DNA from: a virus
Lineage: Duplodnaviria; Caudoviricetes
Strand: one strand, 5' to 3'
Length of the DNA stretch: 64,000 nucleotides
Virus record (IMG/VR): IMGVR_UViG_3300011616_000001
Span: 20,730-84,729 of that record
Part shown: piece by piece, positions 1 to 64,000 of the stretch
Layout of the letters: each line of letters starts with the position of its first letter
Numbering within the stretch: the first letter of the stretch is position 1
Made by a program: the position numbers and the translations under genes
The notes under the pieces: model-generated
Database searches by the model: none
Told to the model about the DNA's origin: nothing
Seen by the model: the letters and a program-made list of their open reading frames with translations, nothing else

Positions 1-243
1 GCTGAAAGTGCTATTAACTCACAGAGCTGGGCGGTGGGCGGTACTGACAGCCGGGATGGCGAGAACAACGACAACAGCAAATATTACAGCGAAAAGGCGG
101 CAGAACAGGCCGTGCGTGCAGAGCAGTACGCAAATGTCCATGAACCGAGTTTCATTATCGAAAATAATCGCCTGTATATGAAACAGGATTCGGTACTGGA
201 TTTTGTCGTGATTGATAACCGGATCTGCTGGAAGATCGCATAA
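1..243 (+). CDS. Phage tail/tail-fibre-associated protein, C-terminal part (5' end outside window)
   Basis: Frame open from base 1 (AESAINSQSWAVGGTDSRDGENNDNSKYYSE...); the SWAVGGT...DNSKYY motif recalls tail proteins of Clostridial prophages; stop precedes the RBS of the next gene. Confidence 0.6.
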   Translation, partial: AESAINSQSWAVGGTDSRDGENNDNSKYYSEKAAEQAVRAEQYANVHEPSFIIENNRLYMKQDSVLDFVVIDNRICWKIA

Positions 244-256
244 GGAGGGAAATAGA

Positions 257-934
257 ATGGCAATACCTGATGGGTATGTAGCATTGGATTTTGTTGGCTT
301 TACCGACAAGGGTATATATGATTCCGGTGTTACATACATGACAAATGATTTGATACATGACAGTTATAACAATATCTGGCGGTGTATAAAAGATGATACG
401 AGTAATGTTGATCCAGTAGCGGGAGAATACTGGGCCGTATTTATCAATGCGACCGATTCACTCAGCGGTAATACGGCAACAGATACTTACGGGGTGGCTG
501 GTCAGGCCGGACAGGTGATTGTAGCACAATCTTTGGTTGATGCAATCGCGGATAAAGTTATGAACAATCTGATTAGCAAAAGTAAGATTGTTAACGATCT
601 GGTTTCGACCGATCCAAGTACGGTATTGGCAGGGCCGATGGGGACAGCATTAAGTAACCAGATTGTGCAACTAAATAGTGATTTAGCAAGCTTGATTATA
701 TCCAGGACACAGGACTTACCTTTGACAGCCATACCCGCAAATGGCTCTGTAGATATTGCATATACACCTTCGCAACTTGCTGGATATACACCTCTTGCTT
801 ATATTGCGGTGGCGGGCGGAAGTGTTAATACTGGTATCACGGCAGTAACATCGAGTATAGTTAGGCTTAGAAACTTTTCCGGCACAAGCGTGTCCGCCAG
901 CCCGACTATTTCGATACTATACAAAAAATCCTAA
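257..934 (+). CDS. Tail fibre/receptor-binding protein with exchangeable C-terminus after LNSDL
   Basis: RBS GGAGG 244-248, ATG 257; N-terminal YDSGVTY..NDLI....IWRCIK...DP....YW small beta-domain; recombination-site-like 17-mer at 669-685 encodes LNSDL. Confidence 0.65.
   Translation: MAIPDGYVALDFVGFTDKGIYDSGVTYMTNDLIHDSYNNIWRCIKDDTSNVDPVAGEYWAVFINATDSLSGNTATDTYGVAGQAGQVIVAQSLVDAIADKVMNNLISKSKIVNDLVSTDPSTVLAGPMGTALSNQIVQLNSDLASLIISRTQDLPLTAIPANGSVDIAYTPSQLAGYTPLAYIAVAGGSVNTGITAVTSSIVRLRNFSGTSVSASPTISILYKKS
669..685 (+). repeat. Shufflon-like recombination site 1 (AACTAAATAGTGATTTA)
   Basis: Perfect 17-bp inverted copy at 1308-1324, in the same reading-frame position of two convergent genes. 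Confidence 0.8.
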
Positions 935-943
935 ATAGTGATT
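931..943 (+). repeat. Partial third shufflon site (CTAAATAGTGATT)
   Basis: 13/17 core identical to site 1, at the junction of the two convergent cassettes; contains the stop codon of 257..934. Confidence 0.6.
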
Positions 944-947
944 GCAA

Positions 948-1598
948 TCATCTGGGTGTCCGACACAGGTACACTGCTTGGAACTGAAAGTTCTCCCCGG
1001 CAGTTGTAAGCTGTGCATAGTCTGGGTTATATAATTTAATCTGTCCAGCTATATCAACAACTGCTGTTACACATATACGTCCATTTGCTGAGTATATCAA
1101 CAGTGGCACATTGTAGTATGCGGAAAATCCAGGGAATGTGCCAATCACTTCTCCCCACGCGGGTGCTGTAGCAACGTTGTGTCGAATAGTACCATATACT
1201 AGACCAACACCATTTGCCATAGCAGCATTCGACGCTGTTACAGTCCATCCGGTCGCACTGGTGGCGTTTCCGATGCTTTTTAGTTTTACATCGCTTTTGG
1301 TGGTTGTTAAATCACTATTTAGTTTATTAAATTCGCTCCGAGTACAAGGGATATTGATAAACAATTCAGACCAATTGTTTTTTGGAGCGGTTACATACGC
1401 AAAATCTCCGGACGCTAAAGATGCTTCGCAATTAACATTATAGGATTTTCCCTTGTATGTTATTTGATACTTTCTATCACTCACCTTTTTGATTATCTTG
1501 GCCCGAAAAGTCACATCCCTTGGAATTTTTTTAAGTTTAGCATTGATCAACATGTCTATGTCGTCTGTTAATTTTTGTAATACTGCCATGAAATCCAT
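948..1598 (-). CDS. Tail-associated protein (~95-aa conserved N-terminus) fused at LNSDL to a variable C-terminal cassette
   Basis: RBS AGGAGG upstream of ATG 1598; LNSDL site at 1308-1324; beta-rich C-terminus resembling fibre tip domains. Confidence 0.6.
   Translation of the reverse strand: MDFMAVLQKLTDDIDMLINAKLKKIPRDVTFRAKIIKKVSDRKYQITYKGKSYNVNCEASLASGDFAYVTAPKNNWSELFINIPCTRSEFNKLNSDLTTTKSDVKLKSIGNATSATGWTVTASNAAMANGVGLVYGTIRHNVATAPAWGEVIGTFPGFSAYYNVPLLIYSANGRICVTAVVDIAGQIKLYNPDYAQLTTAGENFQFQAVYLCRTPR
1308..1324 (-). repeat. Shufflon-like recombination site 2
   Basis: Reverse complement identical to 669-685. Confidence 0.8.
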
Positions 1599-1706
1599 GT
1601 TTCACCTCCTGTATTAATTACCATATTTTACCTGTTGAATCAGGTGTGTTTAATTGATATTCTATTATAGTTACTCGTAATATTTGTTAACATAATTGGG
1701 GGAGTT

Positions 1707-3020
1707 ATGGTAACTATAGTTTATGGTATTTTTTCAGTTTTAAATGCATACTCGGCATACCTATTTATTGATAATTGCTTAGGCAGAAGAAGAGCCACTA
1801 ACAAACAGATATTGTTAGGGTATACACTGTTTTACATAGTAGGGATATTTGCTTTTGTGAAAGGTGCTGGCCCATACACAAACTTGTTCATGACTTTAGC
1901 TACGTATTATTTGGTGGGAAGACTTTACATAGCTACTGAAAAGAAAAGGGTGATAACCGCCTTATTTCTATATGTTCAATATTTAATGTGCGATGTGTTT
2001 GTTTTTACAACCATGTCAACTATACTTCAAGAATTTCCACAAAGATCACCAATGCCTCTTACTGAAGAGTTGCAGAATTCAATTGGAATTATATTTGTGA
2101 TGGTTTTGCAGTTCTTTGTGATTAAAGCTATTACCCCGTTACATAAAGAGAGAAATATTGAGCTGCCTCTCAAGCACTGGATTACACTATTTACTATTCC
2201 TGTAGTCAGTGGAATAGCCGTAGTATGGGTAAATCAACAGTACAAGATTGGTGGAATAACTAATTTGCCACTCATCTATATTCTTATCGCAGCTTTTTCT
2301 TTAATAAATGTAATTGCTTTCTTCTTTTATGATCAAGCATATCAAAGTGTTGTAACGAACCATGAGAAAGATGCTTTAGCACAAAGTCATGACAATCATC
2401 AAAAAGAAGCCGCCCTATTGCATCAGTCCTTGGGAAAAATCAGTGCAACGAAACACGATCTGGACTCACATCTTACTACCGGAATGGGTATTGCCATAGA
2501 GCAGAAAAATGATGAAATGATAGCTTATTTTGAGCCGCTAGTAGGAGAAATAAGAAATATTGAAACTGGCATAAAAAGTGGTAGTCCTACAATTGATACA
2601 ACACTCAATTCCTGTTTGTACACAGCCAGGGATCAAAATACTCAATTACATATTGATCTTAAGATGAAGGAAGAGATACCCATTAACCCTATTGATTTGA
2701 CAACCATTTTAAGCAATCTTTTGAATAATGCTCTTGAAGCCTGTATCAAACTCCCAGAAGGAGATCGGCAGATATGGTTTTATCTGAAACACGAAAGAGG
2801 TGTTTTAAACGTCAGAGTAAAAAATACATATAATCCAGATGCGGTTGATATTCAGGACGGCAAGGCCCATACCACAAAAGAGGATAAAAGTGCCCACGGG
2901 ATTGGTCTAAAACGAATTCAGCAGACTGTAGAAAAATATAATGGAACGTTTTCCTATCGTGTTAAGGCAACTGAGTATGGTAACATATTTGAGGCTAAGG
3001 CTATGTTGTTTACAAAATAG
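1707..3020 (+). CDS. AgrC/VirS-like membrane sensor histidine kinase (GHKL)
   Basis: About 6 hydrophobic N-terminal segments, H-box KHDLDSHL, N-box NLLNNALEAC, G-box TTKEDKSAHGIGLKRI. Confidence 0.9.
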   Translation: MVTIVYGIFSVLNAYSAYLFIDNCLGRRRATNKQILLGYTLFYIVGIFAFVKGAGPYTNLFMTLATYYLVGRLYIATEKKRVITALFLYVQYLMCDVFVFTTMSTILQEFPQRSPMPLTEELQNSIGIIFVMVLQFFVIKAITPLHKERNIELPLKHWITLFTIPVVSGIAVVWVNQQYKIGGITNLPLIYILIAAFSLINVIAFFFYDQAYQSVVTNHEKDALAQSHDNHQKEAALLHQSLGKISATKHDLDSHLTTGMGIAIEQKNDEMIAYFEPLVGEIRNIETGIKSGSPTIDTTLNSCLYTARDQNTQLHIDLKMKEEIPINPIDLTTILSNLLNNALEACIKLPEGDRQIWFYLKHERGVLNVRVKNTYNPDAVDIQDGKAHTTKEDKSAHGIGLKRIQQTVEKYNGTFSYRVKATEYGNIFEAKAMLFTK

Positions 3021-3060
3021 AAGAGGGGACAACCTTAATGGCTATCGCCCTCATCTATAT

Positions 3061-6000
3061 TTAACGATGTCTCGAAGTTGGTTTTCCGATTTGCTGCATT
3101 ACTGCGGCACGGAGGCCACCTTTTAAAATTCCTTCAGCAAGTTGGTCAGGGTTATCACACCTTTCGATTTTGATATCACCGAAGGTGAAAGTTGTAGAGT
3201 CACCAGATCCTCTTGTAGACAACTGTCCTTGATCGAACGTTGGTGGAATAAAATGAGAAATAGGGGCAGCAGCAGCTGAGAGATTTTTCAGTAACATAGC
3301 TTGCTGATCATCATTTAGCACAGCTTCGCCACGATGGGCGATGATTGGGACTGCATTGTTGATATCTTCAATTGGCTGACTCGAGAATAATCTGAGTAAT
3401 CGTTCACGCTTTGTTTCGTTGCCTGTACCGACAAGTCCATTCTCAATACCGTCAGCATAAAGATCGTTCTCGATAGGTATAGAGTCATTACCATAACCAG
3501 AAAAGATATCATTTAATGAACCACCCCAGTTACCCCAAGGAGAATCATCATCATCGTCGTCATCATCGCTGCTCCGTCTACTGTTCATTTCGTCCAAAGC
3601 ATCTTCAAGATTATCACGGACATCTTCCAGAATATATTTGATATCATTGACATCAGTGGTTAGCTGTTCCCAACTGGTCATATATTCAGAAATCAGCCCA
3701 GCATTCTCATTATATTGCCTGAATGAATCGATCAATTCTTCACCGGCAGTGATAAGTGCATCCTGAACAGTGGTTAGGATACTGTCTGCGTTGGCCTCGG
3801 CCCCAGTAGAAGCGGAGAGGAAGTCGAATACATTGTTCAGATTATCCATGCCGGACATCTTTTGATTCATTTGGGATAAGAGATCATTGATACCAGCAAC
3901 CGCCTGATCATAGGTGATAGTACCTTCCTTGTAGGCGGCAATATAGTCATTGAGCAGGTTATAGATGTTCTCGGTTGATTCGATCTGATCTTCATACTGA
4001 GTCATCTGATCAGAAAGAGTTTGATACATTCCGGAGAACATGTCGTAGATATCGTCATCTTTGCCGCTTAGGACTTTATCCTTCCAACCTTCGCCCAGAA
4101 TGTCGCTGGTAGCTGCTTCGTTCTTGGCCTGTTCGATTTTGTCTGCAATCTCTGACCACTTTTCGGAGATCTTTTCCAGAGAATCAATCTGTTCTTCGTA
4201 GCGGTCGTTGACTGCATCGAGTTCATCTTGGAGACCATCGATCTGCTGCTGAAGATTATGCTTTTCGAGATTAGCTAGTGCATCTTGTAGACTTTCTTGA
4301 GCGTTTCTGAGGTTTTCAGCATTATTTTCATATACCACTGTGCCCTCTCTTATTACCCGCTCCGTCTTCTGAGTATTGGCAGAATGAAGATCATAAAGCG
4401 CCTGTTCGTAAGCAGTCTGTAGCTGAAGCGCTTCATTCTGCTTGTTCAGTAATTCTAACCGCTCATTTAATACATCAATCTGAGCCTGATTCTTTTCTTT
4501 CTCCAGATCACGCTCTTCTTCAAGCAAATCAATCTGCTCCTGGATAGCATTTGTGACGGTTGAAATGACCGATTCATACTCGCTCTGTACCTTAGACATA
4601 GCATCTAAAGCTTTCTGCAAAGCGGAAGAGTAGTCGTTAACGGTGTCCAGAGGAATCTGCAGCATTGCTTCATTCCATTTGTGTAGATTTTCGATCATTG
4701 CGGACATTTCGGCATTGATAGACTGCATCTTGTCATAAAGTTTATTCCAGTTCTCGGAGCCTTCATCGTACTCATCCATTACATCTTGGATCAGACCGAT
4801 CTGTTCCTTATACTGGTCAATGACCTTCATGCCGTTATCGATAAGCATCTGGTAATATTCTCTATCAAGCTTTTTGCCCGATGCCTCCATTTCGGAACCC
4901 CAGCGCTCCATCGTATCCGTAATGGAGTTGATCATGTTCAGGATTACTTCCATGTTCTCAATTGGGAGATTCAGCAGCTGGTCTTCTACCTCAGCAATAG
5001 CTAAGTCAAGACCGGCCATATCCTCTTCCCAGCCTTCGATATCAGACATGATGTCATGATAGTCTTCGTCATCCGGACTAGCGCCTAGCTCAGCAAGTTT
5101 CTTCTTTGCTTCTTTGATTTTCTGTTCATAAAGGGCGATAAGCTTTTTATTATTTGCAATTACCTGTTCATACGATTGAGAGCTGACTATCTTACCCTGA
5201 GCTACAAGCAACTGGTTTTGAGCATCAATCTTGGCATTAGTAGAAGTGATCCGGTCAGCCTGTTTATCAAGATACTCTATGTTATTATCATAATAATTCT
5301 TGATGTTTTCGGCAGCTTCGGCTTCTAAATCGTTTTTCTCTTTGACCGTATCTTTGAGTTTATCATGAGCCGAAATTGCCGCCTCAATGTCCTTGGCTTC
5401 GTCACCGGAGTAGCTACTAATCTCAATAGAGCCGTTTTCAATTTTGTCACGGATTTCTGGAGCGAGTTTATTGACCAGTTCTTCGTATTTACGTTGATAC
5501 TCCTCGATAGCGGTCATATAGGTTTCAAGATGGATCTTATCAGCTTCGATGATCTGAGCTAGTGCGGATCTCCGGGATTCACTATAGTTTTCGCCATTGT
5601 AAATCATTGCGAAGAGATCAGCCATGGACATTCCTGCATTCTTGGCGATTTCTTGCAACTCTACCATGTCGGTGGTTATAGTAGAACCGTTGGCTTCAAT
5701 GAGTTCTTTGGCGCGGTCGAATTCCTCTTGGGTTAGACCGAGATAGGACATTGCGGCGTTAGATGCATCTTTTTCTAGCTCGTCCCTCTGATCCTTTAGT
5801 ATTTCAAGCAGGCGCTCGATCCAGTCAATTTCTGTTTCTTTGTCCTTGTCAGACTTGGATTTAGATTTGGACTTAGAAGAGTTGGCGTTGTTGACTCTAT
5901 CCACGTTTTCTTTTGTCCAGCCATAATTAAGACCATTAGCAAAAGCATTACCTTTAGCAAAAGCTTTGCCACGAGAACCAATTTTCCCATTTCGCTGTAG

Positions 6001-9000
6001 CTGCTCAGTCTGTTTGTGATTAAATATTATTGCATCTTTGGGTTTATCAATAAACTCAGCTCCGTTATCACCAACAGTATGATATGTTCCGCTGTGTGGG
6101 TCGACAATGGTTTCTTGTCCTAACTCTCCAACAAGGACTTTCTTTAAAGCTTTTCGATTCTTAATTCCTGAATTGCCGTTCGCATAAGCAGTTCCATAAG
6201 CACCAGCAGCACTTTCTTCACCGATACCTTCAGAATCTCCGGTGACCTTAGCAGTAGCATTAACATGAATATCTGCTAATACGCTTGGTAGTGCTTTGAT
6301 TGCGGTTGCTAGATCGTCAACCTTTTTCTTCGCACCGTTTGCATCGGTTCCAACACCCTCAAGACTATCCCTGGTTTTAGTTAGCTCAAGTTTTCCTGCC
6401 TCACTAATAGCATCAGTCAGGGTGTCAACAGAGACTTTTGCATCATCGGCTTCCTCGGTGATTTTTAGAAGCCCAGCTTTTTCGGTGTCTATTTCGAGAG
6501 ACTCAATACGTCCAAGGGCCTCTGTTAAGTCGTTGATCGGGACTAAATCTGCCGTTTGGAAAGACACTCCCTCAAGCATAAGCATTTCAGTAAGAGCCGT
6601 CTGAACATCTTCCTTGCTCTGACCAAAATCCTCCATCAATCCTTTAATTAAGTTATCGATATCAATATTGCCAGTTTCTGCATCAATCTTGATAAGACCA
6701 AGTTCTTTCAACTTCTCCATGTTGGCTCTGATCCGTTCTTCATTACCACTGGTCTCGAAGTCAATTAAAACTGTAGTGTCCATCTCAGCAACTTCTCCAA
6801 GAATCTGATGAATTTGCTTGCCGCTGAAACCTAATTCCTCAAGATACCTCTCCAGCGTTTGCATACTCATTACGGATTTGCCATCGAGATCTTCCATAGA
6901 AAATCCAACTAACTTGAATGCTTCAGCCAGTTCTTCGACATTGTACTTGACTGTACTACCGTTGATTTTGGACGCTTCTAAGAACTCAAGAAAAGCCTCT
7001 TTGGAAATGCCAATAGCTTTGGCGACTTCTTCATATTGAGTGGGATCGAGGTTGAGTTCAAAACTTCCGTCCGACAATAATTGAGCAGAAGAGTTTAATT
7101 TCTCTAAGACACCGCTTTTCTGAAGATCTAACAGTGGGTTCATGATCGCTGCGCCGTTATTATCAGGATCACTCCATAGCGACTGGAATTTCTTGACCTC
7201 GGCCCTTGCCGCATCAAGATCCATGTCATAAGAGCGGTCACCAAAGAAATATTCAAGGAGTCCTTCGGTATGTTTGCCGAAATCACCTTTTTTTAGATTC
7301 TCCTGCAATGTCTTGAATTTCTCGGTAGAGTCAACGTAGCTATCGTTGTAGTCATCTTCACCCAAGACTTTATTTAACTTGTCTTTTGCTTTAGCTACGC
7401 CATGCATTTCGTTGTCTAACCCACCAAGAACTTTACTTAAGAGAATACCGGATTCGGTTAAGCTTGCAAATCCGTTTTCGCCATTGGCGGTTTTCTGGAG
7501 AGCAGTTGCTAAGTATTCGGCAGATGCTCCGGTCTCGTATAGAAGATGAGCCAGGACCTCGTTTTCCTCAGCTAATTCGACGACTCTATCTGCTGTGATG
7601 GAACTTGCATCTCCAAGGTCTTCAATGCTAGCGAAGTAGTCTTCGACATCAGAATCACCAAGTTTTCCTATTTCTTTCTGCTTGATCCCCATGTCTTCAA
7701 GAGCAAAGATAACATCATCAATTGTTAACCCATACTCTTTTCCGAGTTCAATTAAGTCTTTGAATGCATTTTTACTATTTGGATCTTCAGCCAATAACTT
7801 AAGCTCTGTTGTGCTTTTTTTACCAAATACATCTGTTAATGAACTGGCTGATAAATTACGTTTATAATTACCAACAATAGATCCAACACGATCAATCATA
7901 TTTGTGTTTGCTGATAAATCGATGTTGGCAATTGCTGCACTTGGATTTTTAAGGGCGTATTGAAAATCATGAATCTGGCTGCTGGCTTTGTCAAATACTC
8001 CTTCGATAACGGATTCATAGCCTCTCCATTTGCCTTCAGTCAGATCAATGGAATTTCTAACTTCTCTTAGATTGTCGTGAGCCCCAGTAATATCTTCTTT
8101 TGTGCCGGATGTGAGGGCCGTGTTGTAGCGGGTTACCGCTTCGGCGGCCAGATTGTAGTCTTCAGCCAGACTTGATGTGGTCATGACTATATACAGTTTC
8201 TCATCTTCAACGATATCTTTTGTATTGCCCATGACTTCTTTAACAACATCTAATCCAGCACTGCCACCTTTTAAAATGCCAGTCATGTCTATTGATGTTC
8301 CAATATTCTCAGATTCAAACTCCTTTTTGACTGCTCTTACTTCAGTCATGAAGTCATTAATTATTTCTTCAGCATTTTCAACATCAGCATCTAAATATAG
8401 CTTGTAATAACCTTCGACTGCGGTAGATTCAGTTCGAAGACCCTTCTTTCTGTATTTTGAGACAATCTCATCTACCATTTTACCGTCATCATTGTTACGG
8501 TTATAGCCATGCAGCGCGAATGTTCTTTTTTTGTAATACTCATCTTTGGCGGTGTTGATATCATCTTCTTTGCTATTCAACCAGTTCTCAGCCAACTGTT
8601 TATTTAGTTGAGTGATTACTCCCAGCTGATTAGCATATGCATTTGTGACCAAATCAATTTTGCCGTGCTCTTCACCATACTTATCATTTAACTCAGTTTG
8701 CAGTTTAAGAAGTTCGCTTTTGATTTCGAACTGTCTTTCTTCGGTAGTATTAGCCGCAGTCAATTCTTTGTAGAGCGTTTTGTATTTTTCTGCTGTATCA
8801 TTGATTGATTCTTGCTCAGACCTCAGTGCTTGTAACGAGTCGTTGGCCGCGTCAATTGATTCTTGACGTTGCTGTTGATATTGTTTGTAAGCGATAGCTG
8901 CACCGGCGACTACAACAATTCCAGCAGTGAGGGCTGCGGTAAGTGTAGCAGCAGCGGCAGTACTGATTCCCATCTTTGCAGCAAGGGCTGTGTGGAGGTT

Positions 9001-9315
9001 GGAGAGGGTAACAGTGACACCTTGGTTGGTGATCTTTGCACCAGTGTTAGCATCGGTCGCAATAGTGTTTTGTGCTTCGGCAACTGTCAGGCCGGACGTA
9101 GCGAGAATGTCGCCTTCGGTGCTAGCAGTCACAGCAGCCGTAGAAAGTAGCAGCGATTTTTTTTCTGCATCAAGAAGTTTTGATGATAATACTAGTTTTT
9201 GTTGAGAAGCATCCAGTGTGTCAAATAAAGCAGCAGCTCTCGTTATATTGTTTATATCTTCATTGCCCATTAGTGTATTGATTACACTACCCACACCTAT
9301 TAGATTTTTAATTTG
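3061..9315 (-). CDS. Tape measure protein, exon 3 (2084 aa)
   Basis: Long Ala/Leu/Glu coiled-coil ORF with AYANG...LVGELGQE and IIAHRGEAVLN motifs seen in siphophage TMP C-termini; no SD before the TTG at 9318; first 18 nt pair with the intron 2 guide. Confidence 0.85.
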   Translation of the reverse strand, partial: QIKNLIGVGSVINTLMGNEDINNITRAAALFDTLDASQQKLVLSSKLLDAEKKSLLLSTAAVTASTEGDILATSGLTVAEAQNTIATDANTGAKITNQGVTVTLSNLHTALAAKMGISTAAAATLTAALTAGIVVVAGAAIAYKQYQQQRQESIDAANDSLQALRSEQESINDTAEKYKTLYKELTAANTTEERQFEIKSELLKLQTELNDKYGEEHGKIDLVTNAYANQLGVITQLNKQLAENWLNSKEDDINTAKDEYYKKRTFALHGYNRNNDDGKMVDEIVSKYRKKGLRTESTAVEGYYKLYLDADVENAEEIINDFMTEVRAVKKEFESENIGTSIDMTGILKGGSAGLDVVKEVMGNTKDIVEDEKLYIVMTTSSLAEDYNLAAEAVTRYNTALTSGTKEDITGAHDNLREVRNSIDLTEGKWRGYESVIEGVFDKASSQIHDFQYALKNPSAAIANIDLSANTNMIDRVGSIVGNYKRNLSASSLTDVFGKKSTTELKLLAEDPNSKNAFKDLIELGKEYGLTIDDVIFALEDMGIKQKEIGKLGDSDVEDYFASIEDLGDASSITADRVVELAEENEVLAHLLYETGASAEYLATALQKTANGENGFASLTESGILLSKVLGGLDNEMHGVAKAKDKLNKVLGEDDYNDSYVDSTEKFKTLQENLKKGDFGKHTEGLLEYFFGDRSYDMDLDAARAEVKKFQSLWSDPDNNGAAIMNPLLDLQKSGVLEKLNSSAQLLSDGSFELNLDPTQYEEVAKAIGISKEAFLEFLEASKINGSTVKYNVEELAEAFKLVGFSMEDLDGKSVMSMQTLERYLEELGFSGKQIHQILGEVAEMDTTVLIDFETSGNEERIRANMEKLKELGLIKIDAETGNIDIDNLIKGLMEDFGQSKEDVQTALTEMLMLEGVSFQTADLVPINDLTEALGRIESLEIDTEKAGLLKITEEADDAKVSVDTLTDAISEAGKLELTKTRDSLEGVGTDANGAKKKVDDLATAIKALPSVLADIHVNATAKVTGDSEGIGEESAAGAYGTAYANGNSGIKNRKALKKVLVGELGQETIVDPHSGTYHTVGDNGAEFIDKPKDAIIFNHKQTEQLQRNGKIGSRGKAFAKGNAFANGLNYGWTKENVDRVNNANSSKSKSKSKSDKDKETEIDWIERLLEILKDQRDELEKDASNAAMSYLGLTQEEFDRAKELIEANGSTITTDMVELQEIAKNAGMSMADLFAMIYNGENYSESRRSALAQIIEADKIHLETYMTAIEEYQRKYEELVNKLAPEIRDKIENGSIEISSYSGDEAKDIEAAISAHDKLKDTVKEKNDLEAEAAENIKNYYDNNIEYLDKQADRITSTNAKIDAQNQLLVAQGKIVSSQSYEQVIANNKKLIALYEQKIKEAKKKLAELGASPDDEDYHDIMSDIEGWEEDMAGLDLAIAEVEDQLLNLPIENMEVILNMINSITDTMERWGSEMEASGKKLDREYYQMLIDNGMKVIDQYKEQIGLIQDVMDEYDEGSENWNKLYDKMQSINAEMSAMIENLHKWNEAMLQIPLDTVNDYSSALQKALDAMSKVQSEYESVISTVTNAIQEQIDLLEEERDLEKEKNQAQIDVLNERLELLNKQNEALQLQTAYEQALYDLHSANTQKTERVIREGTVVYENNAENLRNAQESLQDALANLEKHNLQQQIDGLQDELDAVNDRYEEQIDSLEKISEKWSEIADKIEQAKNEAATSDILGEGWKDKVLSGKDDDIYDMFSGMYQTLSDQMTQYEDQIESTENIYNLLNDYIAAYKEGTITYDQAVAGINDLLSQMNQKMSGMDNLNNVFDFLSASTGAEANADSILTTVQDALITAGEELIDSFRQYNENAGLISEYMTSWEQLTTDVNDIKYILEDVRDNLEDALDEMNSRRSSDDDDDDDDSPWGNWGGSLNDIFSGYGNDSIPIENDLYADGIENGLVGTGNETKRERLLRLFSSQPIEDINNAVPIIAHRGEAVLNDDQQAMLLKNLSAAAAPISHFIPPTFDQGQLSTRGSGDSTTFTFGDIKIERCDNPDQLAEGILKGGLRAAVMQQIGKPTSRHR

Positions 9316-9337
9316 CAATACATCATATATGCTGAAG

Positions 9338-9366
9338 TTGTTAATCTTTAGCTTATATGCTAGAAT
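9338..9366 (+). promoter_or_regulatory. Sigma-A-type promoter for the antisense Zn-ribbon gene, overlapping the intron 2 3' end
   Basis: TTGTTA-17 bp-TAGAAT with extended TG; RBS GGGAGG 9374-9379. Confidence 0.65.
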
Positions 9367-9387
9367 TTAAAATGGGAGGTAATAAAA

Positions 9388-9753
9388 ATGGAAACAAAAA
9401 AAGAAGACTACGTTATTGTCACAGGAGAAACTGAATTAAAAGCTTTCGATAAAGGGAGAAAGATGTTTGATCCTTCTATCTCAGGTTATTTTAAGTGTGA
9501 AGTTATATCAAAGACTGATACAGAAGCGACTGTTAAGGTAATTAAAGTTCCCCCACTTACCCCGGCAGAAGCGGCAGCATACAGGCAGTCACTATCATTA
9601 CCACCAATAGTCACCTGTCCCTACTGCAAATCAACAGACACCAAAAAGATATCGGGCCTATCCAAAGCTGGATCAGTCGCTGTCTGGGGAATCTTTGCTG
9701 CTGGGAAGGTGTCGAAGCAATGGAAGTGTGGGAAGTGTAAGAGTGAGTTTTAG
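9388..9753 (+). CDS. Zn-ribbon protein with hydrophobic hairpin (intron 2 cargo, antisense)
   Basis: CPYC...GSVAVWGIFAAG...WKCGKC; own promoter and RBS. Confidence 0.75.
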   Translation: METKKEDYVIVTGETELKAFDKGRKMFDPSISGYFKCEVISKTDTEATVKVIKVPPLTPAEAAAYRQSLSLPPIVTCPYCKSTDTKKISGLSKAGSVAVWGIFAAGKVSKQWKCGKCKSEF

Positions 9754-9755
9754 GC

Positions 9756-9809
9756 AAATAAAAAGAGTGCTGTAAAATAGCCAAACAATCAGTTATTTTA
9801 CAGCACTCT
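9756..9809 (-). terminator. Intrinsic (probably bidirectional) terminator inside intron 2
   Basis: Perfect 16-bp stem 9764-9779/9794-9809, followed on the minus strand by UUUUAUUU. Confidence 0.8.
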
Positions 9810-9875
9810 ATTACTATTTAAATGATATATCAGATATTGGATAAATCGAAGTAGCATTATAATACCATTCATTAT

Positions 9876-10124
9876 TTAGTGATTAATAAGAGGAGTGTTT
9901 ACAACATATTCCTTAAAATTATCAAATATTAGACCTAATTCTACCCAATAGCTGACTAATCTGAGCATTCGTTGTGCTTCTGGCTCTACACCTAATTCAA
10001 TTAATTTTTTAGATATTGTATCGATTGTGAAACGTCCACCGGGTTGTGACAAAGCAACATTATATACTATAAGATCATAGTCGCTTCCTATATTGCTGCT
10101 ACGTTTAATTAACATATTACACAT
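9876..10124 (-). CDS. Small protein, possibly winged-helix (intron 2 cargo)
   Basis: RBS AGAGGGG within the end of the HD gene; pattern FTIDTISKKL...VSYWVELGLI. Confidence 0.6.
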   Translation of the reverse strand: MCNMLIKRSSNIGSDYDLIVYNVALSQPGGRFTIDTISKKLIELGVEPEAQRMLRLVSYWVELGLIFDNFKEYVVNTPLINH

Positions 10125-10129
10125 GGCAA

Positions 10130-12220
10130 TTACCCCTCTTGTTTAATATTTTTATAGATATCTATTTGATTATCTAAAGTAGTTATTATTAGATTAACTG
10201 CATTTTTGGCAATTTCTACTCCGACACGATTTAAAAACTTGTCAAGATCCAAGTTCCTTTCATATTTCTTTGGTAAAATATAAATGTAAAATTGAGGGAA
10301 AGTATTATAACCCAAATTTAATACATTTCTAATTGAACTTATCTCATGAATAGAAACAACATTCTCTGAATTCTTCTTTTGGCTATGAAACATAATTGGT
10401 TTGGTTAATCCGTTATTATATTTCTTTATAACACAGACTACGTCTTCAATCGAATTTCCCAAGGCTTCCTTACTTTTATTTACACTCTCTTTTATTGCAG
10501 GATTTAAACCAAAAGGTTTTATAGAATACAATATCTTTATACTATTAAATATTAAGCCCTGAAATGTGTTTGAGTCGTTTTCGTAGTTTTCTGTAGCTGA
10601 ATAGAAGACAGAAGCAACATCTTTTAAAAAAGGATCAATTGGAACTTTTGGTGAACTTCCCGATTCTTTATCACTTAAATTTTGCAAGGATTTAATCTTA
10701 CAATCTATGATTTCTTTATTGCTCATTAATTCATTTAAAATTGCTTTATCAATAATTAAGAAATCTTCTAGTCTTTTTATGACCGAAATATAGTACCGTT
10801 TATTCATTAAAAGTTCTTTAAGCTGTTTTGTTAAGTAATTATCTGGATTGCCAATATAATTGCTGAAAAAATGCTTTTTTAATACAGTCAACAACCAAGA
10901 GTCATCCCATTGCGAAATTGCATAAGAACTTTCAACACCAGATATAGGTTTTAAAGCTTTCCACAACCCAGATATGTCATTGGGCAATAAATCAGAGTAT
11001 TTCTCTTCTGCAATTTCGGCTACCTCCTTCGCAGGTATTCCTACTTCCATTGTAGCTGCAGCTTCATTGTCTTCTTCTGGCATATCTTTATTCAGTTTAT
11101 CTTTCAAATATGCAATACTGATATTGGTAATTACATTTTGCATCAAATAATCCGTTTTAACCGCATGATGATGAAATATTATATTTTTATAAATACCCCA
11201 TCTTCGTTCAAGAAAATCTTCCACTGTATTAACCACTTTTATACTTGGACAAAATAAATAATTTCGTTCTTCTTTATTAGTTTTGGCGCTTGTGATGTCT
11301 GCTTGAACAAGTTTCATACTACTAAATAACCTATCGTATTCAATAGTGCCTTTTTTTAATCCTGAGTTATATGCATCTCTTGAAGAGTAGTCAAGTCGAT
11401 CACCATCTAATGATCCATCGATAATAGCATGTATATCTTCAAAATCTTTCTCGGTAAAAATATCACAGGCAGTTCGAACGATCAAAACTTCAAATAATTG
11501 TTTATTATATATTTTTGCATTACTTGAATCACTTTCGTCAATATTATCGACCGAATCCCGTAAAATTCTTTCAGAAATCCTATTCCCCATTTGTTCGTGT
11601 AGTTTTTGTGAACCTGTCCCATTAAATGAGTTCATAATTTTAATGAATTCATTCATTTTAGGGGTTTTATCAGTTATCCCTGATATTATTTCTTTTACAT
11701 CTTCTAATGCAAATTCTGCTACATGACTATATGGTGGATGCCCAATATCATGTAATAGAGCCGCAACTCTAATAGCTTCATGAAGAATTACATATGTCGA
11801 TTGATGATCAAGTGCATTTTTGGGCATATTGAAAAAATTATCAAACTCTTTTGGAATTTTTGGGATTTTTGCTGTACGAAGTTTTTCAAGGCGTTCCCCA
11901 AATTTATTCGCAAATTTATCTAATGCAAGGTTAGGTATTGATTTATTGAGCTTATCTTCATAATGCACAAAGAAATTTTTTGCATGTTCGGGATTAGCAT
12001 TTTTGATTGAATTATAAAAAATATTACTACATAAATGCATTGTACCTATACTGTGTTCAAATCGTTTTGTCCTATTACATGGAAAGGTCATGTATACAGT
12101 GGAATTTTGATACACATCATGAAGTCGGTTAAACATAACATGCGATAAGACTTTTCTTTCCAAATTAGTTAATTCAATATTTCCATGAATACTATCTGCT
12201 ATGATGCCCCTTTTAGCCAT
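10130..12220 (-). CDS. HD-superfamily phosphohydrolase, SAMHD1/dNTP-triphosphohydrolase-like, with long C-terminal extension (intron 2 cargo)
   Basis: IADSIHGNI, FNRLHDVYQN, RFEHSIGTMH, ALLHDIGHPPYSH, LDGDRLDY, IYKNIIFHH motifs. Confidence 0.9.
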   Translation of the reverse strand: MAKRGIIADSIHGNIELTNLERKVLSHVMFNRLHDVYQNSTVYMTFPCNRTKRFEHSIGTMHLCSNIFYNSIKNANPEHAKNFFVHYEDKLNKSIPNLALDKFANKFGERLEKLRTAKIPKIPKEFDNFFNMPKNALDHQSTYVILHEAIRVAALLHDIGHPPYSHVAEFALEDVKEIISGITDKTPKMNEFIKIMNSFNGTGSQKLHEQMGNRISERILRDSVDNIDESDSSNAKIYNKQLFEVLIVRTACDIFTEKDFEDIHAIIDGSLDGDRLDYSSRDAYNSGLKKGTIEYDRLFSSMKLVQADITSAKTNKEERNYLFCPSIKVVNTVEDFLERRWGIYKNIIFHHHAVKTDYLMQNVITNISIAYLKDKLNKDMPEEDNEAAATMEVGIPAKEVAEIAEEKYSDLLPNDISGLWKALKPISGVESSYAISQWDDSWLLTVLKKHFFSNYIGNPDNYLTKQLKELLMNKRYYISVIKRLEDFLIIDKAILNELMSNKEIIDCKIKSLQNLSDKESGSSPKVPIDPFLKDVASVFYSATENYENDSNTFQGLIFNSIKILYSIKPFGLNPAIKESVNKSKEALGNSIEDVVCVIKKYNNGLTKPIMFHSQKKNSENVVSIHEISSIRNVLNLGYNTFPQFYIYILPKKYERNLDLDKFLNRVGVEIAKNAVNLIITTLDNQIDIYKNIKQEG

Positions 12221-12975
12221 AACCCCTCACTTTTGTAATAACAGTATGTAAAATGTATTGTATTTACTTGAAATCAAAAAATGCTTAGTACTGTTATACG
12301 CGTAGTTTTTTCTATATATTACCATATATGCTGTGTTTTTTCTATAACTTTATTATTGTTTTAATTATTTTATATCATTCTAATTACAATTTATCAAGCG
12401 GATTTTATCATATTTAGTCAACTTATCATTGATAAAAAAATAATAAATTGCATTTTTAAAGGTTGTCTATTTTTCTTTAACAAACGACTAAAAATAGTAA
12501 ACAAGCCGCCTGACCTTTTCTAGCAAGGATTATCAGAGAGTCAGAAAACTCCAATAATCACTATACCTTAAAAGCATTCCCAGTAAGGTAGGGGATACTC
12601 TGAGGATCGGTAGTCGTTGAACATCCATTCCAATTTAACCTGTTACTCCTTTTTAGGGGGATATTGGTTTCGTAGACCGTTGGAATGTGTGCTGCTAGTT
12701 ACCCATTGTCGTGTAGCACTTAGGACGTATTTGCATACGCTTGTATTTCACCTTATGCCAAACAACCCGTTTTTTCTGCTTTCGCCGCATATCACGTTTA
12801 TCATTGCTGATTCCGTTGTAGCCGGGATGTTGTTAGGGGATTCAAGCAATTACTCCTCATGACGTTTATTTTAAAACTCCGTCTACACATAATTGTACTA
12901 TGAACCATGCTATCATTTCCTTTTATGTGCGTGCCCAAATTAAAAATCTAATAAAATACCCTTCTTTCAGGGTTA

Positions 12976-13327
12976 AGCGAAGTTTTTGAAAAGTTTGAAG
13001 CCGCCCAGTCCTGCTAGGAGAGGAGTCAGGACGCCGACTTCTTTGACAATTTGTGTTAGGACATTGACGAAGGCTGTGCCACCATCAACAAAGTTTTTTA
13101 GGAAGTCTGAGCTTATTGCCGTTTGAGCAAGGCCTTGGAACGCGGCCTTCAGTCTGCCCAATCTAAATTCGAGCGATTCAGCATACCTGCTCTGTTCCTC
13201 CATAGCTGATCCGGAGGAATTCTTTGAATCGTTATAGGCTTTTTCTACCTGTCCGGATTGGAATGCCTTGATAAGTGCTGCGATTTGGTTACCACGCTGT
13301 TTACCAGCAATTATTTCGAGTAGGTCT
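12976..13327 (-). CDS. Tape measure protein, exon 2 (352 nt)
   Basis: Encodes DLLEIIAGKQRGNQIAALIKAF...SAMEEQSRYAESLEFRLGRLKAAFQ...FKNFA, continuing the TP901-type TMP core of exon 1. Confidence 0.85.
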
Positions 13328-15119
13328 CATTTTGTTCCGCAAGTTCATAACGCTTGCGAGTTATTGGCTTATTCTATAGTTGATTAGGCTATAGATGGTA
13401 TTTCTTTTATAATATTGAGTTTTACAAGTTCATCAAATAGCTTATATTCAATATCATCATAACAAGTAATTCTTATTAAGTATATTTTATTCTTGCGACA
13501 ATAATCGTCTTTTATATTGTCATGGCTTACAGTTTTGGAAAATGAGTTCAGCCCCCAAACTGGACGAAAATGTTGTTCTCCGTCGAATTCTATTAAGGTG
13601 TTATACTCTGGCAGATAAAAATCAAAGGGTAAAGGTCTTTTATCCTTGCAATCTTGGTATTTTTTTTGAGTTTCAAATTGATAGCCCCATTTATCCAACA
13701 GATTACTAATTTGTTTCTCTCCCCAATAAAATCTGCTGCATTTGGGACACGATTTACCTTTTTTAACCATGTGACTAGCATGGGATAGGTATATAAATCC
13801 GCATAATTTACATTGAAGCTTTACATTATTTTTCATGCCATGATATTCTAAAACACTTATATTGGGGACTAAGCGAGTTACTTTTAGAGAAAATTCGTCT
13901 AGAGTCAAATAATTATGAGCGGAAAGTTTTTCTAATCCACATAAATAGCAACCCCTTCCATTTAAAATATCCTGCATGGACTTTGTTGAAATAACATTGT
14001 GCTTAATGCAACGGCATTTAATCCTGGCAGACAGTTTTGTATAAGGTTCCAACAATTGTACATTAGGATTTACTTCTGCGGCTTTTTGCATTACATATTG
14101 TTTGGGCAGCTGTCGCCCAAAACAATATTTACACCCCTTGATATCTCGTTCCATATTTTTCTGTTGCATAAGTTGTATACCAAAATCTTTATGTTTGTTA
14201 CAGATGAATTTAATAAATATAATGCCGTCCATTCTAATCGTATCTATGTATGTAAAATCCTTTGACTCAGCCAAGACCTTATGTTTTTCTTTGTCAAGTG
14301 CAATTCTTTTCTTATTTCCATTTGCAATTCGCCCGCAGTGAGGACACCCCTTTCCCTCCAATAGATGGCCGAGAGTAGTATGTTGTTCCCCAATTTCTTC
14401 ATGTATTTTGCATATATATTTTATTTTAGAACCAGCGTTGTGAAAGTCGGTTGCATCAGACTTGAGTATATAGTTCTTTTTTTCTATATAATGAACAACA
14501 TCATCAAATGAATACTTTTTGTTTCCGCTGGGCCTTTTCAATTTCATGTCTTTTCTCTTACAGGACACCGAGCTTAATGTTCTTGGGAAAAGAAGTACAC
14601 AAAGTTCTTCATCAGACATTAATTTCCAGTTATCAATAATAATTTGTTCTTCTTGTTTCGTCCATTTCAAGTTATCACCCTTGTACTATTTATTTTTTGT
14701 TGGAAGGTAATCAACCTCCATATCACGCCAATAACATCTCTGTGTTTCCACAGACGGTCAGACTATTTCTTAACCACACTCTTTCATATAGAAGAGTAGC
14801 AGTCACACCGTTTCCATTTAAGGGGTTCTCACCCATACCATTAATTTGTACCGTACTCCTATTGCCATAGATATGTATTCTCTGGTCTATGGCCCTTCAC
14901 GGGGATAGTCGTTTGACTCATTCCTATTCGGAACTTCGCGCCCAAGCTACCATTGTCACTCCACTTAGGATTTTGTCCATATGGAATCTCTGTCGTTGTT
15001 TCACTTTCGTTACCTTCATACCAGCATATTTCATCCGTATTGTGGTGACAGAGCTTTAGGTTTTACTGGGTTTAGATGTGTTGTTCTGTGCATATTTCTA
15101 TGCACACAGGCAGAACTTT
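13328..15119 (-). mobile_element. Group I intron 1 of TMP gene (1792 nt) with homing endonuclease ORF in P9
   Basis: Guide 15106-15117 matches the ligated exons at 11/12; P2 GAAA hairpin 15088-15105; P3 15075-15080/14804-14809; R UCAAACGACUA 14906-14916; S AAGAAAUAGUCU 14760-14771; P9 GAAA hairpin 14740-14753; terminal G at 13328; splicing gives EQA-DLLE in frame. Confidence 0.9.
13384..14670 (-). CDS. Intron-encoded homing endonuclease, Vsr/DUF559-like C-terminus with repeated Zn-binding modules
   Basis: N-terminal KWTKQEE Myb-like segment; repeated C..H/CPxC modules; C-terminal GEKQI..LL...LPFDFYLPEYNTLIEFDGEQHF. Confidence 0.85.
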   Translation of the reverse strand: MKWTKQEEQIIIDNWKLMSDEELCVLLFPRTLSSVSCKRKDMKLKRPSGNKKYSFDDVVHYIEKKNYILKSDATDFHNAGSKIKYICKIHEEIGEQHTTLGHLLEGKGCPHCGRIANGNKKRIALDKEKHKVLAESKDFTYIDTIRMDGIIFIKFICNKHKDFGIQLMQQKNMERDIKGCKYCFGRQLPKQYVMQKAAEVNPNVQLLEPYTKLSARIKCRCIKHNVISTKSMQDILNGRGCYLCGLEKLSAHNYLTLDEFSLKVTRLVPNISVLEYHGMKNNVKLQCKLCGFIYLSHASHMVKKGKSCPKCSRFYWGEKQISNLLDKWGYQFETQKKYQDCKDKRPLPFDFYLPEYNTLIEFDGEQHFRPVWGLNSFSKTVSHDNIKDDYCRKNKIYLIRITCYDDIEYKLFDELVKLNIIKEIPSIA

Positions 15120-16831
15120 GCCTGTTCAGTTTGAGAGATGCGATCCCAAACTTCTGCAATACCTTGTAGAATCTCATACGTTGAACGGAAATTTCCTTGG
15201 TCGTCAAATATGTTGACAGTCCCCATTGTCCGATTAAGGATCTGGGTTTGAATTTTTGATATGGAACCTACATTTTCATATTCTTCACCTAATTCTTCGA
15301 GGTTCCCCTTCATTCCGCGAATACGCATTGAGAGTATTTTTAAGCTGTTTCCTGTTTCTGACGCATTTTGAGTTATCTCTGTAGCACCGGTTAACATCGC
15401 CAAACTCTCATGAATATCGTTTCCAGCCATGTTGAGTGCGGCAGCAGAGTTTCTTAGCCCCTCACCTAGTGAAGCTGAATCCGTAGCAAATTTATTGCCT
15501 AAAATATTAAGTGAATCAATAATATCTATCGCATCCGTCGCTTCGATATTGAACGACTTCATGGCCGTGACCATATCACTTACAGCTGTAGCATCATCGA
15601 CCTCGCCAACGTTTGAGTATATGGAAGAGTACTCCGCGAGTACAGCTGATTCATCGACATTGAAGCCCAGCTTTGCCCAGTTAGCACTCTGAGTAACGAA
15701 ACTAGAAGTAGTACGCCCTAACTCCTGAGCTTTCTTGTTTGCATTATCAAGAAATCGAGAGTATCGCCTATCCGTCTCATCCGTAACTTTATAGAGGTTA
15801 GTCATTGCCGTATCAACTTCATAAACTGCCGAAACCATTTGCCTGATGGTTGTAATGGTTTTCATTATCACGGCTGTAATACCAAACCACTGACCAAACT
15901 TACTGGCCTGATCCTTGATACTATCCATAAATGACCTACCCAGCTTGTTTGATCGGCGGGCAGCACCTTCAATATTCACAAACCCCTGTCGTATTTCTTC
16001 TAATCGAGCCTTGGTGATCTGAGCACTTGAATTCAACTCATTTAAATATCCGTTTATCTGAGATCCATACGCTTTGACACCCATAGTCTTTGAGTTCTTG
16101 TCAGCAAACTCCTTGATCCTGTTCGTCAAATTATATCGAGACTGCTCAGAGGCAAGCTTGGTCTCGGCAGTGGTTAACTGTTTTACCTCATTCTTGACCT
16201 TAGCCAACACCTGCTGATACTCTTTCCAGACTGCAACCTTATCCTTTTTGGTCAGATTGGTATTCAGTTTTTGACTGAGTGAAATGAGTGTTTCATAGTC
16301 CGTCTTTAGTCCGGGTGGGATGGCAGCAGTCGCCAACGAATTGTAATTTTTTGAAGCCTTGGATACATCTGAAGACACTTTACTTTGAGCAATAGCCTTA
16401 TTAATTTTCTGTATTTTTTGATATTCGTCATCTAATGCCTTATTAGCGGCCCTGTTTTGAGCTGTAGCTTGTCTCTTTTCCTCGGCTCGTCTTGCTGATT
16501 CGGTGGCTTCTCGGACTCTGCCCATAGCGTTGATCAACTTGTTTTGGGCTTTATCTGCTTTTTCCGCACCAGAGACCGCTTGCTTATAAAATTCTTTAGC
16601 CCATTGATTAGCCTCTTTACTTGAGACCGCATCGCCCATCAAATGTTTTATTTCCTTGCTAAGCGTGCTCACTTGATCGCGTACACTCTTTTTCGATTTA
16701 GCAAACTCCTCTAAATCAAGAGTTGCACTAAGTTTTACTTTCTCCATTAGAAGCTGTTTTTGAATTGCTGGTATACTTTTAGCATCAAGTTTAGCTTCTA
16801 ATAAAATTCTAAAATCTGAATTACTTCCCAT
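15120..16831 (-). CDS. Tape measure protein, exon 1 (570 codons + 2 nt)
   Basis: RBS AAGGAG; TP901-type core VYEVDTAMTNLYKVT...WAKLGF...GNKFATDSASLGEGLRNS...GNSLKILSMRIRG; the track ORF runs a few codons (KFCLCA) into the intron. Confidence 0.9.
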
Positions 16832-16863
16832 GTTGCTCCTTTCCAGATTGACTTTTGAACAAC

Positions 16864-16891
16864 AAAAAAGAGCCAGGATTAACCTGACTCT
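16864..16891 (-). terminator. Intrinsic terminator just upstream of TMP
   Basis: 9-bp stem AGAGUCAGG/CCUGGCUCU plus U6 on the minus strand. Confidence 0.75.
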
Positions 16892-16910
16892 CTATAAAAA
16901 CATTATTTAG

Positions 16911-17066
16911 TTAATAGGACATCGGCTTCAATATCCATGTTGTGTTTGGGTGTGGGTGCTCTTTGATAAATTGAGCAACCTCATCAATGTCCCCCTTATT
17001 TGTGTCCTCTACAATCTCTGTGTTGAGTGCATCACTCTGAATCCCGATTACTTTGATATATTCCAT
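16911..17066 (-). CDS. 51-aa hypothetical protein downstream of LytTR-type repeats
   Basis: RBS GGGGG, ATG 17066; MEYIKVIG...TWILKPMSY. Confidence 0.55.
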   Translation of the reverse strand: MEYIKVIGIQSDALNTEIVEDTNKGDIDEVAQFIKEHPHPNTTWILKPMSY

Positions 17067-17113
17067 ATTAAATACCCCCTGTTTTATGATAAGGTGAGTA
17101 TATATTAGTTGGT

Positions 17114-17162
17114 TACAAAATAGAATCCATATGTACAAAATAGAGGTTTATATGTACAAAAT
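17114..17162. promoter_or_regulatory. Candidate LytTR-binding direct repeats
   Basis: ATATGTACAAAAT at 17129-17141 and 17150-17162 (21-bp period), third partial TACAAAAT at 17114-17121. Confidence 0.55.
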
Positions 17163-17902
17163 CAGGACAGCATAAAATTATCCACTTCAAAATATTCTTC
17201 AATGCTTTTTCTGAAACTCTCATAGTAAGGAGGCGTAACTGGTATCTCTTCCTCGCCAATAAATACCTTGTTGTGGCTGAACGATGTAACATACACAAGG
17301 TTGACCAAATAGCTTTTATGTATACGAACAAAGTGTGGATGTATCCTTTTCACCTCGTCTTCAAATACATCCAACTTTTTATAGATTTTATACGGAAAAA
17401 ATTCTCCATACTTGAGCATAAGTCTTGTGGCTCGGTGATTGAAGGTGGCATATTTTACCTCATTTAAATCAACCTTATAACCAACCTGTTTAAAACTGAC
17501 TAAATAGAACCTTTTTACAGATGCATTCAATTCGGATATGACTTTTCTCAATACACTATTTACGTCATCTTGCAATAGTGGTTTAGTTAAAAACCCAGTA
17601 GGATCAGCATTTGCCACATCCATAGTATTCTTGGCGTTTGCATAAAAGGAGATAAAGATCATCTTTGTATCAGGATATGATTTCTTAATGAACCTAGATA
17701 CGTTTGTTCCCCTTTCATTTTTACCGATCATTACGTCCATAAAAATGATATCGAATTTCTTCTCCTCATTAAGATATTCAATCAACTTACTGCCCAAATT
17801 AAAATACTCAATGTGCAATGGCTCCTCAAATGGATATTTCTCTATGTACTTTATTAAATCCTTGATCTCACTCTTTTTATCGTCACATATTGCTATATTC
17901 AT
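17162..17902 (-). CDS. AgrA/VirR-like response regulator (REC + LytTR)
   Basis: MNIAICDD, FDIIFMDV (phospho-Asp), GFLTKP, and LytTR motif HFVRIHKSYLVNL. Confidence 0.92.
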   Translation of the reverse strand: MNIAICDDKKSEIKDLIKYIEKYPFEEPLHIEYFNLGSKLIEYLNEEKKFDIIFMDVMIGKNERGTNVSRFIKKSYPDTKMIFISFYANAKNTMDVANADPTGFLTKPLLQDDVNSVLRKVISELNASVKRFYLVSFKQVGYKVDLNEVKYATFNHRATRLMLKYGEFFPYKIYKKLDVFEDEVKRIHPHFVRIHKSYLVNLVYVTSFSHNKVFIGEEEIPVTPPYYESFRKSIEEYFEVDNFMLS

Positions 17903-17954
17903 ATCTATATGATAACGCTTCGTCACGGAAAAGGGAATAGATTATTTTTGGAAG

Positions 17955-18374
17955 TCAGGAAGTACGAAGGCCTCTTGCTGCAAGTTCTTTGCGAAACAGA
18001 GGAACGACATTTTCTTCAGCATATTGAATAAAGTCTGTCCAGTAAAAGCCGGGACGGAAGATATCTGCAGAACCATGAAAGCCATATGATGCGAGATTAG
18101 CAACATCGTAGCCAGAGATACCAAGATAGTGCATTACACTCAGATCAATAAATACTTCAGCCGTATTTTTATCTACAAGATTGAATTTAGGAGATTTGAG
18201 GAACATATATGATCGTGTATACCATTCCGGTTTGTACATGTCATAAAACTCAGTCCGAATGTATTCTTGCAGCTTCTCAGCCAAGTGTTGTGCCACAGTT
18301 TGCAAGGCTTCTTCTTTAACACCCTCGATGTATGCCGCTATATCGGCCACTTTTGAAAATGCTTTAGCACACAT
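17955..18374 (-). CDS. Phage virion morphogenesis/tail-region hypothetical protein
   Basis: Position in the tail operon; YDMYKPEWYTRS motif. Confidence 0.55.
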   Translation of the reverse strand: MCAKAFSKVADIAAYIEGVKEEALQTVAQHLAEKLQEYIRTEFYDMYKPEWYTRSYMFLKSPKFNLVDKNTAEVFIDLSVMHYLGISGYDVANLASYGFHGSADIFRPGFYWTDFIQYAEENVVPLFRKELAARGLRTS

Positions 18375-18375
18375 A

Positions 18376-18564
18376 TTACTTCAGCTTCAATGAAGATATC
18401 ATTACCGCCAGGTCATCCGGAGAAGTAGTATTCAGTACTGCCACCAGATTCTGAAGTGCACCGCGAACATCCTCACTACTTTCATGTATTCTAATAACAT
18501 ATCCATACAGGATAGCCTTTGCTTTGATTTCTCTATTCTTCATTTTAATCCAATTAATAATCAT
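18376..18564 (-). CDS. Hypothetical protein
   Basis: RBS AAGGAG before ATG 18564. Confidence 0.55.
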   Translation of the reverse strand: MIINWIKMKNREIKAKAILYGYVIRIHESSEDVRGALQNLVAVLNTTSPDDLAVMISSLKLK

Positions 18565-18568
18565 ATGT

Positions 18569-19033
18569 CTATTTCTCCTTTTGGTTCTCTTTTTTCTTCT
18601 TTTCCCGTTTACGGGCGGCACGTTGTTTCTTCACAAAATCATAGTCACACCAGCCACCATCAATTTTTGAATACGTAATCCAGCTGTAATTGACATCTGG
18701 ATAATGATAACGAAACATTTTCTTTTTCAAGGTGGCAACACTATCGGGACACCCTTTAGTGTCAATCACTTCTACTGATCCATCGGAATACTGTATGACA
18801 AAATCAGCTACATAGGTTATTTCGTTAACCTTTTTATTGTTGTGTTTAAACTCCGGTTGCAGAATATACTTGCGTTGCAGTTCAAAATCAGTAATATCAC
18901 CAGATTTTAATGCAGGACACACGACATCACGGTAGTATCTCATTTCAAGTTCTGAAGCAAATACAATCCCGTCATATGTGCGTTTCCGCGGATCTTTATC
19001 AACATTAAATTTACTTCTTGCTATTTCAATCAC
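18569..19033 (-). CDS. DUF1064-family PD-(D/E)XK nuclease
   Basis: YDGIVFASELE, FELQRKYILQ, TYVADF, VIDTKG; true start may be ATA at 19024. Confidence 0.85.
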   Translation of the reverse strand: MIEIARSKFNVDKDPRKRTYDGIVFASELEMRYYRDVVCPALKSGDITDFELQRKYILQPEFKHNNKKVNEITYVADFVIQYSDGSVEVIDTKGCPDSVATLKKKMFRYHYPDVNYSWITYSKIDGGWCDYDFVKKQRAARKREKKKKENQKEK

Positions 19034-19084
19034 CTCATTTTTTGATATTAAGAGGCAGGAGAGTAGTTCAGTCTTTTACTCTCC

Positions 19085-19136
19085 AAAATAAAAAAATGCC
19101 CCTACCACATGACTGAACTTATCTGGTAGACGCATT
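19085..19136 (-). terminator. Intrinsic terminator
   Basis: Imperfect stem AUGCGUCUACCA/UGGUAGGGGCAU followed by a U-rich tract. Confidence 0.55.
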
Positions 19137-19260
19137 TTAATGTTTATAAATAATGGGGGAGCAGTAATCTTCCTGACTATACTTGTTTTCTTCATCGTTC
19201 ACGGTCACAGGTGTATTGTTCTGCTCATTACGTGCATTCTCTTGCACAACCGTAGTTTAG

Positions 19261-19485
19261 TTATCTGTTTCTGTAAAAGTCTTTTAATGTGTTAAATAGT
19301 TTATAATTCTTTTTATATTTCCATACAGTGATACCATTCTCAGTCTTCACAAATGTGTATGGTATCCCTTTATCTCTCAGAAATAACATTTCCAAGGGAT
19401 TTTCACAGCGAAATTCATTGTCAAATTTCTTCGTTTCTATTACATTCACCTCTTTATCATATTTTCGTAAAAAATAGGGACACAA
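19261..19485 (-). CDS. Small conserved phage protein
   Basis: EMLFLRDKGIPYTFVK...WKYKK; start uncertain (SD GAGGTG then ATA at 19440). Confidence 0.6.
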   Translation of the reverse strand: MCPYFLRKYDKEVNVIETKKFDNEFRCENPLEMLFLRDKGIPYTFVKTENGITVWKYKKNYKLFNTLKDFYRNR

Positions 19486-19527
19486 ACTTCTTGCTGAATA
19501 ACAAGTGAATTATGTCCCTATCCCTCG

Positions 19528-19794
19528 TTATTCATCACACACTTCTTTGTTTACCTCGGCAGCAGCCTTCCCTCTTTTTGGTTTTATCTCTGGAATATCA
19601 GCTGAAGCGGTCTTGGCAGCAACATCAAAATCTTCCTTTGAAACAACCGTATATTTATTACCAGCACGCTGTACATAAACTATATCTCCCGGCTTAGCTG
19701 CAAGTTCCCTGTTGGACAGCTGAACTTCCACACCATCAAACGAAACAACCATATTTATGGCATGACTTCGTTCTACCTTACATTCTTTGATCAT
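19528..19794 (-). CDS. Hypothetical protein
   Basis: RBS AAAGGA before ATG 19794. Confidence 0.55.
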   Translation of the reverse strand: MIKECKVERSHAINMVVSFDGVEVQLSNRELAAKPGDIVYVQRAGNKYTVVSKEDFDVAAKTASADIPEIKPKRGKAAAEVNKEVCDE

Positions 19795-19851
19795 TTCAAT
19801 TCCTTTCATTAAAACGCCCCAATTCATTATCGGATCGGGGCGTTACCGATA

Positions 19852-20577
19852 TTATTCAGTGATTTCAGCAATCTCCATAATGTTACCCTCTCTGTCTTCC
19901 AAGACATCAAAAGTAATCGTCAGCTCGGCCGGATCACCGTCAGAAGAGAAAGACCATTCCATATTTCTCTGAGGAGATGCTTTAAAGGCTGTAATTTTGA
20001 CCGGAACCAGATTACCATTCTCGTCCTTATCCAGAGTCTCCTGAGTAATGCGGAAATCTTTTGGTACTTTTTTGTTGTTGAAGCTTACTTTCTTCACGCC
20101 GGAAGTTTTATTTACCAGATATGCTACGGTATAATCAGTACCTGACGCAATTTCAGAAGCATTGGTTGCTGTAAAGGTAGTACCAGCAGCAGTGCCATCA
20201 ATTGCTTCACCACCGAATTCACCTTTTGCATAAACATATACAGTGCCAGCAATAGGCGTGTCTGGCAGAGTCAGAGAGCCCTCCGTTGAACAAGTGATAT
20301 CCTCGTTAACCGGAACTACTGCAGATGTTTCGATTTCGCCGTCGCTCAGCAGAGCATAGATGCGGAATGGGTGTACCTGAAACGTCAGAGCCATGGTAGC
20401 GTCAAGCGGATTATCGAATTTGATGGCCTTTGATCCCATCTTCATTGCATATACTGGGTCGCTTGAGAAGCCTGCGGTTGTGGTATTACAAAAATCTGCG
20501 TACATCCATGGCTGGTTTGTTGCATATTCGCGAATGTCCAATTTGCAACACTGTCTGTTCGCCATATTAAGATCCAT
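19852..20577 (-). CDS. Major tail (tube) protein
   Basis: MANRQCCKL...YADFCNTTT...VYAMK...ITFD pattern; position after neck genes; strong RBS. Confidence 0.75.
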   Translation of the reverse strand: MDLNMANRQCCKLDIREYATNQPWMYADFCNTTTAGFSSDPVYAMKMGSKAIKFDNPLDATMALTFQVHPFRIYALLSDGEIETSAVVPVNEDITCSTEGSLTLPDTPIAGTVYVYAKGEFGGEAIDGTAAGTTFTATNASEIASGTDYTVAYLVNKTSGVKKVSFNNKKVPKDFRITQETLDKDENGNLVPVKITAFKASPQRNMEWSFSSDGDPAELTITFDVLEDREGNIMEIAEITE

Positions 20578-20619
20578 ATTAATTTCCTCCTTGAAATGAC
20601 ACCCGTTAGGGGTGGATTG

Positions 20620-21375
20620 TTATTTGTTTTTCTTCATATAATCCATTGGTTTATAATCCGAAGATTTTTTGAATGAAAAAGTATTAGCTGCCATATTGTC
20701 ATAATAATCATATTGCCGGGCAGCAGCATATTCCTGAAATAATATCATGAACTGATAATAAGTCAGATCCCACACATTGAGCAGGTTGATCCCGGTCTTG
20801 TTGTGGGTACAGAATTTGCGAATCATGTTATCTAAGGTGTAATTCTCGTCAACTTCCTGTTTTTGAGTCTGAGGACTATGTTGCATCATCTCATAGAGTT
20901 TGCGAGCGTATTCGTTTTTAAATTTTGGCTCTTCGCTCTCTGATTTCTTTATCCCAAGTATTTTCCTTAACTCATCACGGAAGAATTCGAAATTTTCATT
21001 GTTGATTTCTCCAACCTTGACCTTCTTACCATCATTATCCTCATAAACTAGGAAGGAAAAAAGGCATTCATCAAATATAACAGTACCTTCAGTAAAATAG
21101 CTGAGCAGATCTAATAGGAAAGCTGGAGTGCTGAGCATTAGAAGATTATAGACCGTAAATTCAGCTTGCTGTTCTTTGTTTAGGCTTTCGTAGTGCTCAT
21201 AAGAACCACTGTTTTTTAAATAGTCGTACCATGATGTTGATAAGATATTCAGATACATTGAAAAGGTCTGATATTGAATGGTTCGTATATCTCTTAGCGT
21301 TGGACATTTGATATGGCCGATTCCAGAAAGATAGAAAGGCTCATTGCATAGGTAATCAAAGGGGGTATAAGTCAT
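20620..21375 (-). CDS. Tail assembly chaperone-like protein
   Basis: GIGHIKCPTLRDI...VWDLTYYQF; adjacent to tail tube gene. Confidence 0.55.
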   Translation of the reverse strand: MTYTPFDYLCNEPFYLSGIGHIKCPTLRDIRTIQYQTFSMYLNILSTSWYDYLKNSGSYEHYESLNKEQQAEFTVYNLLMLSTPAFLLDLLSYFTEGTVIFDECLFSFLVYEDNDGKKVKVGEINNENFEFFRDELRKILGIKKSESEEPKFKNEYARKLYEMMQHSPQTQKQEVDENYTLDNMIRKFCTHNKTGINLLNVWDLTYYQFMILFQEYAAARQYDYYDNMAANTFSFKKSSDYKPMDYMKKNK

Positions 21376-21905
21376 TAGAGTCCCCCTGCTTTAACATTGA
21401 ATTCAGGAACTGTGAGAATTAGCTCTCGTCCATAGTATTTATTGTGAGGGAAGAAGTGTCTTGCACTTCTTATTTCAAAATGTCCAATGCCCACCCGTTT
21501 GTTGCTTATGTGTTCACGCAATGTCTGTTCCACCATGTCGGTCAGTATATCTATTCTGGTGCCAAGATAACCCTTATGGGTATACTCCATAATATCTCGG
21601 TGGCACTGAACCCATATTGTCAGCTCAATATTTTTAATTGTCCGGGAACCCATGCCTGATAGTGCAGATTCAACACAAATATAGCTCTGAGCCTCGGTTT
21701 GTGTGTCATCAATATATAGATATGGCCAGATATTTTTGTAAACTAATTTCTCATCATCTATGTCCGGATCGGCAGCAACCAACCCAGAGTCTGAGACTAT
21801 TTTTCTGTCCATTAATATAGTGCAGATATCAGGATTAGCCAACAGAGCAGAGATGACATCAGACTTGATTAGTGGTAAATCTCTCAATACAGAATCCATA
21901 GCCAC
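21375..21905 (-). CDS. Tail terminator/neck protein (putative)
   Basis: Acidic ~176-aa protein in the neck position; YLGTRIDILTDMVE. Confidence 0.55.
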   Translation of the reverse strand: MAMDSVLRDLPLIKSDVISALLANPDICTILMDRKIVSDSGLVAADPDIDDEKLVYKNIWPYLYIDDTQTEAQSYICVESALSGMGSRTIKNIELTIWVQCHRDIMEYTHKGYLGTRIDILTDMVEQTLREHISNKRVGIGHFEIRSARHFFPHNKYYGRELILTVPEFNVKAGGL

Positions 21906-21908
21906 CTC

Positions 21909-22907
21909 CTAAAATACACCCAGAACTTGGACATCCATTTCACTATTGACCTCGCCATCCACGAGTAATTGCAATAAAAAAGAACTGCCAATGCAGCTCT
22001 CATCCACCACGCCAATAACTATTCTGTTATCCTGCTGGGAGAATATGTTTATTTTATCTTTAATGTCGCCGGTGATATTCCATGAAAAAGAAACATCGGA
22101 CACACCATTACCGTCTGTATCAGTAAATGCTGCATTATACGTCTTTTGGCCCCGGCCAACCCTTATCTTATTGTCGCCGGTGATAGTCGATAAAACTGCC
22201 GTTTCAAGATCCACCTGTTTAGAAGTGGGAGAGTGGTAGTCTGCGATCCATACCTGTTCACCGGAATCGAGAGTAATTAGCTTATCATCATTCAATCGTT
22301 CTGTCTGAGTGTAAATGTAGTAGGTTACACCTTTGGTTCCGAACCTCATAGACACATTGTCCGGTCGTGTTAGTTCATAAGCCGAGGGAGATGTCAACTC
22401 ATGATCCATAAACATACGCTTTCCATTCCTAAGTCTAAGTGTCTCTGAGTCAAGAGGCATATATACCATATACTGATTGGTTGCCAGCGTGATTGTATTA
22501 TTACCTTTTTCGCCATTGTTATATGCAGATGCATTCATTACATATGAGGGCCGTTCGATTAATTTATTTTCTTCATCTAGCCATCTTTGAACATAGTTGC
22601 ATTCGTACATTTTTCCATCAACATAAATTTCGTCATCAGCATCTGCCTCATAAACCAGCCAAGTACGATTAGACCATTCAACATAATCGCCAGCAACAAT
22701 ATTCTCTCCCGGAAGGGATTCAAACTCTTTGGTATGCGTTGAAGTGCTAGTATTAATTATGATATAGGTATCATTTCCATTAATTTTGACATTTTTATAT
22801 GATGGATTACAGGGCGCATTTCGAAGAATGTCATTTCGCAGCCGCTCAATATTTCGATCCCGTTGAGTGGTTCCGTGAAGATTAAGTCTTGCCTTATATC
22901 TATCCAT
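21909..22907 (-). CDS. Head closure/neck protein (putative)
   Basis: RBS GAGAGGG, ATG 22907; GDYVEWSNRTWLVY beta-strand motif; position. Confidence 0.6.
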   Translation of the reverse strand: MDRYKARLNLHGTTQRDRNIERLRNDILRNAPCNPSYKNVKINGNDTYIIINTSTSTHTKEFESLPGENIVAGDYVEWSNRTWLVYEADADDEIYVDGKMYECNYVQRWLDEENKLIERPSYVMNASAYNNGEKGNNTITLATNQYMVYMPLDSETLRLRNGKRMFMDHELTSPSAYELTRPDNVSMRFGTKGVTYYIYTQTERLNDDKLITLDSGEQVWIADYHSPTSKQVDLETAVLSTITGDNKIRVGRGQKTYNAAFTDTDGNGVSDVSFSWNITGDIKDKINIFSQQDNRIVIGVVDESCIGSSFLLQLLVDGEVNSEMDVQVLGVF

Positions 22908-23238
22908 ACGAATCCCTCTCTTTAAAGTACTTTTCATTAATATTCTGTAGTATCCGAATACACTTAAAGACTTCTTTTTTACAGATATCTGCGGTATAAT
23001 CTTCCGATATCAAATACTGAATGGTGTTTAGTATTGTAATGAATTGAGGCTCATTCACCAATAAATGTATTAGCCTTTTATTCCCGATCAACTCTCTTTG
23101 GTAGCTTTCCAAATAGGCTTTCAGTGTAATTGAATTTTCTTCTTTCATTGGCAGTATCTTGTAGGTTTTATCAATTAAGAATTTGAAGTAGTTGCAAAAA
23201 CACTCATTGGGAATAAGACCATATTCGACTTCTATCAT
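22900..23238 (-). CDS. Hypothetical virion-module protein
   Basis: Coupled stop/start with neighbours. Confidence 0.6.
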   Translation of the reverse strand: MIEVEYGLIPNECFCNYFKFLIDKTYKILPMKEENSITLKAYLESYQRELIGNKRLIHLLVNEPQFITILNTIQYLISEDYTADICKKEVFKCIRILQNINEKYFKERDSYG

Positions 23239-23675
23239 GTTTTTAACTCCTTCATATCAGCAATACGAAAAGAGAACTCATTAGTAACACTTCGCGCTTG
23301 TTTTTGAGCTTGCTCATACCGGTTACTGATTTTTTCTAACAGGTTAGCCGGAGAAAAGAAGGAGAAGTCTTTAGTAGATAATGAATTTCTGAGATTTTCA
23401 ATGTTATTTAGGTAGGGCCTCAACCAGAAGACTGACATCCACTCAATTATAATGTCAATGACTTCATCAGGAATATAGTTTTCAAAACACATTAATTCAT
23501 CATCTCTTAAAGTCAAATCTACCACTGGGGCAACTACTCGATTGCATTTGGCAATAGCTTTGGACATAAGGGCCAACAAGGTCTCTGATTGTAATTGATC
23601 AGAAAGTAGCAATAAGTCAGGATCGGTAATTGTATCTTTAAATGCCATGAATACATTATCATATTCGGTTACCAT
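23235..23675 (-). CDS. Head-tail adaptor (putative)
   Basis: Helical ~146-aa protein after the capsid genes; KDFSFFSPANLL. Confidence 0.6.
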   Translation of the reverse strand: MVTEYDNVFMAFKDTITDPDLLLLSDQLQSETLLALMSKAIAKCNRVVAPVVDLTLRDDELMCFENYIPDEVIDIIIEWMSVFWLRPYLNNIENLRNSLSTKDFSFFSPANLLEKISNRYEQAQKQARSVTNEFSFRIADMKELKT

Positions 23676-23692
23676 GTCACATACCTCCTCTG

Positions 23693-24328
23693 CTAAATGC
23701 CGAATTCAATACCCAGAACGGCTTCCAGAGCTTCAATCTTACTGTTTGAATCAATTTCTTTGGCATCAATTTTTATTTTTGCCCTCGTTGCTATCGTATT
23801 TTTCATACCAGCAGAAAGAGGAGCAATCATTTTGATTATATTTTTAGGTGATTCGTCAAAGATAGAATCGATGTTTTCAGGAGTAAATACGTGCTCATAA
23901 TATTGAGATACTTTTAAGAAGCTATAAATTTGAACTGCGGTGTAATCGCTGGTGTCTTCGCACACAATCCAATTATCCTGAAAGAATCTTCGGTCACTGT
24001 TTCTCATAGCTACTAACTCTGACAGCTCAACATACTCTGTAGAACCATACTCGTCCCACACAACTATATGACCAATTAGTTTTTTTGAAACATAGATGGC
24101 TCCTCCTTGTACATTACATGTCACAGGCACAACCGTATCTAATGGGATCTTCATCATTTTTTGTAAGTTATCAGCAGTGACCGCCTTATCGACAACCGGT
24201 TTTTCTGAAGACAACTTCTCTTTCAATGACTGACTATATTCAGCACGGATCTGCGCCTCAATTTCCGCGCGCATAAGAGCCTCTTTTTCTGCCTTTTTTA
24301 TTTCTCTCTGTTCCTTTGTGTACGCCAA
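23693..24328 (-). CDS. Conserved head-module protein
   Basis: RBS AGGAGG, TTG start; directly after capsid gene. Confidence 0.6.
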   Translation of the reverse strand: MAYTKEQREIKKAEKEALMRAEIEAQIRAEYSQSLKEKLSSEKPVVDKAVTADNLQKMMKIPLDTVVPVTCNVQGGAIYVSKKLIGHIVVWDEYGSTEYVELSELVAMRNSDRRFFQDNWIVCEDTSDYTAVQIYSFLKVSQYYEHVFTPENIDSIFDESPKNIIKMIAPLSAGMKNTIATRAKIKIDAKEIDSNSKIEALEAVLGIEFGI

Positions 24329-24394
24329 AGTGTTTCCTCCTTTTATTCATAAATAGGTCTGGAAATAGATTTTTCCAGACCTTGCTCAGTGTGA

Positions 24395-25390
24395 TTATGA
24401 AAGCTGATAAACCCCATTGGTTTCCTTCATCACAATAGCTGTTCCGTATCTCTGACCCATTAAAAATTCCTGTGACAGATCAGCATTGTTCAGCGGATCG
24501 CCTGGAATGATAAGGGTGTCACCTTCAGTTACTAACTTAACAAATTTGTCGTCTGCACAAATAACATACAGGTCATTGCCAAGTACAAATTCAGTAGAGC
24601 CGACTTTGTGAGCATTTTTCATGGCAATGATAGGATTCTCTCCGATATGGCCATAATATCCCATGGCGTAAAGGTCTTCTTTGGCAGAGTTTGCATCTGC
24701 ACCGGTAACACCAGTGATTTTTCTGACAGCCTGTTTCGAACCAAGAATAAATGCAGTCTTCCCGTCATTGGCTGCTTCAACATGATCGATTAAAGTGAGC
24801 AGTTTATTTTCCTCAAAAGAACCACTTGCTTTATAAGGGGTTGTTAAGTTGCCGAAACCGGCAACAATACCACCGTACATATCAGAGTTGATTTTTAATG
24901 CAAAGGATTTTGTGACCTTATCGATCAATTTGTTAAAATCAGTTCTGCCAGAAAGAAGGCGGTTAATCTCTTCATAAATCTTAATGCCTTTCAACTGAGC
25001 TTTAACTGGCATCTCTGTACCACCAGTGATTCGCTGTCTGCGAATTCCCTGAGTTCCCTCAGCGATATCAGCTACAATAAATAAGTTGTCATCCTCGATT
25101 TCAAAGATATTAGTATCTCCTAGTGAAAGGTTTCTAAAATCAACAAAGTCGAAGAGTGGGCAGGTATCAGGCAACCCTTCAATCACTGTTTTTGTTATAA
25201 TCTCTTCGATAACAGCAAACAATCCACCACATTTGCCGTCTCGAATTGCACGATAATCAAGTTTGGTAGAACCTCCGTTTAATTCCACGAGCGCTAATTT
25301 CAGGGTCTCCATAGAGTCTGATACAGAGTAATTACCACTTGGAGTTCCTTTATACGCATCAATCGCAATCTGAACTAAGTCTTTCTTCAT
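24395..25390 (-). CDS. Major capsid protein
   Basis: 331 aa; FVDFRNLSLGDTNIFE, GIRRQRI, IYEEINRLLSG pattern; position after scaffold and decoration genes. Confidence 0.85.
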   Translation of the reverse strand: MKKDLVQIAIDAYKGTPSGNYSVSDSMETLKLALVELNGGSTKLDYRAIRDGKCGGLFAVIEEIITKTVIEGLPDTCPLFDFVDFRNLSLGDTNIFEIEDDNLFIVADIAEGTQGIRRQRITGGTEMPVKAQLKGIKIYEEINRLLSGRTDFNKLIDKVTKSFALKINSDMYGGIVAGFGNLTTPYKASGSFEENKLLTLIDHVEAANDGKTAFILGSKQAVRKITGVTGADANSAKEDLYAMGYYGHIGENPIIAMKNAHKVGSTEFVLGNDLYVICADDKFVKLVTEGDTLIIPGDPLNNADLSQEFLMGQRYGTAIVMKETNGVYQLS

Positions 25391-25416
25391 AATTATGTAT
25401 TCCTTCCTTTCGTTAA

Positions 25417-25854
25417 TTACATTACTTCGTATACGTTATAGGTATATCGGCCAGAGACTTCTGTACCGATGAATTTAGCCACCACATTAGAATCAACAGT
25501 TTTGTCCGCCCCAGAACCTTCGTTCCCAATAGAGAAAATGTCCCCCTTCTGAAGCATGAACACACGAATCACCTGATCAGCCTTATTTTTATAGGTATCC
25601 AGGCCATGATAGCCGGTCTCTTCGTATTCCAGTTCCGGAGTACAAACGATACCAATATAAGTATCACCGGATTCTGGAGTGGTCGCTTTGTGAACTTCGC
25701 GCTCTCCATCCAGTAGAGTACCAATCGTAACTAACTCTCCGTTTTCAATTTCAGCAGCTACATCAGATTCAAAGTATTTTGCACTTTTAATTAAGGATGG
25801 CACTTTGGTAGCACCCATATTATCTGTTCTGACAAATTTACATTTCTTTAACAT
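25417..25854 (-). CDS. Capsid decoration/cement protein (putative)
   Basis: IENGELV...TPELEY...RVFMLQKGDIF; between scaffold and capsid genes. Confidence 0.65.
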   Translation of the reverse strand: MLKKCKFVRTDNMGATKVPSLIKSAKYFESDVAAEIENGELVTIGTLLDGEREVHKATTPESGDTYIGIVCTPELEYEETGYHGLDTYKNKADQVIRVFMLQKGDIFSIGNEGSGADKTVDSNVVAKFIGTEVSGRYTYNVYEVM

Positions 25855-25874
25855 TTAAAAGTCCTCTCTTTCAT

Positions 25875-27380
25875 TTACTTGTTTAAGTAACGTTTCATTA
25901 AACCGTTATACGGTTCATTAGTGGCAGCAGGGTCTTCATTCACTGGGAATTTGGAAAAGTCTGCTTTTACTGACTCAATAGTTTTTGAATCTAGTGAGTG
26001 AAGGCCAACAATATATGTACACTCCTTGCCTAATTCCTCAAGAGAATATTTGCCAACATTCTCCTTTAGGGCAGCAAACTCGGCAGTATTACCGATTTTG
26101 GATTCAAAACGGCTGAAGACTGTTTCAGCTTCTCTTTGATTCTTATAGGCAATAAGTGAATCTACATCTTCATTTGCGGTCACGTGCGTTGCTTTGTACT
26201 CTTCATGAGTCGCTTTTAATTCTTCATAGCCCAGTCGTTCCTCATCTAACTTTCGCTTTTCATCCAAAGTCAACCACATCAGAACCATCTCTTCAAAATT
26301 GCCTGTTAGGGTTGCTGTAATAGTAGATTCATCAAACGTATAGGTGTATCGACCATAAGTGCATGTGTAATCATCTTTAGTCCAGTGGTTTCTCTCGACA
26401 TATACAAATTCATCGGAAAAGTCTTTAATCCAGAAGTAGGTTTCTTCGATGTAATTACCGGATGCGTCCTTGGTAATAATTGGATCTAAGGCATTTTCAA
26501 GGGCCTGTCTTTTCTGATTGTAGGTTGCCGAAAAGGGTAAGATTTTCTTCTCTCCGAACATCCCTTCCATTTTTACCGAAAGTTCCTCTAAAGAGAGTTC
26601 TTCTATTGAAAAGTCCAGATCTTTGATGGTCTTTGCATACTTTTCAAGAATTTTTAATTTGTCATTCAATTCTGTTCCTCCTTTTATTTCTTCACTTTTC
26701 GAAAATAGGTATTTTAACTCATCTTTCATTTGCTCGATCATAACTCGGAAGTCATTATCATCAATACTGAAATCTGCTGGAATAAAGCTGGCACTTGGAA
26801 AACACGGATTAACATTGAATTTAGGATCATCTGACTTATTTAACATGCATAATGCATCAAAAGAAAAATCGATAATATTTGCATATGAATTATCTTCGGC
26901 CAGTGGCTCAGATTTACTGTACAGAATCTCCATAGAGTGATTAAATAAGTGTTCGTCATTGTAGATTGTATCGGCCAATTCGGGGTATCTGCCAATCCAA
27001 ATTACAACATCACAAACTAGATACTGTGAGACGGTACCGTCTTCTTCAACAACATCTTCATATACTGGTTTCTCAGAGGGGATAGCAACACCAAAAGGGA
27101 TACATTGGCTTTTTAATTTATAACCATTCGAAATATCAATTTTATAGTCGTGCCCACCCAGATACCAAGTACCGTTATCATCACACATCAGGTGTCCCAC
27201 TACAGGAACATATGCTAGTGATGGGTATGCTTTGTTAACATTCTCGATGTCAAAATATGATTTGTTTTGATTTTTTCCCAGTGCCAAGACATAGCATTTT
27301 GCTTTCATGAAGCTTTCGTTCAGCTTTTCAAAAGATGTTAATTTAGATTTGAAAAGTAAAGATATATTTTTTTTGTCCAA
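25875..27380 (-). CDS. Prohead protease/scaffold protein
   Basis: GKNQNKS...PVVGH...IPFG...HSMEI...FDALCML N-terminal domain plus acidic coiled-coil C-terminus. Confidence 0.75.
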   Translation of the reverse strand: MDKKNISLLFKSKLTSFEKLNESFMKAKCYVLALGKNQNKSYFDIENVNKAYPSLAYVPVVGHLMCDDNGTWYLGGHDYKIDISNGYKLKSQCIPFGVAIPSEKPVYEDVVEEDGTVSQYLVCDVVIWIGRYPELADTIYNDEHLFNHSMEILYSKSEPLAEDNSYANIIDFSFDALCMLNKSDDPKFNVNPCFPSASFIPADFSIDDNDFRVMIEQMKDELKYLFSKSEEIKGGTELNDKLKILEKYAKTIKDLDFSIEELSLEELSVKMEGMFGEKKILPFSATYNQKRQALENALDPIITKDASGNYIEETYFWIKDFSDEFVYVERNHWTKDDYTCTYGRYTYTFDESTITATLTGNFEEMVLMWLTLDEKRKLDEERLGYEELKATHEEYKATHVTANEDVDSLIAYKNQREAETVFSRFESKIGNTAEFAALKENVGKYSLEELGKECTYIVGLHSLDSKTIESVKADFSKFPVNEDPAATNEPYNGLMKRYLNK

Positions 27381-27400
27381 AATTTACCTCCTTTCTCATG

Positions 27401-27607
27401 CTAAAAATGAAGCATGTTATTATAAAAGAAGTCCTTTGTTTCATAATTTTCATGCAGATATCGCAATAGATCTTCTGAAACAAAAAAAGCATAAACCGTT
27501 TCCGAATTTATGCTTTCCAAAACATATTTAAAACCAAGCGATATGAGCTTTTCTGCTATCGTTGGGTTTAAAACTTTAATTAGTTTGTCGTTAATATTAA
27601 TCACCAC
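27401..27607 (-). CDS. Small conserved phage protein
   Basis: KLISLGFKY...VYAF; start uncertain. Confidence 0.55.
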   Translation of the reverse strand: MVININDKLIKVLNPTIAEKLISLGFKYVLESINSETVYAFFVSEDLLRYLHENYETKDFFYNNMLHF

Positions 27608-27613
27608 CTAATA

Positions 27614-29131
27614 CTATCGGTTCTCCGCGTTCCCATTGTTTTCTCTGCCAACTTCTGTTGAATCTTGAACAACTGCACCTTTTTCCTCTTGGGTGGGAGC
27701 ACCACCTGCTTCACCAGCAGTACTTTGTATATTTGAACTAACAAGAGGTGTTGTCCATTTTTTTGATGACAAATTAAGAATGTCTTCTTCTAAATATGTC
27801 ATACCAATTACCTCGCTGGGTGATAGCCCAAGAGAAGACGCATATTGCATTTTTACAGGCAACCCATATTGTGCAGCTTTAGATAATCTATTCACATGTT
27901 GATCAATATTAAAAATTGACTGGTCTGAAAATTTGATTTTAAAGCCATAGGGTAGATCCATTTTTTTTATTTTTTTATTGAATACCCGTTCAAATTGTTG
28001 TAAGAGTGAAAATGCTATTTCTTCATCCGGTTTAACAGAGAGGGTGAGTGATGAGCTACTAGTTGCTTTGGTTGATCCGAAAATAAGAGAGCTGGTACCT
28101 GAGGAAAACCAAAAACCTTCTTCAGCACTGACAACATTGTTTTTATCAGAAACCGCAGAGTTACTAAAAGAAAAATCTTGAACTTCAAATGGAGACAGGA
28201 GTAGTCCTATACCATCAGGGAGATTTTGAGCCATTTGTTCGTAATATTTTAATGCGGTTGCATATTCCATTTTAGGAACACCTTGTTCATCAACATCCAT
28301 CTTGGCGGATAGGGCCTTGTAGTTGTCATTTTCGGCCTTAGCTTTCTGTAACATCTTATAGTCTTCAATATCATATACGGATAATAACAGTCCCGTAAAT
28401 AATGGGAGAGAATATACCGGATCAGATTCGTCCGCTTTAATACAAATTCCATTGCTGGGTTCAAACCATCTGTTCTTAGCGTCTCCCTTTATCTTTTTTT
28501 CTTTGTTTCCCTTATACTTTTCCCAAGCAAGGACAAATTCCTCGCCATAAACTTCGAGTAAATAAGTCTTTCCATTAAAATAATCCAAATCAATAGAAGG
28601 TACAAAAGTTCCATCTTCTATTGAGGAGATTTTGGCATATTGACTGTCAAATGGTTTTATGTAAAAAGAGTCATTACTTTCGTAAGTTAGACCATAGTAT
28701 ACGCCATCCCGAATAGCTATTGTTATAGCTTTTGCTGCCTCCTGTCGTAAATTATATTTCTCACATTCATTAATAACAAAAAGGTATTTATTTTTGTAGT
28801 CATTTTTCTTCTTGTGTGTAAATGCTACATTTGTTGGAATCACCGTATAATTATAAAGAAGGATAGTGGAGTAGTAATCGATCAAGCGTCGATAGTGACT
28901 GGAAACAAGATATAAAAATCCGCTTAGATTCCGGATTTCTTTCTCATTTTTTTGCGGATTCTCCAGTAATGTTACTATTCTGTCTTTTGGATATTTCTTA
29001 TATATGACACTTTCATTTCGACTGTTAATAAGATCTTGAACCATATTCTTTTTTAAATTGGCAAAAGAAAGACTGGCATAACGCAATAACAACTTATCTT
29101 GTTCTTCCTTTGATAATGTTTCGACTTTCAT
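27614..29131 (-). CDS. Portal protein
   Basis: 505 aa directly after terminase; SSHYRRLIDYY, RDGVYYG, LLQQFERVFN. Confidence 0.85.
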   Translation of the reverse strand: MKVETLSKEEQDKLLLRYASLSFANLKKNMVQDLINSRNESVIYKKYPKDRIVTLLENPQKNEKEIRNLSGFLYLVSSHYRRLIDYYSTILLYNYTVIPTNVAFTHKKKNDYKNKYLFVINECEKYNLRQEAAKAITIAIRDGVYYGLTYESNDSFYIKPFDSQYAKISSIEDGTFVPSIDLDYFNGKTYLLEVYGEEFVLAWEKYKGNKEKKIKGDAKNRWFEPSNGICIKADESDPVYSLPLFTGLLLSVYDIEDYKMLQKAKAENDNYKALSAKMDVDEQGVPKMEYATALKYYEQMAQNLPDGIGLLLSPFEVQDFSFSNSAVSDKNNVVSAEEGFWFSSGTSSLIFGSTKATSSSSLTLSVKPDEEIAFSLLQQFERVFNKKIKKMDLPYGFKIKFSDQSIFNIDQHVNRLSKAAQYGLPVKMQYASSLGLSPSEVIGMTYLEEDILNLSSKKWTTPLVSSNIQSTAGEAGGAPTQEEKGAVVQDSTEVGRENNGNAENR

Positions 29132-29146
29132 ACACTGCCTCCTTTC

Positions 29147-30994
29147 TTATAATTTTCGTAAAACTGGCTGCTTAGACATGATGAATTTGGACGGATCAAT
29201 GTATTCAGACGAAGGTCTTTCGATAATTTTACCCTTCCTCATACGAGCCAAGTACCAACAGAGGAGACCGTACACGAAAACTCTATCATCATGCATTATA
29301 TTCCTTTTATCTGGAGGGAAATCGTATCTTACATTACCAGCATTAACATATTTACACATGGTAACAATTTCTGTTTTCATTAGATCGATCTGAACTAAGG
29401 CGTTTTTCTCATCGAGAGATAGGTCGTATCGATTTTCATTTCCATCGTCATCGATAGAGATGATATAATCCTTCCCCTCTGAATCTGCTGGGAATGAAAC
29501 AACCCCAAGCTTAGTCATTTTTTCGGCGGCATCAAAAATTTCGTTTCGATGAGATTTGGGATCTACCAATTTCATGATATCAATTGCATCTCTAAATCTT
29601 CGGGCCGTAGCTTCATTAGCCTTATGTGATTTATCTATGACACCTTTGTGTGTTTTTCCATCCTTACCTGTCCAGTTTTCAAGCATATAATCAGAAACAC
29701 CACCAATCATTTGACCACCAGATCCAGAATCACAAATAACAGCCTCAATGTTTTCATAATCGAGTTTTTTGCGAAACGATCCATTATATTCTAAAAGAAG
29801 ATCTTGGAATCTTTTTACCTGATCAGGCAGAATCATAGGTGTTTTTTTCTTTGTGGAAATATCAACTAGACTTACGACATTAGCAATATTCATACACCAT
29901 CCACGTTCCTCATCATCAAATAATTCTGCGATACCAATAATGCTGTTGTCATTCAATCTGGCAGAATCCCATGCGATTAGAAAAAGTCTGTTCCCAGTAT
30001 CATTGGTTAACAATGGTGGATTTAATTTTGTGTGTTGCATAATTTCGCGTCTTGTTAAAATCTGTCCCTCATGTGAATCTGCGCTAAACTTATTGTATAA
30101 TTCTCTTAACGCTTTATCTCGATTATCCCCCATTGCCTTATCAACCTTGTCCTGGCTAATCAATGCGGGATACTGTTCTCCATTGTATTTGGCTTTCATA
30201 ACCATGTCGATATTGTAGTTACATACAAAATACTTAGGATCTCCCATGATCATTCGCTCAGAGAAGTATCGGAATTTTTTATAATATTCTGATGATGTAT
30301 CTGATGCAGAGGATGCATACAATAGTTGCCGGGGAAGGCCTTTAGGTTCCAAGGTAATATCAACATTCCCACCGAGTTTAAAGTTTTCATCCTGGTTTAC
30401 GAAGTTTTCAGCCTGTACAAAAAGTTCATCAGAAAACCATCCGGCCTCATCAAAACATACCAAATTGGCTCTTTTCCCTTTTATATTGGTGATATCACTG
30501 TTTAGTGTGTTTATTTCAGCACCATTAAAGAGTACGCAAGTGAATGATGCAGGATTATGGACAAAGCCATCTGAGTTAACTCCGTTCTTTTTGAGCTCAT
30601 TGAAAAATACATCTGTGCAACCAGAGAATGATTCTATTTCTCTTTTAGCTATCTTTTCGACCTTCTTGTATACCTCTTTTGCCTGATCACCAGTATTTCC
30701 CAGAAAATATGTAACATGAAATGGGAATAAGAGACTTCGAGTCATCGTATATACACCTAGTTTTGTTGTTTTTCCGGCATTCCTTGATTCGAGCCATAGT
30801 ACAAAATCTCTAGACCAAGAATTGTAAAAAGCGAATTTTTGAAGGTCTAGTAATTCTATTCCCATAAACCGACTTGTAAATTCAACTGGGTAAATTCGGC
30901 CCCACTGAATCACCTGGCAATATTTATCGTACGTTTCAAGTTTTCGTTGTGAGATCTCTTTCTGAGACGGTTTGTTGAATATAGTAACTGCCAT
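29147..30994 (-). CDS. Terminase large subunit
   Basis: Walker A SRNAGKTT, Walker B VCFDEAG, motif III YASSAS, RNase H-like IAWDSAR...DNS and MHDDR. Confidence 0.92.
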   Translation of the reverse strand: MAVTIFNKPSQKEISQRKLETYDKYCQVIQWGRIYPVEFTSRFMGIELLDLQKFAFYNSWSRDFVLWLESRNAGKTTKLGVYTMTRSLLFPFHVTYFLGNTGDQAKEVYKKVEKIAKREIESFSGCTDVFFNELKKNGVNSDGFVHNPASFTCVLFNGAEINTLNSDITNIKGKRANLVCFDEAGWFSDELFVQAENFVNQDENFKLGGNVDITLEPKGLPRQLLYASSASDTSSEYYKKFRYFSERMIMGDPKYFVCNYNIDMVMKAKYNGEQYPALISQDKVDKAMGDNRDKALRELYNKFSADSHEGQILTRREIMQHTKLNPPLLTNDTGNRLFLIAWDSARLNDNSIIGIAELFDDEERGWCMNIANVVSLVDISTKKKTPMILPDQVKRFQDLLLEYNGSFRKKLDYENIEAVICDSGSGGQMIGGVSDYMLENWTGKDGKTHKGVIDKSHKANEATARRFRDAIDIMKLVDPKSHRNEIFDAAEKMTKLGVVSFPADSEGKDYIISIDDDGNENRYDLSLDEKNALVQIDLMKTEIVTMCKYVNAGNVRYDFPPDKRNIMHDDRVFVYGLLCWYLARMRKGKIIERPSSEYIDPSKFIMSKQPVLRKL

Positions 30995-32115
30995 TATGTC
31001 TCACCTACTTTTGGTATATCATTTGTACTTTTTAAATGCTTGATCTCGATTTTTTGCAACCTCACTTGCTCTTCAAGTTTCATGATCTTATCATGTAGAA
31101 CAACAACTTCTTGAGACTGATCAGCTAGCATTTTTGCATATTCATCTGATGTGAAATTTAGTTCTTCAAATAATGCTTTAGCATTGTCGGCAGCTATTTC
31201 TTTATACGATTCAGAGAGTTTGATATCGATCAAATTTACCTTTATCTCCTCAAAACCATTTTCTCCCATCTCTTTCATGATATTTGTAAGAGTGGTGCTG
31301 CCTCGACCACCTTTGCCAGAACTTTTTGCAGATAGCCCATTTTCACTTGCAATGGAGTTGATTGCTTTTTCAAGACGGTCTTTTATTGCTGTGAGAGAGC
31401 TGATGATAGAATTATCAGGAGATTTTTTTCGTAATTCACTATTTATCAATTTATCTACATTGTCTAACTGGAGCGTGGTTTTAACCAGAGACATGACTCG
31501 TTGCATTTTGTGTGGATCTTCTAATACGTCATCAGTCAAATAGTCTGCCATCGTATTAAATAGGAATTTTCTGTTGGTATCAGTGTAATTTTCATCTTCA
31601 AAACAGTCATAGCCAACCGACTGCAGAACATAGTTTTTATTTTTGATGTCGGAGGAGTTCCATCTGATCTCACTGTTTTCTCGCATTTCATCCACTGTTT
31701 TTAACCCATCTTGCAATAAATTGATGAGAAAAGTAGTGAAGTTTTTAGCCTTGTACTGTGTCCCATTTAATAGTTTTGCATAGTTTCCTAGTGAAAAATT
31801 AGCATTATCTCTTGTTTTTTCATATAGTTCCTCTGAAAAGTACAAATCAAGGTAATGACACATGATTATGAGTGCAATTTTTTCGTCTTTATATTTATAT
31901 TTATTTTCTTTATATAGTTCATTGGCACACTCAAAGCAAATGCTCGTATATAGTTCATTAGCGGTATAGAGAGGACTGGTCTTTGACATAAAAAAATTAC
32001 CTTTGGGGTCATCCAGTTTTTTGCCACACCGCGTACACTTATATGTGGGAGAAGAGTGAGATTTAGTGTCATCATAGCGTTTAGTATTTGGTGCTTTTGG
32101 TTTTGTGGTGGCTAT
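30994..32115 (-). CDS. Zn-finger protein, candidate terminase small subunit (apparent ATA start)
   Basis: Frame is open 42 codons upstream of the track ATG (31989) and adds CTRC, completing a CxxC...CxxC pair with CFEC; SD-like AAGGATGGTG precedes ATA 32115. Confidence 0.65.
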   Translation of the reverse strand: MATTKPKAPNTKRYDDTKSHSSPTYKCTRCGKKLDDPKGNFFMSKTSPLYTANELYTSICFECANELYKENKYKYKDEKIALIIMCHYLDLYFSEELYEKTRDNANFSLGNYAKLLNGTQYKAKNFTTFLINLLQDGLKTVDEMRENSEIRWNSSDIKNKNYVLQSVGYDCFEDENYTDTNRKFLFNTMADYLTDDVLEDPHKMQRVMSLVKTTLQLDNVDKLINSELRKKSPDNSIISSLTAIKDRLEKAINSIASENGLSAKSSGKGGRGSTTLTNIMKEMGENGFEEIKVNLIDIKLSESYKEIAADNAKALFEELNFTSDEYAKMLADQSQEVVVLHDKIMKLEEQVRLQKIEIKHLKSTNDIPKVGET

Positions 32116-32370
32116 ATGATCACCATCCTTTCATTCTTCAAATATCGTTGAAATGGCTGTTTAAAGCCAAAAATAAAAAGTGCCTCATCAATAAATGAGA
32201 CACCTTTAGATCGTCCTAATAGGGCATTAATTTATGATTTTATGCAGTTTTCTCTGGAATGGATATAGGTTTAAAGTGTCTAGTCCCACTTGTCAATATT
32301 CAAAAATATGGGGTTAATAGAGCAGAATGAGCAATCTCGACCCTTACAAAACGAATATTGGGGTTTTTAA

Positions 32371-32718
32371 TTACAGGTGCTTATCAACAACTTTGTCTAG
32401 CTGCGTTTTGGCATAAGATTCGACCTTGGCAAAGGTTTTTTCAACGAGATGAGAGATAAAGTCCTCGGTAAAAATGAATTTTGCCCAACGTGGAACCAGA
32501 GCATACAGCTGTTTAACTACATAATTGTGCTTGTCAGTACCGGCCTTTTTAACGTTTATGTACTCCATTTCAGCTTCAGCGATAAAACCATCTGCCTTGC
32601 TGGTTAATTCGGCACAGATATTTTTGATTTCGGCCTTTGTTTTTATATAAATGGCTACGCCGCCAAAAATAAGTAAAGCAATAAACTTTACGACTTCCAG
32701 AATCATATCAGGATTCAT
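32371..32718 (-). CDS. Holin (LL-H-like, putative)
   Basis: One N-terminal TM segment, then AEMEY...GTDKHNYVV...LVEKTF. Confidence 0.65.
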   Translation of the reverse strand: MNPDMILEVVKFIALLIFGGVAIYIKTKAEIKNICAELTSKADGFIAEAEMEYINVKKAGTDKHNYVVKQLYALVPRWAKFIFTEDFISHLVEKTFAKVESYAKTQLDKVVDKHL

Positions 32719-32745
32719 TAAATGCTCCTTTCTGAGCAATTGGTT

Positions 32746-33768
32746 TTAAACGAAAGCATCAAACGCATCGTCTTCATCGTCCCGGATGACATAATGCTTT
32801 GAGGTGGTTTCGCTAGATTCGTGACCCAGTAGTTTCTGAGCCGTCTCAAGAGACTTGTGTTCATGAACAACCAGATTGGTGGCTCTCGACTCTCTGAGTA
32901 AATGCGGATGAACTCTCCGCCCTACAATTTTTTCGAATAGGCCATTACACCAGTTATTGAATGTACCCTCACCAACCTGTGTGGTTACCCCATTCTTCTG
33001 TTTTATGACAAACATGTATGGACAATCGTCATCCCCACGTATTTCGAGCCACTTCTTCAGAACATCCATGACATCCTGCCCGAATTGCAGCTTGCGGACT
33101 TTCCCGACTTTTGATCTGCCCTTACACCTTATGTCATGCGTTTTGTACGCCACGGAGATGATTTCAGATATATTTCCATTCTCATCTCTGATTTGAACAG
33201 GTTTTTCCTGGGGAGTATATTCAACCACCTCTTTAAGCAGTTGCCGCGTCTCAGCCCTACGGCATCCGGTACTATAGGAGAATTTTAAGTAGGCTAATTT
33301 TTGCCATTCTCCAAGCTCAGTCAATCTTGTGCACAGGTTGTTATACTCGGCGGGAGTGAGTGGTTCCTTCTTGTGTACATACCCTGTCTTGATTACGACC
33401 ATCTCTGAAGTGACATAGTTCCGGAACATCGGATATTCCTCTTCATAATAAGACTCGATGAATTTGTTTAACGCACTAACTGCTGATTTTTTGAATTTGA
33501 TTGCAGAGTCGGACAAACCACGGTTGGTTAACCAATTCAGATATCTCAAAAACTCTTTTTTCTTAATATCAACGCAATCTTTATTCTTTAGATTTTCTTT
33601 TACCCACCAGAAATAGATTCTCAGGGCGGAAGTGTATGCAGTTTGAGTTTTTACGGAGAGGTGGGTTTGGTTACTAAGATAGTCCTGAACCATTTCTCGA
33701 TTAAATGTGGACACCTCACCCCACATTTCCTCTGTCACATCATCAGATCGTTTAGCGATTTCACTCAT
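32746..33768 (-). CDS. Tyrosine recombinase
   Basis: STGCRRAE (R), HPHLLRES (HxxR), LLGHES (H), TSKHY (Y) all intact. Confidence 0.92.
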   Translation of the reverse strand: MSEIAKRSDDVTEEMWGEVSTFNREMVQDYLSNQTHLSVKTQTAYTSALRIYFWWVKENLKNKDCVDIKKKEFLRYLNWLTNRGLSDSAIKFKKSAVSALNKFIESYYEEEYPMFRNYVTSEMVVIKTGYVHKKEPLTPAEYNNLCTRLTELGEWQKLAYLKFSYSTGCRRAETRQLLKEVVEYTPQEKPVQIRDENGNISEIISVAYKTHDIRCKGRSKVGKVRKLQFGQDVMDVLKKWLEIRGDDDCPYMFVIKQKNGVTTQVGEGTFNNWCNGLFEKIVGRRVHPHLLRESRATNLVVHEHKSLETAQKLLGHESSETTSKHYVIRDDEDDAFDAFV

Positions 33769-33820
33769 ATAAACACCCCCTTTCTTGCAAATAAAAATGA
33801 CCAGTCACGTCAATGTGCGG

Positions 33821-33967
33821 TCACAGTTTGATTTTTTTATATAATTCTTCGATTGTCACATTCTCGCCAACAGAGATACCAGTATCTAGCAGATCGACAA
33901 GTAATCCTTCCAGCAGCTTCGCCTCATCATACGTGAGGTTGACTGTTTTTACGCTCTCATCATACAT
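33821..33967 (-). CDS. 48-aa hypothetical protein
   Basis: MYDESVKTVNLTYDEAKLLEGLL...; SD GGGGTG upstream. Confidence 0.45.
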   Translation of the reverse strand: MYDESVKTVNLTYDEAKLLEGLLVDLLDTGISVGENVTIEELYKKIKL

Positions 33968-33982
33968 TTGATCACCCCTATT

Positions 33983-34273
33983 CTATTTATTTACAGCGTT
34001 TTTAAACGCTTTACCAGCTTTGAATTTAGGAGTGTTACATGCAGCAACGGTCATAGATTCTCCCGTTTTAGGATTTCGGCCCTCGCGCTCAACTCGGCGT
34101 GTTACACTGTAAGTGCCGAAGCCTGTAATGTTGATTGTTTTACCGGCAGCAGTCTCATTTTTGATTATGTTGTTATATGAATCAATCACCTCTTCGATGA
34201 TTTTTTTGCTCATTCCGGTCTGAGCTGCAACCATATTGATGATATTGGGTTTATTTAGTTTTGTTTCGCTCAT
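33983..34273 (-). CDS. hup: HU-family DNA-binding protein
   Basis: INITGFGTYSVTRRVEREGRNPKTGESM...PKFKAGKAFKNAV. Confidence 0.95.
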   Translation of the reverse strand: MSETKLNKPNIINMVAAQTGMSKKIIEEVIDSYNNIIKNETAAGKTINITGFGTYSVTRRVEREGRNPKTGESMTVAACNTPKFKAGKAFKNAVNK

Positions 34274-34285
34274 GTTAAGGGCTCC

Positions 34286-35512
34286 TTAGTTTAGTTTGAT
34301 GTTATATGTAGATTCACGCCCATCATCAGGGTTGAACATCATTAATGTCTGTCCTGCTTTAGAATACAATCGTTTATCATTAGAATAATCATCAGCACCA
34401 CATAACGATCTGATCAATATATTTTCAATGTCAAATGATTCAAATTCTTCGAGATGGTGTTTGTCGGCCGATACTGTATAATCGATTGTCTCACCATAAA
34501 GCCGGGAGAACAGAGTATTGACAGTAACTCCTAAATTGCGGAACTTATCCAGATCTCCATGAACACAACAAATATTGAATCCTAAAATGTTGAGTTTAGT
34601 AAACTCCTTGTATTCAGATTCGATTATTTCTACTTTGGGATTATTCTGGAATCGCTGTTTTAACCACCAGGGAATAATTTTTTCCATGTTGTCAGAGTGG
34701 ATACTATCGTTCTTGTTCTGTATAGTTCTCAGATGATTTCCATAGCAGGAGTGCACTCTGATATCGTTGGTTATAACGGAAAGCTCCTGAATCATTTGGG
34801 CCATGATTTCAGCTACATGCATGAGCTGATCACAAGTATCCTCTTCTGAAGCAACTCGGCAAGATGAATGAATACCGCCGTGTGCAGCATCACCAAGTAA
34901 AACAATGGATAGCTTGCTGATTTTATTTAGTGACAAATATTCTTTGACCTTGCCTGTCAGTTTGATGACACGCTGCTTACATATATCGGTGTTATATTTG
35001 TTCCAAATGTTGTCAGTAACCATACCATAGTGCCAGTCGGCCAGAAATAAAACAGCTTCTTTTTGGTTATTGGTCTGAATGTATTGGGTGAAATCCAGTG
35101 GTCTCTCTCTATTTAGACGTTCTGCAGACTCGATCAATTTCTCTGTAAGATTGTCAGAACGAGCATCGGAGATACGCAATTTGTTATACTCCCGGCGCTG
35201 ATCAAACACTTGTCTCTTGACTTTGTAAAGTTCATCTTTTTGTTGCTGAAGTTCTTTGAAGTATTTTTCTTCATTCAGGCAATTGAATACACCAGCTTCG
35301 AAATATTGTTTTGCTGTTTGATATGGCTTTCGATAAGCAGATTCCTGATAATATTTATCGTCATGTCTAAACTCTTTATTTATCAGATCTGCTAGGTCTG
35401 ACCATGTCAAATCTATCATGCCAGAGTCCTTCAGCTGACCTAAGCGCCAAGTATATTGCTCTTCGTTTTCGTCTTTCTGTCTGTGTAAATCAGTATTAAT
35501 AAGCCAATCCAC
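34286..35512 (-). CDS. Calcineurin-like metallophosphoesterase with N-terminal HTH/coiled coil
   Basis: LADWHYG, LLGDAAHG, YGNH, VHGD, ADKHH motifs. Confidence 0.88.
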   Translation of the reverse strand: MDWLINTDLHRQKDENEEQYTWRLGQLKDSGMIDLTWSDLADLINKEFRHDDKYYQESAYRKPYQTAKQYFEAGVFNCLNEEKYFKELQQQKDELYKVKRQVFDQRREYNKLRISDARSDNLTEKLIESAERLNRERPLDFTQYIQTNNQKEAVLFLADWHYGMVTDNIWNKYNTDICKQRVIKLTGKVKEYLSLNKISKLSIVLLGDAAHGGIHSSCRVASEEDTCDQLMHVAEIMAQMIQELSVITNDIRVHSCYGNHLRTIQNKNDSIHSDNMEKIIPWWLKQRFQNNPKVEIIESEYKEFTKLNILGFNICCVHGDLDKFRNLGVTVNTLFSRLYGETIDYTVSADKHHLEEFESFDIENILIRSLCGADDYSNDKRLYSKAGQTLMMFNPDDGRESTYNIKLN

Positions 35513-35558
35513 CTTTCTTGATAAATAAATGTTAATATAGGTTTAAGATATAATAGAA

Positions 35559-35600
35559 ATAGCAGCAGTATCAGAAGACTTTCTGATACCACTGCCAATC
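35559..35600. terminator. Hairpin downstream of the RNA polymerase gene
   Basis: GCAGTATCAGAAG...TTCTGATACCACTGC imperfect stem; U-tract weak. Confidence 0.4.
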
Positions 35601-35762
35601 ATGATGTGATGAAATTTATTGTCTATCCTAAGTCTCCCTTATGAGGTGGTGAAAAAACGTTTAGTTCTAAGCATAATTTGCACTTGGAAAATGACAACTC
35701 AGAACTTTTTTCGGTATTTTACTTGACACTCAAGGGTTTTTCGGCGTTATAAGTGGCTAAAA

Positions 35763-38600
35763 CTATGATTCGATTGCCTGGTAAGAGTGGGCAATCCTTT
35801 TAAAAGGTATATCATATAGTTTGATTTCGCCAGAGGGGGCTTCTTCAAGATATGTTGCATGAGCCCGGGCATTTATAATCAATTCTATTAAATCGTCATT
35901 CTTGTGACCAAACAAAACACCGAATAGAGTTTTTGAAATATCTTTATACTCAGGCATGTCTATATACCTAACTAATGCGTACATAGTGTCGGGGTTGATT
36001 TTAATCTTTCTGATATCATGTAGTAAATCAGTCCGGTATGCTTCAGTCAAAAAATGCTTTTCAGCGGAAGAGTAGTATTCCCTGCTCCAAATGAACTGTA
36101 TACCCTTAGTGGTTTCTCGACATCTCGAAACTATCATTTTTAGCTGTTTACGATTAACGGAATTAGTATTATATCCTTCAAAGTAGAAACATTTAGACAA
36201 CGGGAAAAACTCAGTTGGCTTTGATTTTGATGATTTGTATTTATTGAGTATTTTTAAAACAAAATCCATTGTTGTGTGGTGATACACATATTTTTTTCTT
36301 GCGCAATTTTTATAACCCTTGGATTGTGCAATAAATCCGAGAAAGGCTGGTTTTATCATTTTTTTGTCAAAAGTATATTCCATCCACCTTTTTTTGATTT
36401 TTCTTATTTCTTTGTCAGACGATATATCGAACTCTTTTTTTGCCTTATCTATTTCTATACACGATAAAACATTTAGTATGCATATGTCATAATAGAGATC
36501 CTTCACATCTTCGTAGCAATCTATTAGCCTTTTATTTGATTTGTTTATGTACTCCCACATCATTGTATTTAGTTCTTGTGATAGATTTACAATTTCCCCG
36601 ATCTTATTTTCACTGGTTTTATAATCGAGATCAGCCTTATTCTCATTTGTGTAATATCTTTGAGACTTTCTGGCTTTTACAAGATTAGCCGGAATCTTAA
36701 AAACATTATAGTTTCTCAGTGCAGCTGTAATCAGGATTTCATTATCAGTAACAATCATTTGATCTGAGTCAAAGTCAGCACCACTCAAACGCTCTAAAAT
36801 GTTTTCTTTTATCGCATTTATACAGACTATTTCTGGTGTGAGATTAAAATATATATCAATCAGGTCGTGCTTCATATTTGTGGTGATAAGAATATTTGAG
36901 GTTGATATGTGTGGACTTCTGCAACCCAACAACTTCTTACCATAGGGGTAACGCCGTGTATGTATATTACCAGGAGGGAGAGAAGACTCTCCGCTAAATG
37001 CCCCTAGCGTATGTAGCAGCATCTCATATGGATTGCCGAATAAAACTGAGTAGTTTCCGTCAATTAATATGTGGCCCATTTTGAGATTTTTCAAATAGGA
37101 TTTACAAGTTTCTTTTTTGAAGTCATAGAAGTACTTAGTGTTTGCGAAATCGGAAGAGATATTTAACATCTTATACACAATTTCATTCTTGTTTGTCAGG
37201 ACATTATCGATTTCTGCTTCGTTATCTTGTATTTCACACTTGATATGATATTTTAGAACATCGGTGTCGGTGTTTAGGTAGTTGACATACTCCAGTGATG
37301 GGTTTAGTAATTTTTTGATCTCTGTTTCTGATAACTGCAATGTATTTAATAATTGGTAATGGGCCTGAACCATTCTCCCATCAAAGTAATGTGTTTTTTT
37401 ATCGTGTTTTACAACACTAAAGGTCGAATCAATATTTGTTAACCAATCTGTAAGTGATCCAAACTTGATGTATTTAATGCTATTAGGAGTTGTAACCAGT
37501 TTTATATCTTCTATCCTTGAAGCAAAAGTGATTGACTCTGGGTGAAGTTGAGAGATGTTTGTAATATTATTATCTCGAAACCATTGTTGTAAGTTTGTAT
37601 TAAAGCAACATGATTTGAAAAACCTGTTTCTCAGAAGCATCATACCATAGCAAGAGTATTTGCCCATGATACTCATATCAATTAAAGACTGACCATCAAA
37701 GATTGAATTTGATATGTTAGCAACACCTTCTCGGACGCATATGTCATTTTTATCATCCATTTCGACAATAATAGACTCTTCCTGAACATTACTGTCATAA
37801 TCAGGTATAATCAGAATGTTTCTAGGATCGATATCTATGATATCAATGGCACTGCTCGTTGGCAGTGAGATATAGGATTCAAGGGCGGCTAGGTCTATAC
37901 TTTGCCCATCTTGAATATCCAAACCACACATTTCCCAAGCATGAAGTGGGGGATATAGTCTCTCATCAATGAAAAGACATTTTCCTACTCTGGCAGAACC
38001 AGAAGATCTTTTAAAGCGAACATAATGTTTGCCATTACAATTAAAGCCATTTTCATATAAATATTCTCTCAGTTCTTTTTTGGTCAGTTCTACATGGATA
38101 TTTTTTGCGACATAATTCCATGTCCCGTTTTCGTTTTCCTCAAATGAAAAGCCTCGTGGTAAATCAAAACTTGTTTCCTGGTGTGTGGGGACATTTGTAA
38201 TTACACCAACAATAATGCCGTCGATAGTGGCGATATTATCCTTGAATATAAGTTCATCCAAAAAATACCCACTCATAACAAAAGTATTCTTCTTTAACTT
38301 ATTAAAGGCCTTGCTGCTATACTCAAAGGTCACATTGATTATCTTGTCACTGTAATCTTTTCCGTTGTGCTGAAATGTAAGCGGTTCTTTTTTGGGGAGT
38401 ATCTCTCTTGCTACTTCAGTGAGCTTCATTTTATCCAAACTGAAGTCGAATGAATTACGAAATCTGTTGTAATTAATATCTCCATTTTTTGTTATTAAAC
38501 GATATCCTGTTTGATTCTGTTCAGCGTTGTGTGATGTATTTGCTAAATATAAATCTTTAGCATCTATACTTGGAATGTAAATGCATTTTCTTGAGTTTAT
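35763..38600 (-). CDS. yonO: YonO-like single-subunit RNA polymerase (apparent ATA start, 945 aa)
   Basis: YVRFKRSSGSARVGKCLF, RNRFFKSCCF, RSPH, catalytic GADFDSD (36762-36776), IGEIVNLSQ, EIDKAKK; frame open 54 codons upstream of 38438 to an ATA 8 nt after AGGAGG. Confidence 0.85.
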   Translation of the reverse strand: MNSRKCIYIPSIDAKDLYLANTSHNAEQNQTGYRLITKNGDINYNRFRNSFDFSLDKMKLTEVAREILPKKEPLTFQHNGKDYSDKIINVTFEYSSKAFNKLKKNTFVMSGYFLDELIFKDNIATIDGIIVGVITNVPTHQETSFDLPRGFSFEENENGTWNYVAKNIHVELTKKELREYLYENGFNCNGKHYVRFKRSSGSARVGKCLFIDERLYPPLHAWEMCGLDIQDGQSIDLAALESYISLPTSSAIDIIDIDPRNILIIPDYDSNVQEESIIVEMDDKNDICVREGVANISNSIFDGQSLIDMSIMGKYSCYGMMLLRNRFFKSCCFNTNLQQWFRDNNITNISQLHPESITFASRIEDIKLVTTPNSIKYIKFGSLTDWLTNIDSTFSVVKHDKKTHYFDGRMVQAHYQLLNTLQLSETEIKKLLNPSLEYVNYLNTDTDVLKYHIKCEIQDNEAEIDNVLTNKNEIVYKMLNISSDFANTKYFYDFKKETCKSYLKNLKMGHILIDGNYSVLFGNPYEMLLHTLGAFSGESSLPPGNIHTRRYPYGKKLLGCRSPHISTSNILITTNMKHDLIDIYFNLTPEIVCINAIKENILERLSGADFDSDQMIVTDNEILITAALRNYNVFKIPANLVKARKSQRYYTNENKADLDYKTSENKIGEIVNLSQELNTMMWEYINKSNKRLIDCYEDVKDLYYDICILNVLSCIEIDKAKKEFDISSDKEIRKIKKRWMEYTFDKKMIKPAFLGFIAQSKGYKNCARKKYVYHHTTMDFVLKILNKYKSSKSKPTEFFPLSKCFYFEGYNTNSVNRKQLKMIVSRCRETTKGIQFIWSREYYSSAEKHFLTEAYRTDLLHDIRKIKINPDTMYALVRYIDMPEYKDISKTLFGVLFGHKNDDLIELIINARAHATYLEEAPSGEIKLYDIPFKRIAHSYQAIES

Positions 38601-38612
38601 GTTTCTGTCCTC

Positions 38613-40424
38613 CTATTCGATTATCCTGATGTTATTGCCCACCCCACTTGCAAGTCGCTTCATGGATGTAAAAAATCGGCTTCGTATATATTGACTTATT
38701 TCATTAAAGGTTGAGAGTTCTGAAAAATTTAGATATACCAAATCATAAGACTCTCCGGAGAAGATGAGCTCAAAAACACCAAATCTTGATGTCTTTTGTA
38801 ATGTCCACAACCCATTAGCACAGTTGTTTATTTGCTCTTGCATTTTTATGATGAAATTTTGATATTTTTGATATAAGTTAATTAATCGAGAAAAATACTC
38901 ATACAGTTGAGTGCCAATTAGATTAAAATCATTTTTGGTGTAATTAAAACACCCAACCTCATGATTTTCAAAGAGTAACCAAACACTCCTAAAGTCCGAA
39001 GATACTTTCAGATCCAAATACTCGTCAATACACAGGCCCCTTATTTGTTTCAAAGCTTCTTGATAGGCAGAATTATTCTTCAGCGCATGCTTAATCAGTA
39101 GGGCATCCCTTTTTCTGAGAGCTGTTTTTTTATTCTCTTCGTACAATAGGTGGATCTGTTTGTCTGTTATCTGATCAGAATAGAGATATGATACACCTAT
39201 GCATTCTTTTATGTACTGATTATTAATATATTCATGAAATACAATTTTAAAATATAAGTCGGACAATGGCTTTTTTTCCGAAGAGCGGTGACTAATGGGG
39301 GTCAGGGACATTACGTATTCTTTTTCACATAGAGAATCCAATTCATAAAATTTATCTTGACTTCGTTGATAAGACTCAATCAATTCCTTTAATCCATCTT
39401 CGATCATGCTTTTAGATGTGAGGTTGAGAATCCCCGTAGGACACTTTAATCTTACATCCTGTTCGTCAAAACAGGTGAAGTCCTTATATTTTATTTTGTA
39501 TCTACAGTGAACAATGTGGATTTGGGGAGAAATATGACTATATGTAATTTCCAACGTAGGGATATCTCTTTTGTATTCCGTTGTCAGATTATTAAGCATC
39601 TCATAAAAGGATTTATTTAGTTCTTCTTTTAGCTCAGGATATAAGTCTTGGCAACTCATTTTTTTAATGACATATTGAGCAACCCATAGTTGGTCATCAT
39701 AAACTAATTTTTTATAATGCAGAAGAACATGTTCTTTGCTGATTTCCCCTAGCTTATATGAGCATAGGATCTCCCAAAATAGGTCAAGACTTCTCCAACG
39801 TTGCTTATAGTTGGCTTTGTCTTGCTCTTTCAAATATTCTTTTCTTTTAGAAACGTATGATTTTATATGACAGACTCCACCAGAATAAATTACCGAAAAG
39901 GTAGGAATCTTTTCTGTTACTTTCTTGTTGATTACATCTCGGATATCTATCTCTACAACGTCCACACCCAGTTCATCCCATTTGGGGATGTATTTCACAT
40001 CCTTTTTGCTCTTATTCTTTATCTCAACAAAAAATATCTTACCTTCTTGAGTTTCAATGGTGATATCCGGACAGTAAAGTCCGAAGGTGGTAGTGTAAGA
40101 ATTTTCGACTTCAATGTTCTTGGTGGTATAACATGCGTCAGAAACACAAAATACAAAATCTGGTTCAAAAAGCCAGTTCTTGCAGATGAAGTGGACGTAT
40201 TCTTCTTCCCGACAGCCACCGTTATCATGGTAGAAGTGGGCTTGCATCTTATATTTCTTATTATTTGCAATAGCTCTGGGGAGCACCTTGCCTCGGCAGC
40301 ACGGACAATAATATGTAGTGTCTGGAGTCGCCTCGGTTATGTGAATATATTTAGCATCTTTATCTGGTGACTCTAAAGCCACAATCAGCTGTGGTAGATG
40401 TTCATTTTCGTTTCTGTTTATTAT
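38613..40424 (-). CDS. CoiA-like Zn-finger/PD-(D/E)XK nuclease-domain protein (apparent ATA start)
   Basis: YYCPCC...HFYH...HFICKNW...YCPDITI...FVEIK; GGAGG 8 nt upstream of in-frame ATA 40424. Confidence 0.7.
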   Translation of the reverse strand: MINRNENEHLPQLIVALESPDKDAKYIHITEATPDTTYYCPCCRGKVLPRAIANNKKYKMQAHFYHDNGGCREEEYVHFICKNWLFEPDFVFCVSDACYTTKNIEVENSYTTTFGLYCPDITIETQEGKIFFVEIKNKSKKDVKYIPKWDELGVDVVEIDIRDVINKKVTEKIPTFSVIYSGGVCHIKSYVSKRKEYLKEQDKANYKQRWRSLDLFWEILCSYKLGEISKEHVLLHYKKLVYDDQLWVAQYVIKKMSCQDLYPELKEELNKSFYEMLNNLTTEYKRDIPTLEITYSHISPQIHIVHCRYKIKYKDFTCFDEQDVRLKCPTGILNLTSKSMIEDGLKELIESYQRSQDKFYELDSLCEKEYVMSLTPISHRSSEKKPLSDLYFKIVFHEYINNQYIKECIGVSYLYSDQITDKQIHLLYEENKKTALRKRDALLIKHALKNNSAYQEALKQIRGLCIDEYLDLKVSSDFRSVWLLFENHEVGCFNYTKNDFNLIGTQLYEYFSRLINLYQKYQNFIIKMQEQINNCANGLWTLQKTSRFGVFELIFSGESYDLVYLNFSELSTFNEISQYIRSRFFTSMKRLASGVGNNIRIIE

Positions 40425-40441
40425 GGTATTATCCTCCCGTC

Positions 40442-40885
40442 TTAAATTCCGTTACTTTCCCAGAAAGCCTCTTCTGATGAATATCCTCCACCATGTACAA
40501 CCGTTTCAAGGAATACTTGATGATCCTTGGAGGCTTCAGATTGTTCATGTTCTTCTTCGAAAAACGAGTTACCCCGGTCGAAGCATCTGAACATGTGCTC
40601 ATACCGCTCAATGTATTTGTCAAGACCACCATTTTCGTATATATGTGTAACCCGCCGAGCAATGGTATTTTTGATTTGTTTTGGATCAGATGTAATTTCC
40701 ACCATTTGAATCTCATCTATGATATGGATCGACTTCTCGTTGATAAAGAAAGTTACGACGTAATTATTTGGAGCATTAAATCGATCTGGCTGATGATACG
40801 CAGCTGTTACGATGTATCCGTTGGGTAGAGGGATTGATATTTGGTTGCAGAAGTTGCCATAGTGTAAAGTTTCGATTTTTGTCAT
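40442..40885 (-). CDS. Hypothetical protein
   Basis: RBS AAAGGA, ATG. Confidence 0.65.
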   Translation of the reverse strand: MTKIETLHYGNFCNQISIPLPNGYIVTAAYHQPDRFNAPNNYVVTFFINEKSIHIIDEIQMVEITSDPKQIKNTIARRVTHIYENGGLDKYIERYEHMFRCFDRGNSFFEEEHEQSEASKDHQVFLETVVHGGGYSSEEAFWESNGI

Positions 40886-41050
40886 ATTAGTGTTCCTTTC
40901 TGTTTTGAGGTTAATTTGTTAAACTGTAAATAGTGTTATGAAAAGTGGGGCGAATTTCGACTCTATATTCTGGGCGGTAAAATCCTCAATGAATATCATT
41001 GGATAGTAATTTAGGGTGATTTTCATTAATCTATTATTGTAAATCGAGGG

Positions 41051-41362
41051 TTAAACTTTCTTCTTTCTTCCAGCAGCAAAAGCGGCTAAGACTTTTTGTT
41101 TATGCTCCTCGCTCATCTGTCTTTTGGGCTTATTGGGATCAATCAATGAACCAGGATTGTTCTTGATCCACTTTTTAGGAATCTTGGCACAAACAGATCC
41201 GTCCAAATTCACACGGAAGTATTTGAACTCATCCTTGCGCTGCTCGTAGAGCTTCTTAATTCTGGCGATCCATTTTCTTTCGGTATATGTAACTACGGCA
41301 TAATGTTCTCCGGATAACCATTCGATGCAGTTCTCATTGTTCTTATCAAAATTCTTTTCCAT
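41051..41362 (-). CDS. Conserved phage hypothetical protein
   Basis: ENCIEWL...NLDGSVCAKIP...W; RBS AAGGAG. Confidence 0.65.
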   Translation of the reverse strand: MEKNFDKNNENCIEWLSGEHYAVVTYTERKWIARIKKLYEQRKDEFKYFRVNLDGSVCAKIPKKWIKNNPGSLIDPNKPKRQMSEEHKQKVLAAFAAGRKKKV

Positions 41363-41374
41363 ATATTCTCCTTT

Positions 41375-41656
41375 TTATTGGTTAGGTGTAGTGCTATTTT
41401 GCAGTGTAAACGTTTTTCTAACGCTAGCAGTTGCGGTTGTTCCATATCTGGGGGTATACCGGAGCAGACAGTAGAGTATTTGTTCGTCAGTTGGGTAAGC
41501 AAAATATGGTTCCTTTCCTAGCAGTTCATTATCTTCATTTGCCACGACAACGGTGAAAGTTGCCTTCAGGCCATGGTTGTCGTCAATCGCTGTGTAAGAA
41601 TCGTCAATGTTATCGTAACCCTCGATGATTTCTCCGTATTTGTTCATATATTTCAT
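41375..41656 (-). CDS. Hypothetical protein
   Basis: RBS AAGGAG, ATG. Confidence 0.6.
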   Translation of the reverse strand: MKYMNKYGEIIEGYDNIDDSYTAIDDNHGLKATFTVVVANEDNELLGKEPYFAYPTDEQILYCLLRYTPRYGTTATASVRKTFTLQNSTTPNQ

Positions 41657-41668
41657 GATAGTTCTCCT

Positions 41669-42223
41669 TTAATTTGATTGGTTGTTGCTTAGTAGTTCAC
41701 AGGTCATTAGTTCAGGGATAGACTCTAAAGTGTTGTGTAGTATGTAGTAATTTTCGCGTTTCAAGAATGACTCAATAAGGCCTCGGTACGTCGACACGAA
41801 ACTATTGACTTTTGAGTAATTCAGTTGTCTGATGGGAACATTGGCGATCTTATCAACGGATGGAAATCCGGTATCCTGGAGCCATGCGGAGAATTCACCG
41901 GCAGCAGGTGTGTGACTATGATTTAATATGTAATTGGTGCACTGGTCTTTGTAATATGAGATGAAGTCGTCTAAGAGTGGTTTGGCTTCATGTCTTATTT
42001 TGGAATCCCTGATCCGGCAGTTGGTAGCACATTGTTTATCAAATTTATTGGTTATTGATATTCTTCTGATATATTCTCCATTAGAGGTGCTGCCATTAAA
42101 ATCATTAGCTGTGATTTCACCAGCGAAGGTTCTATGTAATTCGTTTCTGGTTGGCGGTGTTTTTGGTGAGGTGCGTGAGAGAGTGGCAGTGGTGTTTGAG
42201 TTATGATTTGGCTTCTGGTTCAA
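41669..42223 (-). CDS. Hypothetical protein
   Basis: RBS AGGAGG, TTG start. Confidence 0.6.
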   Translation of the reverse strand: MNQKPNHNSNTTATLSRTSPKTPPTRNELHRTFAGEITANDFNGSTSNGEYIRRISITNKFDKQCATNCRIRDSKIRHEAKPLLDDFISYYKDQCTNYILNHSHTPAAGEFSAWLQDTGFPSVDKIANVPIRQLNYSKVNSFVSTYRGLIESFLKRENYYILHNTLESIPELMTCELLSNNQSN

Positions 42224-42241
42224 TAGGTAAATCCTCCTGTT

Positions 42242-43096
42242 TTATGATTGATAAAATTTTTTAGCAGCATATCCATCGGATCGCAAAAAGGCAATTCCGT
42301 TTTCAAGTTCTTTCTTATAATCGTAAGACGAACCATCCAGAACGATCAGTTCATCGTTTGCTGTCTGTATTTTATAAGGGCAGACGAATATAACATCGTT
42401 GGTTCTCCACTCATTAGATACAGTTTTATAGTTGGGCAATCTATGAGAGATTAACAGGCCCAGATCTGCCAATATATCAACTGCTTTGGAGATCATTCTG
42501 GGGGCAACCCCGATAAATGTCCCCATGAGAGTATATTGTGAATAAAATATTTCGGGCTTCTCCTTCATTGATGTTGGTGAGTGCCCAGAGATATCTGATT
42601 GTCTAATCCATGTGTAGGCTCGTATGTAGGATAGGACTAATAGTACAATGCTCTTGGTTAATGGCCGGTAAGAGATGTGGCAATCCATTATTCTTTGAAT
42701 CTCAAAATCATATAGGATACCAAAATTTCCATCAGGTCGAAACATCTCAGTATTCAATCGGGAAATCTCATGGTTATCTCGTTGGAACCTCTTCTCGTTG
42801 AAGTCTAATATGTATCCACTCTCATGAAACCAGCCCATACATTGAGCAATGGCTGTGAATGTATTGGGTTTTCCTTTGTTCTTATGTTTATCCCAAGTAG
42901 CAGAATATCCGCACCATCGTAATATCTGGATAGGAGAGTGATGCACTGTACCGTCCCTGGTTTCATTCATATAGAGATACAGGTAAACAGATAATCTCTT
43001 ATCTGAAATTTCGTTTGCGCTCACTACCTCTTTGGGAATCTTGATAAAGTAGCGTGGGCTGATAGTATCAATGTTACTTATAATGCTGCTGATAAT
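42242..43096 (-). CDS. Winged-helix protein, possible replication initiator/regulator (apparent ATT/ATC start)
   Basis: Open upstream extension RYFIKIPKEV after SD AAGGAG; two helical LYLY/LSYIR modules; MISKAVDILADLGLL wHTH-like segment. Confidence 0.5.
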   Translation of the reverse strand: MISSIISNIDTISPRYFIKIPKEVVSANEISDKRLSVYLYLYMNETRDGTVHHSPIQILRWCGYSATWDKHKNKGKPNTFTAIAQCMGWFHESGYILDFNEKRFQRDNHEISRLNTEMFRPDGNFGILYDFEIQRIMDCHISYRPLTKSIVLLVLSYIRAYTWIRQSDISGHSPTSMKEKPEIFYSQYTLMGTFIGVAPRMISKAVDILADLGLLISHRLPNYKTVSNEWRTNDVIFVCPYKIQTANDELIVLDGSSYDYKKELENGIAFLRSDGYAAKKFYQS

Positions 43097-43156
43097 AAAC
43101 TCCTTTCCGCCTGTAAGATGATAATTGCGAGGCCTATTTTAAAATAGCTGAAATTA

Positions 43157-43210
43157 TATATCCACCTCCCACGGGTGGATATAATTCGAAATATTGGCAA
43201 AGTATCCACC
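43157..43210. repeat. TATCCACC palindrome plus third copy
   Basis: TATATCCACC 43157-43166 / GGTGGATATA 43174-43183; TATCCACC 43203-43210. Confidence 0.6.
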
Positions 43211-43323
43211 AAAAAACACCCTGTTTTTGACAGTCCTTTTAAGAAGTAGACTGTATTATTTAATATAAGACCACTATTCGCTGCTAAAGCAGCTCATTTC
43301 TGGTGACCTTCATATCTACTTTG

Positions 43324-44121
43324 TTAATCATCGAATATTGTTGATCTCCTGAGTGATTGATCATCATTGTAGAGATTATATTTTGCCAGTAATGAATCAA
43401 CCAGTGACTGAAATAGTTCCCTGACAGTTTTGGTGTGTTCAATTACATCCATCGTGTAACAGGTATCCAATCCATTCTTGAAACAATAATCTTCCTGCAG
43501 TTGGTTCAGGTCTAAATCCGGATATGTATTTTGAAGTTCCGTAAATAGGTGATGGAATAGTTCTTTCCGATCAATCTCAAAATAATCCATTAGTAATCGG
43601 TACTTTGGGAACATTTTGGATGTCCAGTAGGTAAATTTCTTCTTGGGGATCTGTTTCTGTTGTTGATCCATCTGGTGCCGGAGGGTGGATATATCTTGCT
43701 GCATATTGGCAGTTACATTGGTAAGATTAGTGATTGCATCGGCTAATGGCTGAAGATCCAGCTGTGTATTGGTAAATGATCCGTTTCTGTATTGAGATAC
43801 AATATCCCATACCCAATCCATAAACTGGTTGGCCTTTGGTTGACGACTCCAGCGACAGATCTCCATGATTCCTCTGTCTGAGTAAAGCCTTGTTTGATAA
43901 CTCTTTCCGTCAGTACTTACCAGTTTGGTAACTACTGAAAGATCATCCAATCTATCATGGTGCTTTTTATGTAGTTTGCTTAATGCAACATCCGGATCTG
44001 AATAATCCAAGGCTGATCCAATCTGTTCTCTGGTCAGAAGAATATCATCATTCATATTCCTGTAAAAATTACATGAGATATCTCCGAAGGTTTCTGTTGT
44101 GATTAATGTTAGGTTGTTGAT
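43324..44121 (-). CDS. Bro-N domain antirepressor-like protein (apparent ATC start)
   Basis: (I)NNLTLITTETFGDISCNFYRNMNDDILLTREQIG...IMEICRWSRQPKANQFMDW; AAGGAG 8 nt upstream of ATC 44121. Confidence 0.8.
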   Translation of the reverse strand: MNNLTLITTETFGDISCNFYRNMNDDILLTREQIGSALDYSDPDVALSKLHKKHHDRLDDLSVVTKLVSTDGKSYQTRLYSDRGIMEICRWSRQPKANQFMDWVWDIVSQYRNGSFTNTQLDLQPLADAITNLTNVTANMQQDISTLRHQMDQQQKQIPKKKFTYWTSKMFPKYRLLMDYFEIDRKELFHHLFTELQNTYPDLDLNQLQEDYCFKNGLDTCYTMDVIEHTKTVRELFQSLVDSLLAKYNLYNDDQSLRRSTIFDD

Positions 44122-44240
44122 GGTTAAATCTCCTTTCTGATGGTTGTGCTGTTTATTGATATGGTGATCCTGTTGGCGATGGAGTGTTGGTTATATGAAG
44201 TTGTCAATGTGCTGGGTAATCTCGCTCATCTATGACAATA

Positions 44241-45493
44241 CACATTTCAAAGCAATTGATTAAAAAAATTGGAATTGATGGTTTACAATTACCGCTGTTT
44301 GTCTACCTATTCGCCAAAATAGGTATTATTAAATATGGTTGTATACTGATGATGTTTAACTCATAGTGGTATCTTACCAGATTTATTTTGCTTTGTCAAT
44401 ACACAATTCAAAGTAATTTTGAAAGTTTAACATGGATGTAAAATGGTCTCTTATTATTACTTCGATAAGAGGAGCAGAGAGCTTCGGTGAGATCATGTTG
44501 TTCATGGTAATATTATTTAATTTACAGGATTAATTGAGATATGTTGATTGGCCTGGACATAAGGAAAATGGATACCAGAGATACCATATTGATAAAATTG
44601 AGTGAAATTCGATAAAATGTTTAGTTCTGCGGATAATGTTAATTTTGGGTTGCATTTAATAGGTAGAAAGGTCTGAAATGAGGGGGATTTAGTTGCTTGA
44701 AAAGTAAGAAATGTTTAGTTTAAAGGATTTTCTCCGAAGACGTTGCCGAAGATTCGAAGTCGAAATTGGGGGATAATCTGTGAGTGGATCAGATGCCGCT
44801 TTAGCGTGGTGAAGTGGCTTGTTTAAACATGTAAACTACCCCCCTACCTATGAAAAATGGCTTAAACTACAAATAAAGTCGCGAAACTACTGTTTAACGA
44901 CTTTTTTTACTGGTCAACCTGATTGCTTACGGCCAGGTAGATATTAATGTTGTTATACGTAGTAATCAAAACTACATGATGCGGTTATCGAGTTCGATAT
45001 GTGCCGATTTAAGGTGGATCATTCTAATTCCTACACATGTAATACTTAACCACCCTTCATTTTTTCCCTTATAATGAACATATCCATCCGCCAAAACTTG
45101 TTTTGAAATGTGCATTGACAAATGAATTTCCCCATGGTAATATGTACTCAGGCAGCAAACGAGTGTTCTTTTCTCTGACAGTTGTCTACCAACATAACTA
45201 CCCATCATATACATACACACATTGGTAGGGTAGTAAGCACTACATAAGCACCACACGCATTACATATTCACCGCATGTATCACCGTGACAGCATACAAAC
45301 CATAATAGTAGCACTATACAGTTATCCGGTACACTTGATTGTGTTTGACCGTTGACTGTCCAACCAGTTACCATTACAGGCTTGTGTACTCTGTCTGATC
45401 TGCGATACATAGCAACCATACTGCATTACCTGTACATTACAACCTCATACACGCGCACATTCTTTATTTTTTACTCAATTGCTTTGAAATGTG
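44241..45493. repeat. 19-bp perfect inverted repeat bracketing a non-coding, strand-asymmetric region
   Basis: CACATTTCAAAGCAATTGA at 44241-44259, reverse complement at 45475-45493; degenerate copy 44402-44418. Confidence 0.7.
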
Positions 45494-45670
45494 CCACTAC
45501 AAGCCGTTTTAACCTCTTACCCTATCAATTCCACCCTGACAGGCTTACAAGCCGTATATGGGGCGAATAACATCATTGTAGGACGTAATAACAGGATAAC
45601 CGGACGGCGATCAGCACAGGACAACAAAATAAGGCAACCACATATACGTAGTTACCTGACAACTTGGTTC

Positions 45671-45964
45671 TTATTTATCAGCACTGGCTCGTATAAAGTT
45701 ATTCAGTATCTTAATTTCAGCCGTTGTGTTGATTGCACTACACAGTGCCTTTAAATCCGATACGGTAAGTTCATTCTTCTTAAAGATATTCTGTAATTGT
45801 TGTGGACTTATACCCATCTGTTTGGCAATGTGTGTATTGGTTATTCCATTACCTTTTAGGTACAGTCTATACTCTTTAATAAACTGGTCGGTATCTATAT
45901 ATTGTGGTATATCTGGCAATGGTAATGGCGATCGTGATCGTGATACATTTTGCATAGTTCGCAT
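45671..45964 (-). CDS. XRE-family HTH regulator
   Basis: GITNTHIAKQMGISPQQLQNIFKK...VSDLKALCSAI. Confidence 0.8.
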   Translation of the reverse strand: MRTMQNVSRSRSPLPLPDIPQYIDTDQFIKEYRLYLKGNGITNTHIAKQMGISPQQLQNIFKKNELTVSDLKALCSAINTTAEIKILNNFIRASADK

Positions 45965-46110
45965 GGTATACCTCCTTAATAATAAAATAGTATATCATTG
46001 TAGCATTTTTGTCTATAAATATCATTATACATATTTACTAAGATAAAGCAAACGAATATTGAAATACATTATGAAAATGTACTAAAATAATAAAAATATA
46101 AATAAAACTA

Positions 46111-46139
46111 TTTACAAATGTAGTGAAATGGTTTATCAT
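46111..46139 (+). promoter_or_regulatory. Sigma-A promoter
   Basis: TTTACA-17-TATCAT. Confidence 0.6.
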
Positions 46140-46195
46140 GTATTTATCAGCAACACACAACCAAATAAACCACTACATACAAGGGGGTACATATT

Positions 46196-46507
46196 ATGAC
46201 AAACATAAACAAAGCAATTGCAATTGACATACTCAATAACCTATCTGAAAGCAAAAGAACCCAGTTGAATAAAGCATTAGACATTAACCTTCACCTTACT
46301 TCGACCCGAACATTAGAGTTTGCTGCAATTCGAATTTATAAGGAAGGTTTTTATCTTAAGTTGAAAGGTGCAAGAAGCTGTTTAAACATTTGGGTTTTTG
46401 ACAATGACGGCACTTTGGTGGAAGGTAGGAAACCTAAAGAATCAAAACTAAATTTTTTATACGAAGAAATGTTGAGATTTTGCGAATCCGATTTTGATAT
46501 GATTTAA
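46196..46507 (+). CDS. Hypothetical protein
   Basis: RBS AGGGGG, ATG. Confidence 0.6.
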   Translation: MTNINKAIAIDILNNLSESKRTQLNKALDINLHLTSTRTLEFAAIRIYKEGFYLKLKGARSCLNIWVFDNDGTLVEGRKPKESKLNFLYEEMLRFCESDFDMI

Positions 46508-46530
46508 TAATCCATAAAGGAGACCACACA

Positions 46531-46656
46531 ATGACAATCCTAACCGCTTTACTAATCGCCACACTAACCACTACGCCGATTCAATCCATTCAATCAACCG
46601 ACACCGGCGCATTGATAACCTGTATAGACGGTTCTGGTTACTACATAGGTCAGTAA
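46531..46656 (+). CDS. 41-aa peptide with hydrophobic, signal-like N-terminus
   Basis: RBS AAGGAG; MTILTALLIATLTTTPIQSIQSTDTGALITCIDGSGYYIGQ. Confidence 0.55.
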   Translation: MTILTALLIATLTTTPIQSIQSTDTGALITCIDGSGYYIGQ

Positions 46657-46867
46657 CTACCATAGCAGTACAGCCTAAACGGTCAGCGTTCAAGTGGGGG
46701 CAGTTCCCACATAGGCATTTAATCATATGACACAAACGGCTAAGGCTCAGCAAACTCCGATAGTGTACACGATTAATATTCCAGTATACAAAGTACCTTG
46801 ACAATTTAATAGACTTTACACCCTTATCTGTGCTATAATCTACATACGAAAAACAAGGGGTGATACC

Positions 46868-47191
46868 ATGGCATTAACACAAGATGATTTACAAGCGATT
46901 GCTCAGCTGATAAATACGAGCCTTGAGCCAATCAAAGAAGATATCAAAGATATCAAGGCTTCTCAGCGTGAGAATTCCAACATAATCCTTGCTGAACTTG
47001 ACAGGGTCGAACAACGGATTAATGATCGTTTCGAAAGGAAGATTGATTTTATTCATGATCAACTCAAATCCGACATTCGCTTGTTACGTGAGGAAATCCA
47101 CATTACGAAATACAGTAATGATACGGTCGCCTTACTGGTAAACAAAGTTGCTGATCTTGAAAAGCGTGTAACTGAGTTAGAAACCGCATAA
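46868..47191 (+). CDS. Coiled-coil protein flanked by 20-bp inverted repeats
   Basis: MALTQDDLQAIAQLI...LEKRVTELE heptads; RBS GGGGTG; TGnTATAAT upstream. Confidence 0.7.
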   Translation: MALTQDDLQAIAQLINTSLEPIKEDIKDIKASQRENSNIILAELDRVEQRINDRFERKIDFIHDQLKSDIRLLREEIHITKYSNDTVALLVNKVADLEKRVTELETA

Positions 47192-47206
47192 CTACATACG
47201 AAACCA

Positions 47207-47253
47207 AAGGGTGTAAAGTCTATTAAGTTGTTAAGGGCTTTACACCCTTTTTA
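47207..47253 (+). terminator. Intrinsic terminator
   Basis: AAGGGTGTAAAG...CTTTACACCCTT followed by T-tract. Confidence 0.7.
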
Positions 47254-47531
47254 TATGTTTGATCTATGCAAGGCTGAGATAGCAAACTCATAGCAGACAT
47301 TCAAGGGTAACAACTGGCTTCACAGCACCAAAAAAAAGTGGCTGACCGCTACCAACGATCAACCACTTAGGGAATACCGGATGCTTCACACACCACGATA
47401 CGCCACTCAACCAATTTTCATTTTACGGCATATCAAAGATTTTATCAAGTGTGAACATTCGTTCTAAATTCCCAATGTGCAATATCCGTACCTTGAAAAG
47501 TTCATAAAAGTGTATTAGATAATTTTTATTA

Positions 47532-47804
47532 TTAAACCATTGACATTTCAATGCTACTTAGCGATTGATCAACCTCATCTAATTTGTCACAAACATCGCT
47601 TATGCTATTGAAAACGCCTGCCCCTTTTATATCATCCAGTTTGTCATTAATGGAATCTAGTTTTTCATAAACGTCACTTATACTATTGAATAGTTCATCG
47701 CCTTGAATACTTTGCAATAATTGAACCGTTGCAAGCTGGCCTTGTAAAAGAGTGCTTAATGTTTCGTTAATACTTTCTAATAATGTAACAACTTGTTCAT
47801 CCAT
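47532..47804 (-). CDS. Hypothetical protein with internal FNSISDV repeat
   Basis: RBS AGGAAGG; FNSISDVYEKL / FNSISDVCDKL. Confidence 0.6.
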   Translation of the reverse strand: MDEQVVTLLESINETLSTLLQGQLATVQLLQSIQGDELFNSISDVYEKLDSINDKLDDIKGAGVFNSISDVCDKLDEVDQSLSSIEMSMV

Positions 47805-47954
47805 ATGTATTTCCTTCCTGATCTAAGATAAGGTAAGTATATTACATGATGGAAATAAAATCCAGTTAAAATGTCATAAAATGGCGTGAATAGCGTTATT
47901 TATGACATTATGGTATAATGGGTACAATCTCATTATAAAAAGGTAGGTGTAAGC

Positions 47955-48161
47955 ATGATAAATACAAATCGGGAACTTGCCCAGGCGGTTCAGGAGGCAA
48001 TAAAAGAATCTGGAATCAAAAAGACGGTTCTTGCTGAAAAAGTAGGATTAACAAGGCAAGGGCTTGACAAACTGCTACAAAAACAGTCTTTTTCCATTGA
48101 CGATGCAAACAAAATATTAAATGTTATCCATAAAAGTGTTTCAGCTCAAATGGATGAATAA
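47955..48161 (+). CDS. Small XRE-family HTH regulator
   Basis: SGIKKTVLAEKVGLTRQGLDKLL. Confidence 0.8.
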   Translation: MINTNRELAQAVQEAIKESGIKKTVLAEKVGLTRQGLDKLLQKQSFSIDDANKILNVIHKSVSAQMDE

Positions 48162-48190
48162 AATAAGTTTACAAAAACGAATAAAAATAG

Positions 48191-48219
48191 TTGACATTTG
48201 AATCGACATATGATATACT
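48191..48219 (+). promoter_or_regulatory. Strong sigma-A promoter (early rightward transcript)
   Basis: TTGACA-17-TATACT with extended TG. Confidence 0.85.
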
Positions 48220-48224
48220 TAAGT

Positions 48225-49430
48225 CAAGTTAAGGAACACAAGCAATAAAAAAAGAAAAGCCGGTATCAATGGCCTAGACAACCAACCGACTTTTCCCAAC
48301 CAAACTTGACAAGTCAAATTTGTATCTTCATTCTAATACATTTTTATGAACTTTTCAAGTGCGGTCTGCACAAAATTCCAAAACTTAGTTTTACCGTTAC
48401 TGAGATTGAAACGTCCCACAATAGGGATAGGCCACGGCTAAAGAACATTGACAACTAAACACGGCATACATTGAAAGTCGGTTCTAAAATGCCCATATGG
48501 GGCGGTTCCGGTCAGTAGTGTAGAAGTAATCAGCCTGAAATGATTACCGGGTTTCGTGGTATCCCGTCCTATAAATAAATGAGAGAGGAAAAAAATACTA
48601 CTGCATAGTGCGCGGTGCAACAATCAACGCGTTAAGGGTGAATATAGAAAAGGTATTTGCCTGACAGATTATCAATTGAATGCTTAACAATCGTTACCGC
48701 TACAAAATAAAAGCGGTATACAAATACATATCTTAATCCTGTTTGTAACAGGCCAGATCTAACGGAATTACATTCAAGTCCTATGCAGTCATAGGCAATT
48801 CCAAACAGAACGAAACACTCAGCAATGCAATCAAAATCCTGTATCTGTCCACAAAGATAAATCAGTACAGGTGATTCACGGGTTTAAAGTTTTCAATCGT
48901 TAATGAAAAGTTGCTTAACAATGTGGTGAGTTTTTCCGGCCCTGTACTGGACACTAAGCTGAAAATACAAAACGGAACGCAAGAAAATAGCGTGAAAATA
49001 TCAATGGCTCAAGACAAGCAATGCCATTACAATTGTGCTTGCATTGTGTGAAAGCAGTTATCACACTTTAAAATGATTAACGCTGCCGATCATTCCAGGC
49101 ATAAGGGGAATGGGTGGGAAGTACCGTAGATAATCAAGAAAAGAACTACAGACGCAATAAACCGCCATCGCAGGAACGAGTTACTTGTATACACGCTGCA
49201 TAAAAGGGAACAAGAACGGCGAACCCCGGTTAAGCTGCCGTCTGGATGTCTGACGTAAACGACATAGTTTTATTATCTATCATGCAAAGAAGCACAAGAA
49301 ACAAACGTGAGACGTTGTAAAAGAATCCTAACCACCGCCAAACGGGACATACGGCAAACTATTACAATTAGTCATATCCCTTGTAAAATTCAGCTTGTTT
49401 GCATGGCTACATAATAAAATGAGAAAAAGA
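48225..49430 (+). ncRNA. Candidate long structured leader/ncRNA (~1.2 kb)
   Basis: No plus-strand ORF of 60 aa or more between the promoter and ATG 49440; more than 10 short hairpins visible. Confidence 0.45.
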
Positions 49431-49439
49431 GGTGGATAT

Positions 49440-49742
49440 ATGAATTTTCACAAAATAAGAAATATTGATAAGTCTGTATGTACGGCAGAACAAAAAATTG
49501 CTTATAATTATGCACTTAGCGATTATTTATGGGTAATGAAAAGTGATTTAGAACTGTATGAATATTTACAGAATGTCTCTGAGCGTATTAAGAATGATCG
49601 TAATATGTTCAAGTATGACATTAACGCAATAATTCATTGTCTTAGAAATGGCTTTATTGATTACTGCAAGATGAAATATCACATAGTTACCAGTTATGAA
49701 GAGATTGGAAGGATTTTTTATAGTATGTATCCGGTGAAATAG
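49440..49742 (+). CDS. Hypothetical protein
   Basis: RBS GAGGTG, ATG 49440. Confidence 0.65.
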   Translation: MNFHKIRNIDKSVCTAEQKIAYNYALSDYLWVMKSDLELYEYLQNVSERIKNDRNMFKYDINAIIHCLRNGFIDYCKMKYHIVTSYEEIGRIFYSMYPVK

Positions 49743-49762
49743 AATAAAGAAGAGGTAATCAT

Positions 49763-50227
49763 ATGAAGATTTATAACAGAAATGATGTGGAATCAACTGT
49801 AGCAAAAATGCGTAAAAGATACAAATTTCCAGAGAGTAAGAAGGAAGTCGGAAGAAAAAAGACTTCTTTTTTTTATGATCTTACAATGTTGAGTGATAAC
49901 TTACCGTTGGATATTTTGAACTCAATTATTGAGCAAACGATGGAACAACATAGTACACTAAATAACTTTTGTGTCGCGTCTGCCATCAGTAAAACAGAGA
50001 GATTAAATTATTATGTTTATATTGACCTGGTTGATTATAGTGTGCGAGATTCACAAGAAAAAATGATTTATAGACTTGCACAATGCTGCGGAATTAGAGT
50101 TGCTACATTTAAGCCTAATTGTTATGGCATATTTAATATTCCGAATTCTAACAACGAATATGGATCAGTCAGACAGAGCGTAATTAATCATGTAAAAGAG
50201 ATTGTTGTTGATGAAAATGCATCGTAA
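49763..50227 (+). CDS. Hypothetical protein
   Basis: RBS GAGGT, ATG. Confidence 0.6.
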   Translation: MKIYNRNDVESTVAKMRKRYKFPESKKEVGRKKTSFFYDLTMLSDNLPLDILNSIIEQTMEQHSTLNNFCVASAISKTERLNYYVYIDLVDYSVRDSQEKMIYRLAQCCGIRVATFKPNCYGIFNIPNSNNEYGSVRQSVINHVKEIVVDENAS

Positions 50228-50284
50228 TTCAGAGGTCGGAAAATATCCGGCCTTTTATATTGCCAAATAAGGGAGGTAAATTAT

Positions 50285-50470
50285 ATGTCAAACCTAACAG
50301 AATATCAAAACGGAATCGTGACGGCATTTGAAGACTGGACAAAACAGGGAAAGGAGTTCGTGTTTTCTGTTATTTATGATGATACAGAGCCAAGTTGCGA
50401 ATATGATAAAGGGTATATCGATTTCGTAAATATGTTCTTTTCCGAGGAAAAAGCCAATGAAAAAGCTTAG
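50285..50470 (+). CDS. Hypothetical protein
   Basis: RBS GGGAGG. Confidence 0.55.
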   Translation: MSNLTEYQNGIVTAFEDWTKQGKEFVFSVIYDDTEPSCEYDKGYIDFVNMFFSEEKANEKA

Positions 50471-50648
50471 ATCAGTAAATCAACACACAATCTGTCAACT
50501 GACAGCAAAAGAGCAAGTAGACCGGAACACAACATCCCCATACGTAGCAGTTCTAAAAGATGAAATGGAGTTTTCAAGGGAATTACGTGACATTGATTGG
50601 GAAGCGGATAGTTTAGAGGAACTGGTTGAATGGTGTAAACATTATTGA
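50457..50648 (+). CDS. Hypothetical protein
   Basis: Overlaps the previous gene's end; ADSLEELVEWC. Confidence 0.5.
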   Translation: MKKLRSVNQHTICQLTAKEQVDRNTTSPYVAVLKDEMEFSRELRDIDWEADSLEELVEWCKHY

Positions 50649-50658
50649 AGGAGGAACT

Positions 50659-51018
50659 ATGAAAAAAGAATATACAGTTGAAAAAGTAACAGAGACAAGA
50701 TCGCTTTACACCTTTTCAGAAGTAAACGGAAAAAGCGAAAAAATTGTAATTGAACTTTTAGAATGTACGAATTCCAAAAGTAAAAAATCGCTTCCTTGTT
50801 TGTGGGTTAAACATGGCTTTATAGATCGTATTTTAGATACATATCTGTGTGTGAATACTTACGTGACTGATAAAAACGGAAACTGTGCTATGCAATACAA
50901 TCCACAAATTAAGGCAGGAAAAATAAACTTTGAGTGGATGTTTGAAGTATCAGAAGACAATAAACAACGGCTCATTGACGAAATTTTCAGACTTGCCAAT
51001 ACAACAGATCAATTTTAA
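50659..51018 (+). CDS. Hypothetical protein
   Basis: RBS AGGAGG, ATG 50659. Confidence 0.65.
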   Translation: MKKEYTVEKVTETRSLYTFSEVNGKSEKIVIELLECTNSKSKKSLPCLWVKHGFIDRILDTYLCVNTYVTDKNGNCAMQYNPQIKAGKINFEWMFEVSEDNKQRLIDEIFRLANTTDQF

Positions 51019-51032
51019 AGGGGGAAACTGAG

Positions 51033-51545
51033 ATGATCAGAATTTATATTACAAATTTAGGGAAATACAACGAAGGTATATTAATGGGCGAATGGGTAAC
51101 ATTACCAGCCGATGAGGATACACTAGAAGGGGTATACGCAAGAATCGGGATCAATGAGCAATATGAGGAAATCTTTATTACAGATTCTGAAACAGATATT
51201 GATTACTTGGAAATTGAGGAATTCACCAGCATTGATTATCTGAATGAAATAGCTGAACAAACTGACCTTTTTGATGAATACGAGTTATGGGCATTGTCAG
51301 CTTTTTTAATGAATGGCAAAAAACTGGATAGTGCAATTGAAAGCGTTAATGATGGAGAATATACCATATATGAAGGTTGTAGCGATATGACAGACGTCGC
51401 CTACCATCTGGTAGACGAATTGGATATGTTATCAAATTGCCCTGAAAATCTGGCAAGATATTTCGATTATGAAGCATTTGGCCGGGATATTGGCATAGAA
51501 GGTTCATACTATCAAGTTAATGGCTGCATGGTGGAATTACATTAA
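51033..51545 (+). CDS. ardA: ArdA antirestriction protein
   Basis: IYITNLGKYNEGILMGEWVTLP, YEEIFITD, YFDYEAFGRDI; highly acidic. Confidence 0.92.
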   Translation: MIRIYITNLGKYNEGILMGEWVTLPADEDTLEGVYARIGINEQYEEIFITDSETDIDYLEIEEFTSIDYLNEIAEQTDLFDEYELWALSAFLMNGKKLDSAIESVNDGEYTIYEGCSDMTDVAYHLVDELDMLSNCPENLARYFDYEAFGRDIGIEGSYYQVNGCMVELH

Positions 51546-51637
51546 ATAATAAATAACCAGAAGCACAGACAATTCCGTCCGGTGCTTATTTTATTGGATG
51601 AAATTTGGATTTTAACATAGTAGAAAGTAGGTGGATT

Positions 51638-51802
51638 ATGGAAGGATGGACAGTTATCACTTATGACCGGCACGGAAACCGGTCAAAGGAGATCAAAGAG
51701 GAGACGGAACTAGAATGTGCTAAAGTATGTGTTGCCCAACTAAGAATGGGATACCCAGCACCGACTGTCTGGTTTAACGGTGAGCGTGTTTTTGGATATT
51801 GA
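51638..51802 (+). CDS. Hypothetical protein
   Basis: RBS AGGTGG, ATG 51638. Confidence 0.45.
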   Translation: MEGWTVITYDRHGNRSKEIKEETELECAKVCVAQLRMGYPAPTVWFNGERVFGY

Positions 51803-51866
51803 TGCAAGGTTTATATCTGTCATAGGATATGAACCTATTTTATTGAACACAAAGGAGTATAGCTAT

Positions 51867-52091
51867 ATGAAACAAACATTTGAAGTAGAAAATAACAATC
51901 TGTTTATCAGACAGTTGCCGGGATCCGTACAAGATCAGATCAGGCGCGATCTGGAGACATATGCCAAAGAGACGGGCGAAGATGTTCCGGTAATTGATCC
52001 GGAAACAGGCGATTACCTGCCTATGTCGGATCGCTTCTGTTGGATAGAGGAAATATACCATGAACCAGAGGAGGATGAAGAATTATGTTGA
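51867..52091 (+). CDS. Hypothetical protein
   Basis: RBS AAGGAG, ATG 51867. Confidence 0.6.
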   Translation: MKQTFEVENNNLFIRQLPGSVQDQIRRDLETYAKETGEDVPVIDPETGDYLPMSDRFCWIEEIYHEPEEDEELC

Positions 52092-52384
52092 ATAAGAAGC
52101 AAAAGGCAATACTGAGAGCCTACGGAAAAGCACAGTTATCACTAATGTCTCATGCGGTTGCCATTTTGGACTATGACGATGGAGAAGAGGATTATTTGGC
52201 ATTGTCCTGTATTGAATTGTTTAAGAATTATAGACAGAACAAGGGGCTGCGTATCGTCAATTGGCAACATCCACACACTAGCCCTTGTTGGAGTAATTAC
52301 GGTATTGGTGACAATGATTTTTCGGACTACATGCACAGGCGATTCCCATTATTGTATCCGGATACCTACAACAATGAAAACTAA
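52085..52384 (+). CDS. Hypothetical protein
   Basis: Coupled to the previous gene. Confidence 0.55.
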   Translation: MLNKKQKAILRAYGKAQLSLMSHAVAILDYDDGEEDYLALSCIELFKNYRQNKGLRIVNWQHPHTSPCWSNYGIGDNDFSDYMHRRFPLLYPDTYNNEN

Positions 52385-52405
52385 ATTTCGTAAGGAGATG
52401 TTGGA

Positions 52406-52645
52406 ATGACTGAAAGAGAGCGAGATAAATGCAAAATATTAGTAAATGAGGCCATTCAATCTGCGCGTTCAGCTAAAGCAGATTTTGAACAATGTAAAAC
52501 AAGAATGGCAACAGATTCACTGTCCTTGGAAACTATTGAGAAACGAGGTTTGACACAGTACAACTATGCAGATGGCATATATCATGCATTGACTGTCATT
52601 GGGTTCAACCATCCGTATGTAGATGAGTTGAAAAAGCTGCTTTGA
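52406..52645 (+). CDS. Hypothetical protein
   Basis: RBS AAGGAG. Confidence 0.55.
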   Translation: MTERERDKCKILVNEAIQSARSAKADFEQCKTRMATDSLSLETIEKRGLTQYNYADGIYHALTVIGFNHPYVDELKKLL

Positions 52646-52696
52646 TAATACGATAAAACAACTATTTCAGTGGGGCGAAGATGAGTTGAATAGTTG

Positions 52697-52752
52697 TTGT
52701 GTAATAATTACACAATGATAGTGTTGACTATTGCGCAATAAGTGTGTATAAT
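52697..52752 (+). promoter_or_regulatory. hicAB promoter and palindromic operator
   Basis: TTGACT(52724)-17-TATAAT(52747); palindromes TTGTGTAATAATTACACAA and TATTGCGCAATA. Confidence 0.75.
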
Positions 52753-52774
52753 AAGTGTGTAAGGGGGCATACTA

Positions 52775-52948
52775 ATGAAACAACGAGATTTTGTTAAGAA
52801 ACTTGAAGATGGTGGGTTTATCTTTGAGAGACATGGTGGCAACCATGACATTTATGTTAGGGGAGCGGAACGCGAGGAAGTCCCAAGGCATAAGGAAATT
52901 GATGAACGATTAGCTAAAGCAGTTTTGCGGAGACGGGGATTATTATAA
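52775..52948 (+). CDS. hicA: HicA mRNA-interferase toxin (57 aa, below the ORF track cutoff)
   Basis: MKQRDFVKKLEDGGFIFERHGGNHDIY...VPRHKEIDERLAKAVLRR. Confidence 0.92.
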   Translation: MKQRDFVKKLEDGGFIFERHGGNHDIYVRGAEREEVPRHKEIDERLAKAVLRRRGLL

Positions 52949-53014
52949 TCCCTTATCTCTGTAATTATGATAAATATTGTGATACATATTGTTGAAGGAA
53001 TGGAGGAAATAAAC

Positions 53015-53431
53015 GTGAAAAATGTATATCCAGTTTTTTTTACAGTGACCGATACTAATATTTTAGTAGAAGTACCAGACTTGGAAATACTTACTGAAGG
53101 AACAGATATGAATAATGCTATTATTATGGCTAGAGATGCAATTGAATTAAAATGTGTTTCTATGGAAGATGCAAAAGAAGAAATTCCGGAACCGTCTGAT
53201 ATATCTTCATTAGATGAAAGTAAAGGTACCTTTTCAGAGGAAGGAAAAACATATGTGTCATTGGTTGATGTTGATTCGGCAGAGTATAGGAGAAAAATTG
53301 ACACAAAAACAGTTAGAAGAAATGTTGCTTTGCCGAGCTGGCTAAATTATGAAGCAGAACATGCGGGAATCAATGTTTCTAGAGTTTTGCAAGATGCATT
53401 AATGAAAACGTTAGGTGTTAAGCGAATTTAA
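53015..53431 (+). CDS. hicB: HicB antitoxin
   Basis: YPVFFT...VEVPDL...TEG...AIIMARDAI; C-terminal VRRNVALPSWLN...GINVSRVLQDAL RHH. Confidence 0.92.
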   Translation: MKNVYPVFFTVTDTNILVEVPDLEILTEGTDMNNAIIMARDAIELKCVSMEDAKEEIPEPSDISSLDESKGTFSEEGKTYVSLVDVDSAEYRRKIDTKTVRRNVALPSWLNYEAEHAGINVSRVLQDALMKTLGVKRI

Positions 53432-53439
53432 AAATGTTA

Positions 53440-53466
53440 AAGCAGTCTGAAAAGGGCTGCTTTTTT
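53440..53466 (+). terminator. Intrinsic terminator after hicB
   Basis: AGCAGTC...GGCTGCT plus T-tract. Confidence 0.75.
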
Positions 53467-53508
53467 GATGGAAACTATATGAAATGATTATTGTAGAAAG
53501 GAAAGGTT

Positions 53509-53805
53509 ATGAAAAAATATAAAGGCAGTAGAGGTTTTGATGAAATTTGCGGTGAAATGACAAGCAAAGGATTAAGGGTGGACAGAACTGATTTCGACAA
53601 AGGTGGGGACTTTGTGTATTTCAAAGGGGCATGGCATGGGAATCCGTGGACAATCATGTATAACACATTCAACGGGCAGTTTTTTGTGTTTAATGGTTTT
53701 ACGGGAGAACAAGTTGCTACACATATGAGTACGGAACTTGATGACGAACCGTGGTATGTAGACCTGATGAATACACTTTATGAAAAGGAAAGTGCGGTAA
53801 ATTAA
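53509..53805 (+). CDS. Hypothetical protein
   Basis: RBS AAAGG; IMYNTFNGQFFVF. Confidence 0.6.
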   Translation: MKKYKGSRGFDEICGEMTSKGLRVDRTDFDKGGDFVYFKGAWHGNPWTIMYNTFNGQFFVFNGFTGEQVATHMSTELDDEPWYVDLMNTLYEKESAVN

Positions 53806-53827
53806 CTATTTGAAGGAGGTTGAAAAG

Positions 53828-54073
53828 ATGGCTGCAAAAGGGTATTGCGGAAACTTTTGTGCAAAATGCAGTGTAGACTGTTATTTAGATGGGAAGATAC
53901 CTTGTTCTCCGGACTGTAAAAACTTAACAGAGGATGGGAAGATCCTTGTTAGTAATTGCTTAGCGGACAGCTGCGAAGAGGTTAGATACATATTTGATAT
54001 GATCGGCAGCACAGATGCTGAAATAATTGAGAGGTACGGAGCCGTGGCAGAGTACCCATACACGTTGAAATAA
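53828..54073 (+). CDS. Cys-rich hypothetical protein
   Basis: YCGNFCAKC..C...PCSPDC; RBS GGAGG. Confidence 0.55.
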   Translation: MAAKGYCGNFCAKCSVDCYLDGKIPCSPDCKNLTEDGKILVSNCLADSCEEVRYIFDMIGSTDAEIIERYGAVAEYPYTLK

Positions 54074-54095
54074 TTCTTTCAGAGGAGAAAATAAC

Positions 54096-54395
54096 ATGAT
54101 TGAAAATTTGAGTCAGTTTAAAAACGCTTTAAAAGAAGGTAAACAATACAAAATTATCAATCACAGGGTTGAAAAATTCATAGGGCAAATGAGACAGGCA
54201 AATGTTATTCAAACAAACGGTTGCTACTTGGTTATTCCTGGAGAACCGGAACATGAAATATCATTGTTAAATGGCAAAAGGGGGTCATGGTTAGACTATG
54301 GGAAAGCGTCACAATGGGAATTTAGTGATGGAAAGTGTCGCTTGTATACCACAAGTGAAAAAGAATTTATGATTATGGAACTTGAATTTTTATAA
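54096..54395 (+). CDS. Hypothetical protein
   Basis: RBS GAGGAG. Confidence 0.6.
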   Translation: MIENLSQFKNALKEGKQYKIINHRVEKFIGQMRQANVIQTNGCYLVIPGEPEHEISLLNGKRGSWLDYGKASQWEFSDGKCRLYTTSEKEFMIMELEFL

Positions 54396-54474
54396 ATAAA
54401 ACTATCCATTTATAGTAACCATTGTATAGGGGTACATTTGAGCGTTAATAAACTATTGAGCGGAGGTAATCAGA

Positions 54475-54798
54475 ATGGGATATTATACTAATTTTAATTT
54501 GACAACCATAGGAAATTCAGATATTGCTGAAATTTTGGCTCAGATACCAGAGGAAGAATTTGAAGATAAATTCTATGCAATTGATGAATGCGGAGATTGT
54601 AACTGTGAAGCAAAATGGTATGAACATGAAACCGATATTCGTGAATTATCACTTAAGTTTCCAGAAGTTGTTTTTGTTCTATCTGGCGAAGGTGAAGAAA
54701 AAGACGACATTTGGAAAAAGTATTTTCAAAATGGCAAGATGCAAGTGTGTCGGGCAGAGATATTATTTCCGGTTTATGATGAGAAATTATTAAAATAA
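54475..54798 (+). CDS. Conserved phage hypothetical protein
   Basis: MGYYTNF...KWYEHE..IRELSLKFP...LSGEGEE...IW; RBS GGAGG. Confidence 0.65.
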   Translation: MGYYTNFNLTTIGNSDIAEILAQIPEEEFEDKFYAIDECGDCNCEAKWYEHETDIRELSLKFPEVVFVLSGEGEEKDDIWKKYFQNGKMQVCRAEILFPVYDEKLLK

Positions 54799-54845
54799 TA
54801 AGCAGAATGAAATTGTAATTCTATAGAGAAGGAGTAAGAGAATCT

Positions 54846-55043
54846 ATGGATTGTGTAATTCTCACAGCACTAAAAGGTGTCAACAAAGAGAGAAAAGCCA
54901 TATTGAAAGGATCAAGTTCAATCCTCTACACATCCAAACACTATTTGGGGAATTTTATTGAAACAGAGGTTATAAAAAGCAACGGTGTTTTTTATAAAAT
55001 ATCAGCTACAAACAAGCACTTAACAGAATTTACAGAAGTCTAA
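54846..55043 (+). CDS. Hypothetical protein
   Basis: RBS AAGGAG. Confidence 0.45.
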   Translation: MDCVILTALKGVNKERKAILKGSSSILYTSKHYLGNFIETEVIKSNGVFYKISATNKHLTEFTEV

Positions 55044-55194
55044 AAACGGTCAAATTTTAGAAAGAGAGGATTTATCATGGTTAATTTAACAAAAAAAGCT
55101 ACAGCGGAAACACTTGAAACAAGAATTGCAAAGAGATTGGAAAAGCAGAACAGACTAATTCGACTGATATTACCTAAAAGGGCGGTGAAATAGT

Positions 55195-55467
55195 ATGGAA
55201 ATTAGTAGAATGCTAACATTATCAACCGCCCATATATCGAAAGAAACAGCCGATAAACTAGGGGATCAGAATTCGATATCTTTATGGATTTATGATAAAG
55301 TCGGTTACGGATGGTTTATCTATATTCCAGACGAACATGATTTATCTACTGATATCCCTGATGATCTGTTGATTGTAGTGCAGTTTGCAAAACAAATGGA
55401 TATTGGAATAGTGTGTCTGGATTGTGACGGAAATACATTAGATCAGCTGCCGACATATGATTGGTAA
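55195..55467 (+). CDS. DUF5983-like small protein
   Basis: MLTLSTAHISKETA...YGWFIYIP...IPDDL...LDCDG. Confidence 0.6.
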   Translation: MEISRMLTLSTAHISKETADKLGDQNSISLWIYDKVGYGWFIYIPDEHDLSTDIPDDLLIVVQFAKQMDIGIVCLDCDGNTLDQLPTYDW

Positions 55468-55477
55468 GGGGGGATAA

Positions 55478-55615
55478 TGAACAATTACATAAAACAAAAA
55501 CTCTTAGGGGTTGCCCTGATAATACTATCAGTCGCAAGTCCTTTTTTATTGGAAGGAGATATTACGGCACTTGTTTTCTGTAGTTTATTTGGTGTCGGTG
55601 CAATCGTATCATAAT
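55478..55615 (+). CDS. Small two-TM membrane peptide (~45 aa)
   Basis: MNNYIKQKLLGVALIILSVASPFLLEGDITALVFCSLFGVGAIVS; RBS AGGGGG. Confidence 0.5.
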
Positions 55616-55702
55616 TACATATTGTTGACAGTTAGAAGGCATTACAAGACCTGTGCTCTGTAGTGTCTTTTATAGTGTTAATAAACAAGAACGATGGAGG
55701 AA

Positions 55703-55897
55703 ATGAGTATGAATACCTGTGTATCAATTGACTGTCCTTTTATGCGCTATTGCAAACACTACAATTTTCTTGTAGATAGAGGCGATAACTGTGCAATTCA
55801 AGAGGATATTTTGAGAAGAGCAAAGGAATACGAGAGATGTAAAAGAAAAATGGAAAGAGAAATAAGCAAGATGCTTGGAAACGAAGATGTACTGTGA
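55703..55897 (+). CDS. Cys-rich hypothetical protein
   Basis: RBS GGAGG; CVSIDCPFMRYC. Confidence 0.5.
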   Translation: MSMNTCVSIDCPFMRYCKHYNFLVDRGDNCAIQEDILRRAKEYERCKRKMEREISKMLGNEDVL

Positions 55898-55935
55898 ATA
55901 AATAAAAGTGATATTTCAAGAAAGGATGGAAGATA

Positions 55936-56256
55936 ATGGATAGCTACAGGATCTGCAGAACATATTTTAAATTTGATGGTGCCATCATTAATGGATGGCA
56001 AATTTGCCTAGAAAGAGGAACCGTTGTTTTATACACTTATACGGCTTGTAAATCTCTGGGGAATTGGCAAGAGTTCATGCGACATAGTGACATTGATCAG
56101 GTTATTAAGTATCTTGAAGGTTGTCTTTCCCATTATGATGATATGGAATCAAGTCAAATTTCAGCGCGGGCTTCACGTTGGATTAAATGCGAAAAAGATT
56201 GGCAAAAAAGAACTTTGGAAGAAGTTGTGAAATATAGTATTAGAACAAAAAAATGA
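55936..56256 (+). CDS. Hypothetical protein
   Basis: ORF track plus SD-like AGGA/GGAAG. Confidence 0.5.
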   Translation: MDSYRICRTYFKFDGAIINGWQICLERGTVVLYTYTACKSLGNWQEFMRHSDIDQVIKYLEGCLSHYDDMESSQISARASRWIKCEKDWQKRTLEEVVKYSIRTKK

Positions 56257-56328
56257 TGAGATTTTCATGAGTTTATAAAAATAGATGATATAATTGGTTT
56301 AACAACTTCATCACGAGGAGGATCTTAA

Positions 56329-56547
56329 ATGCCCAAACTAACAATAGAATATGATTTAAAAGATGTTACCCCCGCGTTCGCTGTAGAAGTGATCATTGCG
56401 TCTTGCGAGTGTAACATGGATCTGGTGTCAAAAATCACATATGGTGAGGATTTGGATTACGATAGAGACGGCGGTTTCTATATGTCAAAGGAAATAAAAC
56501 AGGCAAAGGGATATAAAGCGTTACGCAATTTATTGGAAATTGATTAA
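56329..56547 (+). CDS. Hypothetical protein
   Basis: RBS GAGGAGG. Confidence 0.6.
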   Translation: MPKLTIEYDLKDVTPAFAVEVIIASCECNMDLVSKITYGEDLDYDRDGGFYMSKEIKQAKGYKALRNLLEID

Positions 56548-56580
56548 GGGAAGGTGATAAAAATCATCTTCCTTTTTTGA
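56548..56580 (+). terminator. Intrinsic terminator
   Basis: GGAAGGTGAT/ATCATCTTCC plus T-tract. Confidence 0.7.
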
Positions 56581-56619
56581 TGGATGAAAGCATGATTTCA
56601 GAAAGGAGTTTGAATAATA

Positions 56620-57171
56620 ATGAGCAAATATATATTATATGGAACTAAACTTATCGCTAACGATAACACCCTGAGAGATTTTGCACAGTGCGTTTACGAA
56701 TCCTGTCCTCTTGAGACTGTATTAGATAATGAAGATGAGCGAACTGATTTTATAATGCAATGTGTGAATGACATATTGTCAGACGACTTGAGCCGCACTG
56801 ATATAAATTATGAAAAATTACTCTTTAGGTATCGTGATGAACTGGGAGATTTATTCTTTCGTATGTGGGAGAGAGAGATTTGTGTTAGTCAACCTGAATT
56901 TACGGGAGAAAAAGCAAAGCCGTTTTTTAATGAAGTTGTATATTATTATATTCTTCTTCATTTCGAGGAGTTCTCTGGTGAAATACATAAAAATAACTGC
57001 AATGATCATCAAAATGAAGAACCATTAAAACAGTATTATGTGTCATATAGCGGTGGTCATATTGTAACTGCTAAAGATGATGATGAAGCTTGTGAGTTTG
57101 CAATGGATGAGATAAGTCTTGACGATGTAAATGCTTATCTCATGAATGATGATGGCACAGTTCAACAATAA
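56620..57171 (+). CDS. Acidic hypothetical protein
   Basis: RBS AAGGAG. Confidence 0.6.
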   Translation: MSKYILYGTKLIANDNTLRDFAQCVYESCPLETVLDNEDERTDFIMQCVNDILSDDLSRTDINYEKLLFRYRDELGDLFFRMWEREICVSQPEFTGEKAKPFFNEVVYYYILLHFEEFSGEIHKNNCNDHQNEEPLKQYYVSYSGGHIVTAKDDDEACEFAMDEISLDDVNAYLMNDDGTVQQ

Positions 57172-57201
57172 GTGATGAAAAACACATTTTAAAAGGAGAC
57201 G

Positions 57202-57639
57202 GTGATGAGAGTAGAATATACAACAAAAGAGGTAAAAGTTCCAGTTTATATTGCAGATGACGAAACCCCATTTGCCGAAGAATGGCAATGCGAACAACAT
57301 GAACGAGATAAACGGATAGATGAACTGAATGATCTGATACATAAGCTGTTAGTTATATGTAGCGATAGTCACAATCCTTGTGATGGGGGATATTATCCGG
57401 ATAAATTCTACAATTGTTGGTATCGGGTGAAAACTATTGAGGAGATAGGATATTTAAATGAACTCTACCACACCGATGTTGTTGTAGATAATTTGCCAGA
57501 ATACGTAAATCTCAATTTTCACAGTGATGGTGAGGTATATGACTGGAGAACCCTGACTGACTGCATGAATTATGTCAAAGAGTTCTTTGGCGGTAGATTG
57601 GGAATCGATGTTGATTTTAAGAAAAGGGAAGGTGAATAA
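57202..57639 (+). CDS. Hypothetical protein
   Basis: RBS AAGGAG. Confidence 0.6.
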   Translation: MMRVEYTTKEVKVPVYIADDETPFAEEWQCEQHERDKRIDELNDLIHKLLVICSDSHNPCDGGYYPDKFYNCWYRVKTIEEIGYLNELYHTDVVVDNLPEYVNLNFHSDGEVYDWRTLTDCMNYVKEFFGGRLGIDVDFKKREGE

Positions 57640-58806
57640 ATGGGCACTGGTTTGGCAATTAAGGATATTGAATTTAATGGAGCAGTATTGAAAGCAGCCC
57701 AAGATATACATAATAAAATTTGGGTAGGTGTGTCATATATTTGCAATGGACTAGGATTATCTAAGTCACAGAAGGATACACAGATTCAAAAAATACAGTC
57801 GGATGAGTTGTTATCTGAGGGGTGCTTGAAATTTCAAGCAGGGGTGTTTGATGCTAATAACGAAACTCTTTCACTAGAGTTGGATTATTTACCAGCGTGG
57901 CTATTCAAGATTAATATAACACCAAAGATGAGGCAGGAAAATCCGGAATTAGCAGAACGATTGAAAACATATCAGCTAAAGGCTAAGGATGTGTTGGCTG
58001 AAGCATTTTTGAGAAAAGAGAAGCAAGTACCGGCAGCAGGACGGCAGTCAATTCAATTGGAGTTACCTGAATATCCGAATTATGAAACGGATTTTCAGAG
58101 CCTAAATCAGAAAATTGATAAACTGTATTCTGATATGGGGGTCTTTGTCAACGTGATGTTAGAATGGAAAAAAACATTTGACAATGCGCCAAAGGCTATT
58201 GATAGTGTGATTCAGGAAGCCAGTGAGGTCATGATGGGATTGTCTGCTGGAGAATTGATCAATGACTGTAGAAATTGGAAAGCTCGGATGTACCGGATGA
58301 TGGATCAGTTGATAAAGTTAGATCCACAATTCCGGAGTAGAGAATCCGTTCTGTATTACATGTATGACTTTATAAACCGCAAGTATGGAATTGTGTGGGA
58401 TCAGGAACGAAGAGATTATAAGGAAAAATATGCTTGCGAACGGCTACCATCCAAAATTGATGTTGTCTATGACAATGAGATGTATAAATCAATGTTTGAA
58501 ACAATACTATTTGATCTGGTAGAAAATACAAAGCTTGCCAAAACGGTTGATTTGAGTGATCGAGATATTGATCAGATAATAGCGCCCCTGGTTGCAAAAA
58601 GAGGCGACAAAAGCAAATATGGATGTGCTACATACCGAATTGTATATGCTCATATGCAGAAGGAATATAAAGTAGGGTGGAAACATTACCGATCAAGATA
58701 TATCCGGGAGCATGGTGTTGAGCCATCAAAGAAGGATATGATTGCTAACAAGGAAAGACTGGTTAAGCTTTTTAGAAGCTCAGTAAGTGATCTTTTGTCC
58801 GAGTAG
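57640..58806 (+). CDS. Phage antirepressor (P22 Ant N-terminal domain) fusion
   Basis: IEFNG...IWVGVSYICNGLGL...QIQKI...LPAWLFKIN...YQLKAKDVLAEAF. Confidence 0.85.
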   Translation: MGTGLAIKDIEFNGAVLKAAQDIHNKIWVGVSYICNGLGLSKSQKDTQIQKIQSDELLSEGCLKFQAGVFDANNETLSLELDYLPAWLFKINITPKMRQENPELAERLKTYQLKAKDVLAEAFLRKEKQVPAAGRQSIQLELPEYPNYETDFQSLNQKIDKLYSDMGVFVNVMLEWKKTFDNAPKAIDSVIQEASEVMMGLSAGELINDCRNWKARMYRMMDQLIKLDPQFRSRESVLYYMYDFINRKYGIVWDQERRDYKEKYACERLPSKIDVVYDNEMYKSMFETILFDLVENTKLAKTVDLSDRDIDQIIAPLVAKRGDKSKYGCATYRIVYAHMQKEYKVGWKHYRSRYIREHGVEPSKKDMIANKERLVKLFRSSVSDLLSE

Positions 58807-58930
58807 TATGAAAACACGATTTTATATTAGTTGATTATGATTGCATTTTTGGAAAGCAATCAAAATTGGTTGCAATAAAGTGAGACTTTTATATCTTAGA
58901 AGAATAAATAAAAAAGAAGAGGAGAAATAT

Positions 58931-59575
58931 ATGCAGATTAGTGTTGAAGCGAAAGATGTAAAAAATGAGAATGGAAAGTTTGTCATTGAAATTGATTCGG
59001 CTGTTGTTAGTAAAATTTTAGGATTGTCAAAGACCAGGCTATCAGAGATTAGGCCAGGGCGAATTATTAAGGATTTGATAAATGTCGAGTACATAGTTTT
59101 GGAGCATTATAACAATACCTTAACAAGGGTTATTCGTAAAGATCTGCTGCCGGATTACAAAGTTTTCGATAATAAAAGTAATAATTTTGCGACCTCAGAT
59201 ATAAGAGACTATTTGAATGGCGATTATTTTGAAAGTGAAATTGTTCCTGGCTTTGGAAGAGACAATGTTATTCCTCATAATATTGACTTGCTGTCTTTAG
59301 ATGGTTTTGACGATTACGGTATTTGTACTGTAAATGTTGGGCTGCTGACAGTTGACGACTACCGGAAATATCACAAGAGATTCCTGACAGAAGATATGAA
59401 TAAATGGTGGTGGCTAGCAACTCCAGACTCAACTTCTTCCGGTTATGGCGGCCGCTGTGTCCGGTACGTCAACAGCTGCGGCTGGGTCGACTACAGTGAC
59501 TATGACTGCGGCAAGGGTGTGCGCCCGATTTTTATCTTAAAATCTAATATCTTTGTATCTCTGGTTGAGGAGTAG
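58931..59575 (+). CDS. DUF6273-like (C-type-lectin-fold) protein, candidate DGR target
   Basis: FDNKSNNFATSDIRDYLN, DLLSLDG, VGLLTVDDYRKY, WWWLATP...GVRP. Confidence 0.75.
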   Translation: MQISVEAKDVKNENGKFVIEIDSAVVSKILGLSKTRLSEIRPGRIIKDLINVEYIVLEHYNNTLTRVIRKDLLPDYKVFDNKSNNFATSDIRDYLNGDYFESEIVPGFGRDNVIPHNIDLLSLDGFDDYGICTVNVGLLTVDDYRKYHKRFLTEDMNKWWWLATPDSTSSGYGGRCVRYVNSCGWVDYSDYDCGKGVRPIFILKSNIFVSLVEE

Positions 59576-59656
59576 AACGAAGCCAGTAACAAAGGCTGCA
59601 AAGGCAGCTAGAATGGATTTGAAACACGAGATTCAAAGTGAAAAAAAGAAAAGGAG

Positions 59657-60151
59657 TTGGAAATAATGATCCAGGGAATTTGTTTTAAGGACGAAAGATT
59701 TGATAAAAAGAACAATACACTGTTTGAGTTGACTAATAATACCATTATTCTATGTGACAGAGTAGATATCAAAAGTACTCTGTTTAGAGACGTGTTGAAA
59801 ATATGCCAAGGGGAGCGCGAATTATCCACGGAGATAGATTATTGGACGAATCATGATAAGAAGCCTGAGATTTCGAAGATGGAAGTATCTTACCTTCCAA
59901 CTTCCGTGTTTTATGTAGATGAATTACAGCGGATTTGCATTACAAATGAAATGCCATGTATTCTACAAGCAAAAGAAATCAAAGATTTGTGGTTTGCTGT
60001 TAATGGTAAAGATGGTTTCATCAATGTCTATCCGCTAACAAGTTTTGAGAAATCAGATGAAATCTGGGACAGAGGAATTTGGGAGGTGTATCGTTGGGTA
60101 GCTAATGGAAGGTATGGTGGTGATTTTCATTATTGTAGTCAACTAAATTAA
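59657..60151 (+). CDS. Hypothetical protein
   Basis: RBS AAGGAG, TTG/ATG. Confidence 0.55.
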   Translation: MEIMIQGICFKDERFDKKNNTLFELTNNTIILCDRVDIKSTLFRDVLKICQGERELSTEIDYWTNHDKKPEISKMEVSYLPTSVFYVDELQRICITNEMPCILQAKEIKDLWFAVNGKDGFINVYPLTSFEKSDEIWDRGIWEVYRWVANGRYGGDFHYCSQLN

Positions 60152-60302
60152 TTTTTAGCGGGCTAAATCATATTGCCAACAGTGGCAAAACGATATAAAC
60201 ATACAAACATAGTGAAATTTTTAAAGGAGATTGATATGAACTTTTATGTAGAAACCTTGTTAAATATTGGAATTCATCACGATGAGGAAGGAGTAGAATA
60301 AT

Positions 60303-60449
60303 ATGGGGGAAATTATTGGATTTGTTGGTTGTGCGGGCTTTGCAGCATTTGCATTTTTTATATTGGTTGTTTTAGCTGACACGGCAACGACAAAAAATCA
60401 ACTGGAAATACCAGAGTACAAGGAACGTAAAGAGCCGAAGCCTGAATAG
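60303..60449 (+). CDS. Small single-TM peptide (48 aa)
   Basis: MGEIIGFVGCAGFAAFAFFILVVLAD...; RBS AAGGAG. Confidence 0.5.
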   Translation: MGEIIGFVGCAGFAAFAFFILVVLADTATTKNQLEIPEYKERKEPKPE

Positions 60450-60460
60450 GCTTCTTTTTT
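60437..60460 (+). terminator. Intrinsic terminator
   Basis: GAAGCCT-GAAT-AGGCTTC plus T6. Confidence 0.75.
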
Positions 60461-60626
60461 ATTGGAGGGAAAGTATGTATGAAATCGTATCTAGTTTTAT
60501 GGTGGCCGGAGTCTTGTGGTGTTGTATCCGGAATGAAAGATCTGTTTCAGCGATACCCGTAGATGATTACAACCGAATCGTCAGGGATCGGAAAAGAAGT
60601 GAAATGTCTCAGAGGAGGTGCGGAAT

Positions 60627-60920
60627 ATGAAAATCCACACAGTATATGTATGTGAGCAATGTGCCTTTGAGAGTAGATCTTTTGAGGAGATGGAGGAACA
60701 TGAGTCTATTCACTTAGGTTTGACTGTAAGAGAAATGCGCAGCTATATGAGTAAAAAATCATTCGTTACTTGGGCGGAGCAATATGCTAAAGATTTAGGC
60801 CAAAATAGCAATGATCCTAAGTATACCAGGATAAGGCAAGTGCATATGACGGCTATAGCAGCCCTTCAAAAATTTGAAAAGGTACATGGTTTGGCAGTCA
60901 CGGAGCATAAATCCATATAA
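60627..60920 (+). CDS. C2H2 Zn-finger hypothetical protein
   Basis: YVCEQCAF...EEHESIH; RBS GGAGG. Confidence 0.6.
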   Translation: MKIHTVYVCEQCAFESRSFEEMEEHESIHLGLTVREMRSYMSKKSFVTWAEQYAKDLGQNSNDPKYTRIRQVHMTAIAALQKFEKVHGLAVTEHKSI

Positions 60921-60998
60921 AAGTAAAGTTTTTATTATGGTAAAGACTTTTGAGATAGAGGGCAAAGATGTGAGAATGTTTTTATAAGAGGTGATTTT

Positions 60999-62036
60999 GT
61001 GAGTAAGTCAATCAAGGGCAAGATACTAGATAATATACTTGTGACGATGATGGATTACATAGATACCGATACACTCCACATGTTAGGGAGAGTAATCACA
61101 GATGAACTGATAGCGGTTAATGTGGAAGCAATTACTACGCTACCAGCAGAATATAAAAACACGGTTCAGGAAAAGAACAAATATGTTATTCAGTTGTTTC
61201 TAATTCGAAAGAAAAATCTTAAGCCAAAAACAAAGGAAGGCTATTTGAATGCCATTAAGCGGTTGATAACGTCGATCAATTATAAACCATTGGATGCCAT
61301 GGATGAGAACGATATTGACTGGTATTTAACAGCGTACGAACGCAGAAATGTATCTTCAGGTGGCAGAATTAACAAACCAGCTACGGTTAATAATGAGCGA
61401 CATTATCTATCAGCGTTTTTCAGTTGGATGAGAAGGGCTAAATTAATATCTGACAATCCGGTGGATGGCATTGAGCCGATAAAGGTGGTTCAGCCACCGA
61501 TTGATTATTATACAGCAGAAGAAATGGCACAAATGCGAGATGCATGTAGAAATATCCGAGAGAGGGCCATATTGGAAACATTTCGGTCAACTGGAGCCAG
61601 AGTCGGGGAAGTTTCTGAAATTAGACGAGATCAGGTAAATATGGATACTGGGGACATCCTGATCCTGAGTAAAAAAAGTGAATTGTATCGGATGATTTAT
61701 CTGGATGAGGATGCAAGGCATTATTACCGGCTATACCTTGAAAATCGATCCGATGACAGTCCTTATATGTTTGTTGGGTGTAGGGCGCCACATAGTAAAT
61801 TGAGCACAGATGCGTACCGAGGGATTTTCAAGGAGATTGGACTGCGGGCTGGAATAAAGACTAGAGTATACCCACATAAAATGAGGAAAACGCTGGGAAT
61901 GGGATTGAAAAACAAAGGTTGTGATCTGGGTACAATACAGGAGATTCTGGGACATAAGAATCCTATGGTGACAGCAATGTATTATGCACAAAGTACGCCA
62001 GACACATTGCGTCAGGTTCGATCAAGAGTTTTGTAA
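60999..62036 (+). CDS. Tyrosine recombinase (N-terminal SAM-like domain)
   Basis: STGARVGE, YPHKMRKT, ILGHKN, TAMYY intact. Confidence 0.92.
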   Translation: MSKSIKGKILDNILVTMMDYIDTDTLHMLGRVITDELIAVNVEAITTLPAEYKNTVQEKNKYVIQLFLIRKKNLKPKTKEGYLNAIKRLITSINYKPLDAMDENDIDWYLTAYERRNVSSGGRINKPATVNNERHYLSAFFSWMRRAKLISDNPVDGIEPIKVVQPPIDYYTAEEMAQMRDACRNIRERAILETFRSTGARVGEVSEIRRDQVNMDTGDILILSKKSELYRMIYLDEDARHYYRLYLENRSDDSPYMFVGCRAPHSKLSTDAYRGIFKEIGLRAGIKTRVYPHKMRKTLGMGLKNKGCDLGTIQEILGHKNPMVTAMYYAQSTPDTLRQVRSRVL

Positions 62037-62070
62037 CAAAAATTAATTAAGATTGATTGGAGAAATAGAA

Positions 62071-62367
62071 ATGTTTTTCGGAAGAAAAAAGGCAGATTAT
62101 GAGTTCCACAAGTTGGGGTACAATATAGCGTTTGTAGACGAAGAAGAACGCAAACACACAGGGGAGATCCTGTACGATTCAGATCATTTTGTCAGATATT
62201 CAAGATTTGATCATGATTACAAATATGTGCATTACATAGACTTATGCCATAAGAAATCTGGCAAGCACATCATACAATCGTATTCAGAAGATGGATATGT
62301 GGTTGGACTTGAGCCAAAACTTGCACTCTTGGCCATTCGAAAGATGAAAGAAAAGCGGTGGATTTAA
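62071..62367 (+). CDS. Hypothetical protein
   Basis: RBS GGAG, ATG 62071. Confidence 0.55.
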   Translation: MFFGRKKADYEFHKLGYNIAFVDEEERKHTGEILYDSDHFVRYSRFDHDYKYVHYIDLCHKKSGKHIIQSYSEDGYVVGLEPKLALLAIRKMKEKRWI

Positions 62368-62397
62368 CTAAATAAATTAAGATTGGAGGGGTGACAG

Positions 62398-62679
62398 ATG
62401 AAGATTATAAGACGTAAAAATCATGAATGGGCAAAGGATAAAAACGGGAAAGTAAATGAATTTGCAAGCAGTTATGAATATTGCAACGGTCCTCGGTGTA
62501 TCCATTGTTATCACTCATTTTGTGTCAATTGTAATCCCGATGGTTACAGTGATGCAGAAAAGGTGCCTTGTGAAAAACATGTGTGTCAAGATTGTGGTGA
62601 TAGCGTAAGCGTAACAGACAAGTTTTGCAGAAAATGCGGTGCAGATTTAGCGGAAAAAATTATTGAGGAAATGGATTGA
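62398..62679 (+). CDS. Zn-ribbon protein
   Basis: CNGPRCIHC...FCVNC...VCQDCG...FCRKCG. Confidence 0.65.
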   Translation: MKIIRRKNHEWAKDKNGKVNEFASSYEYCNGPRCIHCYHSFCVNCNPDGYSDAEKVPCEKHVCQDCGDSVSVTDKFCRKCGADLAEKIIEEMD

Positions 62680-62706
62680 GCAAATTAATTTTAGGAGGTA
62701 AAGCTT

Positions 62707-63219
62707 GTGTTAAAACCAGCACAGTCCTACAAAGAGGAACTGCTAAAAGAAATAGTAAACATGTGGTATGGTGAAAAAACCATGTACTGGAATAGTTCCT
62801 CGCATGATTCGATTATCTCATTATCAGAGGATAATTACTGGAGCCATCAGCTTGTGAGTGTAGATGTTAAAGGTGTATTGCAAGGGTACATTACATATGA
62901 GGTTGACAGAGTTGCGAATAAGGCCAGCGGTTTTGGTATCATAAGTTTTAATCGAAATCCTATGATATTTGCTGCTGATATAAAACAGGCAGTAATAGAT
63001 ATATTTATAAAATTCGGTTTTTCAAAGATTGAATTTTTTGCATATGCTGACAATCCGGCAATCAAAACTTACCGAAAGTTTATTGTTAAATATGGCGGTC
63101 GGGAAATAGGCGAATATAAGCGTACCGCAAGGCTGCAGGATGGCAAGTGGCATGATGGCGTTATGTTTGAACTGTTTCGTGAAGATTTCAAGCAACAAAA
63201 TTTTGATTTGGACAATTAG
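62707..63219 (+). CDS. GNAT (RimJ/RimL-like) acetyltransferase
   Basis: GYITY, KIEFFAYADNPAIKTYRKF...GGREIG...DGKWHD. Confidence 0.75.
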   Translation: MLKPAQSYKEELLKEIVNMWYGEKTMYWNSSSHDSIISLSEDNYWSHQLVSVDVKGVLQGYITYEVDRVANKASGFGIISFNRNPMIFAADIKQAVIDIFIKFGFSKIEFFAYADNPAIKTYRKFIVKYGGREIGEYKRTARLQDGKWHDGVMFELFREDFKQQNFDLDN

Positions 63220-63235
63220 TTTTAAGGAGTAAGAC

Positions 63236-63430
63236 ATGGATACATATACGATTATAGTTAGGGATGTTAAAAAGGATTGTGATAGAGCAATCGGATACGA
63301 AGATGGCAGTGATCTATTGGATGCACTGGACTGGCTGCCAGATAACAACGAACTGTTAGCAGTATTGTATAACGGCAAGTATCTTGAGGTGAGAACGTGG
63401 GAAGAGTTACGGAAGCACGTTTCGGGATAA
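63236..63430 (+). CDS. Hypothetical protein
   Basis: RBS AAGGAG. Confidence 0.5.
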   Translation: MDTYTIIVRDVKKDCDRAIGYEDGSDLLDALDWLPDNNELLAVLYNGKYLEVRTWEELRKHVSG

Positions 63431-63451
63431 TTAAGATTCTGGAGGTAAAAG

Positions 63452-63616
63452 ATGAATATCGCAAGAGATGCATACGAACGACATGTTTTAGCAGCTTTTT
63501 CAGCTGGGATGAATGCGGGTTATGGAATTGAGCACACAAATATCGAAGAAGAGGAAAAAGTTGCAATTGAGAAATATGCAGAACAACAAGGATTTAAACG
63601 AAAATCAGCAAATTAA
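63452..63616 (+). CDS. 54-aa hypothetical protein
   Basis: RBS GGAGG; open frame MNIARDAYERH... Confidence 0.5.
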   Translation: MNIARDAYERHVLAAFSAGMNAGYGIEHTNIEEEEKVAIEKYAEQQGFKRKSAN

Positions 63617-63639
63617 ATTTTAATGGAGGGTGAGAATGG

Positions 63640-63903
63640 GTGAACGATAATAAGTATTGCAATTGTCTTGTGGTGGCGCTACTGATGCGCATCAAATATG
63701 GGTATACAATTTTCTATGTTAAACCTAAAAAGAAAGACGGGTTGCCGCATTTTATTTGGTGGAACTACGATATAAAAAGTTATCAGCACTTTACTTTTGA
63801 TTTTAAATATAAACACTGGTATAGACTGCTGTGGTTTAAGGGGCATGTTGATGTGTTTCCGACAGCGTTTTTTGAGAGTGTCAAAGCAGTGAAACTATTT
63901 TAG
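63640..63903 (+). CDS. Hypothetical protein
   Basis: RBS GGAGGG; NCLVVAL...PHFIWW...WFKG. Confidence 0.55.
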   Translation: MNDNKYCNCLVVALLMRIKYGYTIFYVKPKKKDGLPHFIWWNYDIKSYQHFTFDFKYKHWYRLLWFKGHVDVFPTAFFESVKAVKLF

Positions 63904-63931
63904 TAAATTAAGATTTAACGGAGGGAACGAT

Positions 63932-64000
63932 ATGGATTATAGAGACAGGCGGTGCCCGCACTGCGGACGGACAAATGGGTTATATACAAAATATACTTAC
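63932..64000 (+). CDS. Hypothetical protein, 5' fragment
   Basis: RBS GGAGGG then ATG; runs off the window. Confidence 0.4.
   Translation, partial: MDYRDRRCPHCGRTNGLYTKYTY

Follow-up and report, generated by a model that had tools for sequence, protein, structure and literature searches.

A putative group I intron with gene cargo in the tape measure gene of a temperate SPbeta-like gut phage

Introduction

To our knowledge, group I introns of phages have been regarded as small selfish elements with at most a homing nuclease aboard. In introns of the T4 nrdD (sunY) type a single endonuclease open reading frame (ORF) lies downstream of the core and the 3' splice site is chosen by P9.0 and P10; total length is about 1 kb and P10 comprises a few base pairs. 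Trans-splicing group I introns exist in organelles.

Tape measure protein (TMP) genes of Bacillus cereus-group prophages harbor the introns TMP-IVS1-3, which range from 200 bp to more than 1 kb (Tourasse and Kolsto 2008, PMC2504315). A different arrangement is found in the IStrons CdISt1 and BcISt1, where a 5' group I (IA2-type) ribozyme is followed on its 3' side by foreign protein-coding DNA (Tourasse et al. 2014, PMC4227781). The load is an IS200/IS605 transposon (TnpA/TnpB), which moves to many sites following a T-rich pentanucleotide; because the IStron is spliced out whole, its insertion into a gene is harmless (PMC4227781). Engineered trans-splicing ribozymes (PMC6155759) bind their 5' target RNA by means of an extended guide.

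Here we describe an insertion in the TMP gene of a temperate SPbeta-like gut phage that is probably a genuine cargo-carrying group I intron, with splicing predicted from the arrangement of its parts. This reading was put forward in an initial annotation and is supported by the sequence comparisons reported below. The window is the whole 64,000-nucleotide stretch of phage DNA analysed; coordinates are those of the window, and features lie on the minus strand unless otherwise indicated.

Results

The exon 2/exon 3 junction of the tape measure gene

The TMP gene is interrupted twice. Intron 1 (15097-13328) is of the ordinary kind and encodes an endonuclease (P0001; phrog_559, 1.9e-56). Exon 2 (12976-13327) comprises 117 codons ending ...FKNFA; exon 3 (3061-9315) is an open frame of 2084 codons. 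Between them lies intron 2 (9316-12975), 3660 nt in length, with UAA at its start and G at its end. As originally noted, exon 2 ends AAC TTC GCT at 12976 and TAA follows. The boundaries of intron 2 were set from the geometry of P1 and P10 together with a gap-free protein alignment over the junction.

Protein comparisons place both exons within a single reading frame. Positions 544-832 of the tape measure family phrog_4211 correspond to exon 1 and are directly followed by positions 836-941, which correspond to exon 2. The exon 2 translation aligns to the uninterrupted TMPs of two other loci, L019 and L011, and exon 3 is 37% identical to the L019 protein over 595 aa, continuously across the junction. 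When FKNFA|QIKN is set against the uninterrupted TMP of L019 (...VKNFE-QLKN...) there is no gap, and the same is true of L011. The in-frame product FKNFA-QIKNLIG proposed for the excised gene is what the joined frame reads, and set against an uninterrupted homologue the junction is accurate to the residue. The predicted ligated RNA junction is ...AACTTCGCT joined to CAAATTAAAA... A megablast search of positions 8800-14800 against cultured phages returned no match.

P1, P10 and the splice sites

The 5' splice site is marked by a minimal P1 of 3 bp, in which the internal guide GGC (12935-12933) pairs with the last exon 2 bases, GCU (12978-12976), as G-C, C-G and a U-G wobble at the splice site. 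The P1 loop contains a hairpin (ACCCU-GAAAGA-AGGGU, 12958-12973) and, directly 5' of the P1 strand, the P10 guide (12936-12955), which pairs with the start of exon 3. Two arms of 18 nt (12936-12953 and 9298-9315) are 100% complementary; with two additional G-U pairs the helix extends to 20 bp and covers the first 20 nt of exon 3 (12955-12936 with 9315-9296). Its duplex energy is -18.1 kcal/mol. Within 9150-13150 these arms are the only perfect long inverted pair, and the 18-mer occurs at just these two places in the window. The pairing described in the initial annotation, a 3-bp P1 with a U-G wobble adjoining a perfect 18-bp P10, is therefore present in full, as is the terminal (omega) G at 9316. 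The geometry of P10 is canonical; its length is not. When the core was also screened for long-range pairing with the final 110 nt of the intron, only A/T-rich chance matches came up, none of them common to lineages.

Relatives interrupted at the same codon

Fourteen distinct related loci have exon 2 sequences 52-57% identical to that of the window (67% for L144, whose best segment is shorter), and in each the interruption follows the same codon. The same-site relatives examined were L006-L010 and L128-L139; exon 3 of L007 was located by means of L006 exon 3 and a reading of the locus. Where a locus holds both ends, the intron measures 4402, 4684, 5453, 5493, 5702 or 7108 nt. Relatives keep a left (5') arm of about 580 nt, and the interior is replaced.

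The splice-site pairings change on both strands. In relatives P1 is formed by exon GAU and guide GUC in place of GCU and GGC, a compensatory change of the middle pair, and in L007 it extends to 5 bp. Across three guide lineages, at least six P10 positions (3, 4, 10, 16, 17 and 18) are changed in guide and exon alike. The length of P10 varies from 11 to 22 bp, the lower value belonging to the L007/L128 lineage. A hairpin occupies the same position in the P1 loop of L006 (GGCUCU/AGAGCU) and L007 (AGCCA/UGGCU) and is built from other sequence. The six related introns compared (L006, L008, L130, L010, L007 and L128) all have a G immediately before exon 3. Together these data bear out the expectation that among related phages the flanks would be fixed, the cargo would vary and guide and exon 3 would covary. 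The cultured relatives Thomasclavelia phages TR-TP1 and TR-TP2 have nothing at this site of the TMP gene, which in both contains ordinary endonuclease introns only.

The ribozyme core

Elements of a group I core were located in 12455-12932: P3 (12858-12854 with 12606-12602), the 5' strand of P4 (12849-12841), a P5-extension motif (12821-12792), P5'/P4' (12707-12689), P6 (12685-12625), R, the 5' strand of P7 (12622-12609), P8 (12599-12573), an S-like 3' strand of P7 (12569-12559) and a further hairpin (12559-12528). The elements from the 5' strand of P3 (12858) to the S-like element (12559) occupy the interval originally assigned to them (12558-12860). Minimum-free-energy folding of 12990-12520 was uninformative: the result did not surpass that for shuffled sequence (z -0.58).

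The core is homologous to an intron-like gap in the split DNA polymerase III alpha gene of Lactococcus phage AM1, and also to Listeria phage LPJP1. More than 100 viral loci share its P5-extension motif, and across the motif four of them (L023, L029, L038 and L094) exceed the gathering threshold of the Rfam group I model RF00028 (62.8, 70.8, 64.9 and 53.4 bits). By homology, then, the core is a member of an RNA family some of whose group I introns are Rfam-positive. The core itself was matched neither by Rfam at the gathering threshold on the window nor at E values up to 10 on 9000-13500, and RF00028 applied to the whole genome found only intron 1 (24.9 bits) and two chance-level matches inside the HD gene described below. 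Because RF00028 misses most of the long-P5 relatives as well, we read this result as low sensitivity of the model. A covariance model, R1, built from 18 canonical P5-extension-motif introns only, gave a single match in the window (12868-12704; 28.6 bits; E 4.6e-4 for the whole window). The covariance search that had been suggested as a check thus fails with RF00028 but succeeds with the model of the family.

P7 departs from the canonical form. In the P5-extension family it covaries (GACUA/UAGUC, GACCA/UGGUC, GAUCA/UGAUC) and the S strand reads UAGUCUG; the S-like strand is UAGUG in the present intron and CAGUG in its sister, L139. In both, four pairs form and covary and the C of the guanosine-binding G-C pair is absent, so that the guanosine site is non-canonical. 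An alternative partner, UAGUCGUU (12490-12483), can form 8 bp with AACGACUA, which would restore the guanosine-binding G-C pair. The downstream GUCGUU that it contains is kept in L139 and in L006/L010; as a candidate element, this conserved GUCGUU can supply the missing C. In L139 there is also a compensatory change from A-U to G-C in P7 and there are matched indels in P8, and in L006 and L007 P3 and P8 form from other sequences.

Genes within the intron

The three ORFs described in the initial annotation (696, 82 and 121 aa) are all present in the intron. The largest, cargo gene 1 (10130-12220), encodes an HD phosphohydrolase of which the N-terminal ~310 aa resemble SAMHD1/dGTPase: it matches Pfam HD, PADLOC dGTPase (8e-7), an NCBIfam dGTPase motif and the PDB entries for SAMHD1 and 2hek, the SAMHD1-like segments being residues 6-67, 148-200 and 252-310. 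Curated anti-phage dGTPase models match the 696-aa protein in the HD motif region only, scoring ~21-27 bits where the cut-offs are 150-470 bits. Its full-length homologues number more than 1000. Cargo gene 2 (9876-10124; 82 aa) encodes a partner conserved beside the HD homologues: genes of 79-80 aa follow the homologue in L150 and L151/L152, and the partners are 39% identical (E 1e-21). On this evidence the HD and 82-aa genes constitute a conserved mobile two-gene module. Such mobility would fit a role in defence, and the function of the module is probably anti-phage or related to superinfection.

The third gene (9388-9753, plus strand) encodes a zinc-ribbon protein of 121 aa, is preceded by a GGGAGG ribosome-binding site and lies antisense in the intron's 3' arm. 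Its C-terminal CPxCxSTN...K..K...C..C domain is kept by ORFs that have the same location and orientation in L006, L008, L010 and L007; in every relative the gene forms a conserved component of the 3' arm and is not free cargo. A 121-aa gene beside the HD homologue of L151 was considered as a counterpart and proved unrelated. The description of the contents as three unrelated genes accordingly holds for their number but not for their independence: two form one module and the third belongs to the intron.

Cargo in relatives includes KwaA/KwaB-like (Kiwa-like) genes, GmrSD/NsnA-like genes with an S24 repressor, and a P63C-domain gene. No homing endonuclease family (LAGLIDADG, GIY-YIG, HNH, His-Cys or PD-(D/E)XK) was found in the three cargo ORFs, in agreement with the original claim. 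Searches of Pfam, PHROGs and NCBIfam for transposase families in the cargo, here and in relatives, gave none, only weak zinc-ribbon resemblances.

Terminator, promoters and polymerase

Where the cargo genes converge, the TMP sense strand carries a terminator-like hairpin (inverted repeat I3) with a 16-bp stem, a 14-nt loop and a U-tract, some 440 nt upstream of the 3' splice site. The internal terminator proposed earlier is therefore real as a hairpin, although its position is corrected to 9809-9756. A comparable sense-strand terminator is found inside the L008 intron (13669-13693). The stretch from the terminator to exon 3 consists of the antisense zinc-ribbon gene and its own promoter-like site (TTGTTA-17-TAGAAT, 9338-9366); no sigma-70-like promoter was found there on the sense strand. 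Promoter-like matches in the region number 24, against 19.7 expected in shuffled sequence. Because such sigma-70-like matches are no commoner than in shuffled sequence, the assertion that the cargo genes possess their own promoters is unproven. Elsewhere in the genome, an 891-aa gene (35763-38438) is a relative of SPbeta-like phage proteins annotated as RNA-dependent RNA polymerase (YonO type).

Discussion

We propose that a ribozyme core housed in about the first 520 nt of the intron acts on a 3' splice site 3.66 kb downstream, which would be chosen by the terminal G and the exceptionally long P10 (18-20 bp). The long tether would stand in for the usual proximity of core and 3' splice site, and therefore any amount of DNA could fit between them. 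In the lysogen, the late tail operon would be silent and the cargo expressed independently. In lytic growth, the transcript made late would cross the whole intron and run past the internal terminator, possibly because it is made by the YonO-like polymerase of the phage, and the ribozyme would then join exons 2 and 3 so that a single TMP of ~2770 aa is made.

The terminator invites a different account, in which the RNA bearing exons 1 and 2, the core and the HD operon ends at the hairpin, exon 3 is supplied on a separate molecule and the guide serves as an intermolecular tether. The strength of the hairpin at 9809-9756 and the similar one in the L008 intron would suit such trans-splicing, as would a guide of 18-22 bp, far longer than a P10 acting in cis requires and reminiscent of the extended guides of engineered trans-splicing ribozymes (PMC6155759); nor does any other long-range pairing join the core to the 3' arm. 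Against it, the interval from the terminator to exon 3 offers no sigma-70-like site on the sense strand and is filled by the antisense zinc-ribbon gene with its own promoter. In the L007/L128 lineage, moreover, P10 is just 11 bp, a YonO-type polymerase could simply read through the terminator, and IStrons provide a documented case of cis-splicing as a single unit over embedded genes (PMC4227781). We regard trans-splicing as distinctly unlikely. A related idea is that the intron, besides storing genes, acts as a checkpoint, with exon 3 joined only upon read-through of the terminator by the YonO-like polymerase, or in trans through the guide tether. We consider this unlikely too; if true, production of full-length TMP would depend on the late transcription machinery, and the phage would possess a natural trans-splicing or read-through-gated group I intron.

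The non-canonical P7 raises the question of whether the intron has decayed, leaving two TMP polypeptides, one running from exons 1 and 2 to the intron UAA and the other starting at an in-frame TTG formed by the last intron bases. The S-like strand does lack the canonical guanosine-site G-C pair, RF00028 finds no match, and the intron closes with three bases in the frame of exon 3 that read TTG here and ATG in L010, L007 and L128. Yet in three lineages these bases are ACG, not a start codon, and inspection of the sequence upstream of exon 3 revealed no ribosome-binding site. Changes on both sides of P1, P10, P7 and P8 show that the RNA pairings have remained under selection, and the conserved GUCGUU (UAGUCGUU here, 8 bp with AACGACUA) can provide the missing C. 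Decay of this kind is in our judgement very improbable. Excision of the 3.66 kb from DNA by site-specific recombination before late expression, as in sporulation-gene elements, would be compatible with an insert that carries independent genes and with two integrase-like genes elsewhere in the window (32746-33768 and 60999-62036). The junctions have no direct repeats, however; the repeat that relates to the boundaries is inverted, the orientation needed for RNA pairing, no recombinase was found in this cargo or in that of relatives, and for a DNA-level event the covariation of guide and exon would be meaningless. Given the absence of junction repeats and of a recombinase we reject this explanation, the chance of which we put close to nil.

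If the cargo-carrying intron is what it appears to be, it provides a neutral slot in an essential virion gene in which kilobases of defence-type genes can be stored and exchanged. Should splicing occur as predicted, gene callers would systematically split such TMP genes and take the interior for ordinary intergenic islands, and prophage defence hotspots could sit inside introns, where inheritance of the cargo is tied to an indispensable gene. The long P10 guide may then represent a simple natural route to distance-independent choice of the 3' splice site, of relevance to the design of trans-splicing and RNA-circularising ribozymes. The covarying guide is a direct experimental handle.

The layout of a 5' ribozyme followed by 3' cargo is shared with IStrons, in the present case with removal as a unit inferred from the junctions. 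Unlike IStrons, the intron sits at one fixed codon of one gene across a phage clade and combines a changeable, defence-like gene load with a P10 guide of 18-22 bp. There is one copy in the 84.7-kb record, and with no transposase found and a single copy only we reject membership of the IStrons. TMP-IVS1-3 (PMC2504315) are likewise group I introns in prophage TMP genes with splice sites defined by P1 and P10, and intron 1 of the present gene resembles them. They are however of ordinary size, their P10 is short and they contain no more than one homing-endonuclease ORF, whereas intron 2 spans 3.66 kb (up to 7.1 kb in relatives), bears several cargo genes distributed over both strands and lacks an endonuclease. 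As in introns of the T4 nrdD (sunY) type, the core lies 5' of a coding insert and a guide pairing marks a distant 3' splice site. With organellar and engineered (PMC6155759) trans-splicing introns the intron shares a long guide/target duplex that brings a distant or separate exon to the ribozyme; unlike in the engineered ribozymes, the guide here is natural and pairs with the 3' exon.

Organization of the tape measure gene and its predicted splice junctions

The source of the window is an 84.7-kb IMG/VR virus record, and its tape measure gene (TMP) is split into three pieces, all on the minus strand. The first is an ORF with a PhageMin_Tail domain (16831-15098; positions 544-832 of the profile phrog_4211), the second a frame matching positions 836-941 of the same profile (13326-12976), and the third an open frame of 2084 codons (9315-3061). 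Intron 1 (13328-15097, minus strand) has a weak match to RF00028 (14878-14738, 24.9 bits), canonical GACUA/UAGUC and an ORF (14670-13384) for a 428-aa zinc-finger/Vsr-like homing endonuclease (phrog_559, 1.9e-56). It is of the usual phage group I kind and neighbors an unusual intron, intron 2 (12975-9316).

The features that the initial annotation ascribed to intron 2 are all present. Exon 2 terminates in AAC TTC GCT followed by TAA, and the guide (12953-12936) agrees at every position with the reverse complement of the start of exon 3 (9315-9298). A repeat finder returned these two segments as the sole 100% complementary long pair in 9150-13150, and there is no third copy of the guide 18-mer within the 64-kb window; with two G-U pairs added, the P10 pairing reaches 20 bp. 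Directly after the guide, GGC (12935-12933) pairs with exon GCU, the pair at the splice site being a U-G wobble, and the last intron base (9316) is G. As read from sequence, the order of elements – P1-loop hairpin, P10 guide, P1 strand – is the canonical group I arrangement, the sole oddity being the length of P10.

The predicted ligated exon junction is ...AACTTCGCT|CAAATTAAAAATC..., and the spliced gene would encode a TMP of about 2770 aa. An uninterrupted 2146-aa TMP from a viral contig (L019; 37% identity over 595 residues) aligns gap-free over FKNFA|QIKNLIG with ...VKNFE-QLKNAS..., as does the 1966-aa TMP of a second locus (L011). Hence a single gene has received an insertion of 3660 nt, and the junction first proposed proves exact to the residue. 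Exon 3 lacks a ribosome-binding site.

Covariation between guide and exon 3

Related interrupted TMP genes were drawn from viral contigs and human-gut metagenomes. Their exons 2 are 52-57% identical to that of the window (67% in L144, over a shorter best segment), and all halt after the same codon, in ...FIKNFD or ...IFKNLD. Their introns run in the order U, a hairpin of differing sequence, A, a long guide, and then GUC pairing with exon GAU. The guide matches an exon 3 at 4402, 4684, 5453, 5493, 5702 or 7108 nt, in every case immediately 3' of a G and in frame with exon 2 (HLKDLGN, HLKNLGN, QFKELGS).

Covariation of guide and exon 3, which had been proposed as a test of the intron, is borne out: P1 and six positions of P10 change on both strands. 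From the window to its relatives P1 shifts from G-C/C-G/U-G to G-C/A-U/U-G; across three guide lineages the P10 positions altered on both strands are 3, 4, 10, 16, 17 and 18, and positions 19-20 alternate between G-U and A-U. Such covariation would be meaningless if the segment were excised as DNA or if the TMP were made as two proteins.

Two loci depart from this pattern. From position 9349 of L134 no guide-matching exon 3 lies within 9 kb, and this intron may exceed that length. From position 3666 of L140 the same codon (..KNFG|) is followed by a different inserted sequence, which may be another type of intron at this TMP site.

The ribozyme core

RF00028 (Rfam) gives no match on the core of intron 2. 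By BLASTN, 12851-12739 matches Listeria phage LPJP1 and, in Lactococcus phage AM1 and relatives of that phage, an unannotated gap that splits the DNA polymerase III alpha gene. A conserved motif (CTACAACGKAA, 6-8 nt, GRTARRCGTGA) recurs at more than 100 viral loci; in four of them (L023, L029, L038, L094) RF00028 matches of 53-71 bits span it, which places it in a P5 extension that separates P4/P5 from P5'/P4'. Covariation of P7 in this family is of the classical kind (GACUA/UAGUC, GACCA/UGGUC, GAUCA/UGAUC). A covariance model built from 18 canonical P5-motif introns, none of them from a TMP locus, matches the 64-kb window only once, with 28.6 bits and E 4.6e-4 at 12868-12704. Further matches of this model are to L006-type TMP introns (29.6 bits) and AM1.

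The core elements, all on the minus strand, were placed by homology: P3 at 12858-12854 with 12606-12602, the 5' strand of P4 at 12849-12841, P5'/P4' at 12707-12689, P6 at 12685-12625, R (the 5' strand of P7) at 12622-12609, P8 at 12599-12573 and an S-like element (the 3' strand of P7) at 12569-12559. P3 GAGGA/UCCUC is found again in the interrupted TMP locus L006, and as GAGGAA/UUCCUC in L007; P8 is built there from unrelated sequences, CAGAAC/GUUCUG and AGUAC/GUACU, respectively.

The S-like strand reads UAGUG in place of the UAGUCUG of the family, and the C partner of the guanosine-site G is therefore absent. Assembly error as the cause is ruled out by a sister intron (L139; mean column identity 87% across an alignment of 648 columns, exon flanks included), which has CAGUG in the S-like strand and GACUG in R, a compensatory A-U to G-C change of the distal P7 pair; indels in P8 are likewise matched. 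Further downstream, UAGUCGUU (12490-12483) could form an 8-bp helix with AACGACUA, and GUCGUU is kept in L139 and in L006/L010. This potential pairing and the conservation of GUCGUU suggest that a downstream strand may complete P7, with approximately 70 nt looped out. The P7 anomaly is the main structural doubt about the activity of intron 2.

Other members of the family lie in annotated phage genomes. In AM1 (KY554768.1, 3167-4354) the annotation divides the DNA polymerase III alpha gene into two CDS. Two LAGLIDADG-like ORFs, both small, lie between these, together with a stretch free of annotation that scores 65.7 bits with the family model, hence an unannotated group I intron in 949-like phages. 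In LPJP1 (MZ422438.1, 2932-3421) a member of the same family, with P7.1/P7.2-type inserts and canonical AAGAUAUAGUCUG, occupies the unannotated space between the genes of two hypothetical proteins, which are probably one split gene. In several viral contigs a drum RNA motif (RF02958, 66-71 bits) occurs some 400-500 nt downstream of the P5-extension motif (L027 1696-1802; L031 2165-2275; L037 1935-2045; L055 2919-3029; L061 4-110), a position that suggests that drum RNAs sit in or beside introns of this family.

Cargo genes and their turnover

The window intron holds genes for a 696-aa HD protein, the first ~310 aa of which resemble SAMHD1/dGTPase, and for an 82-aa protein. These had been taken for unrelated genes, a view refuted by the recurrence of an HD plus ~80-aa pair at two other sites (L150 3004-5341 and L151 7001-9328): in another prophage it adjoins the lysis genes, and in a bacterial chromosome it is flanked by the ATP synthase and riboflavin operons. 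The HD gene and its partner are one mobile unit, the placement of which appears typical of a mobile defense module. The third gene, antisense and encoding a 121-aa protein with a C-terminal CPxCxSTN...C..C zinc-ribbon domain, is different in kind from the free cargo among which it was originally counted. A gene with the same domain lies beside the 3' splice site, in the same orientation, in four relatives (L006, L007, L008, L010); given this constancy of place and orientation, it belongs to the conserved 3' arm of the intron.

The cargo of L010 includes KwaA-like and KwaB-like genes and a P63C-domain gene, and that of L008 a GmrSD/NsnA-like nuclease and an S24/HTH repressor. The L010 KwaA-like (+) and KwaB-like (-) genes (9371-10865) are convergent with a 14-nt overlap, an odd arrangement, as the Kiwa pair is normally a co-directional operon. 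Family searches of the cargo in the window and its relatives found neither a homing endonuclease nor a transposase, in agreement with the initial claim that intron 2 lacks the former.

Fixed flanks and varying cargo, also anticipated, are evident in L008 and L010, which share 92% identity over the 5' exon and approximately 580 nt of intron and have unrelated interiors. The first 2.3-2.7 kb are common to L008, L006 and L130, which then diverge, and large blocks set L007 and L128 apart. A chimeric intron (L138 2417-3045; L139 6672-7300) combines a P1 loop and guide of L006/L010 type with a core of window type, and after the S element it returns to the L006 type; the ribozyme itself is thus also a site of recombination.

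Transcription across the intron

The sense strand of TMP carries a 16-bp hairpin and U-tract at 9809-9756, and the intron of L008 contains an equivalent hairpin. With this structure upstream, a transcript must read through it to include exon 3, unless exon 3 is made separately. Separate synthesis would call for trans-splicing, which is improbable; we favor, with reasonable confidence, cis splicing of a read-through transcript. No sense-strand promoter-like site was found between the hairpin and exon 3, nor any second long-range pairing between the core and the 3' end of intron 2. An 891-aa polymerase-like protein (35763-38438, minus strand) belongs to phrog_8308 and has a weak match of RNA-dependent RNA polymerase type. 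It has relatives that carry the annotation RNA-dependent RNA polymerase in SPbeta-like Bacillus, Enterocloster and Thomasclavelia phages, and is probably a YonO-type late polymerase. From what the published discussion says of a missing flap domain, such an enzyme might ignore hairpin terminators, a possibility on which our preference for cis splicing draws. The window further encodes two integrase-like proteins and an anti-repressor.

Comparison with known systems

Taken together, the sequence evidence supports, with the above refinements, the interpretation of intron 2 as a cargo-carrying group I intron. That prophage TMP genes can contain group I introns is already known (PMC2504315), and in IStrons a 5' ribozyme and embedded genes are removed as one unit (PMC4227781). 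Intron 2 differs from IStrons in having no IS component and in being single-copy at one fixed site, and we reject that identity; equally, the lack of an endonuclease sets it apart from homing introns. Full-text literature searches for group I introns carrying defense cargo found nothing comparable. What is new in the family of intron 2 is the multi-kilobase, bidirectional and exchangeable cargo of defense type, together with a covarying P10 of 11-22 bp.

Follow-up and report, generated by a model that had tools for sequence, protein, structure and literature searches.

The window, by which we mean the whole 64-kb stretch of phage DNA that was analyzed, contains a tape-measure protein (TMP) gene that is interrupted twice (Table 1). 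Intron 1 of this gene is of the classical kind and encodes a homing endonuclease. Intron 2 contains a large gene for an HD-domain protein, a small partner gene directly 3′ to it, and a convergent gene for a Zn-ribbon protein. The three TMP exons and the cargo ORFs all read in frame, without disruption. The antisense Zn-ribbon gene, which an earlier interpretation of this DNA (the sequence-only reading) had overlooked, has a strong ribosome-binding site and 146 homologues.

Table 1. Coordinates of the features in and around the interrupted TMP gene, in the order of TMP transcription (window numbering).
Feature	Position	Strand	Remarks
TMP exon 1	15120..16831	-	PhageMin_Tail 1.9e-21; 51% identity to L138
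Intron 1 of TMP gene	13328..15119	-	Carries homing-endonuclease gene
HNH/homing-endonuclease gene, 428 aa	14670-13384	-	phrog_559 1.9e-56; in intron 1
TMP exon 2, 352 nt	12976..13327	-	53% identity to L138 TMP residues 407-522; PHROG TMP match
Intron 2 of TMP gene, 3,660 nt, group-I type	9316..12975	-	Holds HD, partner and Zn-ribbon genes
5′ structured part of intron 2, GC 0.40	12540..12975	-	Wholly upstream of cargo
18-nt internal guide (P10)	12936..12953	-	Exact complement of first 18 nt of exon 3
AT-rich spacer 5′ of HD gene (GC 0.25)	12221..12539	-	Contains promoter-like sites
Extended -10-like TGGTAATAT	12324-12316	-	In spacer 5′ of HD gene
HD gene, proposed effector	10130..12220	-	696 aa; SAMHD1/EF1143-type dNTP triphosphohydrolase-like
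Partner gene, 82 aa, predicted winged helix	9876..10124	-	Starts 5 nt past HD stop codon
Perfect 16-bp hairpin	9764..9809		Between convergent partner and Zn-ribbon genes; inside intron 2
Zn-ribbon gene, 121 aa, third cargo gene	9388..9753	+	Antisense; Pfam Zn_ribbon_PaaD 9.8e-6
Guide target, first 18 nt of TMP exon 3	9298..9315	-	Abuts deduced 3′ splice site
TMP exon 3	3061..9315	-	ORF, colinear with L138 TMP

The two interruptions of the tape-measure gene

An uninterrupted TMP homologue (L138:6360-12779) is colinear with the three exons across both junctions. For intron 1, the junction CAG GC|A GAC restores the QADLL found in L138. A junction after ...AAG TT was rejected because only CAG GC|A GAC yields the QADLL of the intact homologue. 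The core DNA of intron 1 resembles intron regions of Staphylococcus phages and of the Bacillus phages AR9/PBS1. For intron 2, the joined exons read KNFA|QIKN where intact L138 has KNFEQLKN; the nucleotide before the 5′ splice site is U12976, and the intron ends in G9316. The inverted match of 12953-12936 with 9315-9298, that is, of the internal guide with the start of exon 3, is exact, and none is expected from shuffled sequences. The GGC following the guide can pair with the GCU that ends exon 2 and, together with UUG/UAA, a P1 appears possible as read from the sequence. The sequence-only reading had placed the HD gene and its partner within an intron. The precise in-frame interruption of TMP relative to L138, the U and G at the splice sites, and the exact 18-nt guide support that placement, specifically in an intron of group-I type.

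The structured 5′ part of intron 2 contains an R-like element, GTTCAACGACTA, and an S-like element, AAGGTATAGT, along with candidates for P3, P8, and P9, all read by hand; the P7 read in this way has four clean pairs only. Over 113 nt, this part is 72.6% identical to the intervening sequence that splits the DNA polymerase III alpha of Lactococcus phage AM1. Searches of the 64-kb window with Rfam, at the gathering thresholds and at E <= 5, matched no intron family. For the 5′ 521 nt, the minimum-free-energy (MFE) fold is no better than those of shuffles (z -0.31) and is, therefore, uninformative about a ribozyme core. RNAduplex run on long stretches returned only loop-rich duplexes and was uninformative as well. 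A pattern scan of IMG/VR with the P4-P6-like stretch of intron 2 found two contigs, neither with HD cargo, and a tblastn search of the GenBank phage collection with the 300 N-terminal residues encoded by exon 3 found no match.

ORF-bearing group I introns of phages, of the T4 td/nrdB/sunY type, and the IStrons of Clostridioides difficile have their core 5′ of a long insert and a distant 3′ splice site; a U precedes the 5′ splice site, a G ends the intron, and a guide pairs with both exons. Intron 2 is like them in its far 3′ splice site, its U and G ends, and its guide to two exons, and its putative core is likewise 5′ of the insert. It differs from them as follows. Its cargo is neither a homing endonuclease nor a transposase but two transcription units that converge and have regulatory signals of their own, one for the HD protein and partner and the other for the Zn-ribbon protein. 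At 18 nt, the P10 guide is longer than usual, and a terminator lies inside the intron.

The HD protein, its partner, and their expression signals

The intact HD signature reported in the sequence-only reading is borne out by a match to the Pfam HD family (E 1.8e-5) that lies above the family cut-off and by the conservation of the catalytic residues. Across 95 homologues, R53/E55/H56, H157-D158, G160-H161, S165-H166, H208-E209, D274/R275/D277/Y278/R281/D282, and R340/Y344/H350/H351 are invariant. They include the metal-binding H...HD...D set, made up of H56, H157-D158, and D274 (or D277), and they lie in motifs of the SAMHD1 type: RFEHS, HDxGHPPxSH, the HE dyad, DGDRLDYxxRD, and R...Y...HH. In a profile search of the PDB, these motifs align with those of 2hek and 2q14, which are bacterial SAMHD1-type proteins, and of SAMHD1 itself (2hek, 2e-29; SAMHD1, 5e-19). 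The homologues number more than 1,000; the closest (P0002), at 56-59% identity, is encoded on an 81-kb ENA contig.

The AF2 model of the HD protein (pLDDT 87.9, pTM 0.88) supports its assignment as a SAMHD1/EF1143-type dNTPase-like enzyme, in agreement with the SAMHD1/dNTPase-like identity first proposed for it. Foldseek returns this fold at E of about 1e-11. The VIA Z scores are 27.3 against EF1143 (2o6i; 394 residues aligned, model residues 1-667), 26.8 against BT4208, and 24.8 against human SAMHD1 (7ujn; 424 residues aligned, model residues 2-675). Enzymes of the dNTPase type are by far the best structural matches, at Z 23-27; phosphodiesterases and PPX/GppA reach Z 8 or less. EF1143 of Enterococcus faecalis is a characterized dNTPase (PMC3190883). 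With EF1143, BT4208, Aquifex O67745, and human SAMHD1, the HD protein shares its predicted fold over about 360-430 residues (Z 24.8-27.3), and its catalytic and substrate-site residues are the same as theirs. The HD protein differs from these four in being only 13-22% identical to them, in having no SAM domain, and in its length, to which helical insertions and a C-terminal helix add about 200-250 residues; its gene is also paired with a small winged-helix gene and is accessory and mobile rather than core. What had been described as an unrecognized C-terminal extension of ~350 aa is mostly the C-terminal lobe common to SAMHD1 and EF1143, because the structural alignments extend through model residues 1-667/675. 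The part of that description that holds is the extra helical insertions, at about residues 484-590 and 659-695, which have no counterpart among solved structures, and the long terminal helix.

The ribosome-binding site of the partner gene, GAGGGG, sits within the 3′ end of the HD gene. Of 48 other loci, 20 have a homologous ORF of ~70-100 aa directly 3′ of the HD gene, with HMM E values from 1e-14 to 1e-30, and a FastTree tree places 21 HD homologues that have no partner in one clade. The tight coupling previously noted is thus a conserved pairing, which supports the two genes as a real module as judged from sequence. The predicted structure of the small protein is a winged helix, as the sequence-only reading had it. 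Its AF2 model (pLDDT 82) has an H-s-H-H-β-hairpin topology, with helices at residues 12-25, 34-43, and 50-63 and strands at 66-69 and 72-75. All of its top Foldseek matches are winged-helix domains (Fur, MarR, IclR, and cullin WHB), although at E >= 0.01. It matches no Pfam family at E < 0.01, and PADLOC, NCBIfam, and PHROGs have no family for it.

The module is AT-rich relative to the TMP exons, as had been observed: GC is 0.30 in the HD gene, 0.32 in the partner gene, and 0.25 in the upstream spacer, against 0.42-0.47 in the exons. The extended -10-like sequence claimed for the spacer is present, but promoter-like matches in the region do not exceed chance (24, against 20.3 +/- 4.1 in shuffles). 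The terminator proposed past the partner gene stands: the hairpin, at -27.2 kcal/mol (z -6.6), is followed on the minus strand by a U-run. This terminator falls upstream of TMP exon 3, which the sequence-only reading overlooked. A strong minus-strand terminator within intron 2 could end TMP transcription before exon 3.

Related loci in phages and bacteria

A similar arrangement is found in a distant phage, L004, a 152.9-kb viral contig whose HD protein and TMP are ~30% and ~31-33% identical, respectively, to those of the window. The L004 TMP gene is interrupted by a 7,000-nt insert, located within about 10 codons of the intron-2 site of the window. The insert contains an NsnA-like/GmrSD_N gene directly 5′ of the HD gene, then the HD and partner genes, a 20-bp hairpin, and antisense ORFs, among them a relative of the Zn-ribbon gene (BLASTP 4e-7) in the same position. 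Its ORFs are likewise intact. Rfam gave only chance matches on L004. The same layout at one TMP site, despite ~30% identity, points to selection rather than accident.

Of 301 genomes from one bacterial family, 7 carry an HD homologue at E <= 1e-30, a prevalence of ~2%, and the flanking genes differ from locus to locus. These observations support the view that the HD homologues are accessory, rather than confined to housekeeping contexts, and several adjoin known or candidate defense genes. In L086, a complete Gabija system lies upstream (GajA, 8.9e-210, and a UvrD-like GajB); in L097, an OLD-type ATPase-TOPRIM gene is directly 5′ of the HD locus; and in the viral contig L003, PDC-S45 (2.9e-43) and a TIR gene are just 3′ of it. 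One or more defense or candidate defense genes are also near the L087 locus, and the NsnA-like gene of L004 has been mentioned. The association with defense genes, which the sequence-only reading proposed as a check, is seen at these loci but not at many others: by a raw count, uncorrected for background, defense neighbors occur at no more than about 5-6 of the roughly 22 loci that have a partner, and the remainder have ordinary ones such as an ammonium transporter, PGI, or MatE. A metagenome scan yielded only three further full-length HD loci, none of which (0/3) adjoins TMP. A role of the HD enzyme in keeping a canonical nucleotide out of a modified-base genome was considered and set aside, the module being widespread in bacterial chromosomes.

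A proposed nucleotide-depletion module

We propose that the pair is intron cargo that acts in defense or superinfection exclusion by nucleotide depletion, an unproven reading to which we give a probability of about 0.6. We infer the timing of its expression, the role of the partner, and the protection it would confer, as follows. The HD enzyme would be made from its own AT-rich promoter region and, when a competing phage infects, would hydrolyze dNTPs to deoxynucleosides and triphosphate. The loss of dNTPs would starve the replication of the incoming phage and so provide defense or exclude superinfecting phages. The regulator would be the 82-aa winged-helix protein, whose translation is coupled to that of the enzyme, acting either as a DNA-binding autorepressor or as a subunit that restrains the HD enzyme or senses for it. 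Since a dNTPase would also threaten the replication of its own phage, tight control must be assumed. The module would be carried by a 3.66-kb intron of group-I type within the TMP gene of a SPbeta-like phage, taking the place that a homing endonuclease usually has in such introns. Intron 2 would excise the whole insert from the TMP message by means of the 18-nt guide to the distant 3′ exon, and the module would therefore be carried without loss of TMP. The sequence-only reading saw the intron as protecting the module; a safe, splice-neutral insertion site accounts equally well for the location. In being AT-rich and self-contained accessory genes, with a promoter-like region and a terminator of their own, the pair resembles prophage morons and the genes of defense hotspots. 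It differs from both in its insertion, which is inside a self-splicing-type intron of an essential structural gene and not intergenic.

Depletion of dNTPs by dNTPases is an established antiphage mechanism, and the Dgt-type antiphage dGTPases, Vdg, and CloA, which are also HD-superfamily dNTPases, are used as nucleotide-depleting effectors (10.1101/2021.04.26.441389; PMC13519002; PMC12265719). In Clover, a partner gene can hold a dNTPase effector in check (PMC12265719). Dgt and CloA belong to another branch of the superfamily, with Z scores of 11-13 against the HD model (CloA, only 12.3), and CloB is a nucleotidyltransferase where the partner here is a predicted 82-aa winged helix. HMM matches to that branch are confined to the HD motif. 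The HD protein falls outside both PADLOC dGTPase, with 26.7 bits over residues 148-175 only, and NCBIfam NF041026, with 21.3 bits against a cut-off of 400. Such matches, limited to the ~30 residues of the HD motif and far below the cut-offs, count against the defense reading, as do the limited share of loci with defense neighbors, the chance-level number of promoter-like sites, the partner-less clade of 21 homologues, the internal terminator, the lack of a Rfam match, and the four clean pairs of P7. To our knowledge, antiphage action has so far been demonstrated only for the Dgt/CloA branch of the dNTPases.

The fold indicates a dNTPase but is silent on its purpose, and the enzyme might, instead of defending, serve the phage's own lytic nucleotide economy, with the winged-helix protein as a transcriptional regulator. 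Variants of this explanation have it reset or skew the pools of dNTPs or, late in infection, put an end to DNA synthesis by the host. Nucleotide-metabolism enzymes are common in phages, and the HD gene lies within the late structural operon, where it would also be transcribed in the TMP precursor. We consider such a role unlikely, given that the pair is scattered in bacterial chromosomes at about 2%, in shifting contexts and beside defense systems, and that both an AT-rich upstream region and a terminator belong to the module itself. The arrangement of a gene for a large enzyme with, closely coupled behind it, one for a small protein of DNA-binding type, in a unit that is mobile and patchy, also recalls a toxin-antitoxin-like addiction module, in which a toxic dNTPase and a neutralizing or repressing partner would stabilize the carrier element without any phage defense. 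However, the partner-less clade keeps the HD gene alone, which is unexpected for an unopposed toxin, and neither a prophage nor an intron has an obvious need of an addiction module; we find this distinctly unlikely, and toxin-antitoxin-like and abortive-infection functions can, in any case, coexist.

HD-superfamily enzymes have many substrates, and the helical insertions peculiar to the present family could be taken to mean that it hydrolyzes another nucleotide, be it an immune signal, (p)ppGpp, or NTPs, as a counter-defense or signaling enzyme. Every residue that defines the SAMHD1-type dNTPase site is invariant, however, and dNTPases far outscore phosphodiesterases and PPX/GppA as structural matches, so we regard a different substrate as very improbable. 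Least probable of all is that the intron is a dead end, unable to splice because of its internal terminator and imperfect core, in a defective prophage or an assembly artefact with a broken TMP gene and a meaningless cargo location: the lack of a Rfam match, the MFE score, the strong terminator upstream of exon 3, and the origin of the record as a metagenomic contig estimated to be 70% complete would fit, but none of the three exons or cargo ORFs is disrupted or out of frame, an exact 18-nt guide beginning at the splice junction is unexpected in a decayed element, and the same architecture recurs with intact ORFs in L004.

Returning to the nucleotide-depletion module as intron cargo, its intron setting is the more surprising part, with 3′ splice sites that are 3.7-7 kb away. 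The self-splicing introns of phages are, as far as we know, carriers of homing endonucleases and not of multi-gene cargo with a promoter-like region and a terminator. It is possible, at somewhat less than even odds, that the group-I-type introns at one conserved TMP site of SPbeta-like phages carry interchangeable defense cargo, namely the HD and winged-helix genes in the window and these two together with an NsnA-like gene in L004, and that this cargo is spliced out through long exon guides. If this carrier-intron reading is true, it would describe a new kind of defense hotspot, in which a self-splicing RNA hides immune genes in an essential structural gene, and the pair of a long SAMHD1-clade HD protein and a winged-helix protein would be a new nucleotide-depletion defense system. 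If the pair protects, the SAMHD1/EF1143 branch of the dNTPases would join bacterial and phage immunity, with a new kind of small regulator and a closer parallel with human SAMHD1.

An HD protein of SAMHD1 type and its small partner

We read the HD gene and the gene directly after it as a dNTP-depleting defence or exclusion module, carried in a group-I-type intron with a winged-helix regulator, with a probability of about 0.6. The HD enzyme would deplete dNTPs, leading to defence or exclusion; the winged-helix partner would act as a repressor or as a restraining subunit of the HD enzyme; and the module would be housed in the peripheral 3′ region of the intron, replacing a homing endonuclease. 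It is established that dNTPases can act against phages by depleting nucleotides, and partner-controlled versions of this mechanism are known (10.1101/2021.04.26.441389; PMC12265719; PMC13519002). Our literature search found no report of this HD plus winged-helix pair, nor of a group I intron with defence cargo.

Full-length HD homologues (650-720 aa) number more than 1,000, and 95 of them share, without exception, the defining residues of SAMHD1-type dNTPases. The family profile matches the bacterial SAMHD1-type protein 2hek (2e-29), 2q14, SAMHD1 (5e-19) and EF1143, a demonstrated dNTPase (PMC3190883). All structures of window proteins are predictions; the AlphaFold model of the HD protein is confident (pLDDT 87.9, pTM 0.88). 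It aligns with EF1143 (2o6i; Z 27.3, 394 residues, model 1-667), BT4208 (2q14; Z 26.8), Aquifex O67745 (2hek; Z 26.6) and human SAMHD1 (7ujn; Z 24.8, model 2-675), and with Dgt-type dGTPases and CloA at Z 11-13. Since these alignments run through model residues 1-667 and 2-675, the C-terminal extension of about 350 aa, which the sequence-only reading had called unrecognised, is for the most part a SAMHD1-type C-lobe, the extra being helical insertions. An Atlas search likewise indicates HD_assoc_2. The HD protein is not a member of the validated antiphage dGTPase families, matches to which are confined to about 30 residues and score well short of the cut-offs. The pair might instead serve the phage's own nucleotide economy, which we consider unlikely.

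The partner model has three helices and a β-hairpin wing (pLDDT 82), and its best Foldseek matches are all winged-helix domains, with weak E-values. Of 48 loci whose HD gene is full-length (45 from bacterial genomes, 3 from viral contigs), 20 have a homologous ORF of about 70-100 aa directly 3′ of that gene (HMM E 1e-14 to 1e-30), either overlapping its stop codon or lying no more than about 120 nt beyond it. Loci with the partner are scattered across most branches of a FastTree tree. Twenty-one HD homologues that form one shallow clade (Anaerocolumna, Lacrimispora, Mobilitalea and relatives; loci L064-L102) are without a downstream partner gene; they may have been domesticated or be regulated differently. 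In the alignment of partner proteins, an N-terminal Met-Cys (MCKV-like; window 10124-10119) is present in nearly all and is conserved, yet residues 1 to about 11 are predicted to be disordered. That the two genes form a TA-like addiction module is quite improbable.

Neighbours of the HD gene

The HD gene is accessory: among 301 genomes sampled from a single bacterial family, 7 carry it, and its flanking genes differ from locus to locus. Five loci have known or candidate defence genes near it. A complete Gabija system adjoins it in L086 (GajA 8.9e-210, with a UvrD-type helicase), an OLD-type ATPase-TOPRIM gene in L097, PDC-S45 (2.9e-43) and a TIR gene in the viral contig L003, and an NsnA-like ParB-DUF262/GmrSD_N gene (1.1e-40) in L004; in L087, a GmrSD_N gene is 3 kb away. 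NsnA is a proposed Menshen sensor (PMC12065111). On the 40-kb L003 contig, HD gene and partner lie outside any TMP (7980-14537) and form, with PDC-S45 and the TIR-domain gene, a small defence cluster. Other loci have housekeeping neighbours. Taken as raw adjacency, the neighbourhoods are suggestive rather than decisive. We hold it very unlikely that the HD protein acts on another substrate or in counter-defence.

Intron setting in the tape-measure gene

The source IMG/VR virus record (84.7 kb, estimated about 70% complete) is related by tape-measure protein (TMP) sequence to SPbeta-like phages of Bacillus and to phages of Thomasclavelia and Enterocloster. It encodes four tyrosine recombinases (G000:C1 4816-5301, 6007-6480, 53508-54089 and 82241-82723), so that the phage is plausibly temperate. 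The TMP gene of the window is split in three pieces, with both ORFs of the pair between pieces 2 and 3; a 437-aa ORF at 1707-3020 (+) and a 254-aa ORF at 17162-17926 (-) border it.

Features of the split tape-measure gene and of the intron 2 cargo (window positions)
Feature	Position	Strand	Remarks
TMP piece 1 (ORF)	16831-15098	-	
TMP piece 2 (ORF)	3′ end at 12973	-	
HD gene	12220-10130	-	ORF, 696 aa
Partner gene	10124-9876	-	ORF, 82 aa
Perfect hairpin after the pair	9764-9809		U-run on minus strand; -27.2 kcal/mol, z -6.6
Zn-ribbon ORF	9388-9753	+	121 aa; antisense to the pair; strong ribosome-binding site
TMP piece 3 (ORF)	9318-3061	-	

The TMP of viral contig L138 is uninterrupted (2,139 aa) and colinear with all three window exons (identity 51%, 53% and 33% for exons 1 to 3). 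At the second junction, ...VKNFEQLKN... of L138 corresponds to ...FKNFA and a stop codon in the window, with QIKNLIG... following 3.66 kb on. Ligation after U12976 and before C9315 would restore an in-frame TMP, with U preceding the 5′ splice site and G (9316) as the last intron base. Intron bases 12953-12936 form an exact 18-nt complement to the start of exon 3 (9315-9298), beginning right at the deduced splice site; 100 shuffles gave no such match. The GGC after the match could pair with GCU at the end of exon 2. As read from the sequence, the two pairings have the layout of a group I internal guide (P10 plus P1). The 18-nt complement, which connects the 5′ region of intron 2 with exon 3 across 3.6 kb, is far longer than the usual P10 and probably helps intron 2 to locate its distant 3′ splice site. 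The 5′ 435 nt of the intron have phage-like GC and R- and S-like elements, and the 5′ part shares 72.6% identity over 113 nt with sequence splitting the DNA polymerase III alpha gene of Lactococcus phage AM1. Its P7, read by hand, is poor, and an Rfam search of the window gave no match for the intron.

Only 352 nt upstream in the same gene, intron 1 (15119-13328), of group-I type, has the classical form, with a 428-aa HNH/zinc-finger-type homing endonuclease as cargo; its junction CAG GC|A GAC recreates QADLL of L138. The deduced 5′ exon there ends in C, not U.

The intron setting of the pair is well supported and splicing competence putative. A decayed locus with a non-splicing intron is the least probable alternative.

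As for the cargo itself, both ORFs, the AT-richness, TGGTAATAT at 12324-12316 and the hairpin were all found again on re-measurement. GC is 0.30 in the HD gene, 0.32 in the partner and 0.25 in the 320-nt spacer upstream of HD, vs. 0.42-0.47 in the exons. Promoter-like sites are not more frequent than in shuffled sequence; independent expression of the pair is plausible. The strong terminator-like hairpin is on the TMP sense strand inside intron 2, about 450 nt before exon 3, a weak point of the intron reading. Either late transcripts run past it, or the exons would have to be joined by another route. The antisense protein ends in a Zn-ribbon motif of about 45 residues, up to 80% identical across many small proteins with unrelated N-termini (146 homologues).

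The same layout in another phage contig

On contig L004 (IMGVR_UViG_3300029243_000215, 152.9 kb), a TMP piece stops no more than about 10 codons away from the intron 2 site of the window, and its last sense codon is immediately followed by TAA (...SLD, gaT|TAA), as in the window. The 7,000-nt insert (L004:5805-12804) contains, in order, the NsnA-like/GmrSD_N gene, an HD gene whose product is about 30% identical to the window's, the partner, a perfect 20-bp hairpin and, finally, three antisense ORFs. The ORF closest to the 3′ splice site, the last of these, is a relative of the window's Zn-ribbon ORF (BLASTP 4e-7). By eye, the TMP frame picks up after G12804, GAUAA-GUCC at +43 nt of the insert could pair both with UUAUC at the start of the next exon and with GGAU at the exon end, and a second complement joins 6214-6233 with 12805-12824 (20 nt, 85%). 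The TMPs of the two phages are only about 31-33% identical and their HD proteins are far apart in the tree, so that the arrangement must be old or have come together on two occasions; in both cases it argues for function.
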